The translations under genes were made by a program, and so were the position numbers. A DNA stretch of 44,424 nt from Candidatus Limnocylindrales bacterium. GTDB lineage: Bacteria > Chloroflexota > Limnocylindria > Limnocylindrales > CSP1-4. Below, piece by piece: positions 1 through 44,424 of the stretch. The notes under the pieces were generated by a model. The model had not been told where the DNA came from. It saw only the letters and a list, made by a program, of their open reading frames with translations, and made no database searches. The DNA lies in contig JBKKCW010000053.1 of NCBI GenBank assembly GCA_046712485.1, positions 1-44,424 on the forward strand. Reading direction: 5' to 3'. Numbering within the stretch: position 1 is the stretch's first letter; each line of letters starts with the position of its first letter.

Positions 1-303
1 TATTCATCGCGTGACTGGTCGACATGGGTGCCGATTCGCGTCGCTTCGCGTGTCCGGTCGGGGCGGCCGAGCCAGATCCAAGCTCGGCGTGACCTCCCGC
101 ACGCCACCTGGCCGCAGCACGGCTCGAGGGTCATGTCGGCGACTCACGGGGCGAATATCTGGACGGGCGCCCGGGAACGCGCCCGGCCCCGCGCGCCCGG
201 CCCCACCCGTCGCGGTGGGGCGCGGATTCAGCGGTTGCGATCACTGGGCGTGCGGTACCATCCGTCCGACCGTCCACCCTCCGTGCCCTGAGGAGACGCC
301 TGC

Positions 304-741
304 GTGACGAGCCAGCCGGCGGCCAAGTTCTTCGTGAACCAGGGCGTCGTGTCGAGCCGCGCGGACATGCTTCACCTCCTGCGGCCGCTGCTCAAGCAGA
401 CCGTCGGGTATCGCTACCTGCGGGGACGGGACGTCGTCGCGCATGGCACCGGCTGGGTGGAGCGGATCGTCGTCGACGCGGACGACATCTCGACCTACTT
501 CACCCCGCTGGCCATCACCCTCAACATCGATTCCTTCGAGCATCTCGAATTCGAGACACGCCCCGACCAGCTCCTTGTCTATACCCTCGTCCAGGGCGAC
601 GAACGAGTGGTCGTCGAGTTCGCGCCGATCGGTCCTACCGGCGAGGACAACTCGCCATTTGCGCCCCGCCAGCTCGAATTCGACACCGGTGACTACGTCC
701 AGATGGAGCTGCTCGGCCTCGAAGCCCACGAGGACGAGTAG
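304..741 (+). CDS. hypothetical protein (145 aa), family not recognised
   Basis: GTG 304 is preceded by GAGGAG at 291-296. Amino-acid composition is balanced and third positions are GC-rich, unlike the overlapping Arg/Pro-rich antisense ORF 241..906. Confidence 0.6.
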   Translation: MTSQPAAKFFVNQGVVSSRADMLHLLRPLLKQTVGYRYLRGRDVVAHGTGWVERIVVDADDISTYFTPLAITLNIDSFEHLEFETRPDQLLVYTLVQGDERVVVEFAPIGPTGEDNSPFAPRQLEFDTGDYVQMELLGLEAHEDE

Positions 742-881
742 CGGATCGGGAGGCCGGTCCACCGAGGGACCGGTCGGAGGGAGCGGCGAGCGTCGAGGGG
801 ACGATCGCCTTGGTTTCATGGCGCGGTCCGAGTCCGCCCAGGGACGCGGCGCGCGGTCGAGGGCAAGGAGGAACCGACCCG

Positions 882-2270
882 GTGACGTCGAGCGCAACGC
901 CAGCAACGCCTGCCTCCGGTGGGGGAGGCGCGATCGCTGATTACTTCAAGTTCGTCGAACGGGGCACAGACCTCGTCACGGAGGCCAAGGCCGGCCTCAC
1001 CACGTTCATGGTCATGGCCTATATCCTCTTCGTGAACCCGCTGATCCTGTCGAATGCGGGAATCTCCGTGCCGGCGGCAGCGGCCGCGACGGCCCTGGTC
1101 GCGGGCGTCATGACGATCGCGATGGGCGTGGCCGCAAACGTCCCAATCGCGCTGGCGGCCGGTCTCGGGATCAACGGCGCGGTCGCCTTTGGCCTGGTGC
1201 TGACGAACGGGCTGACCCCAGAGGGCGCAATGGGCGTCATCGTGCTCGAGGGCATCCTCGTCACGATCCTCGTGATCGTCGGTCTTCGCGAGGCCGTGAT
1301 GCGCGCCGTGCCGCTCTCGCTCAAGCGGGCGATCGGCGTGGGGATCGGTCTGTTCATCCTGTTCATCGGCTTCATCGACGCCGGGATCATCATCAAGACC
1401 CTTGGGACCTCGGCGGAGAACCCAGTGCCGGTGCAGTTCGTCTTCCCGACGACCACCGCACACTTTGTCTTCTGGTTCGGACTCGTTCTGACGATGTTGC
1501 TGTGGGCTCGTCGTGTTCCGGCGGCCCTCCTCATCAGCATCCTGGTGACCACCATCGTGGCACTCGTGACGGGTGTCCAGCCGATGCCAGCCAGCTTCAC
1601 GGCGACGCCAGACTTCAGCACGATCGGCGCGTTCGACCTGACCAACGTCTTCACAACGCTGGGCTTGCTGGCCGCGCTGCTGACGATCTTCAGCTTCATG
1701 CTGACGGACTTCTTCGACACCATGGGCACGGCTACGGCGATCAGCGAGCAGGCCGGCCTGGTAGACGAGGATGGTCAGCCCGAGAACACCGGTCGCATCC
1801 TGCTTGTCGACTCAGTAGCCGCCGCAGTCGGAGGCGCGGCGGGCATCAGCTCCAATACGAGCTACATCGAGAGCGCGGCGGGCGTCGCCGAGGGTGGCCG
1901 GACCGGGTTCACCTCGGTCGTCACGGGGCTGCTGTTCCTCGTGGCCATTCTCCTGACCCCGCTCGCCACGCTCGTCCCGTACGTGGCCACCGCTCCCGTG
2001 CTGATCTTCGTGGGCTTCCTCATGGTCAGCCTGGTCAAGGACATCGATTTCACCGACATCGAGGAGGGTCTGCCGGCGCTCCTCGGGCTGATCCTGATGC
2101 CGCTCACCTTCAGCATCACGGTCGGCATCGGCGCAGCGTTCATCACCCACGTGGTCATCAAGATCGTTCGCGGCAAGATCACTGAAATCCACCCGCTGCT
2201 GTGGGTTGTCGCGGTCGCCTTTGTCATCTATTTCGGTCAGAGCTGGATCAACGCCGTCCTGCCCAAGTAG
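882..2270 (+). CDS. NCS2/AzgA-family purine (adenine/guanine/hypoxanthine) permease
   Basis: N-terminal ADYFKFVERGTDLVTEAKAGLTTFMVMAYILFVNP block and a polytopic hydrophobic body typical of AzgA/PbuG/GhxP permeases. AAGGAGG at 865-871 lies 10 nt before GTG 882, so the track start at 810 looks like an upstream extension. Confidence 0.85.
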   Translation: MTSSATPATPASGGGGAIADYFKFVERGTDLVTEAKAGLTTFMVMAYILFVNPLILSNAGISVPAAAAATALVAGVMTIAMGVAANVPIALAAGLGINGAVAFGLVLTNGLTPEGAMGVIVLEGILVTILVIVGLREAVMRAVPLSLKRAIGVGIGLFILFIGFIDAGIIIKTLGTSAENPVPVQFVFPTTTAHFVFWFGLVLTMLLWARRVPAALLISILVTTIVALVTGVQPMPASFTATPDFSTIGAFDLTNVFTTLGLLAALLTIFSFMLTDFFDTMGTATAISEQAGLVDEDGQPENTGRILLVDSVAAAVGGAAGISSNTSYIESAAGVAEGGRTGFTSVVTGLLFLVAILLTPLATLVPYVATAPVLIFVGFLMVSLVKDIDFTDIEEGLPALLGLILMPLTFSITVGIGAAFITHVVIKIVRGKITEIHPLLWVVAVAFVIYFGQSWINAVLPK

Positions 2271-2354
2271 CACCTTCGCGGGCTCGGTCACCGGGCGCCC
2301 GAACCGACCACCGGCCGGGGGGGCGCCCGCACCGATTCCTGTACCATCGGCCGG

Positions 2355-3623
2355 ATGTTCGAACGGACCGTGCTGCCAGCCGGGCCCCGGGTGATCACCG
2401 CACGGCTCCCCGCGGCTCGCTCGGTCTCGGTCGCCGCGTACGTGCTGGCGGGCTCGCGGCTGGAAGTCGCCGGTCAGATCGGCGTCGCCCACTTCATGGA
2501 GCACCTGACCTTCAAGGGTACGTCGGCGTTCCCGAGCACGCGGGCGATCAGCGAGGCGATCGAGGGTGTGGGCGGCTCGTTCAACGCTGCCACCGATCGC
2601 GAATCCACCGTCTACTGGGTCCGCGTCCCGCTGCGCGAGGCTGCCCGGGCGATGGAGGTTGTCGGCGAGCTGATCGTCCGCCCGCGCCTGACCAATCGGG
2701 ACATCGAAAGCGAGCGAGCCGTCATCGTCGAGGAGATCCGTTCGTATCTTGACGATCCGTCCGAGTACTGCCAGATCCTCTTCCAGACCGCCCTCTTCGG
2801 CCATGGCCCGCTCGGTCGCGAGATCTGTGGCGAGGAGGACGATGTGCGCGGTCTTGCGGACAGGGCGATCCGCGAGTTCTGGGCGACCACCTATCGCCCG
2901 GCGAACACCGTCGTGGCCATCGTGGGCGATCTTGCCCATGCCGAGGCGACCGACCTGGCTGCGGATGCCTTCGGGACGGGCAACGGCCACATCCCGTCCT
3001 TTGCGCCGTCACCGACGCTGCCCGCCGGACCACGGGTGATGGCGGGCAAACGGTCCACCAGCCAGGCGCAGGTGTGCATCGGCGTTCCCGCCCTGCATCG
3101 CGACCATCCGGAAAGCTGGACCCTGGCGGTCCTCAACGCCGTGCTCGGTGACGGGATGAGCAGCCGGCTCTTCCTGTCCGTTCGCGAGGAGCTCGGCCTC
3201 GCCTACGACGTCTCGTCGGGCATCGTCGATTACGCGGATGCGGGAGCGCTGGAGGTGTCGGCTGGCGTGGACCCGGCGGGGATACCCGCCGCCATCGCCG
3301 CCATCATGACCGAGCTCGCACGGCTCCGCGACGAGCTCGTCCCCGCCGAGGAGCTGGTCAAGGCGAAGCGGTACCTCTCCGGCGGCCTCGAGCTGCGCAT
3401 GGACGACACCCGCCACGTCGCGTCGTGGATCGGCGGCCAGGAGGCACTCCACGATCGCGTGCTGACGCTCGACGAGGCACTGGCGGCAGTCGAACGGGTG
3501 GACTCTGCGGCAATCCAGCGCCTGGCCGCACAGCTGTTCCGCGACGATGCCCTGCGACTCGCGGCAGTCGCCCCCGGCCGATATCTCCGTGGTCTCGACG
3601 CCCGGCTGTGCCTGCCGGCATGA
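2355..3623 (+). CDS. M16 (pitrilysin/insulinase) family zinc peptidase
   Basis: Inverted zinc motif HFMEHLTFKGT (HxxEH) near the N-terminus, downstream ERxVIxEEI-type glutamates, and a ~420 aa two-lobe length. Confidence 0.85.
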   Translation: MFERTVLPAGPRVITARLPAARSVSVAAYVLAGSRLEVAGQIGVAHFMEHLTFKGTSAFPSTRAISEAIEGVGGSFNAATDRESTVYWVRVPLREAARAMEVVGELIVRPRLTNRDIESERAVIVEEIRSYLDDPSEYCQILFQTALFGHGPLGREICGEEDDVRGLADRAIREFWATTYRPANTVVAIVGDLAHAEATDLAADAFGTGNGHIPSFAPSPTLPAGPRVMAGKRSTSQAQVCIGVPALHRDHPESWTLAVLNAVLGDGMSSRLFLSVREELGLAYDVSSGIVDYADAGALEVSAGVDPAGIPAAIAAIMTELARLRDELVPAEELVKAKRYLSGGLELRMDDTRHVASWIGGQEALHDRVLTLDEALAAVERVDSAAIQRLAAQLFRDDALRLAAVAPGRYLRGLDARLCLPA

Positions 3624-4591
3624 CGACAAGGATTGAAACACCGGGTACGGAGCCCCAGGCAATGGCCCGGGAGCGTTCCATCGAGCTCGCGCTTGCCCGG
3701 GTGCATCTGCGGCTCGGCTCCTTCGCGCTCGCCCGCGCGGAGCTCGAGCTGCTGGCGCGGCGTCGTCAGCTCGATCGAGAGGGCTACGTGGACCTCGCCG
3801 AGGTTCGATGGCGGTGCGGCGATCTCACGGCCGCGGGCGCGGCGGCAACGGTTGCGCTCGACGACGGCGACGGCACGGCCGTGACGCTTGCAATCGCGGC
3901 CGAGGCCGCCGCGGCACTCGGTCGTCCGAACGAGGCGCGCCGTCTCGCCAACAAAGCCCTCGAACGGGTCGATGCCCCGATCGATGACCTGTTCGCCGGG
4001 ATGCCCCGCTCGGCGGTCTGGCCGGCGGACGCATCCGAGCCGGCGCCGACCGCGGGCACGCTGTTCCACCTCGAGCCGGCCGTGCCACCGAACCGGCGGG
4101 TGGGTGACGCCGATCCGAACGTCGTCGCGGCGCGTTCGGGTCCCTCGCCAGACGACGCGGATCCGGCAACCGGCTCAACCCTGACCCTCGGCTTCTGGGA
4201 GGCAGAACGCGGCGGCACCCCAGGCACCGCCGAGCTCCCGGATCCCGCGAGCGAGCTCGAGGCGGGTCGCGCTGCCCGCCGCAGCGGATCCGATGACGAG
4301 GCAACGTTGCGGTTTGCGCTGGCCCTGCGGCTGGCCCCGGCCCTCGCGCCTGCGATCCTGGAGGCAACCGAGGGTATGGCCGGCCCCGCGATCCACGTGG
4401 TCCGGGGCGATGCCTACCGGCTGGTTGGTCTCGAAACCGACGCAACTCGGGCATACGCGGCGGCGGCCTGGTCAGGTACGCGCGACCGCCGCAACCGTAC
4501 GGATGGAACCGCACGGAAGCCGCGCGCCGCGTCGCGGCGGGGATCCGATGCGCCCGCGACCGATGGAGGGTCCGAGCCGCCCGAGCGCTGA
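3620..4591 (+). CDS. hypothetical Ala/Arg/Leu-rich helical-repeat (TPR-like) protein with low-complexity C-terminus
   Basis: ATG 3620 overlaps the M16 stop (ATGA at 3620-3623). Repeated amphipathic A/L/R helices (ELALARVHLRLGSFALARAELELLARR..., GRPNEARRLANKALE). The track start at 3425 lies inside the M16 gene and is rejected. Confidence 0.5.
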   Translation: MTTRIETPGTEPQAMARERSIELALARVHLRLGSFALARAELELLARRRQLDREGYVDLAEVRWRCGDLTAAGAAATVALDDGDGTAVTLAIAAEAAAALGRPNEARRLANKALERVDAPIDDLFAGMPRSAVWPADASEPAPTAGTLFHLEPAVPPNRRVGDADPNVVAARSGPSPDDADPATGSTLTLGFWEAERGGTPGTAELPDPASELEAGRAARRSGSDDEATLRFALALRLAPALAPAILEATEGMAGPAIHVVRGDAYRLVGLETDATRAYAAAAWSGTRDRRNRTDGTARKPRAASRRGSDAPATDGGSEPPER

Positions 4592-4626
4592 GCAGCCCGA
4601 GCGCTGAACCGCCCGAGCGCTGAGCC
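4579..4626. repeat. three tandem 16-bp repeats GCCCGAGCGCTGA(G/A)C(A/C), each carrying a TGA
   Basis: Copies read directly at 4579-4594, 4595-4610 and 4611-4626. Because the period is 16 (1 mod 3), the TGAs at 4589, 4605 and 4621 fall in all three plus-strand frames. Confidence 0.9.
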
Positions 4627-4684
4627 GTCGCCTCGATCCGATACAATCCCGCGACCGTCCACAACCTCCGTACCCAAGGTCGAC

Positions 4685-5152
4685 ATGGCAGGAACCGAAC
4701 GGACCCTCGTCCTCATCAAGCCCGACGGCGTGCAGCGTCAGCTCATTGGCCGGATCCTCGCGCGCTACGAGGAACGCGGGCTCAAGGTCGTGGGACTCAA
4801 GCTCGTGCGGGTCGATCGCGGGCTGGCTGAGCGCCATTACGACGCCCACCGCGCCAAGCGGTTCTTCGCCGGCCTCGTCGACTTCATCACGTCGGCGCCG
4901 CTGGTGGCCCTGGCCCTCGATGGGCCAAACGCGATCGCGGTCGTCCGTGCGATCAACGGGGCGACGCGTCCGCACGAGGCCGCGCCCGGGACGGTCCGCG
5001 GCGACTTCGCCCTCGAAACGGCGCAGAACATCGTGCATGCATCCGACGGTCCCGAGGCCGCGTCCACGGAGCTTGCCCTGTGGTTCAGCCCGGAGGAGCT
5101 GCTCGACTACGAACGCGAGGTCGACCGCTGGGTGCTCGCCCCGGACGAGTAG
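4685..5152 (+). CDS. ndk: nucleoside-diphosphate kinase
   Basis: ERTLVLIKPDGVQRQLIGRILARYEERGLKVVGLK and the active-site NIVHASDGPE motif; ~155 aa. Confidence 0.95.
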   Translation: MAGTERTLVLIKPDGVQRQLIGRILARYEERGLKVVGLKLVRVDRGLAERHYDAHRAKRFFAGLVDFITSAPLVALALDGPNAIAVVRAINGATRPHEAAPGTVRGDFALETAQNIVHASDGPEAASTELALWFSPEELLDYEREVDRWVLAPDE

Positions 5153-5179
5153 CTCGGCGGCCGTTCGAACCGGCGGTCG

Positions 5180-6655
5180 TCAGTCGGTTGGGACCGGCCG
5201 GAACGACGGCTCCGCGGAAGTCACGGGGACGGAGCCGCCCAGCGTCGGCTCCGCTGCGGCCGCCACGCCCCCAAACGCTCCGCTCGCGGTGGCCACGGCG
5301 AGCGCGGCCAGGAGCACCGCCACGAGTGCCGCGCTGAACGCGCGGTTCGTCTCCCAGGTCGACTGCCACCAGGCGCCCGCGGCGGTCAGGTCCACGGGCT
5401 GGACGCGCGGTCGCCAGGCACCCGGCCTGGGTGCGCCGTCGGGTCGGGCAAGCCCGATCGACACGAGCCGCCCGTAGTAGGTGAGGGGCAACAGGACGCC
5501 CAACAGCACGATCATGGTCAAGGGGCCATCCAGCGCGCCGGCGACGAGCGTGCTTCGCGCCTCGAACGCGGCGAGTCCCGGAAAGCCGATGCTCGCGATC
5601 ACGATCAGCCCAAAGGCAAGGGCAAGCATGGGAGAGCTCGTCAACCAGCCGCGGAGCTCATTGATCCGGCCCGTCCCAGCGCCCAAGCGGAGCGCCGCCG
5701 CCCACGCCGCGAACGCGCTGCGGGTGACGACCAACGCCAGGATCCACAGGCGCGCCGCGCCCGACGCCACCGGATCGAGCGCGACGATGGCCAGGAGCGC
5801 GACCCCGGCGTCGCCAACGATCGAATAGCCGACGACGTGTTCGAGGTCGTCCTGGATGAGGGCGGCGATGGACGCCAGGACGATCGACCCGACCGCGATG
5901 GCGAGGACGACCCCGCGCTCCGCTCCGAGATCCACGAGGAGCGGGGCGATCGACATGTCCGTCCAGCCGAGCCCGACAATTGCAAGCGGCGCTGCGGCGA
6001 GGACCGTCACGACGGGCAGCCCGCTCTCGGACACGGCGTCCGCGAGCCGCGCCACCCACAAGTGGAACGGGATGGCGCCAAACCGGATCGCCACCGCCAG
6101 CGCGACCGCGAGGTAGGCCAGTCCGAAGACCACCGGCGGTGCATCGAGTTGTCCGAGGTCGCGTCCCAGCCACGCCGTCGCCACAAGCGCCATGGTCCCC
6201 GCGATGACCACGGCCCGGACGTCGCGAACGCCGATGCTCGCGCCGGAACGATCGCCACCGGGTGCAATCGTGAGCAGGGCCCCGAACAGCCCACCGGCCG
6301 TGCCCGCGACGACAGCCGCCCGCGAATCCGTCAAGGCGAGGGTGGTGGCCGCGATCCCGAGCGTGACCAAGGTCACCGTCGGCAGGTCAGGGCGGGCCCG
6401 TGACGCGACGCCGCTGATCGCCAACCCGAGCCCGACGAGCGATCCCATCGCGAGGAAGAGCCGGACGTACGAGGTGGTTGCCAACCCACCGCCGCCGATC
6501 TCGATCATTTCCTCAGGCCGGACCGCGATGGCGGCGAGCGTCGCCGCGAGGAGCCCGGCGATCCCGATGATCGGCCCAAGGCGTGCGCGGTCGCGGGCAA
6601 GCCACGCGGCGGCCGCGAACCCGAACGTGATGACGAGATACGTGATCAGGCTCAT
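5180..6655 (-). CDS. divergent Proton_antipo_M-like polytopic membrane protein (NuoN/NuoM/MnhD-related)
   Basis: GAIPFHLW and LIQDDLEHVVGYSIVGDAG blocks resemble the PFHxW and QxxxKRLLAYSSIxHxG blocks of complex I antiporter-like subunits; many TM helices. ATG 6655 overlaps the upstream stop (ATGA). The track extension to 7105 is Arg/Pro-rich and rejected. Confidence 0.6.
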   Translation of the reverse strand: MSLITYLVITFGFAAAAWLARDRARLGPIIGIAGLLAATLAAIAVRPEEMIEIGGGGLATTSYVRLFLAMGSLVGLGLAISGVASRARPDLPTVTLVTLGIAATTLALTDSRAAVVAGTAGGLFGALLTIAPGGDRSGASIGVRDVRAVVIAGTMALVATAWLGRDLGQLDAPPVVFGLAYLAVALAVAIRFGAIPFHLWVARLADAVSESGLPVVTVLAAAPLAIVGLGWTDMSIAPLLVDLGAERGVVLAIAVGSIVLASIAALIQDDLEHVVGYSIVGDAGVALLAIVALDPVASGAARLWILALVVTRSAFAAWAAALRLGAGTGRINELRGWLTSSPMLALAFGLIVIASIGFPGLAAFEARSTLVAGALDGPLTMIVLLGVLLPLTYYGRLVSIGLARPDGAPRPGAWRPRVQPVDLTAAGAWWQSTWETNRAFSAALVAVLLAALAVATASGAFGGVAAAAEPTLGGSVPVTSAEPSFRPVPTD

Positions 6656-7302
6656 CGCGGTTCGATCGGATGGGCATCCGGTTGTCGGCGGACCCGGTCG
6701 CCCGGACCAGGCGCGACGTCGAAGCCGGCGAACCCATCCGTCCGGGCAGCCACGGCCATGGCCGCCACGACGCCGCCGACGACGGCGAGGAGACCTGCCG
6801 CGGTCAGCTGTTCGAGGTTGCCGGGCGTGCCGCCCAGGCTGGTCCGGACGAGGATCCCGCCGGTGATCAACATGATCGCGCCCAGGCCCATGCGAAGGAC
6901 GTCCCGTCCGTTGACCATGGGGGCCACCGCAAGAGCCGCAAGGGCAAAGCCCGCGGCCTGGGCGAGGGGTGGACCATCGGCGGGGGATCCCAGGCCGTGG
7001 CTTCCGTAGCCAACGACCGAGGCGGCCGCGGCGACGAGGAGCTCGGCCGGCCATCCGAGCCTGGATCCACCGGTCCGTGCGTCCGGGTCGCGACCGGCGA
7101 TCCACAGCAGGTAGCCGGCGAGGATGGTGCCCACCAGCCGCGCCGTCAGGCCGAGCGTATCGGGGAGTGGCTCGGCCAGGAACGATGCGCCGACCATGGC
7201 CAGGATCACGCCGAGGACGGCGGCACGGGCGGTGCGTGCGGACACGGCGACGACGGCTCCGAGCAGAACCGCGAGCGCGACCCCCGCGAGGGCCGGGTTC
7301 AC
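6652..7302 (-). CDS. small polytopic membrane protein, family not recognised
   Basis: 216 aa with hydrophobic A/L/V/G-rich segments. GTG 7302 lies 10 nt after the lepB stop, and its own stop overlaps the downstream start. Confidence 0.55.
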   Translation of the reverse strand: MNPALAGVALAVLLGAVVAVSARTARAAVLGVILAMVGASFLAEPLPDTLGLTARLVGTILAGYLLWIAGRDPDARTGGSRLGWPAELLVAAAASVVGYGSHGLGSPADGPPLAQAAGFALAALAVAPMVNGRDVLRMGLGAIMLITGGILVRTSLGGTPGNLEQLTAAGLLAVVGGVVAAMAVAARTDGFAGFDVAPGPGDRVRRQPDAHPIEPR

Positions 7303-7312
7303 GGTCTGGTGT

Positions 7313-7891
7313 TCATGGACTGGCCGATTCCAGCTCCGGGTGGGTGGGCGTCGGCAGGATCCCGAAGACGTTCACCGGCCAGTACCGCAACCACGCCCGG
7401 CCGATGACGTTGGCAAGCGGCACCGGACCAAACGAGCGCGAATCCGCGGAGTTGGCACGATGATCGCCCATCAGAAACAGCTCGCCAGGGGGCACGGCCC
7501 AGTGGTCCTGCGCGGCGGTCGTCGGCTGGGGCGGGTCGCCTGGCTGGTCGGCATAGATGTAGGGCTCGTCGAGCAGCCTGTCGTTGACGTAGACGAGCCC
7601 GTCGCGGATCTCGATGTCGTCGCCACCGACGCCGATGACCCGTTTGATGAACGGCGTCTCGTCGGCCGTCGCCCAGTCGTCGGGCGGTGTGAACACGACG
7701 ATGTCGCCACGCTTGTAGACGTCGAGTCGGGGCGTCAGCTTGGCGACCAGGACGTACTGATCAGCCTCCAGCGTGCGCTCCATCGACTGCTGCTGGACCT
7801 TGTACGGCTGGGCCACGAAGTTCTGGATGACGAGGAAGATGATCAGCGTGAGGACGAGCGTCTCGACGATCTCGAAGAGACACCCGAGCAT
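7313..7891 (-). CDS. lepB: signal peptidase I
   Basis: N-terminal TM helix, then QQQSMERTL (Ser nucleophile box), KRVIGVGGD (Lys box) and GDHRANSADSR. Start is ATG 7891 (or GTG 7906); the track start at 8212 is an upstream extension. Confidence 0.85.
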   Translation of the reverse strand: MLGCLFEIVETLVLTLIIFLVIQNFVAQPYKVQQQSMERTLEADQYVLVAKLTPRLDVYKRGDIVVFTPPDDWATADETPFIKRVIGVGGDDIEIRDGLVYVNDRLLDEPYIYADQPGDPPQPTTAAQDHWAVPPGELFLMGDHRANSADSRSFGPVPLANVIGRAWLRYWPVNVFGILPTPTHPELESASP

Positions 7892-7986
7892 GGGTCGTCG
7901 GGTCACAAGACTGCGCAGTATAGGGGCTGGGCCGGTCCGGCCGCCTACGCTCGAATCCCGGTTCCAACTGTCGGCCGATGGTGAGT

Positions 7987-8016
7987 TTGACCCGGCTTCT
8001 GCTGCCTTGCTACACT
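7987..8016 (+). promoter_or_regulatory. candidate sigma-70-type promoter for hppA
   Basis: TTGACC (7987-7992), 18-nt spacer, TACACT (8011-8016); would give a leader of about 130 nt. Confidence 0.3.
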
Positions 8017-8144
8017 CGCCGACGGCCTGCAAGGTCCCATCGCAACGTGCACGCCCAGGGACCAGGAGCCACATCTCCCCGGAGACCAGACGCTGAGCGG
8101 CGCGCCGCCCGCGCCCGGGCCGAATCGCGGCCGTCAACCCTGTC

Positions 8145-10373
8145 GTGGAGGAGCCGAAAACCCCGATGGATGCGAGTGCGCTCCAGCTGATCATCTTGCC
8201 CGCCGGCATCATCGCGGTCCTGTTCGCGATCTACCTCGCGCGCGACGTCCTGTCGCGAGACACCGGGACCAAGGAGATGGAGGACGTGGCCGGGACCATC
8301 TTCGAGGGCGCGGTTGCGTTCATTCGACGGCAATACACGACGATCGGCATCCTGGCCATCGTCGGCGCGGTCGTGATCGGCCTGGTCATCACGGTCTTCG
8401 AGACGCGGGAGGTGGCCGACACCGACACGTTCGGGCTCGATCTCGGCTGGCGGACGGGCCTCGCCTTCCTCGTCGGCGCGGCCTGCTCCATGGCCTCCGG
8501 GATCATCGGGATGTATATCAGCGTCAAGGCCAACGTGCGAACCGCGGCGGCCGCGCGGCGCAGCCTCGTCGAGGCCGTCCAGGTTGCGATGCGCGGTGGC
8601 GCGGTCTCCGGCTTCCTCGTCGTCGCCCTGTCGCTGCTCGGCGTGTACGGCATCTTCGCGCTCTTCGGAGGACTGTCCGGCGGCCAGGCCACGCATGACG
8701 CGCCGTTCCTGATCGTGGGCTTTGGCTTTGGCGCGTCCTTCGTGGCGCTCTTTGCGCAGCTCGGCGGCGGGATCTACACCAAGGCCGCCGATGTCGGTTC
8801 GGACCTCGTCGGGAAGGTCGAGAAGGGCATCCCGGAGGATGATCCACGGAACGCGGGCGTCGTGGCAGACCTCGTCGGCGACAACGTCGGCGACTGCGCG
8901 GGCCGCGGTGCCGACCTGTTCGAAAGCACGGCCGCGGAGAACATCGGCGCGATGATCCTCGGCGTCGGCGTCTTCACGATTGCCCTCAACGCCGGCTGGC
9001 CAAACCCACAGGCGTGGATCTTCTTCCCGCTTGTCGTGCGGGCGTTCGGCCTGCTCTCGACGATCGTCGCGATCTTCTTCGTCCGCGGCCGCGAGACCGA
9101 GAACCCGATGAACATCCTCAACCGCGGGTACTGGGTAACGACCGTCCTGTCGGTCGTGGCGTTGCTGCTGACCACGAACATCATGCTCCAGACCAACGGG
9201 AACGCTCCATCCGGCGTGCCGGTCTGGCTGTACTTCTTCGGGGCCGGCGTCATCGGTCTCGCGACGAGCGTCGCCTTCGTCTATATCACCCAGTTCTACA
9301 CGGCCGGCTCGTTCCGCCCGGTTCGCGAGATCGCGGAGGCGTCCAAGACGGGCCCGGCCACGAACATCATCTCGGGAACCGCGGTCGGCTTCGAGACCAC
9401 GTTCGTGACGGCGATCACGATCGGCATCGCGCTGATCACCAGCCACTGGCTCGGGTCGCAGGCCGGCATCGTCAACGAGGCAGGCAACGACGTGGGCGGC
9501 ATCTTCGGGACCGCCGTGGCGACGATGGCGATGCTCATGACGACCGCCTACATCCTGGCGATGGACACGTTCGGCCCGATCACCGACAACGCCGGCGGGA
9601 TCGCCGAATTCAGCCGCGCCGAGGCGGGTGCGCGCGAGATCACCGACCGCCTCGACGCCGTCGGCAACACGACAAAGGCATTGACCAAGGGGTATGCGAT
9701 CGCGTCCGCATCGCTTGCCGCGTTTCTGCTGTTCTCCGCCTACATCGACAAGGTCAACCTGATCCTGGCCCGCCGCGGCGAGGAGCTTCTCGAGTCGGTC
9801 AACCTAGCCAACGTGGACGTGTTCGTCGCCGCCCTGATCGGCGCGATGCTCGTCTACTTCTTCAGCTCGCTCGCGATCCGCGCGGTCGGAACCACCGCCC
9901 AGGCGATCATCATCGAGGTGCGGCGCCAGTTCCGCGAGATGCCCGGGATCATGGACTACACGCAGCGCCCGGACTACGCGCGTGTCGTCGACATCACGAC
10001 CAAGGCGGCCCTGCGCGAGATGATCGCCCCAGGTGTCGTCGCGGTCGCGACGCCGATCATCGTCGGACTCCTGCTCGGCGCAGAAGCCGTGGCCGGCATG
10101 CTGATGGTCGGAACGATCGCCGGTGTGATGCTGGCGACCGTCCTGAACAACGGCGGCGGGGCCTGGGACAACGCCAAGAAGTACATCGAGTCGGGACACC
10201 TCAAGGACGCCGAGGGCAACGTTCTCGGCAAGGGCTCCGACGCTCACGCAGCTGCGGTCGTCGGGGACACGGTCGGCGATCCGTTCAAGGACACCGCCGG
10301 CCCCTCCCTCCACGTCCTGGTCAAGCTGCTGGCAACGATCACCCTCGTCCTCGCCCCGTTGTTCATCCGGTAG
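8145..10373 (+). CDS. hppA: membrane-bound K+-insensitive proton-translocating pyrophosphatase
   Basis: GGGIYTKAADVGSDLVGKVEKGIPEDDPRNAGVVADLVGDNVGDCAGRGADLFES and a DxVGDPFKDT C-terminal motif. GNTTKA (Lys) is the K+-independent signature. ATG 8166 is an alternative start. Confidence 0.95.
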   Translation: MEEPKTPMDASALQLIILPAGIIAVLFAIYLARDVLSRDTGTKEMEDVAGTIFEGAVAFIRRQYTTIGILAIVGAVVIGLVITVFETREVADTDTFGLDLGWRTGLAFLVGAACSMASGIIGMYISVKANVRTAAAARRSLVEAVQVAMRGGAVSGFLVVALSLLGVYGIFALFGGLSGGQATHDAPFLIVGFGFGASFVALFAQLGGGIYTKAADVGSDLVGKVEKGIPEDDPRNAGVVADLVGDNVGDCAGRGADLFESTAAENIGAMILGVGVFTIALNAGWPNPQAWIFFPLVVRAFGLLSTIVAIFFVRGRETENPMNILNRGYWVTTVLSVVALLLTTNIMLQTNGNAPSGVPVWLYFFGAGVIGLATSVAFVYITQFYTAGSFRPVREIAEASKTGPATNIISGTAVGFETTFVTAITIGIALITSHWLGSQAGIVNEAGNDVGGIFGTAVATMAMLMTTAYILAMDTFGPITDNAGGIAEFSRAEAGAREITDRLDAVGNTTKALTKGYAIASASLAAFLLFSAYIDKVNLILARRGEELLESVNLANVDVFVAALIGAMLVYFFSSLAIRAVGTTAQAIIIEVRRQFREMPGIMDYTQRPDYARVVDITTKAALREMIAPGVVAVATPIIVGLLLGAEAVAGMLMVGTIAGVMLATVLNNGGGAWDNAKKYIESGHLKDAEGNVLGKGSDAHAAAVVGDTVGDPFKDTAGPSLHVLVKLLATITLVLAPLFIR

Positions 10374-10413
10374 GGCCGTCGCACCTGGCGGCCGATCGCC
10401 CGCCGACCACGCC

Positions 10414-11241
10414 ATGGATCCGGTCTTGCAGGCGCTCGTCATGGGGGTCGTGCAGGGTCTGACCGAGTTCCTGCCGGTTTCGTCGTCCGGGCACCTGATC
10501 ATCGTCCCGTTCCTGTTTGGCTGGGACGACGCGTTCATCAATTCGTTGGCGTTCAGCGTGATGCTCCACATCGGAACGTTGGCAGCACTCCTCGTATACT
10601 TCCGCGCCGACTGGATCCGACTCGTCCCGGCCGCCCTCGCGACGCTGCGCGATCGATCGTTCCGGGGCGATCCCGACCGGCGTCTCGCCTGGTTGCTCAT
10701 CGCCGCCACGATCCCGGCCGCGATCGCCGGTGTCCTGCTCGAAGGCCTCATCGAGACCGCGTTTCGAGAGATCGGGCTCGTCGCGGTCACGCTCGTGGTG
10801 GGCGGAGGCATCCTGTGGCTGGCGGACCGGCGTGGCGGACGAGCCAAGGGAGTCAACGACGTGACCCTGCCGGTAGCCCTCGGGATCGGGGGTGCCCAGG
10901 CCCTCGCCCTCGTTCCCGGCATCTCGCGATCGGGCATCTCGATCGCGGCCGGGCGCTTTGCTGGGCTGGACCGAGCGGCCGCGGCCCGCTTCTCGTTCCT
11001 GATGGCCACGCCGATCACCGGCGGCGCGGTGGTCTTCGAGCTACGCCGGGTGTTTGCCGGCGAAAGCAGCGTGGTGGTGAGCGCCGGCCCCCTGTTCGTC
11101 GGCATGATTGCCGCATTCGTCTCCGGCGCGCTCGCGATCAGCGTCCTGCTTCGCTACCTGCAGTCGAGCTCGCTCGATCTCTTCGTCTGGTATCGAGTCA
11201 TGCTGGCGGGGGTCGTGTTCGTCGTCTGGCTCGCGCGGTGA
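10414..11241 (+). CDS. uppP: undecaprenyl-diphosphate phosphatase
   Basis: GVVQGLTEFLPVSSSGHLIIV N-terminal motif, PGISRSG motif, ~275 aa membrane protein. Confidence 0.95.
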   Translation: MDPVLQALVMGVVQGLTEFLPVSSSGHLIIVPFLFGWDDAFINSLAFSVMLHIGTLAALLVYFRADWIRLVPAALATLRDRSFRGDPDRRLAWLLIAATIPAAIAGVLLEGLIETAFREIGLVAVTLVVGGGILWLADRRGGRAKGVNDVTLPVALGIGGAQALALVPGISRSGISIAAGRFAGLDRAAAARFSFLMATPITGGAVVFELRRVFAGESSVVVSAGPLFVGMIAAFVSGALAISVLLRYLQSSSLDLFVWYRVMLAGVVFVVWLAR

Positions 11242-11254
11242 GCAACGGCCTGCC

Positions 11255-11725
11255 ATGGAAGTCATGAAGCAGATCCGCCAGCGGGCCATCCGCGACCTGG
11301 TCGAACAGCGACCGATCCGGACGCAGCAGGAGCTGGCTGCGGCGTTGCGCGAGCGCGGGTTCCGGACGACGCAGGCAACGATCAGCCGCGACGTCGCCGA
11401 GCTCGGGCTGATCAAGGTGACCCGCGAGGGCACGGCCGCCTACGCCCTGCCGCCGCGCCTGATCGAGGCGGAGACCTCGGGCGAGGACCGGCTGCGCAAG
11501 CTCCTGGCCGACCTGCCGGTCGAGGTGCGCGAGGCGGGCCTGCTCCTCGTGTTGCGAACGCTGCCCGGATCGGCCCATGCCATCGCCGCAGCCCTTGACC
11601 GGGCACGCTGGCCGGAAGTCGCGGGCTCGATCGCCGGCGACGACACGCTGTTCGTCGCGTTCCCGGACCGACGATCGCTTCAGCGCATCAAGCGGCGGCT
11701 CCTGCGGCTGACCGACGGGAACTGA
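11255..11725 (+). CDS. argR: arginine repressor
   Basis: Winged-helix N-terminus IRTQQELAAALRERGFRTTQATISRDVAELGLIKV and C-terminal GSIAGDDTLFV oligomerisation/arginine-binding motif. The track start at 11108 lies inside uppP. Confidence 0.9.
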   Translation: MEVMKQIRQRAIRDLVEQRPIRTQQELAAALRERGFRTTQATISRDVAELGLIKVTREGTAAYALPPRLIEAETSGEDRLRKLLADLPVEVREAGLLLVLRTLPGSAHAIAAALDRARWPEVAGSIAGDDTLFVAFPDRRSLQRIKRRLLRLTDGN

Positions 11726-11822
11726 GGTCGGCCGTCCCCGTGACGGGCGCCGATCCAGAGGCCACCATTCGAGTAACCGCGGGATACCTGTTCCGGCCAT
11801 CTGACCGATCGTATCCACCGCT

Positions 11823-11851
11823 TTGACACCCTGACGGCGCCCGACTACCAT
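11823..11851 (+). promoter_or_regulatory. candidate promoter for greA-lysK-serS
   Basis: TTGACA (11823-11828), 17-nt spacer, TACCAT (11846-11851). Confidence 0.35.
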
Positions 11852-11975
11852 TCGCGTCCAGTTCGGAACTTCAGGCGCGCGGCCGGACCGTGGATGCCTG
11901 GAGTTCTTTCCTTCTTCGAAGACCGCCGCGCGGTTGCCCACATCCGAGAAACCTGCATTGCGGGGACCTTTGGCC

Positions 11976-12440
11976 GTGAACAACAAGCCCACCTACCTCT
12001 CGAGGGACGGCCTCGAGAAGCTCCGTGCCGAGCTCGACGAGATGGTCTCCGTCAAGCGACCAGAGGTCGCCAACCGAATCCACGATGCCAAGGAACATGG
12101 CGACCTGTCCGAGAACGCTGAGTACGAGGACGCCAAGAACGAGCAGGCGTTCGTCGAGGGCCGTATCCAGACCCTCGAGGCCCTGATCAAGAACGCGACG
12201 ATCATCGACGAGAACCATTCGACCGACCACGTCCAGATCGGCTCGACCGTCTCGGTCGAGAGCGGCGACGGCAAGGAGCGGTTCACGATCGTGGGCTCCG
12301 CTGAGGCAAAGCCGGCCGAGGGTCGGATCTCCAATGAGAGCCCGGTCGGTCGCGCCCTGCTCGGCAAGAAGAAGGGCGAGAAGGTCGTCGTTCGCGTTCC
12401 GGCCGGCGACTTCACCTACAAGATCGTCGGCATCACCTAG
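11976..12440 (+). CDS. greA: transcription elongation factor GreA
   Basis: LSRDGLEKLRAELDEMVSVKRPEVANRIHDAKEHGDLSENAEYEDAKNEQAFVEGRI. GTG 11976 gives the usual short N-terminus; TTG 11934 is the track start. Confidence 0.9.
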   Translation: MNNKPTYLSRDGLEKLRAELDEMVSVKRPEVANRIHDAKEHGDLSENAEYEDAKNEQAFVEGRIQTLEALIKNATIIDENHSTDHVQIGSTVSVESGDGKERFTIVGSAEAKPAEGRISNESPVGRALLGKKKGEKVVVRVPAGDFTYKIVGIT

Positions 12441-12456
12441 CCCCGCGGTCGTCGCC

Positions 12457-14091
12457 ATGGATTGGGCGGACGAGCTCGCGGTCAAGGTCCGCGATCGCGG
12501 GCCGCAGGTCGTCAACGACTCGAAGACACCGTCCGGGACGGTTCACGTCGGAAGCCTCCGCGGGCCGGTCATCCTCGACGTGCTCACTCGGGCGCTTCGC
12601 GCCAACGGCGTCGAGACCAGGCTGCTCTACGGTATTGACGACCTCGACCCGATGGACGCGCAGGCCCTGCTGACGCCCGATGCCGTCGAGCGCGAGATGG
12701 GCCGTCCCCTCGCGCACGTCCCGGACCCGGTCGGCGACTGCCACGCGAGCTATGCGCGCCATTTCGCCGGAATGTTCATCGACACGTTCGACCGCCTGGG
12801 CATCGAGCCAAATCGCTATTACTGGATGAGCGACATCTATCCCACCGGCGACGTGGATCCGTACATCCGCCTGGCGCTCGACAATGCGGCGCTCGTCCGG
12901 GACATCTACCGGCGTGTGGCGAACGTGCAACACCCGGACACCTGGCATCCACTTGCGGTGATCTGCCCGACGTGCGGCAAGATCGGTACGACGATCGTGA
13001 CCGGCTGGGATGGCGAACGCGTCCAGTTCGAGTGTCGCGAGAACCTCGTCGAATGGGCCACAGGCTGCGGGACGGCCGGCTGGATCAGCCCGTTCGGAGG
13101 AACCGCAAAGCTTCCCTGGAACCTCGAGTGGGCGGCCCAATGGTCGATCCTGGGCGTCACGATCGAACCATGTGGCAAGGATCTCTCCACCGCGGGGGGT
13201 TCTCGCGACCGCAGCGATGCCATCGCTCGCGAGGTGTTCGAACGCGAACCGCCCCTCAACGTGCCCTACGAATTCCTGAACATCGGCGGCAAGAAGATGT
13301 CGACGTCGAAAGGCCGAGGGGCCGCGGCACACGCGATCGCGGAGGTCGTCCCGCCCGAGCAGCTCCGATTCCTCTTCCTTCGACCGCGGCCCAGCCAGGC
13401 GATCGAGTTCGATCCGGAGGGGACGGACGCGATCCCGCGCCTGTTCGACGAGTTCGATCGCTTCGCGGCAGCCACCGCCGGACAAAAGGTCAAGGGCGAG
13501 ATCCCGCCTGGGTTCGAGGCGACGTTTCGCTACTCGTTGCTCGACGCGGCGGCCGACGTCCCCGCAGAGGCGGCCGCGTTTCGGCCGGCGTTCTCGCACC
13601 TTGCCCTGCTCCTGCAGATCCCCGGTGTGGACCTGGCGTACCGCGTCGAAGCCGAGAAGGGGAGCGCGCTGAACGTCCGTGAGCGCGTGATCCTCGAGGA
13701 GCGCGTTGACGCGGCGCAGAAGTGGCTCGACGCGTACGCGCCGGATTCCGCCCGGATCGCCGTTCGACGAGACGGCGTTCCCGAGGCCGCGACGGCGCTG
13801 GCCGACGACCAACGGCGGTTCCTGGCCCAGCTGGCGAACCTCGCCGGACTGGAGGTCCCACGCGGCGGCGACGCCTGGCAATCGAAGATCTTCGAGCTCG
13901 CGAAGCTCGACGCGCTGCCCCCTCGGCGTGCGTTCGAGGCGATCTACCTCGCCTTCCTGGGTCGCCCGAACGGACCGCGAGCCGGCTGGCTGCTGGCAAG
14001 CCTCGATCTCGACTTCGTCTACGAACGGGCCGCCGCGGCATCGGGCTGGCCGACAGGCAGGGCACCCGGACGGTCGGAGCTCGTCGAATGA
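12457..14091 (+). CDS. lysK: class I lysine--tRNA ligase
   Basis: KTPSGTVHVGSLRG (HIGH-type motif of class I LysRS) and KMSTSKG (KMSKS). ATG 12457 lies 16 nt after the greA stop. Confidence 0.85.
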   Translation: MDWADELAVKVRDRGPQVVNDSKTPSGTVHVGSLRGPVILDVLTRALRANGVETRLLYGIDDLDPMDAQALLTPDAVEREMGRPLAHVPDPVGDCHASYARHFAGMFIDTFDRLGIEPNRYYWMSDIYPTGDVDPYIRLALDNAALVRDIYRRVANVQHPDTWHPLAVICPTCGKIGTTIVTGWDGERVQFECRENLVEWATGCGTAGWISPFGGTAKLPWNLEWAAQWSILGVTIEPCGKDLSTAGGSRDRSDAIAREVFEREPPLNVPYEFLNIGGKKMSTSKGRGAAAHAIAEVVPPEQLRFLFLRPRPSQAIEFDPEGTDAIPRLFDEFDRFAAATAGQKVKGEIPPGFEATFRYSLLDAAADVPAEAAAFRPAFSHLALLLQIPGVDLAYRVEAEKGSALNVRERVILEERVDAAQKWLDAYAPDSARIAVRRDGVPEAATALADDQRRFLAQLANLAGLEVPRGGDAWQSKIFELAKLDALPPRRAFEAIYLAFLGRPNGPRAGWLLASLDLDFVYERAAAASGWPTGRAPGRSELVE

Positions 14092-15428
14092 GCGTTGGTC
14101 TCCAGCGCCTCCGCGACGAACCGGAGGTCATCCGGCGTGGCGCGGCCGACAAAGGCGAGGATCCCGCGCTCATCGACCGGGCGGTGGAGCTCGATGCCGA
14201 GCGGCGCCGTCTCCTGGCCGAGACCGAGGCGCTCAAGGCTGAGCGGAACGCCGTATCCAAACGGATCGGCGAAGCGATCAAGGGCGGCGCTGCCCCAGAC
14301 GGACCCGCGGTCGCAGAGCTCAAGGCCGCTTCGACGGCTGCCGGCGAACGGATCAAGTCGCTCGAGGTCACCCTCGCCGAGACCGAGTCGGCGCTCGACG
14401 ACCTCCTCTTGCGGATCCCCAACCCGCCCGATCCGGACATCCCCGTCGGCGGGGAAGAGGCGAACGTCACCGTTCGGACCTGGGGCGACCTCCTCCCGCG
14501 CCAGCAGCCGGCCGTGGGAGAGACCGGTGCCGACGCGGCAGTCGGCGGCGCCACCTGGATGCGCAAGCCGCACTGGGAGCTCGGCGACGCGCTCGGAATC
14601 CTGGACAACGCCCGAGGATCAAAGATCGCCGGCTCCGGGTTCCCGGTCTACAGAGGCGCGGGTTCCGCGCTCCAGCGAGGATTGATCAACTGGTTCCTCG
14701 ACGTCCATACGCGCGAGAACGGGATGACCGAAGTGTGGCCGCCCGCGGTCGTCAACACCGCTTCGGCCACCGGCACCGGCCAGATCCCGGACAAGGAAGA
14801 CCAGATGTACGTCGTCACCCGGGACGAGCTGTACCTGGTTCCCACGGCCGAGGTTCCCGTCACGAACCTCCACCGCGACGAGATCCTCGAGGCCGACCAG
14901 CTCCCGATCCGCTATGCCGCCTACACCCCGTGCTTCCGGCGAGAGGCCGGCGCGGCGGGGAAGGACACGCGAGGCATCCTGCGAGTCCACCAGTTCGACA
15001 AGGTCGAGATGGTGCTCTTCGAACGCCCCGAGGACTCTGCCGCCGCTCTCGAGTGGATGACCGAGCGCGCCGAGATCCTGATCCAGCGACTCGGCCTGGC
15101 GTACAGGGTCCTGCTCATGAGCACGCGGGAGATGGGCTTCACCCAGGCCCGCAAGTACGACCTGGAGGTATGGGCGCCTGGAGTGGAGCGCTGGCTGGAG
15201 GTCAGCTCGTGCTCCAATTTCCGCGACTTCCAGGCGAGGCGGATGGCCATTCGCTACCGCCCTGAGCCAGGCGCGAAGGCAGAGCTCGTCCACACGCTCA
15301 ACGGCTCGGGGCTGGCGCTCGCTCGGATCGTGGCCGCCCTGCTGGAGACGTACCAGCAACCGGACGGTTCGGTGAACGTGCCGGAAGTCCTTCGACCCTA
15401 CCTGGGACGAGACGCCATCACGGCCTGA
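14088..15428 (+). CDS. serS: serine--tRNA ligase
   Basis: N-terminal coiled-coil arm (LDAERRRLLAETEALKAERNAVSKRIGEA) and class II core TPCFRREAGAAGKDTRGILRVHQFDKVEMV. ATG 14088 overlaps the lysK stop (ATGA). Confidence 0.95.
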   Translation: MSVGLQRLRDEPEVIRRGAADKGEDPALIDRAVELDAERRRLLAETEALKAERNAVSKRIGEAIKGGAAPDGPAVAELKAASTAAGERIKSLEVTLAETESALDDLLLRIPNPPDPDIPVGGEEANVTVRTWGDLLPRQQPAVGETGADAAVGGATWMRKPHWELGDALGILDNARGSKIAGSGFPVYRGAGSALQRGLINWFLDVHTRENGMTEVWPPAVVNTASATGTGQIPDKEDQMYVVTRDELYLVPTAEVPVTNLHRDEILEADQLPIRYAAYTPCFRREAGAAGKDTRGILRVHQFDKVEMVLFERPEDSAAALEWMTERAEILIQRLGLAYRVLLMSTREMGFTQARKYDLEVWAPGVERWLEVSSCSNFRDFQARRMAIRYRPEPGAKAELVHTLNGSGLALARIVAALLETYQQPDGSVNVPEVLRPYLGRDAITA

Positions 15429-15552
15429 CCGCTCCACCGCTCCTTTGGGCTCCGGGTGACCGACCCGACGGGGGACGACCCGTTCCACCGTTCCTTCAGG
15501 CACCGGGCGACCGAACCGACCCGCGCTGCCCAAATACGGCGCCCCAACCTCC

Positions 15553-15581
15553 TTGACAGCGTCCCGGCCCGCTGCCATCAT
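15553..15581 (+). promoter_or_regulatory. candidate promoter of the LacI-headed operon
   Basis: TTGACA (15553-15558), 17-nt spacer, CATCAT (15576-15581). Confidence 0.3.
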
Positions 15582-15592
15582 CCGCATCGGAC

Positions 15593-15630
15593 CGTTCCTG
15601 AGAACGTTTACAAGAACGTTTACAAGAACG
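15593..15630 (+). promoter_or_regulatory. candidate LacI-family operator region: 2.4 tandem copies of GAACGTTTACAA with an overlapping palindrome
   Basis: GAACGTTTACAA at 15602-15613 and 15614-15625, plus GAACG at 15626-15630. TGAGAACGTTTACA (15599-15612) is a 10/14 palindrome with a central CG, like LacI/GalR operators. CGTTC-N4-GAACG at 15593-15606. Sits 17 nt upstream of the regulator's ATG. Confidence 0.45.
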
Positions 15631-15646
15631 GCGGCAGAGGATCTCG

Positions 15647-16675
15647 ATGCGGGATCTTGCGCGTCCCACGCTTGTCACCGTCGCCCAGCGAGCTGGCGTC
15701 TCGATCGCGTCCGTGTCTCGTGTGATCAACGGCCTGCCGGCCACGCCGGACATGGTCCAGCGAGTCCGTGCTGCTTCGGAGGCCGTTGGGTACGTCCCCG
15801 ACGCCGTCGCCCGCTCGCTCAAGGCGGGACGGACCGGTCAGCTCGCGTTCGCGGTCGCCGACGTGGCCAACCCGGTCTACGTGGCAATGATGCGGGCGAT
15901 CGAGCGAGTGACCAAGGAGGCCGGCTACCGCCTGCTCCTGAGCTCGACCGATTCTCAGCCGGCCGACGAGATTGCGCTCTTGCGCAGTCTGCGCAATCGT
16001 CACGTGGACGGCATGATCCTGATTCCGATCCGGGTCACGCCCGAGTTCGTCGACGAGCTCTGCCAAGCCCCGCTCCCGGTCGTCGTTATCGGCACGCTGC
16101 CTGCCGAGGTCCCAGTCGACAACGTACGAGCCGACTCCCGGCAGGGCGTGGGCCTTGCGATCGCTCATCTGGTTGAGACTGGACGCCAGTCGATCGCGTT
16201 CATCAACGGTCCGATCGACACGGTGCCAGGGGAGGCTCGTCTCGAGGGCTTCCGGGCCGCGCTGGACGCCGCGGGCCGAGCATTCGACGCTGACCTCGTC
16301 GTCACCGCGGAGGATTTCACCTTCGCCGCCGGAAGACGGGCCGCACGCGCCCTGTTCCACCGCGCGCGACCCGATGCCGTGTTCTGCGCCAACGACCTTC
16401 TTGCGGTCGGGGCCCTTCGTCAGCTGATTGATCTCGGGCTGCGCGTTCCGGACGACGTGGCCCTCGTCGGGATGGACGACACAGAGCTCGCCGAGATGAG
16501 CGCCCCGTCGCTGTCGAGCGTCTCGCTCGGCTCGGAGGAGCGAGGCGCGCTGGCGGCAAACCTCCTCCTCGAGCGCCTGGCCAATCCATCGATCGTCATC
16601 CGTCGGCTGCACGTCGCGCCAAGGCTGGTCGTACGCGAGTCGTCGGTCGCCACCATCCGAGGAGCTCACCGGTGA
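15647..16675 (+). CDS. LacI-family transcriptional regulator
   Basis: HTH TLVTVAQRAGVSIASVSRVINGLP, YVPDAVARSLK, and a periplasmic-binding-protein-like C-terminal domain. Confidence 0.9.
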   Translation: MRDLARPTLVTVAQRAGVSIASVSRVINGLPATPDMVQRVRAASEAVGYVPDAVARSLKAGRTGQLAFAVADVANPVYVAMMRAIERVTKEAGYRLLLSSTDSQPADEIALLRSLRNRHVDGMILIPIRVTPEFVDELCQAPLPVVVIGTLPAEVPVDNVRADSRQGVGLAIAHLVETGRQSIAFINGPIDTVPGEARLEGFRAALDAAGRAFDADLVVTAEDFTFAAGRRAARALFHRARPDAVFCANDLLAVGALRQLIDLGLRVPDDVALVGMDDTELAEMSAPSLSSVSLGSEERGALAANLLLERLANPSIVIRRLHVAPRLVVRESSVATIRGAHR

Positions 16676-17577
16676 CCGCCATGTCGGCTATCCGTCGGGC
16701 CACGGGTCGCGAACAGCGGGAGGCCATGGTCTTCCTGGTGCCGGCTCTGATCCCCGTCGTGATCTTCAGTGTCGCCCCGCTCGCGGTCGGCATCTACCTG
16801 GGCTTCACGGACGCAGTCGCCGGTATCGACGTCACGACCAACTTCACCTGGCTGGATAACTACACGCGATTGCTCGGCAACTCGCTGTTCTGGCAGTCAT
16901 TCCTCACGGGCCTCATCTGGGCGTTCGGCGTCACGGCCCTCCAGGGCGTGCTGGGGCTGGCCCTCGCGTTGCTCCTGAACGAGCGACTGCGCCTGCGCTG
17001 GCTGGCAAGGACGCTTGCCCTCGTGCCCTGGGCGATGCCCTCGGTGATCGTGGCCATCATGTGGCGAATGGTCTACCACCCCGACGCCGGGATCCTCAAT
17101 GCGTCGCTTGAGGGTTTGGGGATCCTCGACACAGGGATCAATTGGCTTGGCGGCGTCGATACGGCGTTCGCGGCGGTCGTGGTCGTCGGCGTCTGGGCCG
17201 GGTTGCCGCAGACCACGGTCGCACTGCTGGCCGGCCTGCAGAGCGTCCCCCCTGAGCTCCACGAGGCGGCCGAAGTTGATGGCGCGAACATCGGCCAGCG
17301 GTTCCGACACATCACGCTGCCCCAGATCCGGCCGGTGGCCGATGCAATCTTCTCCCTCAACTTCATCTGGAACTTCAATGCTTTCGGGCTCGTGTACGTG
17401 CTGACCGCGGGCGGGCCGGGAGGCCGGACCATGCTGCCGGCACTCTTCGCGTACAACGAGGGCTTCCGCTACGGGAACTTCGGGTACGCCGCGGCGATGG
17501 GCAATGCGATGGTCATCCTGATCATCGCCCTCCTCGCGATCTACCTGCGGCGGCGCCTCAGGGCGGCTGACGCATGA
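16672..17577 (+). CDS. carbohydrate (CUT1) ABC transporter permease, MalF/UgpA-like
   Basis: Six TM segments and EAA loop EAAEVDGANIGQRFRHITLPQIRP. GTGA overlap with the regulator's stop. Confidence 0.9.
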   Translation: MTAMSAIRRATGREQREAMVFLVPALIPVVIFSVAPLAVGIYLGFTDAVAGIDVTTNFTWLDNYTRLLGNSLFWQSFLTGLIWAFGVTALQGVLGLALALLLNERLRLRWLARTLALVPWAMPSVIVAIMWRMVYHPDAGILNASLEGLGILDTGINWLGGVDTAFAAVVVVGVWAGLPQTTVALLAGLQSVPPELHEAAEVDGANIGQRFRHITLPQIRPVADAIFSLNFIWNFNAFGLVYVLTAGGPGGRTMLPALFAYNEGFRYGNFGYAAAMGNAMVILIIALLAIYLRRRLRAADA

Positions 17578-18410
17578 GGCGGCCCAGCCTGGTGATGCGA
17601 GCTGCTCAATATGTGCTGCTCGTGGCCTTCCTGGTCTTCCTCGCGTTCCCCCTGATCTGGATGATCTCGACCTCGTTCAAGGGCCCGCGGGAACTCGTCT
17701 CGCTCGACCCGACGCTCGTTCCGACGAGTCCCACGCTCGACAACTACATCAACGTCCTCAACGGCCAGGACATCGTCCAGGCGGCCGCGAACAGTCTGTT
17801 CGTGTCGGTCGCAACCGCCGTCCTGACCATCGCCGTCGCCCTGCCGGCAGCCTATGCGCTGGTGCGCTACAAGACGCCGTTCCGCCGGCCGGCGCTTGCC
17901 TGGATTCTGGTCAGCCAGGTCTTTCCCCTGATCCTGATCGTCATCCCGCTGTTCCTGATCCTCAAGGAGATCGGCCTGCTGAACAGCCACGTTGGTCTGA
18001 TCGTGGTCTACGTCGTGTGGTCGCTGCCCTTCGCCATGTGGATGCTGCAGGGCTACGTCAGCACGCTGCCGCGCGAGCTCGAGGAAGCCGGCCTGGTCGA
18101 TGGCGCCGGGCGTCTCCGTGTGCTGCGATCGATCGTCCTGCCATTGCTGGCGCCCGGCATCGTGGCGGCCACGCTGTTCGCCTTCATCTCGGCATGGAGC
18201 GAATTCTTCTTTGCTCTGGTCGTACTTCAGGACCCTGGGCTGGCCACGCTGCCGCTGCTGCTGGCGAGGTTCGTCGGGGTCGAAGGGATCGTGAGGCTGG
18301 GACCGCTGGCCGCGGCCTCGCTGCTCGCGACAATCCCGAGCCTCGCGTTCTTTGCACTCATCCAGCGTCGCCTCACGGAGGGACTGCTCGCGGGAGGTGT
18401 GAAGGGATAG
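17574..18410 (+). CDS. carbohydrate (CUT1) ABC transporter permease, MalG/UgpE-like
   Basis: EAA loop EEAGLVDGAGRLRVLRSIVLPLLAPG. ATGA overlap with the upstream permease. Confidence 0.9.
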   Translation: MRRPSLVMRAAQYVLLVAFLVFLAFPLIWMISTSFKGPRELVSLDPTLVPTSPTLDNYINVLNGQDIVQAAANSLFVSVATAVLTIAVALPAAYALVRYKTPFRRPALAWILVSQVFPLILIVIPLFLILKEIGLLNSHVGLIVVYVVWSLPFAMWMLQGYVSTLPRELEEAGLVDGAGRLRVLRSIVLPLLAPGIVAATLFAFISAWSEFFFALVVLQDPGLATLPLLLARFVGVEGIVRLGPLAAASLLATIPSLAFFALIQRRLTEGLLAGGVKG

Positions 18411-18482
18411 ATCCGTTCAGCAAAGGGACCGGCCACACCGTCGTGGACCAGGTTCGATCACGCCAAAGGAGGAGGCAGACGA

Positions 18483-19823
18483 ATGTCCAGTCGAATTTCG
18501 AGATTACTCGGCGTCGCGTCGATCGCCGTCATGGTCAGTGCCTGCAGCGGTGGCGGCGCCACCACGGCCCCGTCAACAGCGGCGAGCCCTGATGCGGGCG
18601 CGTCCGCCGCCGCCACGGCGAGCCCCGCTGGCGAGCCCGTCGCCCTGCGCTTTCAGAGCCTGGCGTGGCAGGAGCCGGTGATCGCGGCCAACAAGGCAAT
18701 CGTCGACGAGTGGAACGCGGCCAATCCAAACATCCAGGTCGAGTACGTCCAGGGCGACTGGGGCTCCGTTCACGATCAGCTTGTAACTCAGTTCCAGAGC
18801 GGTACCGCGCCAGACCTCATTCACTATGAGTCGGCTGGCATCGCCGGATTCTCAAACCAGGGCTTCCTGGCGGACCTGAAGCCGCTCCTGGCCGACGAAT
18901 TCAAGAACGGCATCGCTCCCGGCGTGTGGGAGGCTGTGACCTACAAGGATGACGGCTGGTACGGCGCGCCGTTCCTGCTCCAGTCGTACGTCGTGTTCGC
19001 CAACGGCGGGCTCCTGGAGGCCGCTGGAGTGGAGCCTCCGACGATCGAGGACCCTTGGACCTGGGACGACCTCCGCGCTGCCGCCAAGCAGCTCACCACG
19101 GGCGATCAGTTCGGCATGGGCTGGCCCCTCAAGAGCCCGACCGCCTCGATGATGAGCCTCTCGCTCAGCTTCGATGGCGGATTCTTCTACGACGAGGGTG
19201 GCAAGACTGTCGTCAAGTTCGGACCGGCCGAGCAGGAGGTCCCACGCCGGATCCACGAGATGATCTACGCAGACAAGTCCATCGATCCAACCTCCATTGG
19301 CCTCAGCGGGGGTGACGTCCTCCCGGGCTTCTTCGGGGGCAAGTACGCGATGATCGGCGGCGCCAACTTCCAGACGCAGCAGATGCTCGAGCAGGCGCCC
19401 GAAGGCTTCGAATGGTTGATGCTGCCCCCACTGAAGGGAATTACCCAGGCACAGGCCGCCAACCCCCAGACCATCAGCATCTCCGCGGCGAGCGAGCATC
19501 CCGCGGAGGCCGCCAAGTTCGTCGAGTTCTTCCTCGACGGCGAGAACCTGGCCAAGCTCGCGATGGGCGACTTCCTCATCCCGACCACCGAGGAGGCCGG
19601 AGCGGCCGTGCTCGCCTCCACCGGTGGCGAGGACGGCTGGGACGTGACGATCGCTTCTGGCAAGGAGCTGAAGCTCGCGCCGTTCCAGAAGGTCGAGGCC
19701 TATCCTCAATGGAAGGACCAGGTTGCCACTCCCGCATTCCAGGAATTCCTCGCGAACAGCATCGACCTCGATACACTCGGGAAGAAGCTGGTCGACGGCT
19801 GGACCCAGGTGGGAGGTGGCTGA
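18483..19823 (+). CDS. ABC transporter extracellular solute-binding lipoprotein (sugar-type)
   Basis: Signal peptide with lipobox VSAC followed by a Ser/Ala/Pro linker. ~446 aa SBP_bac_1-like sequence. Strong RBS AAAGGAGGAGG upstream. Confidence 0.9.
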   Translation: MSSRISRLLGVASIAVMVSACSGGGATTAPSTAASPDAGASAAATASPAGEPVALRFQSLAWQEPVIAANKAIVDEWNAANPNIQVEYVQGDWGSVHDQLVTQFQSGTAPDLIHYESAGIAGFSNQGFLADLKPLLADEFKNGIAPGVWEAVTYKDDGWYGAPFLLQSYVVFANGGLLEAAGVEPPTIEDPWTWDDLRAAAKQLTTGDQFGMGWPLKSPTASMMSLSLSFDGGFFYDEGGKTVVKFGPAEQEVPRRIHEMIYADKSIDPTSIGLSGGDVLPGFFGGKYAMIGGANFQTQQMLEQAPEGFEWLMLPPLKGITQAQAANPQTISISAASEHPAEAAKFVEFFLDGENLAKLAMGDFLIPTTEEAGAAVLASTGGEDGWDVTIASGKELKLAPFQKVEAYPQWKDQVATPAFQEFLANSIDLDTLGKKLVDGWTQVGGG

Positions 19824-19842
19824 CCGATCCGGGTAACCGCGA

Positions 19843-21081
19843 TTGGGGACCGTGACATGTCGCGGTCCCCGATCCGCCGTTTCTGAATTGCCACAGACCG
19901 AAAGGAGACCCACGACGCTGCTCGACGACAAGGCCACGGGCTGCCTCGCCGGGGCCGCCGTTGGTGATGCCCTGGGCGGAGCAACCGAAGGTTGGACGAC
20001 CGACCAGATCCGCGAGCGGTACGGCGGGTGGGTCACGGACATCGTGCCTGCCTTCGAATCGGAGACCCCGAGGGCGGAGCGCTACTCGCGATACGCCAAG
20101 GGCGACGGTCGGATCACCGACGACACGCTGATGACCCAGGCGCTCGTCGAGGTCTACCGGCGACGCCGGCGCCACCTGGGCGCCTATGACGTGGCCGAAG
20201 AGCTCGTCCCGTTGCTGATCGGCCGGACCCAGTGGATCCCGGACATGGAGCGTGAAGACACCCCGTTTCAGCGCCTCTTCCTCGCCGAGAAATGGCTGGT
20301 GACCAAGCTCCACTACGGGCACGCCGATCCGCGCGAGGCCGGGTTCGGGAACATCGTCAACTGTGGGGCCGCGATGTACATGGCCCCGGTCGGGATCGTC
20401 AATGCGGCGGATCCCGAAGCGGCGTACGCAGAGGCGATCGATATCGCCGGCGCCCATCAATCGAGCTATGGACGAGAGGCGGCCGGGGTAATGGCTGCCG
20501 GGGTCGCGGCTGCGATGGCGCCACACGCCACCGTCGAGGACGTGATCGACGCCGGCCTTCGCGTGGCCCACGACGGCACTCGCCAGGCGATCGACGCGGT
20601 CGTTTCGTGCGCTCGCGACCTTGGGTCGTGGCGGGACGCTTTGGGGCCGCTTCGTGACGCCGTGGCTCCATTCGACACTGTCGGGCCGGACTATCGGGAC
20701 CCGGGTTTGGGCGCTCGTCGGGCGAGCCGCGTGCATTCGATCGAGGAGCTTCCAGTCGCCTTCGGACTCCTGCTCCTGGCGCGCGGGGACTATCGCGAAG
20801 CCGTGCTCGGAGCGGTGAACTACGGCCGGGACTCTGATTCGATCGCGACGATGGCCGGCGCTCTTGCCGGCGCCCTCGGCGGCCTTGACGCCGTCCCGGA
20901 ACCCTGGCGCATCGCCGTGGCCGCCGCGAGCCTGATCGACCTGGAATCGCCCGGTCGCGAGCTGGCCGCGGTCGCCCGCGAGGTCATCGAAGCCGATGGA
21001 CGACGTCGTGCCGCCCGCCAGCGCGCGTTCGACGAGCTGACGGGAGACGAGCGCCGTGCGCATCACCTGGATCCAGCCTGA
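19843..21081 (+). CDS. ADP-ribosylglycohydrolase-family protein (paralog 1)
   Basis: LAGAAVGDALGGATEGW N-terminal motif and GRDSDSIATMAGALAGALGG C-terminal motif. Start is uncertain: the track uses TTG 19843, TTG 19888 is in frame, and AAGGAG at 19902-19907 sits 10 nt before an in-frame CTG at 19918. Confidence 0.85.
   Translation: MGTVTCRGPRSAVSELPQTERRPTTLLDDKATGCLAGAAVGDALGGATEGWTTDQIRERYGGWVTDIVPAFESETPRAERYSRYAKGDGRITDDTLMTQALVEVYRRRRRHLGAYDVAEELVPLLIGRTQWIPDMEREDTPFQRLFLAEKWLVTKLHYGHADPREAGFGNIVNCGAAMYMAPVGIVNAADPEAAYAEAIDIAGAHQSSYGREAAGVMAAGVAAAMAPHATVEDVIDAGLRVAHDGTRQAIDAVVSCARDLGSWRDALGPLRDAVAPFDTVGPDYRDPGLGARRASRVHSIEELPVAFGLLLLARGDYREAVLGAVNYGRDSDSIATMAGALAGALGGLDAVPEPWRIAVAAASLIDLESPGRELAAVAREVIEADGRRRAARQRAFDELTGDERRAHHLDPA
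19845..19870 (+). other. stem-loop just after the binding-protein gene (possible mRNA-stabilising or partial terminator hairpin)
   Basis: GGGGACCG (19845-19852) pairs with CGGTCCCC (19863-19870) across a 10-nt loop. No clear U-tract (followed by GATCCGCCGTTTCTG). Confidence 0.4.
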
Positions 21082-22411
21082 AGACCTGATCCGCCACGAG
21101 TTCGTTCAAGCGGCGGACGAGGGCAAGGATGTGGCAGGCATCGTCGAGCGCTGGGTCGCGGCCGGTGGCGACTGCGTTCCTCCCGGCGTAGGTGCCTCGG
21201 ACCCGCCGGCCTCCGCGGAGCTGTCACGGCTGGCGCGCACGTTGCTCGGGGAGATCGACGCCTTGCCGACCACCGACGACACCGATGAACCGAGCGACCT
21301 GGAACGCGTTCAACGCCATTGGCGACGACCTCCGGCGCTGCCGCCGATCCCCCCGCAGGAGGCCCTTCGTGACCGCCTTCATGGCGCATGGCTGGGCCGC
21401 GCAATCGGGTGCCTGCTAGGCAAACCGGTCGAGAAGATCCCCCGAGCAGGGATACGGGAGATCCTGGAGGCAACTGGTCGCTGGCCGCTGTCCGGCTACT
21501 TCACCGCGGCTGGGCTGCCCCAGGATGTTGCGGCGCGTTGGCCCTGGAACCGGGCCAGCCGTCCAACCAGTCTCGCCGAGGTGATCGACGGGATGCCCGA
21601 GGACGACGACCTCAACTACACGTTGTTGGCGCTAAGCGTTCTCGAGGATCACGGCCCTGATTTCACAACGGACGACGTCGCCCGGACATGGCTGAGGGAT
21701 GTCCCTGCTCTTCGCGTCTTCACCGCCGAGCGGGCGGTCTATCGAAACCTGCTCGACGGGCTCCAACCACCGGACACCGCCAGGGTCGCAAATCCGTATC
21801 GCGAGTGGATCGGCGCCCAGATCAGGTCCGACCTGTACGGCTGGGCCCGGCCCGGCGACCCGCACGGCGCAGCGGAGCTCGCCTGGCGCGATGCCCGGCT
21901 GAGCCATACCCGGAATGGGATCTACAGCGCGATGTTCGTGGCCGGAATGGCGTCGGCGGCCCTGGTCAGTGACAAGGTTGACGTCGTCCTGGATGCCGGG
22001 TTGTCGGTCATCCCGCCCAACAGCCGCCTGGCCTCGGAGATCGCGGCGGCACGCCACGTCGCTTCGACCACCGACGACTTCGAGGTGGCGGCCGACCTGG
22101 TCCACGATCGCAATCGCGGGCGACACTGGGTTCATGCCATCAACAACACAGCGCTGATCGTCCTTGCGCTCTGTGTCGGGGGCGGGGACTTCGTCCGGTC
22201 GATCTGTCTCGCTGTGTCGGGCGGCTGGGATACCGACTCCAACGGCGCCACCGTCGGCGCCGTCGCAGGCGCGATGGCAGGCAGGGCAGGGCTGCCGGAA
22301 TCGTGGGCCGCTCCCCTGAAGAACCGACTGTCGACGAGCATCCCGGGCTTCGATAACGTCGGGTTCGATGAGCTTGCCGCTCGAACTGCGGCCATCGTCG
22401 CCACGACGTGA
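21056..22411 (+). CDS. ADP-ribosylglycohydrolase-family protein (paralog 2, ~105-aa N-terminal extension)
   Basis: [30 protein letters not shown] and [21 protein letters not shown] motifs. GTG 21056 overlaps paralog 1 by 26 nt. Confidence 0.85.
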
Positions 22412-24387
22412 CGCTCCCCGGTTTCAATCCGTATGTTCCGCGCCCGATCGACCTCCCGACGGCCGTTCCGCTCGACCCGCACGCGGATCTGTCGGTGCTC
22501 GACGAGGCGAAGATCTTCGCCGCGCCCGATGACCCCTCCGACTGGCCGGCGTGGCGCGCCACGCTCGAGCGTTGGCGGAACGAGGCCCGTGCACGGCTGG
22601 CGTACTCCGGCGCCCGATACGCCAACGCCCCCGCGGAAGGGTTCAGCGTGTGTATGGCATGGCTGTGGGACGAGACGCTGTACGACCACGAGCTCGGTCG
22701 CTTCACGGTCGACGCGTTCGTCGACGCCGGCGAACGCGAATTCGGTGGCTTCGATGGCGTCGCGCTGTGGCATGCCTACCCGGTGGTCGGGATCGACGAC
22801 CGCGACCATTTCGACTTCTATCGCGGCGTGCCGGAGCTTGCGGACGTTGTGGGCGCATTCCAGCGGCGCGGTGTTCGCGTCTACCTGACGTACTACCCGT
22901 GGGAGACCGGCGACAATCCCTCAGCAATCGAGGCTATCGCTGAACTCGTGGCCCAGACGGGAGCCGACGGTGTCTTCCTGGACAGCACCAAGGAGGGGAC
23001 GGTATCGCTGCGGGCAGCACTCGACGAGATACGGCCCAATTTGACCATGGAGGCCGAATCGCGGGTGCCCCTCGCGAGGATCGAGGACCACGCCATGTCA
23101 TGGGCCCAGTGGTTTGCCGACTCGAGTGTGCCGGGCGTGCTCAGAGCAAAATGGTTCGAGCGCCGGCACATGCTCCACCACGTTCGCCGCTGGCACCGCA
23201 GCCACCTCGACGAACTCCACTCGGCGTGGCTGAACGGCTCTGGCATGCTCGTCTGGGAATCCGTGTTCGGCGTCTGGGTCGGCTGGAGCGAGCGAGACCG
23301 AGCGCTGTTCCGGTCGATGCGTCGTGTCCAGCGCGAGTTTGCGCAATGGCTCCGATCAGGAGACTGGACGCCGCTGGCCGACCACACGGGCGACGACGCC
23401 CGGATCTATGCATCGCGCTGGATCCACGACGGGCGGCCCCTATGGACGATCGTGAATCGCGGAGCCGCATTGACTGGCCCGTGGCTGATCACCGACGACC
23501 GCCCCGGAAGCCGCTGGGTCGAGCTGACGAGCGGTGTCGACTTGACTGCGTCGAGCTTCGGCGACGGTCGCGTCGCCGTAGGTGGAACAATCGCCGAGGG
23601 TGGGATTGCGGCGGTCATGGCTGTGCCGGCGGAGCCCGGGTCGGCGCATGCACCGGCAATGACTCCGGCGCCCGCACTGAGGTCGCCGTCGTTCCCGGCT
23701 CGAGCGGTGATCCGCTTGCCCACGCGTGCTGTCCCGCATCGTTCCGTCCCCGCCGGCATGGTGGCGGTCCCGAGCGGCCGCCAGGACATGCTCGTCAGAT
23801 ATCGATTGAGGGAGACCGGCCTGTATGGCGAAGCCCCCTTCGTCGACGAGTGGAAGCCCCTCCCGCCTCGCCTCCACGAGCCCGCAACGATGCGTCGGGA
23901 AGTCCGTTTCGGGAGCTTCGCGATCTCCGAGCGCGAGGTGACGAACGCCGAGTTCCGCGCGTTCCGCCGGGCGACTCGTTACGAGCCGGTCCGACGAGAA
24001 CGTTTCGACCGAGCCGGTACCGGCCCGCCTGATGCGCCGGCCACTCACGTCGAGCTCGCTGATGCCCGCGCCTACGCGGGCTGGGCCGGCGTCCGCTTGC
24101 CGACCGAAGACGAATGGCAGATCGCCGCCGAGAAAGGGCTTCTCGGACGACTCGAACCCCTGGTCTGGAACCTGACCGAGAGCGAGCACGCAGACGGCCG
24201 AACACGCTTCGTCATTCTCAAGGGCGGCAGCGGGTTCACCAGCGATGTGTCCGACTGGTACTTCGATGGCGGGCCGCAACCGCCCGAGGCGTCAATCAAG
24301 CTGCTCCTGCTTGGCGCCGGACTCGGCAGGTCGCCGTGGATCGGCTTCCGCTGCGCTGTTGACCTTGAAAACGAATTGCCCGGATGA
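22408..24387 (+). CDS. two-domain protein: N-terminal glycoside-hydrolase-like (TIM-barrel-like, inferred) region fused to a C-terminal FGE-sulfatase (SUMF1/EgtB/PvdO) domain
   Basis: C-terminal ~200 aa: [24 protein letters not shown] and [30 protein letters not shown], typical of the FGE-sulfatase fold. N-terminal ~430 aa has [12 protein letters not shown] and [13 protein letters not shown] stretches reminiscent of GH-like barrels (weak call). GTGA overlap with the upstream gene. Confidence 0.7.
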
Positions 24388-25265
24388 CCGCCTCGAGCGC
24401 CGACGACGTGCCTGTCAGCCGACTGGACCTCCGGCATGCATCCGCCCCGTCACCGGCCCTGGGCGGATCGATCGAGTACTTGCTGTACCAGCCCGAGGTC
24501 GGCGGCGACCTTCGATTCCCTGTGGTCTACCTCCTGCATGGCCGCGGCGGCTCGATGACGGATGTCCGGCCGGCGCTCGCGCGCATCGATCGATCCATCC
24601 GCGACCGGCTGGTGCCCCCGTTTCTCGTCGTCGCGCCCGACGCCCCGTGGTCCAACCGCTCGAGCTGGTATGTCGATTCGAGATTTTCCGGATCTCCTCC
24701 TGGGAGGCCGATCGAAACGGCCCTTGTCCGCGACCTGGTCGATCACATCGACGCGTCCCATCCGACGATCGCCGATCGCTCCGGACGTATCGCGGCCGGC
24801 GTGTCGATGGGCGGGGCAGGCGCGCTCCGATTCGCCCTGGCGCACCCGGACCGGTTCGCCGCGGCAGTCTGCCTGAGCCCCGCGATCTACGATCCACTGC
24901 CGCCCAGCGATTCGTCGATCCGTGGATCGGTCGCATTCGGGCGAGATCGGGTGCCATTCGACCCGAGCACGTACGAGGCGTTGTCCTACAGGCGTCTCCT
25001 GGCCTCGTTCGGCCGGCAACATCCGGTTCGACTTTGGATCGGTGTCAGCAACCGGGAAATGCCGCCGTCGGACCCAACGGCCACGGGTCACGGCCTCGAC
25101 CATCAGGCTGCTGCGCTTTTCCTTGCGGCACGAGCGGTTCCCGGCATCGACGCATCACTCCTCGTCGTCGAGGGCGGGCATGACTGGCCCACCTGGTCGG
25201 CGATGCTCGAGACAGCGATACTCGATGTTCTTGGTCGGGGTACGACGCGCGGTGTGGAGCCATGA
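24384..25265 (+). CDS. alpha/beta-hydrolase, putative esterase family
   Basis: [12 protein letters not shown] and nucleophile elbow [20 protein letters not shown], typical of the esterase D / enterochelin esterase-like family. ATGA overlap upstream. Confidence 0.7.
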
Positions 25266-26485
25266 CGCGGCTTTTGCAGGGTGGAGCGATGTCCTCGCCC
25301 CGGCCGGCACTCGATGGCGTCCGCGTCATCGAGTTGGCCACACTGTTTGCCGGCCCGCTGACCGCGACGTTTCTCGGCGACTACGGCGCATCGGTGATCA
25401 AGATCGAGCACCCCCGGCAGCCGGATGCGTCGCGCGGCCACGGTCCAACCAAGGACGGCATCGGCCTCTGGTGGAAGGTCATCGGCCGGAACAAGCGGAC
25501 GATGACGCTCGACCTCTCAACGGCTGATGGCCAGGCGATCCTAGTCCAGCTCGCAGCGCGGGCCGACGTCCTCATCGAGAACTTTCGACCGGGCACGCTG
25601 GAACGCTGGAATCTGGGGTACGAGCGGCTCGCCGCGGAGAACCCGGGGCTCGTGTTCGCTCGCGTGACGGGCTTCGGCCAGGTCGGCCCGTACGCCCGGC
25701 GACCGGGGTTCGGAACCCTGGCCGAGGCGATGAGCGGGTTCGCCGCATTGACCGGCGAACCGGACGGACCGCCGACGCTTCCGCCGTTCGGGCTCGCGGA
25801 TGGGATCGCCGCGCTGGCGACTGCGTTCGCGATCATGACCGCGCTCGAGGCGCGCCGAGCGTCCGGTCGGGGCCAGGTCGTGGACCTGGCGATCATCGAA
25901 CCGATCCTGTGGCTGCTCGGGCCCCAGATCAGCGCCTACGATCAGCTTGGCGAGGTCCAGCCCCGGACGGGCAATCGGTCGCGAAACAACGCCCCGCGCA
26001 ACCTGTACCGCACGGCCGACGGTCGATGGCTGGCCGTGTCGACGAGCTCCCAGCGGATCGCCGAACGGGTCATGCGGCTGGTCGGACGCCCTGATCTCCT
26101 CAATGAGCCGTGGTTCGCGACGGGCCGAGGACGCGCCGAGCACGGCGCCGAGCTGGATAGCGCCGTCAGCGCGTGGGTTGGCCAGCGGCGAGCGGATGAG
26201 GTGGAGCGCGCCTTCGAGGACGCGGAGGCGGCCGTCGCGCCCGTCTACGATGTCCGCGACATCATGGCCGACCCGCAATTCGCGGCCCTCGGCACCATCG
26301 CACGCATCGATGATCCGGAGCTCGGCTCCATCGCCATGCAGAACCTGCTGTTCCGGTTGAGCGACACGCCCGGAGCGATTCGCTGGACCGGTCGACCCCA
26401 CGGGGCTGACACGGACTCGATCCTGGGAGAGCTCGGGATCGGGACCGACGAGCTCGCACGCCTTCGACGCGACAGGGTCGTCTGA
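25262..26485 (+). CDS. family III (CaiB/BaiF) CoA-transferase
   Basis: LDGVRVIELATLFAGPLTATFLGDYGASVIKIEHP N-terminal signature, GLADGIAAL Asp region, ~400 aa. ATGA overlap upstream (ATG 25289 is an alternative start). Confidence 0.9.
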   Translation: MTRLLQGGAMSSPRPALDGVRVIELATLFAGPLTATFLGDYGASVIKIEHPRQPDASRGHGPTKDGIGLWWKVIGRNKRTMTLDLSTADGQAILVQLAARADVLIENFRPGTLERWNLGYERLAAENPGLVFARVTGFGQVGPYARRPGFGTLAEAMSGFAALTGEPDGPPTLPPFGLADGIAALATAFAIMTALEARRASGRGQVVDLAIIEPILWLLGPQISAYDQLGEVQPRTGNRSRNNAPRNLYRTADGRWLAVSTSSQRIAERVMRLVGRPDLLNEPWFATGRGRAEHGAELDSAVSAWVGQRRADEVERAFEDAEAAVAPVYDVRDIMADPQFAALGTIARIDDPELGSIAMQNLLFRLSDTPGAIRWTGRPHGADTDSILGELGIGTDELARLRRDRVV

Positions 26486-26487
26486 CC

Positions 26488-27354
26488 GTGTCGGCCGAGC
26501 TGCAGCTGGCCCCGGCACTCACCTCGCTCTACGTCCCGGGCGACCGGCCGGACCGATTTCCAAAGGCATTGGCGAGCGACGCTGACGAGGTCATCCTGGA
26601 CCTCGAAGACGGCGTGGCCCCGGCCCACAAGGTGTCCGCCCGTGAGGCCGTCGCCCGGTTCGCCGCGGATCGGCACACAAAGGCGGTCCAGGTCCGGATC
26701 AACGGTCGCGACACGCCGTGGTGGTCGGACGATCTCGCCGCCGTCGCAGCCGCGCCGGGTCTCGCCGGCATCCGTCTCCCCAAGGTCGAAACGCCTGACG
26801 ACATACGAATAGTCGCCGCGCGCCTGCCAGCCGACGGTTCGGTGCGGATCCATGTCCTGATCGAGACGCCTCGCGCTGTCGAGGCGGCCTTCGAGATCGC
26901 CACGGCGCACCCGTTCGTCTCGTCGATCGCGCTTGGCGAGGCGGACCTTCTATCGGTGCTGTCGATCACCGACGATCGTGGCCTTGCATGGGTTCGCGGC
27001 CGGATCGTGGTTGCGGCGGGTGCTGCCGGCCTTCGTCCGCCCCAGATGTCCGTGTTCACCAACCTCGAGGACGACGCCGGGCTAGCCGCATCGTGCCGCG
27101 AAGGGCGCGGTTTGGGCTTTCTTGGTCGAGCGGCGATCCACCCGCGCCAGGTGCCGATCATCGTGGATGCCTTCCTTCCGTCGCGTGCCGAGGTCGTCGA
27201 GGCGTCGCGTCTCCTGGACCTCTTGGCAGAGGCACGCGGCGCCGGGCGAGGCGGCTTCGTCCTGCCCGATGGCCGCTTCGTTGACCAGGCGATGGCTGGC
27301 CACGCAAGAACAGTCGTCGCGCTGGATGCGCGCGGGTCGAGCAACGATGCTTGA
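26488..27354 (+). CDS. HpcH/HpaI-CitE family acyl-CoA lyase (citryl/malyl/citramalyl-CoA lyase-like)
   Basis: LYVPGDRPDRFPKALASDADEVILDLEDGVAP signature of CitE-like lyases. GTG start lies 2 nt after the CoA-transferase stop. Confidence 0.85.
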   Translation: MSAELQLAPALTSLYVPGDRPDRFPKALASDADEVILDLEDGVAPAHKVSAREAVARFAADRHTKAVQVRINGRDTPWWSDDLAAVAAAPGLAGIRLPKVETPDDIRIVAARLPADGSVRIHVLIETPRAVEAAFEIATAHPFVSSIALGEADLLSVLSITDDRGLAWVRGRIVVAAGAAGLRPPQMSVFTNLEDDAGLAASCREGRGLGFLGRAAIHPRQVPIIVDAFLPSRAEVVEASRLLDLLAEARGAGRGGFVLPDGRFVDQAMAGHARTVVALDARGSSNDA

Positions 27355-27399
27355 CCGCCGGCCGGCCGCTCCCTGCACCCCGGTATATCCTCTCCGCCT

Positions 27400-27487
27400 G
27401 GAGAGGTGGCCGAGCGGTTGAAGGCGGCGCTCTTGAAAAGCGCAGAGTTGCAAGACTCCGTGGGTTCGAATCCCACCCTCTCCGCCA
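27400..27487 (+). tRNA. tRNA-Ser (anticodon UGA), class II with long variable arm, CCA encoded
   Basis: Acceptor GGAGAGG/CCTCTCC, D-arm TGGCCGAGCGGTTGAAGGCG, anticodon stem GCGCT/AGCGC with loop CTTGAAA, long variable arm, T-arm GTGGGTTCGAATCCCAC, discriminator G, then CCA. Confidence 0.93.
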
Positions 27488-27541
27488 TTCCCCAGCGCCG
27501 GACGCGCGGTGCGTGCGTTGTTGGACTCCCTGCGCTGACGG

Positions 27542-30169
27542 TCAATAGGGCGCCGGTCCGTCGAGCACCTCGCGCACCTTGCGACCGAGCTCCGCGGGCA
27601 CGAAGGGCTTTGCCAGGAACGCGACGCTCGAGTCGAGGACCCCCTGTGCCGACAACACCTCGCCGGCGTAGCCGGACATGAACAGGACTCGCGCCTCAGG
27701 GTGGATCGCGGCGAATTGGTCCGCGACTTCCCGCCCGCTGAGGCCGGGCATGATCACATCAGTCACGAGCAGATCGATCCGGCCTTCGTGGGCCGCTGCG
27801 GCGTCGAGCGCCGCCTTGCCGTCCTGCGCCGCGATGACCCGGTAACCGTTCCGCTCCAGGACCATCGCCGCGAGACGGCGAACGGACTCCTCGTCCTCTG
27901 CCAGCAGGATCGTCTCGTGGCCGCCTTCCGGCGAGCCGCGCGCGCCCGGATCGGCCGCGGCGGTCCTACGGGGATCCGCCTGTCTCGGGAGGTACACCCG
28001 GAACGTCGTGCCTTCGCCGACCGAGCTCGTGACGTCGATGTGACCACCGGACTGCTCCACGATGCCGAGAACCGTGGCCAGGCCGAGGCCCGTCCCACGG
28101 CCGCGATCCTTGGTTGTGAAGTAGGGCTCGAAGATCCGGGCGAGCGTCGCGTCGTCGATCCCGACGCCGGTGTCGCTGACCGAGATCGCGACATATCGCC
28201 CCTCGCGGGTGGCGGACGCCTCGGCTGCATCGTCGCCCCCCAGGTCGACATTCGCCGTCGACAACACGATTGAGCCACCAGCCTCGAGCGCGTCACGTGC
28301 GTTGACGACGAGATTGAGGATGACCTGGTCGAGTTGGCCGACGTCCGCCTGCACCCAGCCGAGATCGGACGCGAGCTCGGTGCGCAGCTCGATGTCCTCG
28401 CCGATCAGGCGCCGGAGCATCGGCTCGATATCGGATACCACCGCGTTGATGTCGACCGGCTCGGGTCGCAGGAGGCTCTGCCGCCCGTAGGCGAGCAGCT
28501 GGCGGGTCAGGGTCGCGGCGCGCCCCGCGGCGGCGTTGATCGCCGAGATGTCCTCCTGGAGTGGGTTGTCCGGCTCGAGGGACTGGGCCAGCAGATCGCC
28601 GTGTCCGGTGATCGCCGTGAGCAGATTGTTGAAGTCGTGGGCGATGCCTCCGGCCAGCCGACCGACGCTCTCCATCTTCTGGACATGCCGAAGCTGGCTC
28701 TCGAGCTCCCGTCGCGCCGTCACGTCGAGGGCCACACCGACCAGCCGCACGGGCTCGCCAAACGCATCACGCACCACGCGACCCTGCGTCACGATCTGGA
28801 CTGCCTGAGCGCCGGGCGGACCCATCCGGCACTCCGCGACGTATTCGCCGTCGGTCGCCGTCGCCCGTTCGAGCGCCTGGCGAAGGGTCTGCCGATCGTC
28901 GGGATGGACGAGCTCAACAAAGGCCCCGAAGGTCCCACCGAACGATCCCTTCGGGATCCCGACGATCGTCTCGAGGCTCTCCGACCAGCGGATCGTGCCC
29001 TCGGTCATGTTCCAATCCCAGGTGCCCATCCGCCCGGCCTCGAGGGCGAATGCAAGCCGCTCCTGGCTCTCGCGGAGCGCATCCTCGGCGGCGTGTCGTT
29101 CGCTGACGTCGCGAATGATCACGGTCTTGCCCGGTTCATGCCCGAAACCGAGGTCGGCAACTGTGGATTCGGCCCAGAACGTGCTGCCGTCCGCCCTTCG
29201 TGCCTCGAGCTCCACGGGACGACCTGCCTCGAGCTCTGATCGCGTTTGTGGTTCGCCACGGCCATGCCCGTCCGATCGAGCTCGATCGAGGTCGATCACC
29301 GCCGAGACGGGCTGCCCGATCACATCCTCCGCCGACGACCCAACGATGCGCTCGGCCGCCTCGTTGAACATGACGACGCGATCGTCGCGGTCGGTGACGA
29401 TGATGGCGTCCGGCGCAGCGGCGAGCAGCATGCGGTAGCGGCCCTCCGACCGGCGGATCCGGCGGACGAACCAGATGAATACGGTCCCGGCGATGGCCAG
29501 CAACAAGGCCGTGGCCGCCGACGCGACGATGAACAGGAGATCGCGAACCCAGCGGGCGCCTTCACCGAGGACGGCCGAGAAGCGGTCCTCGAGGATCGTC
29601 AACCGCTCGTTCACCGATCCGATCTCGGCCACGATGGCATCCACCGTCGCCGGATCCGGATCGCCCGACGAGATCGCATCGCGGAGCCGGTCGCCGTGGG
29701 CCACGAGCTTGTCGATCAGGCCGTCGCCCTCGGTCCAGATCGCGATCGCCTGGTCGATGTAGCTCACGCGGCGGAAGGCGCGGAACGTGTTGATCAGCGT
29801 CGGGATATCGGCCGGATGATTGTGGCCCTGGAGAAAGCCGGCATAGGCGACGTCGAGGTCGGGGTTCGGCTTCTCGAGCTCCACCCTGGCGATCTTGTCG
29901 CCGAGCGGCACGGAGATCGCGTCGAGGTACGCGTCGTACTCGGCCTCATCCTGCGTGTCGGCGTAGCGGATCAAGTGGAAGACGGCGTCCTTCTGCCCTT
30001 TGCTGTACAGCCCTTCGCCGCCCACGAACGCGCGCACGCCGGATTCGACCTGCAGGCTGAAATAGATGATCGCGAGCAGGCCGATGGCCGTGAGCACGAG
30101 CAACGCGATGCCCGCCCATAACCGGCCCCACTGCGACTCGCTTCTGCTCCGGACGCGCGTGACGGACAA
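27542..30169 (-). CDS. hybrid sensor histidine kinase/response regulator (TM-sensor-TM, PAS x2, HisKA, HATPase_c, REC)
   Basis: H-box [17 protein letters not shown], ATPase G-boxes (DTGVGID, GTGLGLA), C-terminal receiver [12 protein letters not shown]...[14 protein letters not shown]...KPF, and PAS-like segments. TTG 30169 is preceded by GGGGAGG. Confidence 0.9.
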
Positions 30170-30257
30170 GAGACCTCCCCTGGGTCGGGTTCACGTCGCG
30201 GGCAACCATACCCTGCGGCGATGCGTTCGCTGCCGTACGAGTGCGGGATGGCCGGAG

Positions 30258-30286
30258 TTGACGGTCAAGTCGGCCCGACCCATACT
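30258..30286 (+). promoter_or_regulatory. candidate trp operon promoter
   Basis: TTGACG (30258-30263), 17-nt spacer, CATACT (30281-30286), directly upstream of the T-box leader. Confidence 0.4.
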
Positions 30287-30317
30287 CCCCGGACATCGCG
30301 AAGAAGCGGGCTGTGAA

Positions 30318-30600
30318 CGGGACGAGTACCCGTCGCACGTCGACCCAGAGATCCGGCGGCTGGTGCGAGCCGGAACGACGACGACAGGGAATGGACCCGG
30401 GAGCCTCCGGACCGAACGCCATGCGGCACCGCCGCGGACGCCAGTAGGCTCCGGCGCAGAGCGCCAGCGATAGAGGGCAGCGCCGATCGGCCGCCGCATC
30501 AGCGGACGGCCCGTCGGTCACGGAGTGCGGCATCGCCGAATGAGGGTGGCACCGCGGAAGGCACGGCCTTTCGTCCCGGGAGACGAAGGCCGTTTTGATT
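30318..30600 (+). promoter_or_regulatory. T-box leader (tRNA-Trp responsive) controlling trpE
   Basis: Stem I elements in canonical order: GAGTA (30324-30328), AG bulge AGAGA (30347-30351), distal loop GGCTGGTGCGA closed by CCGGC/GCCGG, and specifier loop GAA-TGG-A with the Trp codon at 30392-30394. T-box sequence AATGAGGGTGGCACCGCGG lies at 30539-30557, followed by a terminator hairpin. Confidence 0.8.
30563..30596 (+). terminator. intrinsic terminator of the T-box expression platform
   Basis: ACGGCCTTTCGTC (30563-30575) pairs with GACGAAGGCCGT (30582-30593) with one bulged T and loop CCGGGA, followed by a run of Ts (30593-30596, the first shared with the stem) and GATT. It overlaps sequence that can alternatively pair with the T-box. 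Confidence 0.65.
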
Positions 30601-30614
30601 CCGAGGCCGAACGT

Positions 30615-32270
30615 ATGTCCAGCGCAGACCCGCTCAGCCTGACGCAGACCAAGCGCCTGGCTGCCAATGCCGACACGATCCTGCTTCGCGCCACGCGTCC
30701 CGCGGACCTGGAGACGCCGATCGGCGCCTTCCTGCGCCTCGACGACGGAGGCCCCGCTTACCTGCTCGAATCGGTTGAGGGCGGTGAGCGTCTTGGACGT
30801 TATTCGTTCCTCGGCGTGGGACCGCGCCGGTTGCTCGAGGTGCGCGGGGAGCAGGCGCGCATCCAGACGCGCCCGGTCACCGTCCCGGTCTACGACCCGG
30901 ACTTGCCGGTCGAGACGACGACCGTGGCGGACCCGCTCGACGCCATTCGCTCGTTCGTGCCACGTCGCCGCATCCAGCCGACCGACGGGATGCCGCGCTT
31001 CACCGGCGGCGCAGTTGGAGCACTCGCCTATGACGCGATCTCGGCGTTCGAGTCGAGCGTCCCGCTCCCGAATCGCGACCCCGTCGGTGTGCCCTTCGCC
31101 GCGTTCATCGAGACCGATCTCGTGCTCGTCTTCGATCACCTCACCCACACGTTGTCGGCGATCGCGTCCCTCCACACCGAGACCTCCAACCTGGAGGCTC
31201 GCTACCGGATCGCCGAGGCGGCCATCTTCGAAGCACTCGAGCGGACGTCCCGACCAAGCGTCTCGGAGATAAATGGCGCCAGCTCGCGGCCCCGTGACGG
31301 CGTGTCTGGACCAGCGGCGCAGCCCGGCCAGCCGATCGAGACGAGCCTGGGCCGGGAGGAGTACATCCACGCCGTCGAGCATGCCAAGGACGCAATCGCC
31401 GCCGGAGAGGCCATCCAGGTCGTGCTCGCTCGACGTCAGTCGTTCGATCTCCCGGCGAACCCGACCACTGGCGCCACGGTCGAGGGCGTTGCCCTCTATC
31501 GGGCACTTCGTCGGATCAATCCCAGCCCGTACCTCTTCTTCGTCCGCACGCCAGGCTACGAGGTGGTCGGCGCATCGCCGGAGCTGCTCCTCCAGGCGGA
31601 AGGCGATCGCCTGACCACCCACCCGATCGCGGGCACGCGGCCACGTGGCGCCGATGCTCGAGAGGATGCCCTCCTCGCCGAAGAGCTCCAGCGGGATCCA
31701 AAGGAGCGGGCCGAACACGTCATGCTCGTCGACCTCGGTCGCAACGACCTGGGTCGCGTTTCGCGCCCCGGAACGGTGACCGTCAGCAGGTACATGGAGG
31801 TCGAGCGGTACAGCCACGTCCTCCACCTCGTCAGCCACGTCGAGGGCCGCCTCAAGCCGGAGCTCGATGCGCTCGACGCGCTCCGATCGGTGTTCCCGGC
31901 GGGAACGCTATCGGGTGCCCCGAAGATCCGAGCTATGCAGCTGATCGCCGCCGCGGAGGGCGAGCGACGTGGGTTGTATGGCGGTGCTGTCGGCTACCTC
32001 GGCTACGACGGCAACCTCGACACGGCGATCACGATCCGCAGCGCCGTGCTCAAGGACGGCCAGGCGCACGTCCACTCGGGTGCCGGGATCGTGGCCGGCT
32101 CGATCCCGGAACGCGAGTTCGAGGAGACCGAGCACAAGGCCGCCGCCCTCCGCCGCGCGATCGACATGGCGGCCGGTGTCGCCGAACCGCGGCCGAGCGA
32201 GCCCGACGAGACGGTCGCGATCGAGACGGCCCCAGGCTCCAGCGCGGCCGGATCGGGTGGCGCGTCGTGA
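30615..32270 (+). CDS. trpE: anthranilate synthase component I
   Basis: LLESVEGGERLGRYSFLG, PSPYLFF and GTLSGAPKIRAMQLI motifs. ATG 30615 follows the T-box terminator; the track start at 30525 lies inside the leader. Confidence 0.95.
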   Translation: MSSADPLSLTQTKRLAANADTILLRATRPADLETPIGAFLRLDDGGPAYLLESVEGGERLGRYSFLGVGPRRLLEVRGEQARIQTRPVTVPVYDPDLPVETTTVADPLDAIRSFVPRRRIQPTDGMPRFTGGAVGALAYDAISAFESSVPLPNRDPVGVPFAAFIETDLVLVFDHLTHTLSAIASLHTETSNLEARYRIAEAAIFEALERTSRPSVSEINGASSRPRDGVSGPAAQPGQPIETSLGREEYIHAVEHAKDAIAAGEAIQVVLARRQSFDLPANPTTGATVEGVALYRALRRINPSPYLFFVRTPGYEVVGASPELLLQAEGDRLTTHPIAGTRPRGADAREDALLAEELQRDPKERAEHVMLVDLGRNDLGRVSRPGTVTVSRYMEVERYSHVLHLVSHVEGRLKPELDALDALRSVFPAGTLSGAPKIRAMQLIAAAEGERRGLYGGAVGYLGYDGNLDTAITIRSAVLKDGQAHVHSGAGIVAGSIPEREFEETEHKAAALRRAIDMAAGVAEPRPSEPDETVAIETAPGSSAAGSGGAS

Positions 32271-32956
32271 TCCTCGTCATCGACAACTACGACAGCTTCA
32301 CGTTCAACCTCGTCCAGGCATTGCAGGCCTCGGGCGCCGACGTACGCGTCGTGCGCAACGACGACCTGACCGGTGATCAGATCCGCGCACTCGCCGACGA
32401 TCCCGGGTCCGAGCTGCGCGGGATCGTGATCTCGCCTGGGCCGGGTGACCCCGGCGACGCCGGAGTGTCCGTTGAGTCGGTACGGGTCGCTGCCGAACGG
32501 GAGATCCCCCTGCTGGGCGTGTGTCTCGGGATGCAGTCGATGGCAGCCGCGTTCGGCGCCGCGATCGTCCGCGCGCCCACGCTCGTCCACGGGGAGGCGA
32601 CCGAGGTCACCCATGACGGCGCCGGTCTGCTCGAAGGCATGCCGCCGTCGTTCATGGCCGCGCGTTACCACTCGCTGGCGGTCGATCCGGCCACCTTACC
32701 GCCCGAGCTCCGGGTCACCGCGATGAGCGAGGTCGACCGAGTGGTCATGGGCATCCGTCATGTGGCACTCCCTCTGGAGGGCGTCCAGTTCCACCCGGAA
32801 TCGGTGCTCACCCCGGACGGCCCGCACCTCCTCGCCAACTTCCTCCGCCAGGCCGGGGAAGATCCGTCCAGGCTGGAGGCGGCGAGCGGGTCCTTCGCCA
32901 CGGCCGGCCTCCGGGAGCCGGCCGGCACATCGGCGGGTGGGAGCACGACACGATGA
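32267..32956 (+). CDS. trpG: anthranilate synthase component II (glutamine amidotransferase)
   Basis: ILVIDNYDSFTFNLVQ, GVCLGMQ catalytic Cys, and FHPES. GTGA overlap with trpE. Low-complexity C-terminal tail of ~30 aa. Confidence 0.95.
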   Translation: MILVIDNYDSFTFNLVQALQASGADVRVVRNDDLTGDQIRALADDPGSELRGIVISPGPGDPGDAGVSVESVRVAAEREIPLLGVCLGMQSMAAAFGAAIVRAPTLVHGEATEVTHDGAGLLEGMPPSFMAARYHSLAVDPATLPPELRVTAMSEVDRVVMGIRHVALPLEGVQFHPESVLTPDGPHLLANFLRQAGEDPSRLEAASGSFATAGLREPAGTSAGGSTTR

Positions 32957-34041
32957 GCGACACTGTTCGCGCCGCGCTCGCGACGATCGTCGAGGGCGGC
33001 ACGCTCACGCTCGACGACGCCCGCGCCGCGATGGGCGCGGTGATGGACGGGGAGGCGACACCGGCCCAGCTTGCCGCGCTGCTGATGGGGCTCCGCATGC
33101 GCGGCGAGACCGTCGATGAGCTGGCCGGGTTCGCAACGGCGATGCGCGAACGCGTCGTGAAGGTCGAAGCGCCGCACGGTGCGATCGATGTCGTCGGCAC
33201 CGGCGGCGATGGCAGCGGCACGTTCAACATCTCGACGACGGCCGCGCTCGTCGCCGCGGCCGCCGGAGTACCCGTCGCTAAACACGGCAATCGTGCGATC
33301 ACGTCGCGGGCGGGTTCCGCGGACGTCCTCGATGCGCTTGGAATACGGATCGACCACGACGCCGTGTCCGCCGGCGCCGCTCTGCGGGACACCGGGTTTG
33401 CGTTCCTCTTCGCGCCAAACTTCCACCCGGCGATGAAACACGCGGGACCTACCCGCCGCGAGATCGGGGTCCGCACGGCGTTCAACCTGCTCGGCCCGCT
33501 GACGAACCCGGCCGGGACGACGCGGCAGCTGCTGGGAGTCGGGGATGCGGCGGCGGCCGCCCGTATCGCCGAGGTGGTTCGGCGTCTCGGTACCGAGCGG
33601 ACGTTCGTCATCCATGGCGAGGGAGTCGACGAGCTGCCGCTCGATGGCAGCGGGGTGGCCTACATCGTGGCGGGTGATGTGGTGGAGCGCCACGCGATCG
33701 ATGCCGCGGCGCTCGGTTTCAAACGAGCCGCCACCAGCCGGCTGTCGGGCGGCTCAGCCGACGACAATGCGCGGATGACCGAAGCGGTCCTGCGGGGAGA
33801 GCCGGGGAGCCGGCGGGACGTCGTCCTCCTCAACGCCGGCGCGGCGTTGCTCGTGGCCGGCGTCGTGGGGCAGATGGAGGAGGGGATCGAGCGCGCGGCC
33901 CTGACCATCGACGCGGGACTGGGAGCCGAGCTCCTGGAGCGCCTGCGTGCCGAACGACGGAAGGCCGAGGCCGCAGCAAGCGGCGGAGAGGCGGTGACGG
34001 TGCCACCCCGCCCGGCAACGAGCGCCGGGGCGTCAACATGA
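32953..34041 (+). CDS. trpD: anthranilate phosphoribosyltransferase
   Basis: DVVGTGGDGSGTFNISTTAALVAAAAGVPVAKHGNRA. ATGA overlap with trpG. Confidence 0.95.
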   Translation: MSDTVRAALATIVEGGTLTLDDARAAMGAVMDGEATPAQLAALLMGLRMRGETVDELAGFATAMRERVVKVEAPHGAIDVVGTGGDGSGTFNISTTAALVAAAAGVPVAKHGNRAITSRAGSADVLDALGIRIDHDAVSAGAALRDTGFAFLFAPNFHPAMKHAGPTRREIGVRTAFNLLGPLTNPAGTTRQLLGVGDAAAAARIAEVVRRLGTERTFVIHGEGVDELPLDGSGVAYIVAGDVVERHAIDAAALGFKRAATSRLSGGSADDNARMTEAVLRGEPGSRRDVVLLNAGAALLVAGVVGQMEEGIERAALTIDAGLGAELLERLRAERRKAEAAASGGEAVTVPPRPATSAGAST

Positions 34042-36950
34042 CCATGGTCGACGCACCTCCCGCCGCCCCGCGACGACGCGCAACGTCCGCGCCGAGCGTG
34101 GTCGAACAGATCGCCGAACGTCGTCGCACGGATATTCGCGAGGAGCTTACGCACACCGGCGCGACCGCTCTTGGGGACGCCCTTCGTGCCGCGCCGCCCC
34201 CGCGGCCCGTCGCCGAGCGGCTGGCGATGCCCGGCCTCCACCTGATTGCCGAGGTCAAGCGAGCCTCACCCTCCGCCGGGGCCATCGTGGCGGCCGATGA
34301 CGACGCGGTTGCCCGTGCCCGCGCCTATGAGGCTGGCGGAGCGGCGGTTATCTCGGTGCTGTGCGAACCGCACTGGTTCGGCGGGTCGATCGACGACCTC
34401 CGACGCGTCCGCGAAGCGGTCGCCGTGCCGGTGCTGGCAAAGGACTTCGTCGTGGAGACGGGGCAGCTCCAGCTCCTCCGGGCGGCCGGCGCCGACCTCG
34501 TCCTGCTCCTCGCCGTGCTCCACCCGGCCAGACGGCTCGCCCGGCTCGTGACCGTGGCGCGCGACCTGGGGCTCGAGGCGTTCGTCGAGGCGCATGACGC
34601 CCGCGAGCTGGAACGGGCGCTCACCACCGATGCCCGGTTGATCGGGCTCAACAACCGCGACCTGCGCACGCTCCACGTCGATGTCGATCGAGCCGCGCGA
34701 CTCCGCGAGCTCGTGCCGGATGACCGGCTTGTCATCGCCGAGTCTGGTGTGCGCGATCCCTCGACGATCCGCCGGTGGCTCGCCCAGGGCTTCGATGGCG
34801 CGCTCGTCGGCGAAGCCCTGATGCGCGATCGAGATCCTGCGGCCTCCGTGGCGTCGTTCGTCGCGGCCGGCAACCCGCCGACCGACCCGTCCAACGTCGC
34901 GCGCCGTCCTTTTGTGAAGATCTGCGGGGTGACTGATGCCGACGGTGCATTGGCGGCCGTTCGTGCCGGCGTCGATGCGATCAGGCTCAACTTCGTGGCC
35001 GGGACGCCACGCGCGCTCGGCCTGGACGAAGCGGCGGAGCTGGCCCGCTTGATCCGATCGGCGGCGGGCCCGGGACGACCCCAGATCATCGCCGTGACGG
35101 CTGACGCCGGTGCCGACCTCATGGCGGCGATCGAAGCAGCAATCGATCCCGATGTCATCCAGCTGAGCGGCAGCGAAGCGGTGCAGGACGTGGCCCGAGC
35201 CCGCCGGCGAACCTGGAAGGTCCTGCACCTGCCGGGCGGTGCCAGGGGCCCCGGCCGCGACGACGTCGCTCCGGGCGATCCGGGTGATGACAGCGCATCG
35301 GTGGGCGCCGTCGTTACCCGTGGCCATGCCTACCTCGCCGGCGGGGTCGAACGGCTCCTCCTCGACACCGCCGGCGGGCCTCATCCGGGCGGCACCGGCC
35401 GCCGGGTCGCCAAACGGATCGCCGCAGCAGTCGCGCGGGAGTTGCCCGTGCTGCTTGCGGGCGGTCTCGATCCGGGGAACGTGGGTGATGCGGTGCGGGC
35501 CACCCCGCTGGTGGGCGTGGACGTCGCATCCGGGGTCGAGCGGCCGCGAGCGGCCGGAGAGCGCCCGAGCAAGGACCCGTTCCGCGTCGCGCTGTTCGCC
35601 AAGCGGGCTCGTGCCGCTCGCGACGATCGGCCCAACCTGCCATTCGCCCCGACGCCTGTGCACGCCGGCCTCCTCGACGCGGATGGCGCCGGTCGGTGGG
35701 GGATGGAGCGCGACTTCGGCGGGCGGTATGTGCCGGAGACGCTCATGGCGGCGCTCGAGCAGCTCGAAGGCGCATATGGCGCGCTGCGCCACGACCCCGC
35801 CTTCTGGGCCGAGCTCCGCGACCTCCTGGCGACGTTTGGCGGCCGACCGACGCCGATCTATCGGGCCGACCGGCTTGCGACGGCCGTTCTCGAGCAGGCG
35901 GCGCGCCTCGCCGGTGCGGGGGGCCTTGCTCTCCAGTCCCTGCGCCTGTACCTCAAGCGGGAAGATCTTGCCCATACGGGTGCCCACAAGCTCAACAACG
36001 CGCTCGGTCAGGCGCTCCTGACGCGGCGTCTCGGCAAGACGCGCGTGATCGCCGAGACCGGCGCCGGTCAACACGGCGTCGCCACGGCCACCGCATGCGC
36101 GCTCCTCGATCTGCCGTGCGTCGTGTACATGGGTGCGGAGGACATCGAGCGCCAAGGTCCCAACGTGCTCCGGATGGATGCCCTGGGGGCCGAGGTCCGC
36201 TCGGTCACGTCGGGCACGGCGACCCTCAAGGACGCGGTCAACGAGGCGATGCGCGACTGGGTCACGAACGTCGAGACGACCCATTACGTCCTCGGATCGG
36301 CGATGGGTCCCCATCCATACCCGACGATCGTCCGGGATCTGCAGCGGCGGATCGGCGACGAAGCGGCGGCCCAGCTCGACGCGGCCGCCGGGCGTCTGCC
36401 GGACCTCGCGATCGCCTGCGTCGGTGGCGGTTCGAACGCGATCGGGCTGCTCGCCCGGTTCATCGGTGAGCCCGCCGTCCGGCTCGCCGTGGCCGAGGCG
36501 GCCGGTGACGGGATGGCGACCGGCCGGCACGCCGCGGCAATCCTGGGGGGCACGCCCGGCATCCTCCACGGCTCACGCTCGCTCATGCTCCAGGACGCGG
36601 ATGGCCAGGTGATCGAGGCGCACTCCGCGTCGGCCGGCCTCGACTACCCTGGGATCGGGCCACAGCTGGCAGCTCTTGCGGAGGCGGGCCGGATCTCTGT
36701 CAGTTCGGCAACCGATCGCGAGGCCGTCGCCGCGATGCGGACGACGACCCGGATGGAGGGAATCCTGCCCGCGCTGGAGACCGCGCATGCGATCGCCGCG
36801 CTGCCAAAGATGCTCGCCGACGGGGGAACGCACGGCGACGCATGGCCCTCGGACACCCTCGTGCTGCTGGGCTTTTCCGGGCGCGGCGACAAGGACCTCG
36901 CCGCCCTGGAGCGCTTCGCCGACGTCGAGCCGTGGGGGAGTTCGCCGTGA
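34038..36950 (+). CDS. trpCFB: trifunctional fusion: indole-3-glycerol-phosphate synthase (TrpC) / phosphoribosylanthranilate isomerase (TrpF) / tryptophan synthase beta (TrpB)
   Basis: One uninterrupted 970-codon frame. TrpC (aa ~20-265): IAEVKRASPSAG, LIGLNNRDL, IAESG. TrpF (aa ~291-525): VKICGVTD, LLDTAGG..GGTG, LAGGLDPGNV. TrpB (aa ~548-970): FGGRYVPETL, LKREDLAHTGAHKLNNALGQ, ETGAGQHG, GGGSNAIG. ATGA overlap with trpD. Confidence 0.9.
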   Translation: MTMVDAPPAAPRRRATSAPSVVEQIAERRRTDIREELTHTGATALGDALRAAPPPRPVAERLAMPGLHLIAEVKRASPSAGAIVAADDDAVARARAYEAGGAAVISVLCEPHWFGGSIDDLRRVREAVAVPVLAKDFVVETGQLQLLRAAGADLVLLLAVLHPARRLARLVTVARDLGLEAFVEAHDARELERALTTDARLIGLNNRDLRTLHVDVDRAARLRELVPDDRLVIAESGVRDPSTIRRWLAQGFDGALVGEALMRDRDPAASVASFVAAGNPPTDPSNVARRPFVKICGVTDADGALAAVRAGVDAIRLNFVAGTPRALGLDEAAELARLIRSAAGPGRPQIIAVTADAGADLMAAIEAAIDPDVIQLSGSEAVQDVARARRRTWKVLHLPGGARGPGRDDVAPGDPGDDSASVGAVVTRGHAYLAGGVERLLLDTAGGPHPGGTGRRVAKRIAAAVARELPVLLAGGLDPGNVGDAVRATPLVGVDVASGVERPRAAGERPSKDPFRVALFAKRARAARDDRPNLPFAPTPVHAGLLDADGAGRWGMERDFGGRYVPETLMAALEQLEGAYGALRHDPAFWAELRDLLATFGGRPTPIYRADRLATAVLEQAARLAGAGGLALQSLRLYLKREDLAHTGAHKLNNALGQALLTRRLGKTRVIAETGAGQHGVATATACALLDLPCVVYMGAEDIERQGPNVLRMDALGAEVRSVTSGTATLKDAVNEAMRDWVTNVETTHYVLGSAMGPHPYPTIVRDLQRRIGDEAAAQLDAAAGRLPDLAIACVGGGSNAIGLLARFIGEPAVRLAVAEAAGDGMATGRHAAAILGGTPGILHGSRSLMLQDADGQVIEAHSASAGLDYPGIGPQLAALAEAGRISVSSATDREAVAAMRTTTRMEGILPALETAHAIAALPKMLADGGTHGDAWPSDTLVLLGFSGRGDKDLAALERFADVEPWGSSP

Positions 36951-37852
36951 GCACCGCGCAGACCACGCGAGACCACGTCGGCGGCGCCACGACGATGCGC
37001 GCGCCGCCGCATGAGCCCGGTACGCATGAGCCCGGTACGAACGACACAGCCGGTGCGCGCCGGATCGCCAAGGCCTTCGCCCGGGCTCGATCCAGCAATC
37101 GCACGGCGCTGATCCCGTACGTTGTCGCCGGCTACCCCGATCCCGAAACGAGCTTCGCAGCCGCTCGCGCCGCCGCCGATGCGGGCGCCGACCTGCTCGA
37201 AGTCGGGCTGCCGTACTCGGATCCGCTGGCTGACGGCGCGACGCTGCAGCGGGCGTCCGGGGTCGCGCTTGCCGGTGGCGCTACCTTCGAAGCGTCGCTC
37301 CGGCTGATCGAGCGCATCGGTGCCGCTCGCCCCGACCTGCCGCTCGTCCCGATGGCCTATGCCAACCAGGGCCTGGGTGGGGGCGATGGCGAAGCCGTTG
37401 CGAAGCGGCTCGCCCGAGCCGGGGCAGCCGGCGTCATCGTGGCCGACCTGACGCCCGACGAGGGCGCACCCTTCGAAGCAGTCGCCCGCGAGGTCGGGCT
37501 CGCGGTCGTCTACCTCGTGGCTCCCACGACGCCGCCGGCCCGAATGGCCAGGATCGCGTCCCGCAGCGGCGGGTTCCTCTATTGCGTGTCCCTCGTCGGC
37601 GTCACCGGAGCGCGCGCCGCGCTGCCCTCGACCGTCGGCCGCCTTGTCCGGGAGGTTCGAGCCGTCTCGCCGGTCCCGGTGGCGGTTGGCTTTGGCGTGA
37701 GCCGGCCAACACACGTGCGGGCGATCGCGCGCGCCGGTGCGGACGGCGTCATCGTTGCGTCCGCGCTCGTCGACGCCCTCGGATCGGATGGGCGCGACGT
37801 TGCCGCCATGGCGAGGCTCGTCGACCGTCTCGTGGCGGCCACGCAGCGGTGA
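36947..37852 (+). CDS. trpA: tryptophan synthase alpha chain
   Basis: ALIPYVVAGYPD and LEVGLPYSDPLADGATLQRA. GTG 36947 overlaps the upstream stop (GTGA); ATG 36995 is an alternative start. Confidence 0.9.
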   Translation: MSTAQTTRDHVGGATTMRAPPHEPGTHEPGTNDTAGARRIAKAFARARSSNRTALIPYVVAGYPDPETSFAAARAAADAGADLLEVGLPYSDPLADGATLQRASGVALAGGATFEASLRLIERIGAARPDLPLVPMAYANQGLGGGDGEAVAKRLARAGAAGVIVADLTPDEGAPFEAVAREVGLAVVYLVAPTTPPARMARIASRSGGFLYCVSLVGVTGARAALPSTVGRLVREVRAVSPVPVAVGFGVSRPTHVRAIARAGADGVIVASALVDALGSDGRDVAAMARLVDRLVAATQR

Positions 37853-38517
37853 CTGGCAAGCTCCGGGTCGCGATCGAGGCGACCCCGAAAAAGGCCTTCG
37901 CGACCGCGATCGACTGGCCCGGCTGGTCGCGATCGGCCAGGACGCCCGCGCTCGCGCTCGAGGCCCTGGCGGCGTACGCCCCACGGTACGCCGCCGTGGC
38001 ACGGGAGGCCGGCGAGACGTTCCCCTCGGGATCGGTAGGCGTCGGCGACCTCGATGTGGTCGAGGCGGCGGACGGGGGGAGTGGCACCGCCTTCGGCGTT
38101 CCAAGCCGGGTCACCGACGCCGACCGACGGCGTACGACAAGGGCCGAAGCTGATCGCCTGCGCCGGCTTGTCGGCGCTGCCTGGACCGTGTTCGACCGCG
38201 TTGCGGCGAGCGCGCCCGCGGAGTTGCAGAAGGGACCGCGTGGCGGTGGCCGAGACCGCGACAAGATCATCGGCCACGTGATGGAGGCCGACTGCGCCTA
38301 CGCCCGCGAGATCGGCCTCCGCCTCGGACCACCGGTACCGGGCGATCGGGATGGGATCGAAGCCTTCCGGACAGCCGTCCTCGACGCCATCGGGACACCC
38401 TCCGACGGCTCGCCCCTGGCCGACCGCAAGTGGACGGCTCGCTACGCCGCCGGCCGGATCGCCTGGCACGCCCTCGACCACGCCTGGGAGATGGAAGACC
38501 GCTCGGCGCCGGCCTGA
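37849..38517 (+). CDS. hypothetical protein, possibly DinB-like helical-bundle metal-binding fold
   Basis: GTG 37849 overlaps the trpA stop (GTGA). 222 aa with spaced His residues (HVMEAD..., WHALDHAWEMEDR) reminiscent of DinB-superfamily triads. The family call is tentative. Confidence 0.5.
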   Translation: MTGKLRVAIEATPKKAFATAIDWPGWSRSARTPALALEALAAYAPRYAAVAREAGETFPSGSVGVGDLDVVEAADGGSGTAFGVPSRVTDADRRRTTRAEADRLRRLVGAAWTVFDRVAASAPAELQKGPRGGGRDRDKIIGHVMEADCAYAREIGLRLGPPVPGDRDGIEAFRTAVLDAIGTPSDGSPLADRKWTARYAAGRIAWHALDHAWEMEDRSAPA

Positions 38518-38584
38518 CGTCCAGCCGAATACGCGTTCGTAAGGTTCTGATACGCGGCAGGACGACGACTGGCAGAGGCCGCTG

Positions 38585-38627
38585 GTGACATCATGATGCC
38601 TCCATGGTAACCTTCATGATGTGTCAC
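38585..38627. promoter_or_regulatory. inverted repeat, candidate VapB operator overlapping the vapB start
   Basis: GTGACATCATGA (38585-38596) and TCATGATGTGTCAC (38614-38627) form a near-perfect inverted repeat 17 nt apart. Each arm contains the palindrome TCATGA, and the right arm covers GTG 38621. Confidence 0.45.
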
Positions 38628-38863
38628 GACGCACGACACTGACTCTGGACGACGACGTCGCTGACGCGCTTGCCCGGGAGAGCCGTCGGACCGGGCAATC
38701 GCACCGTCAGGTCGTGAACACTGCCATCCGCCGTGGGCTCGCCAAGCCGGTCAAGGGCGCGTCCTTCAAGGTTGAGGCGTCGGACATGGGTCGTCGGCCA
38801 GGGGTCGAGATCGACGACATCGAGGGCCTCCTCGACGTTCTCGACGGACAGACACGACGGTGA
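38621..38863 (+). CDS. vapB: type II antitoxin, VapB-like (ribbon-helix-helix type)
   Basis: 80 aa with N-terminal RRTTLTLDDDVADALARESRRTGQSHRQVVNTAIRRGL, typical of small antitoxins. Stop overlaps the PIN gene's start. Confidence 0.75.
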   Translation: MSRRTTLTLDDDVADALARESRRTGQSHRQVVNTAIRRGLAKPVKGASFKVEASDMGRRPGVEIDDIEGLLDVLDGQTRR

Positions 38864-39291
38864 TCCTCATCGATGCCAATGTCCTGCTGTACGCGTATGA
38901 CGCTTCGGATCCGCGCCACCGGCGCGCCGCCTCGTGGCTCGAAACGGTGTTCGGGGGATCAGAGGATGTTGGCCTCCCGCTCATGACAATCCTGGCGTTC
39001 GCCCGCATCGCTACGGACCCGCGGGTCTACCAGCGGCCACGGGACCCGGAAGCAGCGATCGGCCTGGTTCAGACCTGGCTCGACCGAGCCAACGTGCACA
39101 TGATCGGACCGACCGAACGGCACTGGCAGACCTTGGCAGCGCTGGCACGATCCGGGAAGGCTCGCGGGTCGATGCTGATGGATGCCCACCTTGCGGCGCT
39201 CGCCCTGGAACGTGGAGCTATCCTCGCATCGACCGACCGTGACTTCGCGCGCTTTCCCGGGCTGCGGACGATCGATCCGACGAGCGATTGA
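38860..39291 (+). CDS. vapC: type II toxin, PIN-domain ribonuclease VapC
   Basis: MILIDANVLLYA (first acidic residue), internal acidic residues, and C-terminal STDRDFARF motif; 143 aa. GTGA overlap with vapB. Confidence 0.85.
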   Translation: MILIDANVLLYAYDASDPRHRRAASWLETVFGGSEDVGLPLMTILAFARIATDPRVYQRPRDPEAAIGLVQTWLDRANVHMIGPTERHWQTLAALARSGKARGSMLMDAHLAALALERGAILASTDRDFARFPGLRTIDPTSD

Positions 39292-39302
39292 GGCGTCGTG
39301 GG

Positions 39303-39626
39303 TCAGTCGACGTCGTCGGACCTCGCCGCGGCCCGCTCGCGGTCACGCGCTTCGAGCGACCGGGTTGCCGCCATGAGCCGTCGATAGAGCGCCAGGAGAT
39401 CGGCCTGCGCCAGCGGTCCCTGGTTGGCCATCGTCACCCGCAGGAGGACCTCGCGTTCGCGATCCCCGTCGCGGATCGCCCGTCGCCCGAGGGCAGTCTT
39501 TGCCCGCCCGACGTCGCGCGCGAGCTCGGCACGCTCATTGAGAAGCGCGACGATCCGCCGGTCCAGCGCGTTGATCCGCTGTCGAAGCCGCCGAAGCTCG
39601 CCAGTTTCCGGCTCGGGCTTCGTCAT
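39303..39626 (-). CDS. chorismate mutase (AroQ-class, monofunctional)
   Basis: LRRLRQRINALDRRIVALLNERAELARDVGRAK helix typical of the CM_2 domain; 107 aa. ATGA overlap with aroQ upstream. Confidence 0.85.
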   Translation of the reverse strand: MTKPEPETGELRRLRQRINALDRRIVALLNERAELARDVGRAKTALGRRAIRDGDREREVLLRVTMANQGPLAQADLLALYRRLMAATRSLEARDRERAAARSDDVD

Positions 39627-40060
39627 GATCGACCCTCGAATCTGGTGGCGATCGACTCGAGCGCGAGATGGTAGCCTCGCGCGCCTTGCCCGACGATCGA
39701 TTCGAGCGCGATGTCGTGCAGGTAGTTGACGTGGCGGAACGTCTCCCGTGTCGACGGATCGGACAGATGGACCTCGACGAACGGCCGCTGGACGGCGAGG
39801 AGGGCATCGCGCAGCGCCACGCTCGTGTGCGTCAAGCCGCCGGCATTGACGATCGCGACGTCGAAGTCGCGCTGGTGGAGCCGATCGATCAGGGCGCCCT
39901 CGTGGTTCGACTGGAAGAAGGCGACGTCGAGACTGAGCTCACGGGCTCGGGCCGCGATCCCTGCGTGGATCTCATCGAGCGACTCGTGGCCGTAGATCTC
40001 GGGCTCGCGCGTGCCGACCAGGTTGAGGTTCGGACCCTGGAGCACGAGCACGGTCGTCAT
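39623..40060 (-). CDS. aroQ: type II 3-dehydroquinate dehydratase
   Basis: VLVLQGPNLNLVGTREPEIYG, SNHEGALID and NAGGLTHTSVALRDAL. ATG 40060 overlaps the upstream stop; the track extension to 40489 is rejected. Confidence 0.95.
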   Translation of the reverse strand: MTTVLVLQGPNLNLVGTREPEIYGHESLDEIHAGIAARARELSLDVAFFQSNHEGALIDRLHQRDFDVAIVNAGGLTHTSVALRDALLAVQRPFVEVHLSDPSTRETFRHVNYLHDIALESIVGQGARGYHLALESIATRFEGRS

Positions 40061-41706
40061 CGAGCGCCCGCCGCCGCCAACATGGACGAGGCCGCCCGCT
40101 CCACGATGTCGGCGTCGATGTCGTCCCGGACGACTACGCCATCGGTCGTGGGGAGCACCCAGCGCAGGTGCCCGCCGATGTGCTTCTTGTCTGTCGCCAG
40201 GTGGCCCAGGACCGCCTCGAGCGAGTAGGGCAGGGGCTCGGTCGCCAGTCCCAGGTGATCGAGCAGGCGCCCGATCCTCCCCGCTCGCTCCGCTGGCGTA
40301 GCGCCCACCTCGACGCCGATCTGCGACGCCGAACGCAGGCCGTACGCGACCGCCTCGCCGTGGAGCAGTCCGCCATAGCCGGCCGCCGCCTCGACGGCAT
40401 GACCGAGCGAGTGCCCCAGGTTGAGGGTGATCCGGCCGCTCGATGTCCGCTCGCGCTCGTCGGCCATGACGATCTCCACCTTGGCCCACGCGGCGCGCTC
40501 GACGAGCTCCGCCACAGCGCCCGATTGGAACGGTTCCGGGTCACCCTTGGCGATCGCCTCGCCGTCCGTTTCGAGCAGCGCGAACAGTCGCTCGTCGCCG
40601 AGCACGGCCATCTTGACCGCCTCGCCGAGCGCGGCACGGATCTGGCGCTCGGGGAGCGTCCGCAGCGCGGCGACGTCGATCACGATCGCGGACGGCTGAT
40701 GGAAAACGCCCACGAGGTTCTTGCCTTCCGGCAGATCGACGCCGGTCTTGCCGCCGATTGCCGAGTCGATCTGTGCCACGAGCGTCGTCGGAACCTGAAT
40801 GAAGCGCACGCCGCGCAGGTACGTCGCTGCGAGGAACCCCGCCGTGTCGCCGAGGGCGCCGCCGCCGATCGCCACCAGCGGTTCGGAACGCTCGACCCGG
40901 AGCGCCGCGAGCTCGCTGGCGGCCGTCTCGACAACCGCAAGCCGCTTTGCCGCCTCGCCTTCGGGGAGCATGATCTGGACCACGGTGATCCCGCGCTCGC
41001 GAAGCCCCGCCGCGGCTCGTTCGCCGACGGCCGCCCAGGCGCCAGGTTCGCTGACGACGATGGCGCGGGTCGCGCGCATCTGTTCAAGCTCGGCGGCCAG
41101 CGCGTCGACCATGATCCCCTCACCGAGCACAATCCGCCCGATCGGTGTGGTGGCCCGGAGCAGCGTCGTGCCCGCACCAGGAGTGGCCACGAGGTACGAC
41201 AACCGCCGCTCGATCGCGTCGACCACGCCGCCGACCTCGGCCACGCCCGATTGGTGGATCGTGGCGGCCGCGTAGAACCGCTCGCGGCGGCCGGCGAGAT
41301 CGCGGATGGTGCCGATCGGATCGCGGCCGCTGACCAACGGCCGGACGTGCGGTGAGCGCCGGAGACGCTGTGCAAGCACCTCGGGCCGACCGTCGAGCCA
41401 GACCGACAACCGGCCGCGATAGAGCACCCATCGGTTCCGCGGGTCGACGACCGCACCGCCACCGGTCGCGATGACCCGGCGGACCTCGGCATCCTCGTCG
41501 GCCGGTCCGAGGTTCGCGATTGCCGATCGCTCGAGCGTGCGGAACGCCGGTTCGCCGTCTTCGGCGAAGATCTCGGGGATCGACCGGCCGGCCACGGACT
41601 CGATCCGTTCATCCAGGTCGATGAACGAAGCGGCGTGCCGGTGCGCGAGGCGTTTGCCGATGACGCTCTTGCCGCTGCCCGGCAGCCCGACCATCACGAC
41701 ATCCAT
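40057..41706 (-). CDS. aroKB: bifunctional shikimate kinase / 3-dehydroquinate synthase fusion
   Basis: N-terminal AroK: VMVGLPGSGKSVIGKRLA (P-loop) and TGGGAV. C-terminal AroB: VAIGGGALGDTAGFLAATYLRGVRFIQVPTTLVAQIDSAIGGKTGV and LNLGHSLGHAVE..LLHGEAVAYG. ATG 41706 lies 7 nt after the aroC stop; ATG 41742 is the alternative. Confidence 0.9.
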   Translation of the reverse strand: MDVVMVGLPGSGKSVIGKRLAHRHAASFIDLDERIESVAGRSIPEIFAEDGEPAFRTLERSAIANLGPADEDAEVRRVIATGGGAVVDPRNRWVLYRGRLSVWLDGRPEVLAQRLRRSPHVRPLVSGRDPIGTIRDLAGRRERFYAAATIHQSGVAEVGGVVDAIERRLSYLVATPGAGTTLLRATTPIGRIVLGEGIMVDALAAELEQMRATRAIVVSEPGAWAAVGERAAAGLRERGITVVQIMLPEGEAAKRLAVVETAASELAALRVERSEPLVAIGGGALGDTAGFLAATYLRGVRFIQVPTTLVAQIDSAIGGKTGVDLPEGKNLVGVFHQPSAIVIDVAALRTLPERQIRAALGEAVKMAVLGDERLFALLETDGEAIAKGDPEPFQSGAVAELVERAAWAKVEIVMADERERTSSGRITLNLGHSLGHAVEAAAGYGGLLHGEAVAYGLRSASQIGVEVGATPAERAGRIGRLLDHLGLATEPLPYSLEAVLGHLATDKKHIGGHLRWVLPTTDGVVVRDDIDADIVERAASSMLAAAGAR

Positions 41707-41713
41707 CGTCGCG

Positions 41714-43027
41714 TCAGTCGTCCCCGCCGGATCCGGCCTCATCCGTGCCGGTCAGGCCGTGTCCCGTTCGTGCTTCCTCCGCCGCGCGCCGCCGTGGCCC
41801 ACCGGCCACCGGAGCATCGGGCGCGGCCCCGATCCGCGCGACGTAGCGGTTCAGCCCCTCGCGAACGTCACCGATCGTGTCCCCGCCGAACTTCTCCATC
41901 ACGAACGACGCCAGCGTCAGCGTCACCATCGCCTCCGCGACGACGCCGGCCGCCGGGACGACGCTGATGTCGCTTCGTTCGTAGTGCGCCTTGTCGACCG
42001 ATTCGCCCGTCACGAGATCCGCCGATGGCAGCGGGCGCGCCAGCGTCGAGATGGGCTTGACCGCGCCGCGAACCACGAGTGGCTCGCCATTCGTGACGCC
42101 GCCGGTCAGGCCACCGGCATTGTTCGAGCGGTGGACCCAGTGACCGTCGTCGCCGCGGCCCTCGATGACGTCGTGGACGGCAGACCCAAACCGCCTTGTC
42201 TGCTCGAAACCAAGCCCGAATTCGACGCCCTTGACGATGTTGATGCTCATGACGGCGGCTGCGAGGGCCGCATCGAGCCGGCGATCCCAATGGACGTAGG
42301 AACCGAGCCCGACCGGCAGCCCGTGCACGGCCACCTCGAAGACCCCGCCGACGGTGTCGCCCGATGACCGCGCCTCGTCGATCCGGGCGATCATCCGCTC
42401 CTCGGCCGCCGGGTCCGGGCAGCGCAGCGGCGAGGCGTCCGCTTCCGCGCGGGACCGAGTGCACGCGGCGGGATCGACGGCCACGCCGCCAACCTCGGCG
42501 GTGAACGACCAGGTCTCGATCCCGAGCTCGCGGAGGAACAGACGGGCGACGCCGCCCGCCGCCACGCGAGCCGCAGTCTCCCGCGCCGAGGCCCGCTCGA
42601 GGACGTTGCGGACATCGTTGAAGCCGTACTTGAGAGCGCCGGCGAGGTCGACATGACCCGGCCGAACTCGCGTCACCGGCGTCGCCCTCTTGTTGCCCTC
42701 GGCAGCGGCCGTGAAGAGGGCCCCGGCGGCGTCCTCGTCCAGCGGCTCGACCGACATCACCTGCGTCCAGTTCTCCCAGTCGCGGTTGCGGACGAGCAGG
42801 AGGATCGGGGACCCGAGGGTCAGGCCATGACGGACGCCGCCCAGGATCTCTGCGCGGTCCTGCTCGATCGTCTGGCGCGCGCCGCGACCGTATCCGCGCT
42901 GGCGGCGCGCGAGGTCGACCGCAAGATCGTCGGCCGTGATGGCCAGACCCGCAGGCACGCCCTCGATCGTGACCCCTAGTGACGGGCCATGCGATTCACC
43001 CGCGGTCAGGAAGCGAAACGCGCCCAT
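41714..43027 (-). CDS. aroC: chorismate synthase
   Basis: FRFLTAGESHGPSLGVTIEGVPAGL, RPGHVDLAGALKYG and ERSDISVVPAAGVV. Low-complexity C-terminal tail. The track start at 43120 is an upstream extension. Confidence 0.95.
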   Translation of the reverse strand: MGAFRFLTAGESHGPSLGVTIEGVPAGLAITADDLAVDLARRQRGYGRGARQTIEQDRAEILGGVRHGLTLGSPILLLVRNRDWENWTQVMSVEPLDEDAAGALFTAAAEGNKRATPVTRVRPGHVDLAGALKYGFNDVRNVLERASARETAARVAAGGVARLFLRELGIETWSFTAEVGGVAVDPAACTRSRAEADASPLRCPDPAAEERMIARIDEARSSGDTVGGVFEVAVHGLPVGLGSYVHWDRRLDAALAAAVMSINIVKGVEFGLGFEQTRRFGSAVHDVIEGRGDDGHWVHRSNNAGGLTGGVTNGEPLVVRGAVKPISTLARPLPSADLVTGESVDKAHYERSDISVVPAAGVVAEAMVTLTLASFVMEKFGGDTIGDVREGLNRYVARIGAAPDAPVAGGPRRRAAEEARTGHGLTGTDEAGSGGDD

Positions 43028-43061
43028 GGACCCGCGTCGCCCGTCCGTCGTCGCTCGGCCG

Positions 43062-43973
43062 TCAGTCGGCCGCGCCGGCCGTCGCCGCGGCGCCCTGGGT
43101 CTTCTCGCCGGTCGGCTCACCTTCGGCGGACTTGAGTCCGCCGGCGCGTGCCTCGGCCAGCTTGTCCTGCATCAGGTCGAGCGGTGCCGGCTGACCCGTC
43201 CACAGCGTGAATGCGGCGGCCCCCTGGTGGAGCAGCATCAGCTCGCCGTCGGCCACCGCGCAGCCGGCCGCGGCCGCATCTCGCAGCAGCTTTGTCCGCG
43301 CGTAGATCAGGTCGAGGACCATGAGCTCTGGGTTGATCGTTTCGGCCGGGATCGGGCTGTCGTCGCTGGACAGGCCGATCGAGGTCGCGTTGACGAGCAC
43401 CTTGGCCTTGGCAAGCTCGGCCTCGATGATCGACTCGTGCCACGGCATCGCGCGAAGCTCCATGTGCGCGGCGCTCCGGCCGAAGTGCTTGACCATGGCC
43501 TCGGCCCGGTGGAGGTGGCGGTTGAAGACAACGATCCGCTGGAAGCCCTCCGTGATCAGGCCGTAGACGACAGCACGCGCCCCACCCCCGGCACCGAGGA
43601 CGACGGCCTGGCGCGGCATCTTCTGCTTGCCGACGAGCCGATCGAGCGCGACCTTGAACCCGGGAACATCGGTGTTGTGGCCGATCAGGCGCTTGCCCTC
43701 GCGCGTGACCGTGTTGACCGCACCGGTGGCGTGACCCTCCTCGGTCAGGCGGTCGACCATGGGCACGACCCGTTCCTTGTGGGGAATCGTGACGTTGGCG
43801 CCGAGGAAGTCGTCCGTGCGCAGCTCGGCGACCGCGTCGGCCAGCGCGATCGGCGCGCGATCCCACAGCTCGTAGGTCGCGTCGATGCCGAGCGCGTCGA
43901 AGGCCGCCTGCTGCATCGCGCCGGACAGGGAATGGGCCACGGGGTGGCCGATCAGGACGACGCGCTTGGTCAT
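43062..43973 (-). CDS. aroE: shikimate dehydrogenase
   Basis: VIGHPVAHSLSGAMQQAAF, GANVTIPHK and VLGAGGGARAVVYGL (Rossmann). ATGA overlap with aroA upstream. Confidence 0.9.
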   Translation of the reverse strand: MTKRVVLIGHPVAHSLSGAMQQAAFDALGIDATYELWDRAPIALADAVAELRTDDFLGANVTIPHKERVVPMVDRLTEEGHATGAVNTVTREGKRLIGHNTDVPGFKVALDRLVGKQKMPRQAVVLGAGGGARAVVYGLITEGFQRIVVFNRHLHRAEAMVKHFGRSAAHMELRAMPWHESIIEAELAKAKVLVNATSIGLSSDDSPIPAETINPELMVLDLIYARTKLLRDAAAAGCAVADGELMLLHQGAAAFTLWTGQPAPLDLMQDKLAEARAGGLKSAEGEPTGEKTQGAAATAGAAD

Positions 43974-44424
43974 GCTCGCACCCTTTCGAGGTCGTCGAAG
44001 AAGCCCGGATAAGAGATCGCGGCGGAACCGGGTCGTGCGACGCTGGTCTCGCCCGAGGCGAGCAAGCCCGCCACGGCGAAGGTCATCGTGAGCCGGTGGT
44101 CGTCGAGACTGTCCGTACGGGCGCCGCGAAGCGTCGTCCCGCCCTCGATGCGGAGGTCGTCTCCATCGGCCGAGATCCGTGCGCCCATTGCCCGCAGGCC
44201 GCCGACCACGCCCGCGATCCGGTCGGACTCCTTGTGTCGCAGCTCGCCGGCGTCACGGATGAGGGTCGTCCCTCGGGCAAGACTGGCCGCGAGGCAGAGC
44301 ACCGGGATCTCATCGATGGCCGCGGCAACGTCCGCCGGCCCGAGCTCGAACGCACGAAGCTCAGCCGACCCGACGATCACCTCGGCCATCGGCACGCCCA
44401 CGCCCTCGTCCGGCGCACGGTCAC
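43970..44424 (-). CDS. aroA: 3-phosphoshikimate 1-carboxyvinyltransferase (EPSP synthase), C-terminal part; the 5' end lies beyond the window
   Basis: ELRHKESDRIAGVVGGLRAMGA, DDHRLTMTFAVAG and YPGFFDDLE. The frame stays open to the window edge. Confidence 0.9.
   Translation of the reverse strand, partial: DRAPDEGVGVPMAEVIVGSAELRAFELGPADVAAAIDEIPVLCLAASLARGTTLIRDAGELRHKESDRIAGVVGGLRAMGARISADGDDLRIEGGTTLRGARTDSLDDHRLTMTFAVAGLLASGETSVARPGSAAISYPGFFDDLERVRA

Follow-up and report, generated by a model that had tools for sequence, protein, structure and literature searches.

Ten genes, all on the + strand, occupy positions 15647-27354 of the 44,424-nt stretch of DNA analysed here (the window; Table 1). 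The open reading frames are present at the coordinates listed, each with a coding-type GC3 of 0.75-0.85, and both the gene set and its nine junctions agree with the first-pass annotation. Adjacent genes overlap by 4 nt at LacI/PermA, PermA/PermB, ARH2/Fus, Fus/Est and Est/CoAT and by 26 nt at ARH1/ARH2 (an identical 26-nt overlap is found in loci L087 and L088), and gaps of 2 and 72 nt separate CoAT from CitE and PermB from SBP, respectively. The SBP/ARH1 gap is 19 nt if ARH1 starts at the TTG codon at 19843, which gives a protein of 412 aa vs ~385 aa in homologues, and is wider if the true start lies downstream of the GAAAGGAGA ribosome-binding site (19900-19908).

Table 1. Genes and regulatory features of the operon and its boundaries
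Feature	Coordinates	Strand	Evidence or remark
Promoter-like site: TTGACA, 17-nt spacer, CATCAT, extended-10 TG	15553..15581	+	sigma-70-like match
Two overlapping LacI-type operator half-palindromes, TGAGAACGTTTACA and CAAGAACGTTTACA	15599..15624	+	12-bp tandem repeat
LacI-family repressor (LacI)	15647..16675	+	Pfam LacI plus Peripla_BP_3/1/4; best NCBIfam models, RbsR
ABC importer permease A (PermA), UgpA/MalF-like, CUT1 type	16672..17577	+	BPD_transp_1; NCBIfam
ABC importer permease B (PermB), MalG/GlcU-like	17574..18410	+	BPD_transp_1; NCBIfam
Lipoprotein solute-binding protein (SBP)	18483..19823	+	SBP_bac_1; lipobox MVSAC-SGG
ADP-ribosylglycohydrolase-fold enzyme (ARH1)	19843..21081	+	PF03747, E = 2e-52; start codon uncertain
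Second, deeply divergent ARH-fold enzyme (ARH2)	21056..22411	+	PF03747, E = 9e-54
Fusion protein (Fus): N-terminal (beta/alpha)8 barrel and beta-sandwich, C-terminal FGE-fold domain	22408..24387	+	PF03781; Foldseek
Cytoplasmic CE1-like serine esterase (Est)	24384..25265	+	PF00756; GVSMGG nucleophile motif
Family III CoA-transferase, dicarboxylate clade (CoAT)	25262..26485	+	PF02515, E = 9e-120
CitE-like beta-hydroxyacyl-CoA lyase (CitE)	26488..27354	+	PF03328
tRNA-Ser(UGA) gene	27400..27487	+	ARAGORN; marks downstream operon boundary

The promoter-like site is the sole sigma-70-like match in the region 15000-28000; it is weak on its own because ~0.9 matches are expected by chance, but the operator that follows closely downstream lends it support. 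In the related loci, the palindrome G(G/T)AAACGTTTAC is present upstream of LacI in 2-3 copies, and 304 of the 314 occurrences of the operator core AAACGTTT in 3.4 Mb of such loci (200/206 and 104/108) are located no more than 250-300 nt upstream of LacI. In the window, the only clear operator is the one upstream of LacI, with one 3-mismatch match inside Fus. The near-exclusive position of the core supports a single regulated promoter. We take the operator core to resemble the RbsR and PurR boxes of E. coli. Given the overlapping genes, the lack of terminator-like sites on the + strand inside the operon and the lone promoter-like site with an operator just downstream, the ten genes are a real operon, a single regulated unit, and these signals are consistent with the single LacI-controlled transcript that had been predicted. 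No ABC ATPase homologue is encoded within the window, so the importer indeed comes without an ATPase gene, and no ribokinase gene was found there either; the window's operon is a ribokinase-less variant. The trp genes are located close to this operon.

Predicted activities of the operon products

The domains anticipated in the first-pass annotation, namely PF03747 (twice), PF03781, PF00756, PF02515 and PF03328, all score above the curated cut-offs in a Pfam search of the ten proteins, which additionally yielded matches to LacI, BPD_transp_1 (two) and SBP_bac_1. The nearest solved relatives of SBP are sugar-binding proteins, with weak scores. Di- and oligosaccharides are the typical cargo of CUT1 importers and, to our knowledge, ADP-ribose derivatives are not among the cargo known for them.

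The two ARH proteins show ~28% identity to each other. In ARH1, the motifs GDALG...TE, TDDT and DSDS are invariant among 24 homologues, and the AlphaFold2 model (pLDDT 80.9; top fold matches MJ1187, DraG and ARH3) confidently predicts an ARH fold. ARH2 possesses a conserved N-terminal extension of ~100 aa, with the motif TWxQPED and no Pfam match, and its invariant residues include E126, EDDD182-185 and DTDS392-395. With the acidic and Thr/Ser metal-site motifs kept invariant, both proteins are predicted to be competent ARH enzymes. All characterised enzymes of this kind that we know of act on ADP-ribose derivatives. The S. coelicolor proteins SCO2028-2031, termed 'uncharacterized DraG/ARH homologues' (PMC9411070), are probably the counterparts of the cluster's ARH genes in the Streptomyces form described below; of these, SCO2028 and SCO2030 were assayed as recombinant proteins on a single substrate, uridine-linked alpha-ADP-ribose, and showed no activity (PMC13036486).

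The description of Fus as a glycosidase-like/FGE fusion holds with respect to both folds, which were matched by Foldseek (GH13 and GH36 enzymes plus FGE) on a structural model of moderate quality (pLDDT 62.9), but the catalytic Cys pair is missing from the FGE-like domain: no cysteine of Fus is invariant, and C649 alone is nearly so. The PF03781 match is limited to residues 496-584, and residues 1-441 have no Pfam match even at E <= 10. The family of the N-terminal domain consists of 1312 clusters at 50% identity, within which natural PfkB-Fus and Fus-esterase fusions are found, as well as a member with a dockerin. No signal peptide was found in Est, and the solved structures closest to it are those of feruloyl and acetyl-xylan esterases.

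Among the named NCBIfam models, CoAT scores best against those for succinate-glutarate, formyl-CoA and succinyl-CoA:mesaconate transferases, without reaching any of the equivalog cut-offs; its PDB matches include SUGCT and YfdE, and its identity to counterparts in related loci (~70%) is the highest among the operon products. The top NCBIfam model for CitE is RipC/Ccl (150 bits vs a cut-off of 375), and the nearest PDB chains are 9nzb and 8khl ('acyl-CoA lyase beta chain'), followed by malyl-CoA lyases. The LacI protein scores 213 and 190 bits against RbsR models, well below the equivalog cut-offs. Because the equivalog-level models all score far below their cut-offs, the named specificities of LacI, CoAT and CitE are leads only.

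Conservation and variation of the gene cluster

Two sets of loci were compared, 83 anchored on the fusion protein and 80 further ones anchored on ARH2, the latter from among the at least 589 species genomes that encode the ARH pair. About 77 of the 83 fusion-anchored loci and most of the ARH2-anchored ones contain the cluster in collinear order, and hence the gene arrangement is far beyond chance. The operon is conserved across hundreds of actinobacterial species; the hosts of the cluster include Micromonosporales, Jiangellales, Pseudonocardiales, Streptosporangiales, Micrococcales and Thermoleophilia, as well as genomes labelled Chloroflexota, Acidobacteriota and Deinococcota, such that the co-occurrence anticipated for related genomes extends across orders and even phyla.

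The invariant core of the cluster is ARH1 and ARH2, usually with CoAT and CitE, which follow the ARH genes in 60 of the 80 ARH2-anchored loci, including loci without Fus, Est or the importer, and are absent from the other 20. Fus, Est, the importer and LacI count as accessory parts: in the ARH2-anchored set, the importer is present in 61/80, the LacI gene in 63/80 and Est in 14/80 loci (Est is also found in ~40% of the fusion-anchored loci). Thus, the esterase and the fusion protein belong to the window's operon, as first described, but not to the core of the system. A ribokinase gene is present in 78/83 fusion-anchored and 63/80 ARH2-anchored loci; the PfkB gene of the orthologous operons is a ribokinase, with the Jiangella copy scoring 312 bits vs the TIGR02152 cut-off of 299.65.

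Up to four divergent ARH paralogs are encoded in one operon. Fus and two further paralogs (ARH3/4) tend to substitute for one another: among 80 loci, 37 contain only Fus, 33 only ARH3/4, 7 both and 3 neither (Fisher p = 5e-12, a statistic that ignores phylogeny). In Streptomyces, the cluster takes the form ARH3-ARH4-ARH1-ARH2-RbsK-CoAT-CitE, with no adjacent importer, LacI gene or operator, and its neighbours are lgt and the trp genes, within the conserved core of the chromosome.

A candidate route for a ribose conjugate and its alternatives

The ribokinase in most orthologous operons points to ribose as the released sugar, and this interpretation is favoured also by the RbsR-like LacI and the PfkB-Fus fusions. 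The ribosyl-conjugate substrate suggested in the first-pass annotation thereby gains independent support. There is a precedent in the ribokinase-centred Rus loci with variable ARH, esterase and glycoside hydrolase content (10.1101/574913). We consider it roughly an even bet (probability of about 0.5) that the operon scavenges an exogenous ribose-containing conjugate under an autoregulating RbsR-like LacI repressor.

For the nature of the substrate and for each catalytic step, we infer the following route. The SBP lipoprotein and the two permeases would import the compound, with energy presumably supplied by a shared ATPase of the MsiK type whose gene lies elsewhere, and the cytoplasmic, metal-dependent ARH1/ARH2 pair would cut a bond at the anomeric carbon of ribose; possible targets are O- and N-ribosides and 1-O-acyl-ribose. 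Fus might strip a further sugar-linked group, a role that the two extra ARH paralogs would take in other lineages, and in the window's lineage the CE1-type esterase would remove an acyl decoration. Free ribose would be phosphorylated by the ribokinase, the gene for which is placed inside most orthologous operons and presumably elsewhere in the window's genome. The acid part, a C4-C6 hydroxy-dicarboxylate resembling citramalate, malate or hydroxymethylglutarate, would be activated by the family III CoA-transferase and then split by the CitE-like lyase into acetyl-CoA and a small oxo-acid. If this reading is true, ARH-fold enzymes, so far known only for the removal of ADP-ribose from proteins, serve catabolism. 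The ribose-conjugate reading is weakened by the lack of ribokinase in the window, by the activity of the characterised ARH enzymes on ADP-ribose derivatives and by the loss of CoAT/CitE from a quarter of the ARH2-anchored loci; furthermore, we know of no natural compound that joins ribose to a beta-hydroxy-dicarboxylate.

The loci without CoAT/CitE would also be accounted for by two unrelated modules with no common substrate: one would scavenge a riboside or ribose and consist of LacI, the importer, the ARH proteins and optionally ribokinase, and the other (CoAT and lyase) would degrade a dicarboxylate in its free form, for instance citramalate, malate or itaconate. CoAT/CitE are found upstream of LacI, not at the 3' end, in some Microbacterium loci (L155, L168) and on the opposite strand in L144, and their closest named relatives function in itaconate, malyl-CoA and related dicarboxylate pathways. 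However, their adjacency to the ARH genes spans several orders and phyla and persists without the importer, Fus and Est; neither an itaconyl-CoA hydratase gene nor a dicarboxylate transporter gene accompanies the pair; and its separate transcription, considered in the first-pass annotation, is unlikely in the window, where Est and CoAT overlap and no promoter-like site or operator was found before CoAT. We regard this two-module arrangement as unlikely.

Somewhat less likely still, the substrate could be not a small riboside but an oligosaccharide fragment of a ribofuranose-bearing polysaccharide, such as an acyl- or carboxyalkyl-decorated cell-wall glycopolymer or microbial exopolysaccharide, with ARH1-4 and Fus serving as exo-glycosidases for different linkages. 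Such a substrate would fit the typical CUT1 cargo, the multiple divergent ARH paralogs, the GH13/GH36-like barrel of Fus, the CE1-like Est and a distant Fus relative with CHB_HEX_C, Fn3-associated and dockerin modules, which are typical of extracellular polysaccharide-degrading enzymes. Unknown polymers were likewise suspected as targets by the authors of the Rus study (10.1101/574913). However, no gene for a secreted depolymerase was found in or beside the operon, and the CoA-transferase and lyase would be left without an explained role. Ribose-containing polysaccharides are, moreover, uncommon.

The Streptomyces form, without importer, LacI gene or operator, makes an endogenous substrate possible, in which case the pathway would recycle a metabolite of the actinobacteria themselves, either a ribosylated cofactor or a product of damage, and the importer would have been added later in some lineages. 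The location of this form next to lgt and trp genes, with trp genes also close to the window's operon, speaks for such recycling, but the dedicated importer and the LacI gene in most ARH2-anchored loci argue against it, and we know of no candidate endogenous compound; this scenario appears improbable. Even harder to credit is the possibility that the ARH proteins are true ADP-ribosylhydrolases (of protein, nucleic acid or small-molecule targets) with unrelated transport and CoA genes as neighbours: PF03747 membership, the intact metal-site motifs and the listing of SCO2028-2031 as candidate hydrolases in the ADP-ribosylation literature (PMC9411070) stand against the translational coupling of the ARH genes to genes for transport and catabolism that a sugar-type repressor controls, the conserved link of the ARH genes to ribokinase and CoAT/CitE, the lack of ADP-ribosyltransferase genes near the operon and of matches between the operon and defence-system models, and the inactivity of SCO2028 and SCO2030 on the one substrate tried (PMC13036486).

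Comparison with known systems

The searchable literature assigns no homologous cluster to a pathway, in line with the initial impression that no characterised pathway has such a composition. The ADP-ribosylhydrolases ARH1, ARH3, DraG and Tri1 resemble the operon's ARH pair in their all-helical fold and in the acidic motifs that bind the metal, but the identity is only 17-24%, the operon proteins are larger (about 385-450 aa), and their genes lie in a catabolic context without a partner transferase; SCO2028 and SCO2030, which probably come from an equivalent cluster, were inactive on one ADP-ribose substrate (PMC13036486). The classical ribose operon (RbsR, RbsK, ribose ABC importer) resembles the described system in the RbsR-like repressor and in the ribokinase of most orthologous operons, whereas its importer is RbsABC (CUT2) rather than CUT1 (SBP_bac_1 and two MalFG-like permeases), and the window lacks RbsD and adds hydrolases and CoA enzymes. 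Itaconate degradation (Ict, Ich, Ccl; RipABC of Yersinia and its Pseudomonas aeruginosa counterpart) likewise relies on a CoA-transferase and an (S)-citramalyl-CoA lyase of the CitE family, and among NCBIfam models the window's lyase scores highest against RipC; however, it reaches 150 bits vs the equivalog cut-off of 375, the window has no itaconyl-CoA hydratase gene, and its CoAT/CitE pair is embedded in a sugar-type operon.

The yegTUV genes of E. coli, the function of which was still unknown in 2024 (PMC10819704), comprise the ARH-family YegU, the PfkB kinase YegV and a nucleoside-type transporter, with a dedicated repressor. The likeness is one of gene composition: yegTUV has an MFS transporter, a GntR-type regulator and a single ARH gene, and lacks the fusion protein, esterase, CoA-transferase and lyase. 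The Bacteroidetes Rus loci (Glowacki et al., 10.1101/574913) are likewise linked to ribose and join genes for ribokinase, transport and regulation (the regulator being of the LacI type in some loci) to variable enzymes that include ADP-ribosylglycohydrolases, esterases and unclassified glycoside hydrolases. Rus uptake is through the SusC/D outer-membrane system, in contrast to the Gram-positive CUT1 ABC importer of the described operon, the enzyme types named in the accessible part of the Rus description include no CoA-transferase or CitE lyase, and ARH proteins are encoded in some Rus loci only, whereas the ARH pair is universal in the described system; the window's operon, for its part, lacks the ribokinase. 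What is new here is the ribokinase in most orthologous operons, the core formed by the ARH pair and the interchange of Fus with ARH3/4.

Operon organization and transcriptional control

The ten genes that the first-pass annotation read as a single catabolic operon for a ribosyl or glycosyl conjugate encode a LacI-type repressor, two permeases (PermA and PermB), a binding lipoprotein (SBP), two ADP-ribosylglycohydrolase (ARH)-fold enzymes (ARH1 and ARH2), a glycosidase-like/FGE-fold fusion protein (Fus), a CE1-like esterase (Est), a family III CoA-transferase (CoAT) and a CitE-like lyase (CitE). All ten ORFs are present, each with a coding-type GC3 of 0.75-0.85, and all the predicted Pfam families score above the curated cut-offs. 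The junctions are also as described: stop-start overlaps of 4 nt at five positions (LacI/PermA, PermA/PermB, ARH2/Fus, Fus/Est and Est/CoAT), a 26-nt overlap of ARH1 with ARH2, and gaps of 2 nt (CoAT-CitE), 72 nt (PermB-SBP) and at least 19 nt (SBP-ARH1). The start codon of ARH1 is uncertain, with a TTG at 19843 versus a strong ribosome-binding site further downstream, at 19900-19908; the homologues are about 385 aa long.

The operator sequence assigned to LacI in this cluster is GTAAACGTTTAC. The equivalent position in 75 related loci holds two or three copies of a near-perfect palindrome, G(G/T)AAACGTTTAC, whose 8-bp core falls within 250-300 nt upstream of LacI in 200 of 206 occurrences across 1.8 Mb of fetched loci, and in 104 of 108 across a second set of 1.6 Mb. 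Across the surveyed loci, the core does not occur before CoAT/CitE; the sole other match in the window, a weak operator-like palindrome, is within chance expectation. The repressor combines an HTH domain with a periplasmic-binding-protein fold (Pfam) and has a palindrome at its own promoter that is kept across loci, as expected of the LacI/GalR family; its best model matches are to RbsR, well under the respective cut-offs. No terminator-like site on the + strand interrupts the cluster. The operator position and the uninterrupted + strand support, short of RNA-level proof, the proposal of one autoregulated, LacI-controlled transcription unit. The operator region of the window is a tandem direct repeat, whereas the related loci carry a pair of perfect palindromes spaced about 43 bp from each other; local duplication may have reshaped the window's operator.

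The operon lies between serS and a tRNA-Ser(UGA) gene, and its flanking genes are housekeeping ones. The upstream neighbours encode an H+-pyrophosphatase, BacA, ArgR, GreA, class I LysRS (PF01921) and SerS, the last two directly adjacent; their longest ORFs share about 370 nt, which requires a serS start downstream of the first GTG. Beyond the tRNA gene follow a convergent hybrid histidine kinase gene and then trp and aro genes. Two long open frames in this region combine domains that are usually separate and could be gene fusions or adjacent genes sharing a frame by chance. In locus L171, the window's closest metagenomic relative, the gene just 3' of CitE, where the window has tRNA-Ser, encodes a match to the Mu-transposase C-terminal domain (7637-8854). 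A mobile island integrated at the tRNA was considered and rejected: the window contains no second copy of the tRNA-Ser 3' end and hence no trace of integration targeted to the tRNA, and the base composition is that of the flanks.

Features of the operon and its surroundings in the window
Feature	Position	Strand	Remarks
Class I lysyl-tRNA synthetase, longest ORF	12334-14091	+	directly 5' of serS
serS, longest ORF	13722-15428	+	gene at about 14100-15428
Promoter-like site TTGACA-17 nt-CATCAT	15553-15581		single one ahead of LacI
Two overlapping operator-like sites, TGAGAACGTTTACA and CAAGAACGTTTACA	15599-15624		5' of LacI start at 15647
12-bp tandem direct repeat AGAACGTTTACA	15600-15628		about 2.5 copies
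Operon, LacI to CitE	15647-27354	+	ten genes
Weak operator-like palindrome CGAGAACGTTTCGA	23995-24008	+	3 mismatches; inside Fus coding region
tRNA-Ser(UGA) gene	27400-27487	+	45 nt past CitE stop codon
trpE and trpC/trpB region	30525-36950		within about 3 kb of the operon
Long open frame with IGPS, PRAI and PALP domains	33678-36950	+	trpC/trpF-like/trpB
Long open frame with shikimate kinase and 3-dehydroquinate synthase	40057-41751	-	

Conservation and modular composition across genomes

The cluster is real and robustly conserved. Full-length homologues of Fus are found in 491 species-level genomes, and the order LacI-PermA-PermB-SBP-ARH1-ARH2-(PfkB)-Fus-(Est)-CoAT-CitE recurs in about 77 of 83 Fus-anchored loci (tblastn with the window proteins), which bears out the predicted co-occurrence of these genes; 78 of the 83 have the PfkB gene and 34 have Est. 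ARH2 is encoded in at least 589 species, with carriers among the Micromonosporales, Jiangellales, Streptomyces, Streptosporangiales, Pseudonocardiales, Propionibacteriales, Micrococcales and Trueperaceae; Baekduia and metagenome-assembled genomes with the labels Limnocylindria and Acidoferrales also have related clusters. All 80 ARH2-anchored loci encode ARH1; a ribokinase and LacI are each found in 63, the importer in 61, CoAT with CitE in 60, Fus in 44, two further ARH paralogs, ARH3 and ARH4, in 40 and 20, respectively, and Est in 14. These counts define an invariant core of ARH1 and ARH2, usually accompanied by the ribokinase and the CoAT/CitE pair, with the importer, regulator, Fus and Est as add-on modules. 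The operon as originally delineated stands as real and conserved, but the conserved core differs from the window's full complement, and the FGE label is misleading (see below). The window variant, with Est and no ribokinase, is shared with L171 and hence is not an assembly artefact.

In Streptomyces the cluster takes the form ARH3-ARH4-ARH1-ARH2-RbsK-CoAT-CitE; it lies beside lgt and trp genes, and the locus lacks an importer, a repressor and an operator. In S. venezuelae, the ARH-RbsK-CoAT-CitE cluster directly adjoins lgt, trpA, trpB, trpC and trpE, and the window operon also lies close to trp genes (see the table). The shared trp setting is more suggestive of a long-established place in the chromosome than of a mobile island. 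A 525-aa S. venezuelae protein without a Pfam match, considered as a possible relative of Fus, is ARH2 with low-complexity inserts.

Fus and ARH3/4 are strongly anti-correlated in the 80 loci (both in 7, Fus only in 37, ARH3/4 only in 33, neither in 3; kinship ignored), which suggests that they perform equivalent steps and that one step has undergone non-orthologous replacement. The alphaproteobacterium Devosia sp. Root413D1 carries a lone copy of Fus (L077, 9992-11983; 62% identical), probably acquired by horizontal transfer from an actinobacterium and flanked by genes for proteins with matches to accD-type carboxyltransferase and Mur-ligase/FolC-type domains. Loci that contain Fus alone, in Devosia and Nonomuraea, were searched for functional clues to this protein and yielded none.

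Enzymes and importer encoded by the cluster

Both ARH proteins match PF03747 far above the cut-off of 26.2 bits (ARH1, 179 bits; ARH2, 183.6 bits), and the model of ARH1 has a confident ARH fold, with matches to MJ1187, DraG and ARH3. The acidic and Thr/Ser metal-site motifs are kept in both proteins across orthologues. In ARH1, the invariant residues are D42, E49, T92-D93-D94-T95 and D330-x-D332-S333 (24 sequences), and in ARH2 they are E126, E182-D183-D184-D185 and D392-T393-D394-S395 (8 sequences); their correspondence to E41, D77 and D314 of ARH3 is drawn by motif rather than by structural superposition. The two proteins share about 28% identity with each other and 17-24% with solved ARH enzymes. 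ARH2 has an N-terminal extension of about 100 conserved residues with no family match.

Fus consists of a (beta/alpha)8 barrel and a beta-sandwich followed by an FGE-fold domain. Its match to PF03781 (73 bits; cut-off 23.3) covers only positions 29-132 of the 255 in the profile, and Foldseek matches to 1y4j and 6s07 confirm the fold of the C-terminal domain. No cysteine is invariant among 13 orthologues, C649 (in GFRC) alone being nearly so, and Pfam detects no DinB domain, which holds the iron site in EgtB; Fus should accordingly be classed neither as an FGE, for which it lacks the catalytic copper-binding cysteine pair, nor as a non-haem iron enzyme. The name under which Fus is publicly labelled, 'SUMF1/EgtB/PvdO family nonheme iron enzyme', is unsupported given the missing cysteine pair. 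Residues 1-441 have no Pfam match even at E <= 10, so that membership in a known GH Pfam family finds no support at the sequence level; the barrel and sandwich resemble GH13 and GH36 (clans GH-H and GH-D) at the fold level only (Foldseek E = 6e-9, TM-score 0.33-0.46, identity 10-13%; model pLDDT 62.9). Many acidic residues of Fus are invariant, none with an assignable role. The cluster exposes a whole family of such glycosidase-like/FGE-fold proteins, with about 1300 clusters at 50% identity, in which the FGE-fold domain was also found in nine of ten distant members scanned (the tenth, with 437 residues, may be incomplete). Its features, which include natural PfkB-Fus and Fus-esterase fusions and an extracellular member with a dockerin, point to a carbohydrate-active role linked to ribokinase.

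The esterase is a cytoplasmic, CE1-like protein (PF00756, 81.4 bits; cut-off 22) with a G-x-S-x-G nucleophile motif, GVSMGG, and a C-terminal GGHDW. The window protein has 293 aa; in M. globbae (L003, 11955-14120), as in some other Micromonospora, the esterase is a longer form, there of 721 aa, with extra beta-propeller (SBBP) repeats.

The importer appears to be of the CUT1 type, with two MalF/MalG-type permeases and an SBP_bac_1 lipoprotein; no ABC ATPase, ribokinase or further ARH gene was found in the window. The importer ATPase is assumed to be a shared one of the MsiK type, as in actinomycetes; in Baekduia, a MalK-like gene lies 3' of the cluster. Orthologous operons carry a ribokinase as their PfkB protein, and the one from Jiangella scores above the TIGR02152 cut-off. 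CoAT matches the full PF02515 profile (400.6 bits, 1-366/366) and falls among dicarboxylate-specific family III enzymes, and CitE groups with citramalyl- and malyl-CoA lyases. Both stay below every equivalog threshold (CitE scores 150 bits with the RipC model, for which the cut-off is 375), and with every equivalog model below its cut-off no substrate specificity can be assigned to CoAT.

Proposed pathway and relationship to known systems

The cluster is best classed among sugar-conjugate catabolic operons, and the enzyme families from which it is assembled have not been seen in such a role before. The interpretation in the first-pass annotation stands as far as computation reaches, and ribose can be added to it as the likely sugar. 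Gene content, gene order, the operator and the link to ribokinase are observed; for the chemistry, all of which we infer, the preferred reading, with a probability of about 0.5, is the scavenging of an exogenous ribose-containing conjugate. The CUT1 system would import the compound, the ARH-fold pair would cut at the anomeric carbon of ribose, and Fus (or ARH3/4 in other lineages), sometimes with the esterase, would strip further groups; ribokinase would then phosphorylate the ribose, and CoAT and the CitE-like lyase would convert a hydroxy-dicarboxylate moiety to acetyl-CoA and an oxo-acid. Bacillithiol fragments, methanopterin, O-acyl-ADP-ribose, apiosides, Nostoc exopolysaccharide, and hydroxymethylglutaryl and malyl esters of plant glycosides were considered as substrates and none fits all parts; we know of no natural compound that does.

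Among the alternatives, the one that survives best, although unlikely, is that the cluster joins two co-located but chemically independent modules. Somewhat less probable still is an oligosaccharide substrate derived from a ribofuranose-bearing polymer. That the pathway recycles an endogenous metabolite, as the form of the cluster in Streptomyces suggests, is improbable.

The S. coelicolor genes SCO2028-2031, which we place by position rather than by sequence, presumably lie between gltB and the trp genes, the setting that the cluster has in S. venezuelae, and the SCO2028 and SCO2030 proteins probably come from the equivalent cluster. These four adjacent ARH genes are listed as 'uncharacterized DraG/ARH homologues' (PMC9411070). 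Genuine de-ADP-ribosylation by the ARH proteins is the least plausible alternative, given the catabolic gene context, the lack of an ADP-ribosyltransferase gene nearby and of matches to defence-system models, and the failure of SCO2028 and SCO2030 to act on a single ADP-ribose substrate (PMC13036486), the sole published activity data found. The absence of a PADLOC match and of a neighbouring transferase gene likewise speaks against a role in anti-phage defence or toxin immunity.

Under the scavenging reading, the cluster would provide a specific and testable function in metabolism for a large branch of orphan proteins in the ADP-ribosylhydrolase superfamily (ARH2 in at least 589 species genomes), whose ARH2-type members are currently carried as uncharacterised hydrolases by the ADP-ribosylation field. 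It also suggests that actinobacteria of soil and plants encounter some ribose-containing nutrient with a frequency that makes an importer dedicated to it worth retaining. A more far-reaching joint reading, which we advance tentatively and at rather less than even odds, is that ARH1/ARH2 and ARH3/ARH4 would act as purely catabolic glycosidases (on non-nucleotide ribofuranosides or acyl-riboses), without precedent among ARH-fold enzymes, that the Fus N-domain would be a new glycoside-hydrolase family obligatorily coupled to an FGE-fold module, and that, together with CoAT and the lyase, they would form a pathway for a ribosylated hydroxy-dicarboxylate or a ribose-decorated glycan that is common in the environment but has escaped recognition. 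In that case, ADP-ribosylation signalling would not involve four of the eight 'orphan ARH homologues' in S. coelicolor.

The initial assessment that no known pathway has this composition agrees with the searchable literature, in which no published function was found for such a cluster, the topics of ADP-ribosylhydrolases and ribofuranosidases included. The CoAT/CitE pair resembles itaconate degradation (Ict-Ich-Ccl) in two of its three steps, but this identity of the cluster was rejected because the hydratase is missing, no itaconyl-CoA hydratase gene having been found in any surveyed locus, and the lyase is below the equivalog level. The yegTUV genes of E. coli, whose function is unassigned, also combine an ARH-family protein with a PfkB kinase (PMC10819704). 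The nearest concept is the ribose utilization system (Rus) of Bacteroidetes, which is ribokinase-centred with variable ARH, esterase and unclassified GH enzymes (10.1101/574913). A ribokinase within the locus, the Rus-like hallmark, is absent from the window and from L171. The cluster can be viewed as a Gram-positive counterpart to the Bacteroidetes Rus, and the substrate of either system would inform the other.

Follow-up and report, generated by a model that had tools for sequence, protein, structure and literature searches.

Gene content and conservation of the locus

The window, that is, the whole stretch of 44,424 nucleotides that was analysed, comes from a Candidatus Limnocylindrales bacterium and carries on its forward strand an operon with the following genes.

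15647..19823, + strand: head of the operon with a LacI-family regulator, two CUT1 permeases and a solute-binding protein, the last at 18483-19823 (profile matches, neighbourhood comparison)
19843..22411, + strand: two paralogous ADP-ribosylglycohydrolase (ARH) genes, directly upstream of the gene under study (Pfam and NCBIfam matches, neighbourhood comparison)
22408..24387, + strand: the gene under study (ORF call, overlapping start and stop codons, homologues)
24384..27354, + strand: downstream genes for an esterase, a family III CoA-transferase and a CitE/HpcH-like acyl-CoA lyase (profile matches, neighbourhood comparison)

The open reading frame at 22408-24387 encodes 659 amino acids plus stop, exactly as given in the preliminary description, and all motifs quoted there were recovered in its translation. 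The GTG start codon overlaps the stop codon of the upstream ARH gene (GTGA, 22408-22411), and the stop codon overlaps the ATG of the esterase gene (ATGA, 24384-24387). Since more than 2357 full-length homologues were detected by a homologue search, the best of them being 62-77% identical across 98-100% of the length, the reading frame represents a real gene rather than a spurious ORF of high-GC DNA. A signal peptide had been reported as absent, in agreement with a maximal 12-residue Kyte-Doolittle value of 1.07 within the first 45 residues, compared with 2.4-3.1 in secreted relatives. The gene product is probably a cytoplasmic two-part enzyme of an uncharacterised family. One part, a barrel similar to that of amylases, probably cleaves sugar bonds, and the other is a cysteine-less version of the formylglycine-generating enzyme (FGE) fold.

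The fusion of barrel and FGE fold is an ancient unit, shared by thousands of proteins across many phyla. The annotation of the family by NCBI and JGI refers to the FGE domain only ('SUMF1/EgtB/PvdO family nonheme iron enzyme' or 'formylglycine-generating enzyme'). The statement that this architecture could not be assigned to a known function still stands: the same fusion is widespread, no source defines a function for it, and a literature search on the architecture, on ribofuranosidases and on the gene combination yielded no paper on the family or the operon. Some relatives are secreted and carry signal peptides, and the accessory modules of relatives include CHB_HEX_C, Fn3_assoc, dockerin, cohesin and FIVAR domains. 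One relative is located among GH94, GH28, GH78-like, GH39 and GH2 genes. Moreover, the family is present without ARH genes in Bacteroidota and as secreted multi-modular forms, and the neighbourhoods of the examined homologues of the Armatimonadota/Planctomycetota type were uninformative. Some homologues are fused to neighbouring functions of the operon, among them P0123, which joins the target protein to the esterase, and P0127, which joins a PfkB kinase to the target protein.

A comparison of 80 genome loci revealed that the gene set is widely kept, with the CoA-transferase present in 78 loci, the two ARH genes in 77 (ARH_B) and 73 (ARH_A), the CitE-like lyase in 73, the solute-binding protein in 71, the LacI-family regulator in 70 and the esterase in 28. 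Additionally, a gene for a PfkB kinase lies directly upstream of the target homologue in 54 loci. This kinase is ribokinase-like (270 bits, cut-off 300), and ribose-1-phosphate kinase models match the PfkB kinases more weakly (93-104 bits). One Bacteroidota homologue adjoins a ribokinase gene that scores above the cut-off (336 bits), and another one adjoins a gene for a PfkB kinase. The operon of the window itself contains no kinase gene, and the only copy found, a ribokinase-like gene with 48% identity, is located on contig C166. With respect to the remaining genes, the LacI-family regulator matches RbsR best, below the cut-off, the solute-binding protein matches only generic CUT1 sugar binders and the ARH proteins match only the family core. 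The best equivalog of the CoA-transferase is succinate-glutarate transferase (227 against a cut-off of 750), and the lyase, which resembles acyl-CoA, malyl-CoA and citryl-CoA lyases about equally, scores 150 with the RipC equivalog (cut-off 375); both proteins thus stay far short of every equivalog threshold. No specific substrate emerged from these neighbouring genes.

Fold and invariant residues of the N-terminal region

The N-terminal two thirds of the deduced protein were divided into the following features.

22408..22641, + strand: N-terminal extension, amino acids 1-78, with a long helix (43-64) that packs on the barrel (model, alignment)
22642..23361, + strand: (beta/alpha)8 barrel, amino acids 79-318 (AlphaFold model; Foldseek matches to GH13 and GH29)
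22981..22983, + strand: D192 at the end of strand 4 (DGVFLD), invariant in 90 sequences and proposed as catalytic nucleophile from the model
23056..23058, + strand: E217 at the end of strand 5 (EAES), invariant in 90 sequences and proposed as general acid/base from the model
23362..23628, + strand: all-beta sandwich, amino acids 319-407, resembling 'domain C' of amylase-type glycosidases (model; weak hints of Malt_amylase_C and Glyco_hydro_42C in relatives)
23629..23739, + strand: linker, amino acids 408-444, rich in proline and alanine, poorly conserved and of low confidence in the model

A first full-length model, calculated from 30 close orthologues, reached a pLDDT of 76 and was poor around residues 218-263, and an alignment of 90 sequences corrected the barrel. 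The N-terminal domain alone, modelled with the larger alignment, yielded a pLDDT of 94.4 and a pTM of 0.93. The eight strands of the modelled barrel comprise residues 80-85, 117-121, 157-162, 188-191, 213-217, 230-233, 255-258 and 279-282, and the N-terminal motifs quoted in the preliminary description map to strands 2, 3 and 4. The alignment also showed a conserved 11-residue motif and a WPAWR motif within the extension.

The TIM-barrel, carbohydrate-active character that had been suggested for the N-terminal region was substantiated by the structural comparison. The model consists of a TIM barrel followed by a beta-sandwich, and every one of its closest counterparts of known structure is a glycoside hydrolase, with E-values of about 1e-10 to 1e-11; the region does resemble glycosidases, contrary to the possibility that such a likeness would be missing. 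All of the top 50 Foldseek matches of the barrel model in the PDB are glycoside hydrolases (E 4e-11 to 8e-09, TMq up to 0.56), comprising GH13 branching enzymes, amylases and neopullulanases as well as GH29 fucosidases, and the full-length model retrieved two sets of matches, GH13-type glycosidases on the one hand and FGE/EgtB proteins on the other. This likeness is at the level of the fold only, with TM values of about 0.5, 10-13% identity and an rmsd of 6-9 A. Sequence-based searches gave no counterpart: residues 1-440 of the query have no match in Pfam or NCBIfam, a Pfam search of 25 diverse family members at E-values up to 5 produced only insignificant hints of Malt_amylase_C and Glyco_hydro_42C for the N-terminal part, and the family profile searched against all PDB sequences detected FGE-fold proteins as sole matches and none for the barrel. 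An hhalign comparison with a 12-sequence GH13 alignment aligned 47 columns, covering strands 2-3, with 15% probability.

The best Foldseek matches were provided by GH13 enzymes (E 4e-11, TMq 0.50-0.56), such as the Anoxybacillus amylase 5a2a, the Rhodothermus branching enzyme 8zqa, TVA II and neopullulanase, which share with the target protein the order of a (beta/alpha)8 barrel and a beta-sandwich. The catalytic Asp and Glu of GH13 are placed at the ends of strands 4 and 5, where the model puts the invariant residues D192 and E217 according to strand positions, not to a superposition. We therefore propose from these strand positions that the two residues may act as nucleophile and acid/base, respectively. 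In contrast to GH13 enzymes, the query and 25 relatives have no match to PF00128, strand 4 of the target protein (DGVFLD) lacks the arginine two residues before the aspartate, strand 7 lacks the NHD motif and the identity is only the 10-13% mentioned above. The GH29 alpha-L-fucosidases (AlfB 9hyj, 8ozu; Bacteroides thetaiotaomicron 2wvu) likewise contain a similarly sized barrel and C-terminal beta-sandwich (E about 3e-10, TM 0.51 normalised to either chain, rmsd about 9 A), whereas sequence similarity to them is not detectable, including the absence of an Alpha_L_fucos Pfam match in 25 members at E-values up to 5.

The residues that are invariant across the 90 sequences, which represent three subfamilies with 24-80% identity, include D88, D130, D192 and E217, and the strongest conservation of the family resides in the barrel, not in the FGE-like domain. 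TIM barrels also host non-glycosidase chemistries, and GH13-type barrels include phosphorylases and transferases. The barrel might act on a sugar derivative without hydrolysing it, as a glycoside phosphorylase or transglycosylase like the enzymes of the GH13 sucrose-phosphorylase type, or as an isomerase, a lyase or an esterase, with the FGE-like domain still serving as a binding module. We consider this unlikely: the invariant aspartate of strand 4 and glutamate of strand 5 form the classical arrangement of retaining glycosidases, even if the resemblance to glycosidases is one of fold, and the adjacent PfkB kinases fit ribokinase far better (270-336 bits) than the ribose-1-phosphate kinase models whose weak matches would suit a phosphorylase. 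The existence of extracellular relatives that carry dockerin or CHB_HEX_C modules is likewise more suggestive of hydrolases than of phosphorylases. The invariance of acidic residues at canonical catalytic positions in three subfamilies, down to 24% identity, bears on a further alternative as well, namely a non-enzymatic pseudo-glycosidase that functions in lectin-like binding, in chaperoning or as a regulatory subunit of the ARH enzymes. FGE-fold proteins regarded as non-catalytic, PvdO and PorK/GldK, do appear among the PDB matches; the occurrence of the family without ARH genes speaks against a subunit role, and we attach hardly any probability to this interpretation.

The cysteine-less FGE-like domain

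The C-terminal part of the protein contains two features.

23740..24384, + strand: shortened, cysteine-less FGE-sulfatase (C-type-lectin-like) domain, amino acids 445-659 (Pfam, PDB and structural matches)
24256..24273, + strand: family-specific W-Y-x-D-G-G motif, amino acids 617-622, following KGGS, with an inferred role in binding

The FGE-sulfatase fold assigned to the C-terminus on first inspection was recovered: about 215 amino acids match the Pfam FGE-sulfatase family, and FGE structures are among the Foldseek matches. The domain displays a conserved beta-hairpin with R468/E469, the core motif RLPTEDEW and a terminal GFRC. The match to PF03781 extends over residues 496-584 (E 3.7e-20) and covers only positions 29-132 of the 255 profile positions, so that half of the canonical domain is unmatched by Pfam, and about 60 residues of fuller relatives are missing. 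Among known proteins, aerobic FGEs (human SUMF1 and the enzymes of Thermomonospora curvata and Streptomyces coelicolor; PDB 6muj, 2q17, 6s07, 5nxl) gave the best sequence matches in the PDB (E 1.5e-09 with the single sequence, 2e-19 with the profile) and have the fold, the RLPTExEW motif and the terminal GFRC in common with the target protein.

The active site of FGEs is made up of two cysteines that bind Cu(I), C336 and C341 in the human enzyme. A check of the C-terminal domain for this pair showed that it is absent. Of the only two cysteines in the whole protein, C82 lies in the barrel and C649 in the terminal GFRC, and a second conserved cysteine of the FGE-like domain was found neither in 30 orthologues nor in 25 diverse relatives. 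The stretch after KGGS, occupied here by WYxDGG, presumably corresponds to the catalytic cysteine loop of true FGEs. Because the domain has a single cysteine, the protein cannot be a formylglycine generator, and this candidate was rejected. In addition to the missing Cu-binding pair and the shortening, the target domain differs from aerobic FGEs by its location behind a barrel region of 410 amino acids and by its coding in a sugar-uptake operon instead of an association with sulfatase genes. The operon contains no sulfatase gene, and the 77%-complete genome has one match to PF00884, a family that includes non-sulfatases, on contig C292.

The FGE-like domain is also found in the sulfoxide and selenoxide synthases EgtB, OvoA and SenA, where it forms the substrate-binding half of the enzyme. 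SenA (E 1.8e-13) and EgtB (6.5e-11) are the best NCBIfam hits of the target protein, both of them local matches, and the equivalog scores of 50.7 bits for SenA and 42 bits for EgtB remain far below the cut-offs of 420 and 360, respectively. The iron ligands of these synthases are contributed by an N-terminal DinB-like domain, whereas the N-terminus of the target protein is a TIM barrel, and neither the query nor 25 relatives gave a Pfam match to DinB or DinB_2. A search for the EgtB His triad accordingly ended with the absence of any DinB/His-triad domain, for which reason an EgtB-type iron enzyme was ruled out.

Apart from these two specific enzymes, the FGE-like domain might be a catalytic, oxidative metal enzyme with Cu or Fe that forms C-S or C-O bonds or an aldehyde, the barrel merely holding the substrate. 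The clear PF03781 match, the closest PDB sequences (FGEs, EgtB, SenA and OvsA) and the NCBI and JGI annotation, which implies a nonheme iron enzyme, favour such a role, but the diverse alignment contains no conserved Cys or His in this domain (H490 68%, H594 32%, C649 64%). Together with the lone C649, the missing DinB domain that could supply an iron triad, the unmatched half of the canonical domain and the preferential conservation of the barrel, this makes an oxidative function highly improbable, and the FGE-like domain is almost certainly no oxidative catalyst. FGE folds that lack the cysteine chemistry and are regarded as non-catalytic are represented by PvdO and by PorK/GldK of the type IX secretion system. 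They were detected by the family profile among the PDB sequences; these are stand-alone periplasmic proteins or lipoproteins, whereas the target domain is fused to a glycosidase-like barrel.

Proposed role in the breakdown of a ribose-containing compound

The fold, the absence of the FGE cysteines, the sequence conservation, the operon structure and the gene fusions were all observed. From them we infer a probable function as a glycosidase of a new family that works in the cytoplasm on an imported glycoside containing ribose; this inference also covers hydrolysis as the reaction, the catalytic residues, the substrate and what the FGE-like domain does. The compound would be taken up by the CUT1 ABC importer under LacI control, and the barrel with its beta-sandwich, i.e. 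the first 410 amino acids or so, would cleave a glycosidic bond inside the cell, with D192 as nucleophile and E217 as acid/base. The sugar pocket is predicted to be lined by the invariant residues D88, D130, W121, W165, W232, R261, N276 and W283. The FGE-like domain most likely has no catalytic role and is a fixed module that binds the substrate or closes over it as a lid, with WYxDGG as candidate contact. The putative partners would be the two ribosyl hydrolases of the ARH family and, in most relatives, also the ribokinase, the esterase, the CoA-transferase and the CitE-like lyase.

The widely conserved operon probably serves to break down a ribose-containing compound, and its gene set suggests a glycoside with both ribose and a carboxylic-acid moiety. 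Glycosides of malate, citramalate or citrate, bacillithiol fragments, ribose-containing polysaccharides and nucleoside derivatives were considered as substrates. A comparable combination of genes is known from the rus loci of Bacteroidetes, which are outlined in a preprint as ribokinase-centred and equipped with a variable set of glycosidases, ADP-ribosylglycohydrolases and esterases (Glowacki et al., bioRxiv 10.1101/574913). A figure legend of this preprint includes an 'FGE' gene among the variable enzymes (bioRxiv 10.1101/574913), a possible member of the present family. Of the Bacteroidota homologues described above, one adjoins a ribokinase gene and another a PfkB kinase gene. In contrast to the rus loci, the system of the window has an ABC importer and a LacI-family regulator in place of SusC/D and adds the CoA-transferase and the CitE-like lyase.

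A more far-reaching interpretation, which we put forward tentatively, is that the proteins constitute a new glycoside-hydrolase family whose active site may be completed by an obligatory cysteine-less FGE fold, and that they may liberate ribose or a ribosyl fragment from an apparently widespread natural glycoconjugate. The nine-to-ten-gene operon, composed of the ABC importer, the ARH paralogues, the ribokinase, the target protein, the esterase, the CoA-transferase and the CitE-like lyase, might then represent an undescribed catabolic pathway common to Actinomycetota, Deinococcota, Chloroflexota and some Alphaproteobacteria.

Thousands of database proteins are named after a C-terminal domain that is devoid of catalytic residues, and their larger and better conserved half, a glycosidase-like barrel, goes unrecognised by every domain library. 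If its function were demonstrated, the barrel would probably be the basis of a new carbohydrate-active enzyme family, and the FGE fold would gain a first role as built-in module of a glycosidase. Such a demonstration would also help to find the substrate of the operon. Among the unassigned sugar-uptake operons of soil actinomycetes it is one of the more strongly conserved, and it appears to connect ribose salvage with acyl-CoA chemistry.

The target gene and its operon

The gene that the preliminary description had delineated was recovered as an open reading frame in this GC-rich stretch (65-73%), where it belongs to a string of ten genes on the same strand. Both ends overlap neighbouring genes: the GTG start runs into the upstream stop codon TGA (GTGA), and the TGA stop into the downstream start codon ATG (ATGA), so that the gene is tightly packed within this string.

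22408-24387, + strand: target gene, 659 aa, GTG start
27542-30169, - strand: gene just past the operon, encoding a hybrid histidine kinase of 875 aa (PAS domains, HisKA, HATPase and a receiver domain)

A protein search of 5.8 billion sequences yielded over 2357 homologues. The 120 best ones are 62-77% identical to the target over 98-100% of its length, and when representatives clustered at 50% identity were searched exhaustively, 327 clusters matched at E <= 1e-30. Judged by these sequence comparisons, the target is a real gene. It is present in a single copy in its own genome (assembly of 2.7 Mb, 77% complete).

The operon was compared among 80 loci from species-representative genomes, including many families of Actinomycetota, Devosia, another Rhizobiales genome, Trueperaceae, Meiothermus and Limnocylindria. 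The neighbour order recurs across these loci, and a fusion of the target with the esterase was also identified (protein P0123).

Gene order of the operon and occurrence of the neighbours of the target in the 80 loci
1. LacI-family regulator: 70
2. CUT1 permease 1: 70
3. CUT1 permease 2: 73
4. Solute-binding protein: 71
5. ADP-ribosylglycohydrolase paralogue ARH_A: 73
6. ADP-ribosylglycohydrolase paralogue ARH_B: 77
7. Target
8. Esterase: 28
9. Family III CoA-transferase: 78
10. CitE/HpcH-like lyase: 73

Two further ARH paralogues are located between the binding-protein gene and ARH_A in Haloactinopolyspora alba (L017:4538-6558), resulting in four ARH genes in that operon. In Kribbella sp. (L034:5331-7817) an 828-aa open reading frame without Pfam match lies between ARH_A and ARH_B, and a gap of the same size, known from its size alone, occurs at this position in loci L037, L045 and L054.

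Domain composition of the deduced protein

Residues 1-440 of the target gave no match in Pfam, NCBIfam or the PDB sequences; likewise, the N-terminal parts of 25 diverse relatives remained without significant match in a Pfam scan (E up to 5), and a family profile searched against all PDB sequences detected nothing for this region. Profile-profile alignment to GH13 sequences of related genomes covered strands 2-3 only, with a probability of 15%. The best match to the GH13 alpha-amylase family in the genome is located on another contig (C387:360-1727) and contains one in-frame TAG, which could reflect a pseudogene, a sequencing error or a recoded stop.

For a first model of the full-length protein (pLDDT 76, pTM 0.82), the PDB structures matched fell into two sets: GH13-type glycosidases for the N-terminal part and FGE/EgtB proteins for the C-terminal part. 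A second model of residues 1-415, based on a 90-sequence alignment from three subfamilies (pLDDT 94.4, pTM 0.93), predicts eight beta/alpha units and, C-terminal to them, a beta-sandwich (aa 319-407). All 50 Foldseek matches listed for this model are glycoside hydrolases, comprising branching enzymes, amylases, neopullulanases and an acarbose hydrolase of GH13 as well as fucosidases of GH29 (E 4e-11 to 8e-09, TM <=0.56, identity 10-13%, rmsd 6-9 A). The glycosidase-like TIM barrel proposed earlier is thus borne out by modelling, as a likeness of fold and architecture to GH13 and GH29 and not as family membership.

The residues D88, G113, W121, Y124, P125, G128, D130, W165, D192, E217, W232, R261, N276, G277, W283, F287 and W293 are invariant in 90 of 90 sequences. 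In the model, strand 4 ends in D192 and strand 5 in E217, where GH13-type retaining glycosidases have their nucleophile and acid/base. Both residues are therefore candidates for catalysis, and the most economical reading of the target would be a glycosidase that acts in the cytoplasm and belongs to a family not yet described; a non-hydrolytic barrel enzyme and a pseudo-enzyme are the rival readings of the same fold.

The proposed FGE-sulfatase fold of the C-terminal part was confirmed by PF03781, the sole Pfam match of the target (aa 496-584, E 3.7e-20), which covers only profile positions 29-132 of 255. NCBIfam provided only local SenA and EgtB matches far under the cut-off, and the closest PDB sequences (FGEs, pFGE, CalU17 and EgtB) all align within aa 443-587. 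In the subgroup of the target, about 60 residues of the canonical domain that longer relatives possess are missing.

True FGEs require two cysteines to bind Cu(I), and in EgtB-type enzymes a DinB-like N-terminal domain supplies iron ligands. The catalytic cysteine pair and the EgtB histidine triad were both sought, and neither is present. The target contains two cysteines, C82 and C649, the latter lying in the terminal motif GFRC, which is shared by proteins of the FGE fold; a second conserved cysteine was found nowhere in this domain in 30 orthologues or 25 diverse relatives, so that the defining feature of FGEs is missing and this identity was rejected. An EgtB-type identity was rejected as well, since the Pfam scan detected no DinB-like domain in the target or the 25 relatives. 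Conservation among diverse relatives concerns core-motif residues (RLPTExEW, GFR, G606 and Y618) and includes no histidine or cysteine of the domain. With neither such residues nor a DinB-like domain, the database name 'nonheme iron enzyme' is unsupported by the sequences, and an oxidative enzyme acting through the FGE fold is the weakest alternative because the required ligands are missing. A W-Y-x-D-G-G motif lies in the stretch behind KGGS throughout the family, presumably the region that holds the cysteine loop in true FGEs. In the glycosidase reading, the FGE-like domain would serve as a non-catalytic binding or lid module.

Links to ribose and a possible substrate

A PfkB kinase gene lies immediately upstream of the target in 54 of the 80 loci, and its product matches the ribokinase model over the full length (270 bits, cut-off 300); a ribokinase-like protein is also fused to the target in P0127. 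The operon of the window contains no PfkB kinase gene. A separate 2.6-kb contig of the same genome carries a ribokinase-like gene (C166:419-1321; 280 bits, cut-off 300) that is 48% identical to the target-adjacent kinase of relatives and may supply the missing kinase step. The LacI regulator has RbsR as its best, sub-threshold match.

In Bacteroidota, the family is embedded in a second conserved module (L082:6249-12607 and L085:4016-10628), in which genes for an AP_endonuc_2 sugar isomerase/epimerase-like protein, a PhyH-type Fe/2OG dioxygenase, a RhaT-type permease and a PfkB kinase precede that for a secreted homologue of the target. GntR or hybrid two-component regulators flank this module, joined in L085 by SusC/D genes, and the kinase of the Pedobacter locus L082, to which the score applies, is a ribokinase (336 bits, above the cut-off). 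In a preprint, the variable enzymes of Bacteroidetes ribose-utilisation loci include ADP-ribosylglycohydrolases and, according to a figure legend, an 'FGE' gene that may belong to the target family (10.1101/574913).

The substrate would be an imported glycoside containing ribose, on which the target would act together with the ARH-type ribosyl hydrolases. A carboxylate is probably part of the aglycone or of a substituent; it would be activated by the CoA-transferase and then cleaved by the CitE-like lyase. Both enzymes fall well short of every equivalog model and so point to no particular acid. The presence of an esterase suggests that an acyl group is among the substituents.

Distribution of the architecture

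A search for the same architecture identified barrel, sandwich and FGE-like domain together in three large subfamilies: the actinobacterial type including the target, a type of about 640-720 aa in Armatimonadota, Planctomycetota, Verrucomicrobiota, Anaerolineae and Chlorobia, and the Bacteroidota type of about 860 aa. As originally stated, the target has no signal peptide, unlike the Bacteroidota and long forms; the latter carry additional CHB_HEX_C, Fn3_assoc and dockerin modules, or cohesin and FIVAR modules. One Bacteroidota homologue is surrounded by GH94, GH28, GH78-like, GH39 and GH2 genes.

A literature search retrieved no paper on the barrel-FGE architecture or the gene set of the operon. 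The glycosidase-like barrel and the FGE fold are parts of known kinds, whereas their obligate combination, a barrel without family assignment and the operon are not described. As far as can be deduced from sequence comparisons, the fusion of barrel, sandwich and FGE-like domain is an ancient unit that is used in carbohydrate contexts.

Follow-up and report, generated by a model that had tools for sequence, protein, structure and literature searches.

The window, a 44,424-nucleotide stretch of DNA from the MAG of a soil Chloroflexota of the class Limnocylindria, probably of family CSP1-4 (404 contigs, 77% complete), carries on its forward strand a tryptophan operon in the order trpE-G-D-(CFB)-A, with ATGA and GTGA stop/start overlaps. 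The first gene, trpE (anthranilate synthase component I, 30525..32270), matches Pfam Chorismate_bind at 311 bits and Anth_synt_I_N at 105 bits. It overlaps by 4 nt the glutamine amidotransferase gene trpG (32267..32956; GATase, 188 bits), which is followed by the anthranilate phosphoribosyltransferase gene trpD (32953..34041; Glycos_transf_3, 267 bits; Glycos_trans_3N, 81 bits). The TGA stop of trpD shares an ATGA (34038-34041) with the start codon of the next gene, trpCFB (34038..36950), whose own stop overlaps the GTG start of the tryptophan synthase alpha gene trpA (36947..37852; TIGR00262, 227 bits against a cut-off of 102) in a GTGA at 36947-36950, with a Shine-Dalgarno-like GGGGGAG upstream at 36935-36941. 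A sequence-only reading of this DNA had described trpA as separate and coupled to its neighbor through this GTGA; the overlap is plainly read in the sequence, and it is kept as GTGA or ATGA in 11 of the 13 family loci.

Upstream of trpE, a permissive search returned the stem I part of a T-box leader (30310..30404, forward strand; RF00230, 53.9 bits, E 5.9e-11, model positions 7-103) and a weak match to the 3' antiterminator/terminator part (30523..30578, forward strand; 17.6 bits, E 0.13, positions 159-216), neither of which is recovered at the Rfam gathering threshold of 93 for this model. The 3' part overlaps the first listed trpE start codon, so that the 5' end of this gene is probably over-called, with the true start probably further downstream. 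Such a leader, sensing tRNA-Trp, probably controls expression of the operon.

The product of trpCFB is encoded by a single ORF of 970 codons (101.1 kDa) that begins with ATG, has no in-frame stop, and keeps its full length in relatives. Three enzyme domains share this one frame: TrpC, or indole-3-glycerol-phosphate synthase (IGPS), at aa 23-272 (34104..34853); TrpF, or phosphoribosylanthranilate isomerase (PRAI), at aa 291-527 (34908..35618); and TrpB1, the tryptophan synthase beta subunit, at aa 547-960 (35676..36917). The IGPS profile PF00218 scores 240 bits against a cut-off of 27 and is covered almost end to end (profile positions 2-252 of 254, aa 23-272), and the PRAI profile PF00697 scores 70.2 bits against 22.7 in two stretches, approximately aa 292-392 and 435-502, that are separated by an insertion. 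A PALP match spans aa 602-934, and the trpB equivalog model TIGR00263 reaches 529 bits (cut-off 392), well above the TrpB2 models NF009057 (148 bits) and TIGR01415 (144 bits). The ORF list and the Pfam and NCBIfam scores thus agree with the earlier reading of an uninterrupted frame containing TrpC, TrpF, and TrpB. The domain folds are backed by Foldseek and by an AF2 model, the latter a monomer built from a shallow alignment that leaves parts of the TrpB domain at low confidence; TrpC is modeled with a pLDDT above 90, and the TrpB1 domain matches Mycobacterium tuberculosis TrpB (5tcf) with 54% identity and a TM score of 0.79.

The sequence-only reading had placed loose Pro/Arg/Ala-rich linkers at aa 266-290 and 505-547. 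These regions are conserved, and the linkers proper are shorter than was claimed. Residues 266-290 take in the C-terminal helices of TrpC, and AF2 predicts an ordered TrpC-TrpF junction with helices at 267-278 and 284-289. Residues 505-527 form the last TrpF helix (514-526 modeled with confidence), and residues 547-560 align with the N terminus of M. tuberculosis TrpB, so that the true TrpF-TrpB connector is confined to approximately aa 528-546 (DDRPNLPFAPTPVHAGLL; 35619..35675). Among the best 120 homologs both junctions are free of gaps, with an identity of 0.6-0.95 per 10-residue block (0.6-0.76 for aa 273-290, 34854..34907, and 0.79-0.91 for the connector). Their dN/dS values, 0.27 at aa 266-290 and 0.21 at aa 506-548, fall in the range of those of the domains themselves (TrpC, 0.27; TrpF, 0.31-0.38; TrpB, 0.14), and by this measure purifying selection acts across both junctions as read in the fused frame. 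The sole variable and gapped segment of the protein is instead the insertion within TrpF at aa 399-425 (35232..35312), where the gap fraction in the same homologs is 0.36-0.76 and the identity 0.03-0.23 over aa 401-420, dN/dS rises to 0.59, and the pLDDT falls below 50 at residues 402-411. This insertion is far shorter or absent in a second family that carries the fusion and in protein P0130.

The conservation of the connector bears directly on whether the working enzymes could be separate polypeptides, made either from internal start sites, such as one close to the TrpB border, or by proteolysis of the connectors. The connector is modeled with a pLDDT below 50 and could be exposed, and most members of the genus have a methionine, Met556, close to where the TrpB domain begins, at which the earlier reading had envisaged internal initiation. 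We considered and rejected this start: the residue is Leu, Ile, or Arg in loci L010, L023, and L024, and a run of G directly abuts the ATG and leaves no spacing for a Shine-Dalgarno element. No internal start is conserved among the trpCFB relatives, and no start codon is kept at the TrpF border. The connector itself is strongly conserved and specific to the family of the window, whereas the second family and protein P0130 join TrpF straight to the TrpB N terminus and have almost nothing to cleave. Ribosomes that initiate at codon 1 would, moreover, still make the full-length protein whatever internal starts exist, and we regard production as separate polypeptides as quite improbable.

The residues expected for catalysis are retained in all three domains. 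Across 66 fused homologs, E72, K74, K135, E184, N205, R207, and E235 of TrpC are invariant, and S236 is found in 65. TrpB likewise has H650, K651, E673, T674, Q678, S799, N800, D869, and E914 without exception and S947 in 65 of the 66 sequences, and Cys296 of TrpF is invariant. The TrpC positions other than R207 are the equivalents of Sulfolobus solfataricus E51, K53, K110, E159, N180, E210, and S211, and Cys296 and Asp443 of TrpF correspond to the general base and the general acid of the Thermotoga maritima enzyme (C7 and D126). In TrpB, K651, E673, D869, E914, and S947 correspond to Salmonella K87 (the PLP lysine), E109, D305, E350, and S377, and S799 and N800 to the GGGSN loop.

These data also speak to a reading in which the fusion is translated whole and one domain is catalytically dead, serving as a scaffold or regulator. 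TrpF would be the likeliest candidate: it has the lowest score (70 bits) and is divided by the relaxed insertion, and its catalytic Asp443 is replaced by Glu in all 33 second-family sequences. In addition, the trp operons of another family of the class lack a trpF between trpC and trpB, which indicates that members of the class can obtain PRAI activity from another source. In the clade of the window, however, Cys296, Asp443, and the phosphate-binding GGTG motif are all kept, AF2 folds the domain confidently outside the insertion, and its dN/dS of 0.31-0.38 indicates constraint. No other IGPS, PRAI, or TrpB1 copy was found in the assembled genome, which is 77% complete, and the second TrpB match there is a TrpB2-type paralog. 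A dead TrpF, or any other dead domain, is in our estimate even less probable than separate polypeptides.

To gauge how widely the architecture is maintained, relatives were examined for separate genes or the same fusion, a comparison that the sequence-only reading had proposed. At least 240 non-redundant homologs from independent assemblies have the same three domains. The best 120 (74-84% identity, 922-985 aa; JGI, ENA, and NCBI assemblies) show the same three Pfam domains, and at least 120 further homologs of 852-904 aa with these domains make up a second clade. An uninterrupted full-length match is present in ≈50 of 61 sampled genomes of the family of the window, covering at least 17 genera, and the second family carries the fusion at 47-50% identity, uninterrupted in 11 genomes. 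No match to the fusion was found in 6 of the 61 family genomes (90-93% complete). Three long-contig genomes of the genus (G001, G015, and G016) have an apparently split gene; we rejected these as separate genes, as the breaks lie within domains (one, at aa 310, is 20 residues past the start of TrpF) in few-contig assemblies, and frameshift errors or pseudogenes are likely. The stops or frameshifts between domains that would mark a missed gene border are accordingly absent from the domain borders of relatives. Despite the fragmented MAG and a GC content of 71%, at which long spurious open frames are common (a 767-aa antisense ORF is one), the proposal that three truly separate genes are merged by a sequencing or assembly error is effectively refuted, because the fusion is conserved in independent assemblies (at least 240 non-redundant proteins and ≈60 genomes of two families) with junctions of constant length on which purifying selection acts in the fused frame, and a chance open frame is excluded by the occurrence of the three domains in one frame in hundreds of independent sequences.

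Taken together, the comparisons make it very probable that trpCFB is a genuine gene fusion, predicted to be translated into a single 101-kDa chain that contains three active sites. In a tree of TrpB domains, the two fused Limnocylindria families are sisters (SH-aLRT 95), and this pair is in turn sister to unfused families. Two other families of the class have separate genes. At locus L015, also of this class, trpC, trpF, and trpB are distinct, and other phyla as a rule carry the three as adjacent separate genes in this order. A scan with protein P0130 gave a very wide apparent distribution of the fusion (matches spanning 1-818 in many phyla), which we rejected after frame analysis resolved nearly all of these matches into adjacent separate genes. 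The same C-F-B architecture does occur in Acidobacteriota MAGs, where it arose separately, and a marine metagenome protein has the larger form D-C-F-B. Other arrangements include C-F plus B (Thermoleophilia, Gaiellaceae) and C plus F-B (a Thermoplasmata MAG, L062). The fusion probably originated when three neighboring genes of the widespread trpE-G-D-C-F-B-A order, whose translation was already coupled, lost the stop/start junctions that separated them.

In the proposed working of the fused protein, TrpF would convert PRA to CdRP, TrpC would convert CdRP to indole-3-glycerol phosphate (IGP), and TrpB would join indole and serine to form tryptophan; the domains follow the gene order and not the order of the reactions. 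By analogy with all TrpB1 enzymes, the trpCFB product is expected to dimerize through its TrpB domain, and precedent suggests that a TrpA made as its own polypeptide docks on each TrpB domain. The resulting (CF-beta)2-alpha2 complex would have a mass of ≈265 kDa, and its alpha-beta indole tunnel would presumably work as it does in the usual tryptophan synthase. The fusion may serve mainly to fix a 1:1:1 stoichiometry, to aid co-folding or stability, and to co-localize the activities; genuine channeling of either CdRP or IGP is less probable. A bolder model, which we consider unlikely to be correct, is a (TrpC-TrpF-TrpB)2-TrpA2 "tryptophan metabolon" in which the tethered TrpC hands IGP to the docked TrpA by proximity or along an electrostatic path, so that the last four steps form one channeled machine and the connector becomes ordered only in the assembled complex.

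The known pathway chemistry is unchanged by the fusion, and its consequences lie in annotation and in the use of these proteins as natural experiments. Database entries for the fusion carry only the label "tryptophan synthase subunit beta", and hundreds of entries so named would, judging from their domains, also carry IGPS and PRAI activities. With the fusion hidden under the beta-subunit name, name-based pathway reconstructions would wrongly conclude that trpC and trpF are missing from Limnocylindria (CSP1-4 and the second family). Within one class, some members keep the genes separate, others have the triple fusion, and others have lost the pathway, a natural series for the study of fusion between operon neighbors. 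The protein also links the enzyme that makes IGP to tryptophan synthase in a naturally occurring construct, and it is suited to a direct test of whether proximity brings a kinetic benefit.

The earlier reading had called this an architecture that it did not recognize. Our literature search supports this insofar as no paper describing a TrpC-TrpF-TrpB fusion was found, with prior mention in reviews of trp gene fusions being possible; in sequence databases, however, the architecture is not rare. Where the literature search returned "trpCFB", the term denoted an operon or a strain. The nearest known systems are bifunctional enzymes, and none of the three curated models for them describes the three-domain protein. 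The TrpC-TrpF of Escherichia coli and relatives (PDB 1PII and 7ETX; NF006945) has the same IGPS-then-PRAI order on one chain, and the trpCFB product is collinear with 7etx_A over aa 16-509 (E 1.7e-37). Its score of 260 bits falls short of the NF006945 cut-off of 380, so that it does not count as an equivalog; it has an extra TrpB domain, which branches inside Limnocylindria beside unfused relatives. TrpF-TrpB proteins (NF010376), reported in PMC11237513 to be rare among bacteria and archaea, resemble trpCFB in having PRAI attached to the TrpB1 N terminus. This model gives the best NCBIfam match (aa 291-962, 574 bits) at a score below its cut-off of 819, and trpCFB differs in its added N-terminal IGPS and its family-specific conserved 19-residue connector. 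TrpC-TrpB proteins (NF010375; for example P0136) also carry IGPS and TrpB on one chain but lack the intervening PRAI, and trpCFB scores 565 bits against a cut-off of 1386.

Eukaryotic multi-domain enzymes likewise place several pathway steps on one chain and share the PRAI-to-TrpB junction. They include the multifunctional tryptophan enzyme of Euglena, to which PMC2395257 refers, the A-F-B-D-C protein of Paulinella (P0150, 1502 aa), and a seven-domain E-G-A-F-B-D-C protein (P0162, 2214 aa). Their domain order differs from that of trpCFB, however, TrpA is fused in, and their TrpB domains branch outside Limnocylindria. Fused TrpA-TrpB enzymes of the fungal TRP5 type (PDB 7A20 contains a fused alpha-beta chain) illustrate that TrpB tolerates a large N-terminal domain; there alpha is the fused partner, whereas in the trpCFB system alpha is the lone separate activity of the last four. 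Overall, the three-domain TrpC-TrpF-TrpB protein extends the known two-enzyme fusions and is not a new kind of system.

The trpCFB gene (34038..36950, forward strand) is listed as an ORF of 970 codons with an ATG start and no in-frame stops. Pfam places the IGPS match at aa 23-272 (240 bits), the PRAI match in two stretches (70 bits), and the PALP match at aa 602-934, and the NCBIfam trpB model TIGR00263 scores 529 bits against a cut-off of 392. All three curated NCBIfam bifunctional models align collinearly with trpCFB and score below their cut-offs: 574 versus 819 for TrpF-TrpB, 565 versus 1386 for TrpC-TrpB, and 260 versus 380 for TrpC-TrpF. Profile matches identify trpE, trpG, and trpD on the 5' side and trpA on the 3' side. 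The trpD stop and the trpCFB start share ATGA at 34038-34041; likewise, the trpCFB stop overlaps a GTG start of trpA as GTGA (36947-36950), and GGGGGAG lies five bases before this overlap. The sequence-only reading had proposed both a single TrpC-TrpF-TrpB frame and a separate trpA coupled by GTGA; the ORF listing, Pfam, and NCBIfam bear out the former, and the sequence at 36947-36950 the latter. A 767-aa antisense ORF (34266-36569, reverse strand) also lies across the gene; at 71% GC, spurious open frames of this kind are expected.

Upstream of trpE, a permissive Rfam search returns a T-box in two pieces: stem I at 30310-30404 scores 53.9 bits (E 5.9e-11), and the 3' part at 30523-30578 matches weakly (17.6 bits). 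At the Rfam gathering score (93), no T-box is obtained upstream of trpE, probably because of the long stretch that separates the two parts. Position 30525, the first trpE start listed, falls within the 3' part, which implies that this mechanically listed start would be too early. The N-terminal extension of trpA contains a perfect tandem duplication of 15 nt at 37010-37039 (catgagcccggtacg x2), which encodes HEPGT-HEPGT. The extension, which shows little conservation among relatives, precedes the TIGR00262 match (aa 44 onward). A 222-aa ORF (37849-38517) that overlaps the trpA stop matched no NCBIfam family.

A missed stop or frameshift could in principle create such a long frame, and comparative evidence answers this question. 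The best 120 homologues among 5.8 billion proteins (74-84% identity; from JGI, ENA, NCBI, and Logan assemblies) are 922-985 aa long, and all 120 carry the same three Pfam domains. Within the genus, at least 10 of 18 further genomes have an uninterrupted full-length match. Among 201 genomes sampled across the class, about 50 of the 61 from the CSP1-4 family carry the uninterrupted fusion (63-77% identity, at least 17 genera). Three few-contig assemblies hold trpCFB in pieces; one of these, G001, switches frame at aa 310, 20 residues past the TrpF catalytic Cys. We rejected these broken copies as gene borders because the breaks fall inside domains, making frameshifts likely. The earlier suggestion of internal initiation at Met556 is not borne out, since TGGGGG abuts the Met556 ATG directly, a G-run without spacing, and three relatives have Leu, Ile, or Arg in place of Met556. 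At the TrpF border, too, the residue differs between relatives (F, M, L, S, W), and no start codon is conserved there among those compared. Internal starts are not conserved.

The junctions between domains were compared over the same 120 homologues, in which neither the C-F nor the F-B junction contains a gap. Identity per ten-residue block is 0.6-0.76 at the C-F junction (aa 271-290) and 0.71-0.95 across the F-B region (aa 501-560), values that much of TrpC and TrpF does not reach. For 13 genes of the family, pooled pairwise dN/dS is 0.27 for TrpC, 0.27 for the C-F junction (aa 266-290), 0.31-0.38 for TrpF, 0.59 for an insertion within TrpF (aa 399-425), 0.21 for the F-B junction (aa 506-548), and 0.14 for TrpB. 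The ungapped alignment, the identity, and the dN/dS values together argue that both junctions are coding sequence constrained in the fused frame. An AF2 model built on 66 sequences (mean pLDDT 80.6, pTM 0.63) folds TrpC and TrpF at pLDDT > 90 and predicts helices at 267-278 and 284-289 in the C-F junction. Values below 50 occur at aa 529-568 and in parts of TrpB; the low TrpB values are partly an effect of the shallow alignment, as the same parts are well ordered in crystals. Because PDB sequence matches to Mycobacterium tuberculosis TrpB begin at aa 543-547, we place the F-B connector, a feature peculiar to the CSP1-4 family, at about aa 528-546. In the second fused family of the class (f4) and in P0130, a compact 818-aa C-F-B protein, the last TrpF helix runs straight into the canonical TrpB N terminus (…GRFGRFGGRYVPE).

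We scored conservation of all catalytic residues that could be mapped across 66 fused proteins, using residue equivalences that we take to hold with the Sulfolobus solfataricus, Thermotoga maritima, and Salmonella enzymes. In the TrpC domain, E72, K74, K135, E184, N205, R207, and E235 are invariant and S236 is present in 65 of 66. C296 of the TrpF domain is invariant; position 443 (alignment A2), that of the catalytic Asp, is Asp in 33/33 sequences of the window's clade and Glu in 33/33 of the second clade (proteins P0281-P0398). The TrpB domain has invariant H650, K651, E673, T674, Q678, S799, N800, D869, and E914, with S947 in 65/66. The sole IGPS, PRAI, and TrpB1 domains of the window's genome (77% complete) are those in trpCFB. 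A second TrpB-like match, on contig C105 (G000:C105:3761-4795; L028:1501-2535), is a stand-alone TrpB2-type "TrpB-like PLP enzyme" (NF009057, 596 bits). This TrpB2-type enzyme also occurs in some 1.1-Mb sister-family genomes without the trp pathway.

By source name, the carriers are Candidatus Limnocylindria or Limnocylindrales (Chloroflexota). The class has four main families, with genomes of 2.4-3.2 Mb and about 68% GC in CSP1-4 and of about 1.3 Mb in Limnocylindraceae (PMC13212565). The sister family of CSP1-4 (f2), probably Limnocylindraceae as judged from kinship and genome size, has genomes of 1.0-1.4 Mb, and those sampled gave no trp matches apart from a TrpB2-like match in some. In f4, the fusion is uninterrupted in 11 genomes, at 47-50% identity to trpCFB, and the homologue set comprises at least 120 proteins of 852-904 aa, all with three domains. 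In families f3 and f5, trpD, trpC, trpB, and trpA occupy separate frames and trpF is missing between C and B (loci L013, L014, L016-L019, L025, and L026); the PRAI activity must come from a gene elsewhere or from a different enzyme. At locus L015, D, C, F, B, and A are all separate. In a tree of TrpB domains, the class forms one group (SH-aLRT 92) in which the unfused families (99) are the sister of a clade uniting both fused families (95), which fits a single fusion origin within the class. Of 301 genomes from 168 genera sampled across the phylum, only members of CSP1-4 and f4 yield uninterrupted full-length matches. Two loci of another Chloroflexota family (G349:C45:154829-157456 and G415:C30:303899-306565) have TrpC, TrpF, and TrpB in one frame broken by a lone TAA; they would be neighbouring genes one stop codon short of a triple fusion. 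Second copies resembling the f4 fusion (44-49% identity) are present in two CSP1-4 genomes (G001:C10:249756-252455 and G188:C23:5-2281), the former broken by TGA codons and frame changes. Such a second copy could be a contaminant of the bin, a gene acquired by transfer, or a pseudogene.

Outside the phylum, P0130 was scanned against 185,579 species genomes, and frames were analysed at the resulting 80 loci from many phyla. Adjacent separate trpC, trpF, and trpB genes are the rule at these loci; a single C-F-B ORF is confined to two or three Acidobacteriota MAGs, Thermoleophilia and Gaiellaceae have C-F plus B, and one Thermoplasmata MAG has C plus F-B. Clusters at 50% identity include a further C-F-B cluster (P0149) and a C-B protein (P0136). 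Longer chains are D-C-F-B from the Tara mesopelagic (P0163, 1220 aa), A-F-B-D-C from a Paulinella transcriptome (P0150, 1502 aa), and E-G-A-F-B-D-C, with all seven activities on one chain, from a eukaryote transcriptome (P0162, 2214 aa). Given this range of separate, double, triple, and larger architectures, the triple fusion is one among several recurrent outcomes of neighbour fusion in the widespread trpEGDCFBA order.

At the sequence level, trpCFB presents one frame, three intact catalytic domains, constraint at the junctions, and signals for translational coupling with both trpD and trpA. Enzymes of the TrpB1 type form dimers in which each subunit binds one TrpA and takes up indole through a tunnel, and the predicted product would thus be a dimer of the 101.1-kDa chain with two TrpA. 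TrpB tolerates N-terminal additions, as shown by 7A20, a fused alpha-beta chain, and by the curated families that join TrpF or TrpC to TrpB. By analogy, the gains from fusion would probably lie in stoichiometry, stability, and co-localisation. True channelling seems improbable; in the work on Escherichia coli TrpC-TrpF (1PII), the active sites reportedly point away from each other and channelling was reportedly not found. The strongly conserved F-B connector of CSP1-4 is the best lead to a possible role beyond those three benefits.

The architecture had been described as unrecognised. This holds for the literature, in that a search, which did not extend to the principal review of trp fusions, turned up no published account of a TrpC-TrpF-TrpB protein; it does not hold for the databases, which contain hundreds of trpCFB-type entries labelled only "tryptophan synthase subunit beta." The trpCFB fusion is real and deserves an annotation fix and perhaps a biochemical look. 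All of the pairwise fusions and larger eukaryotic fusions were already known, and trpCFB is not a new kind of system.
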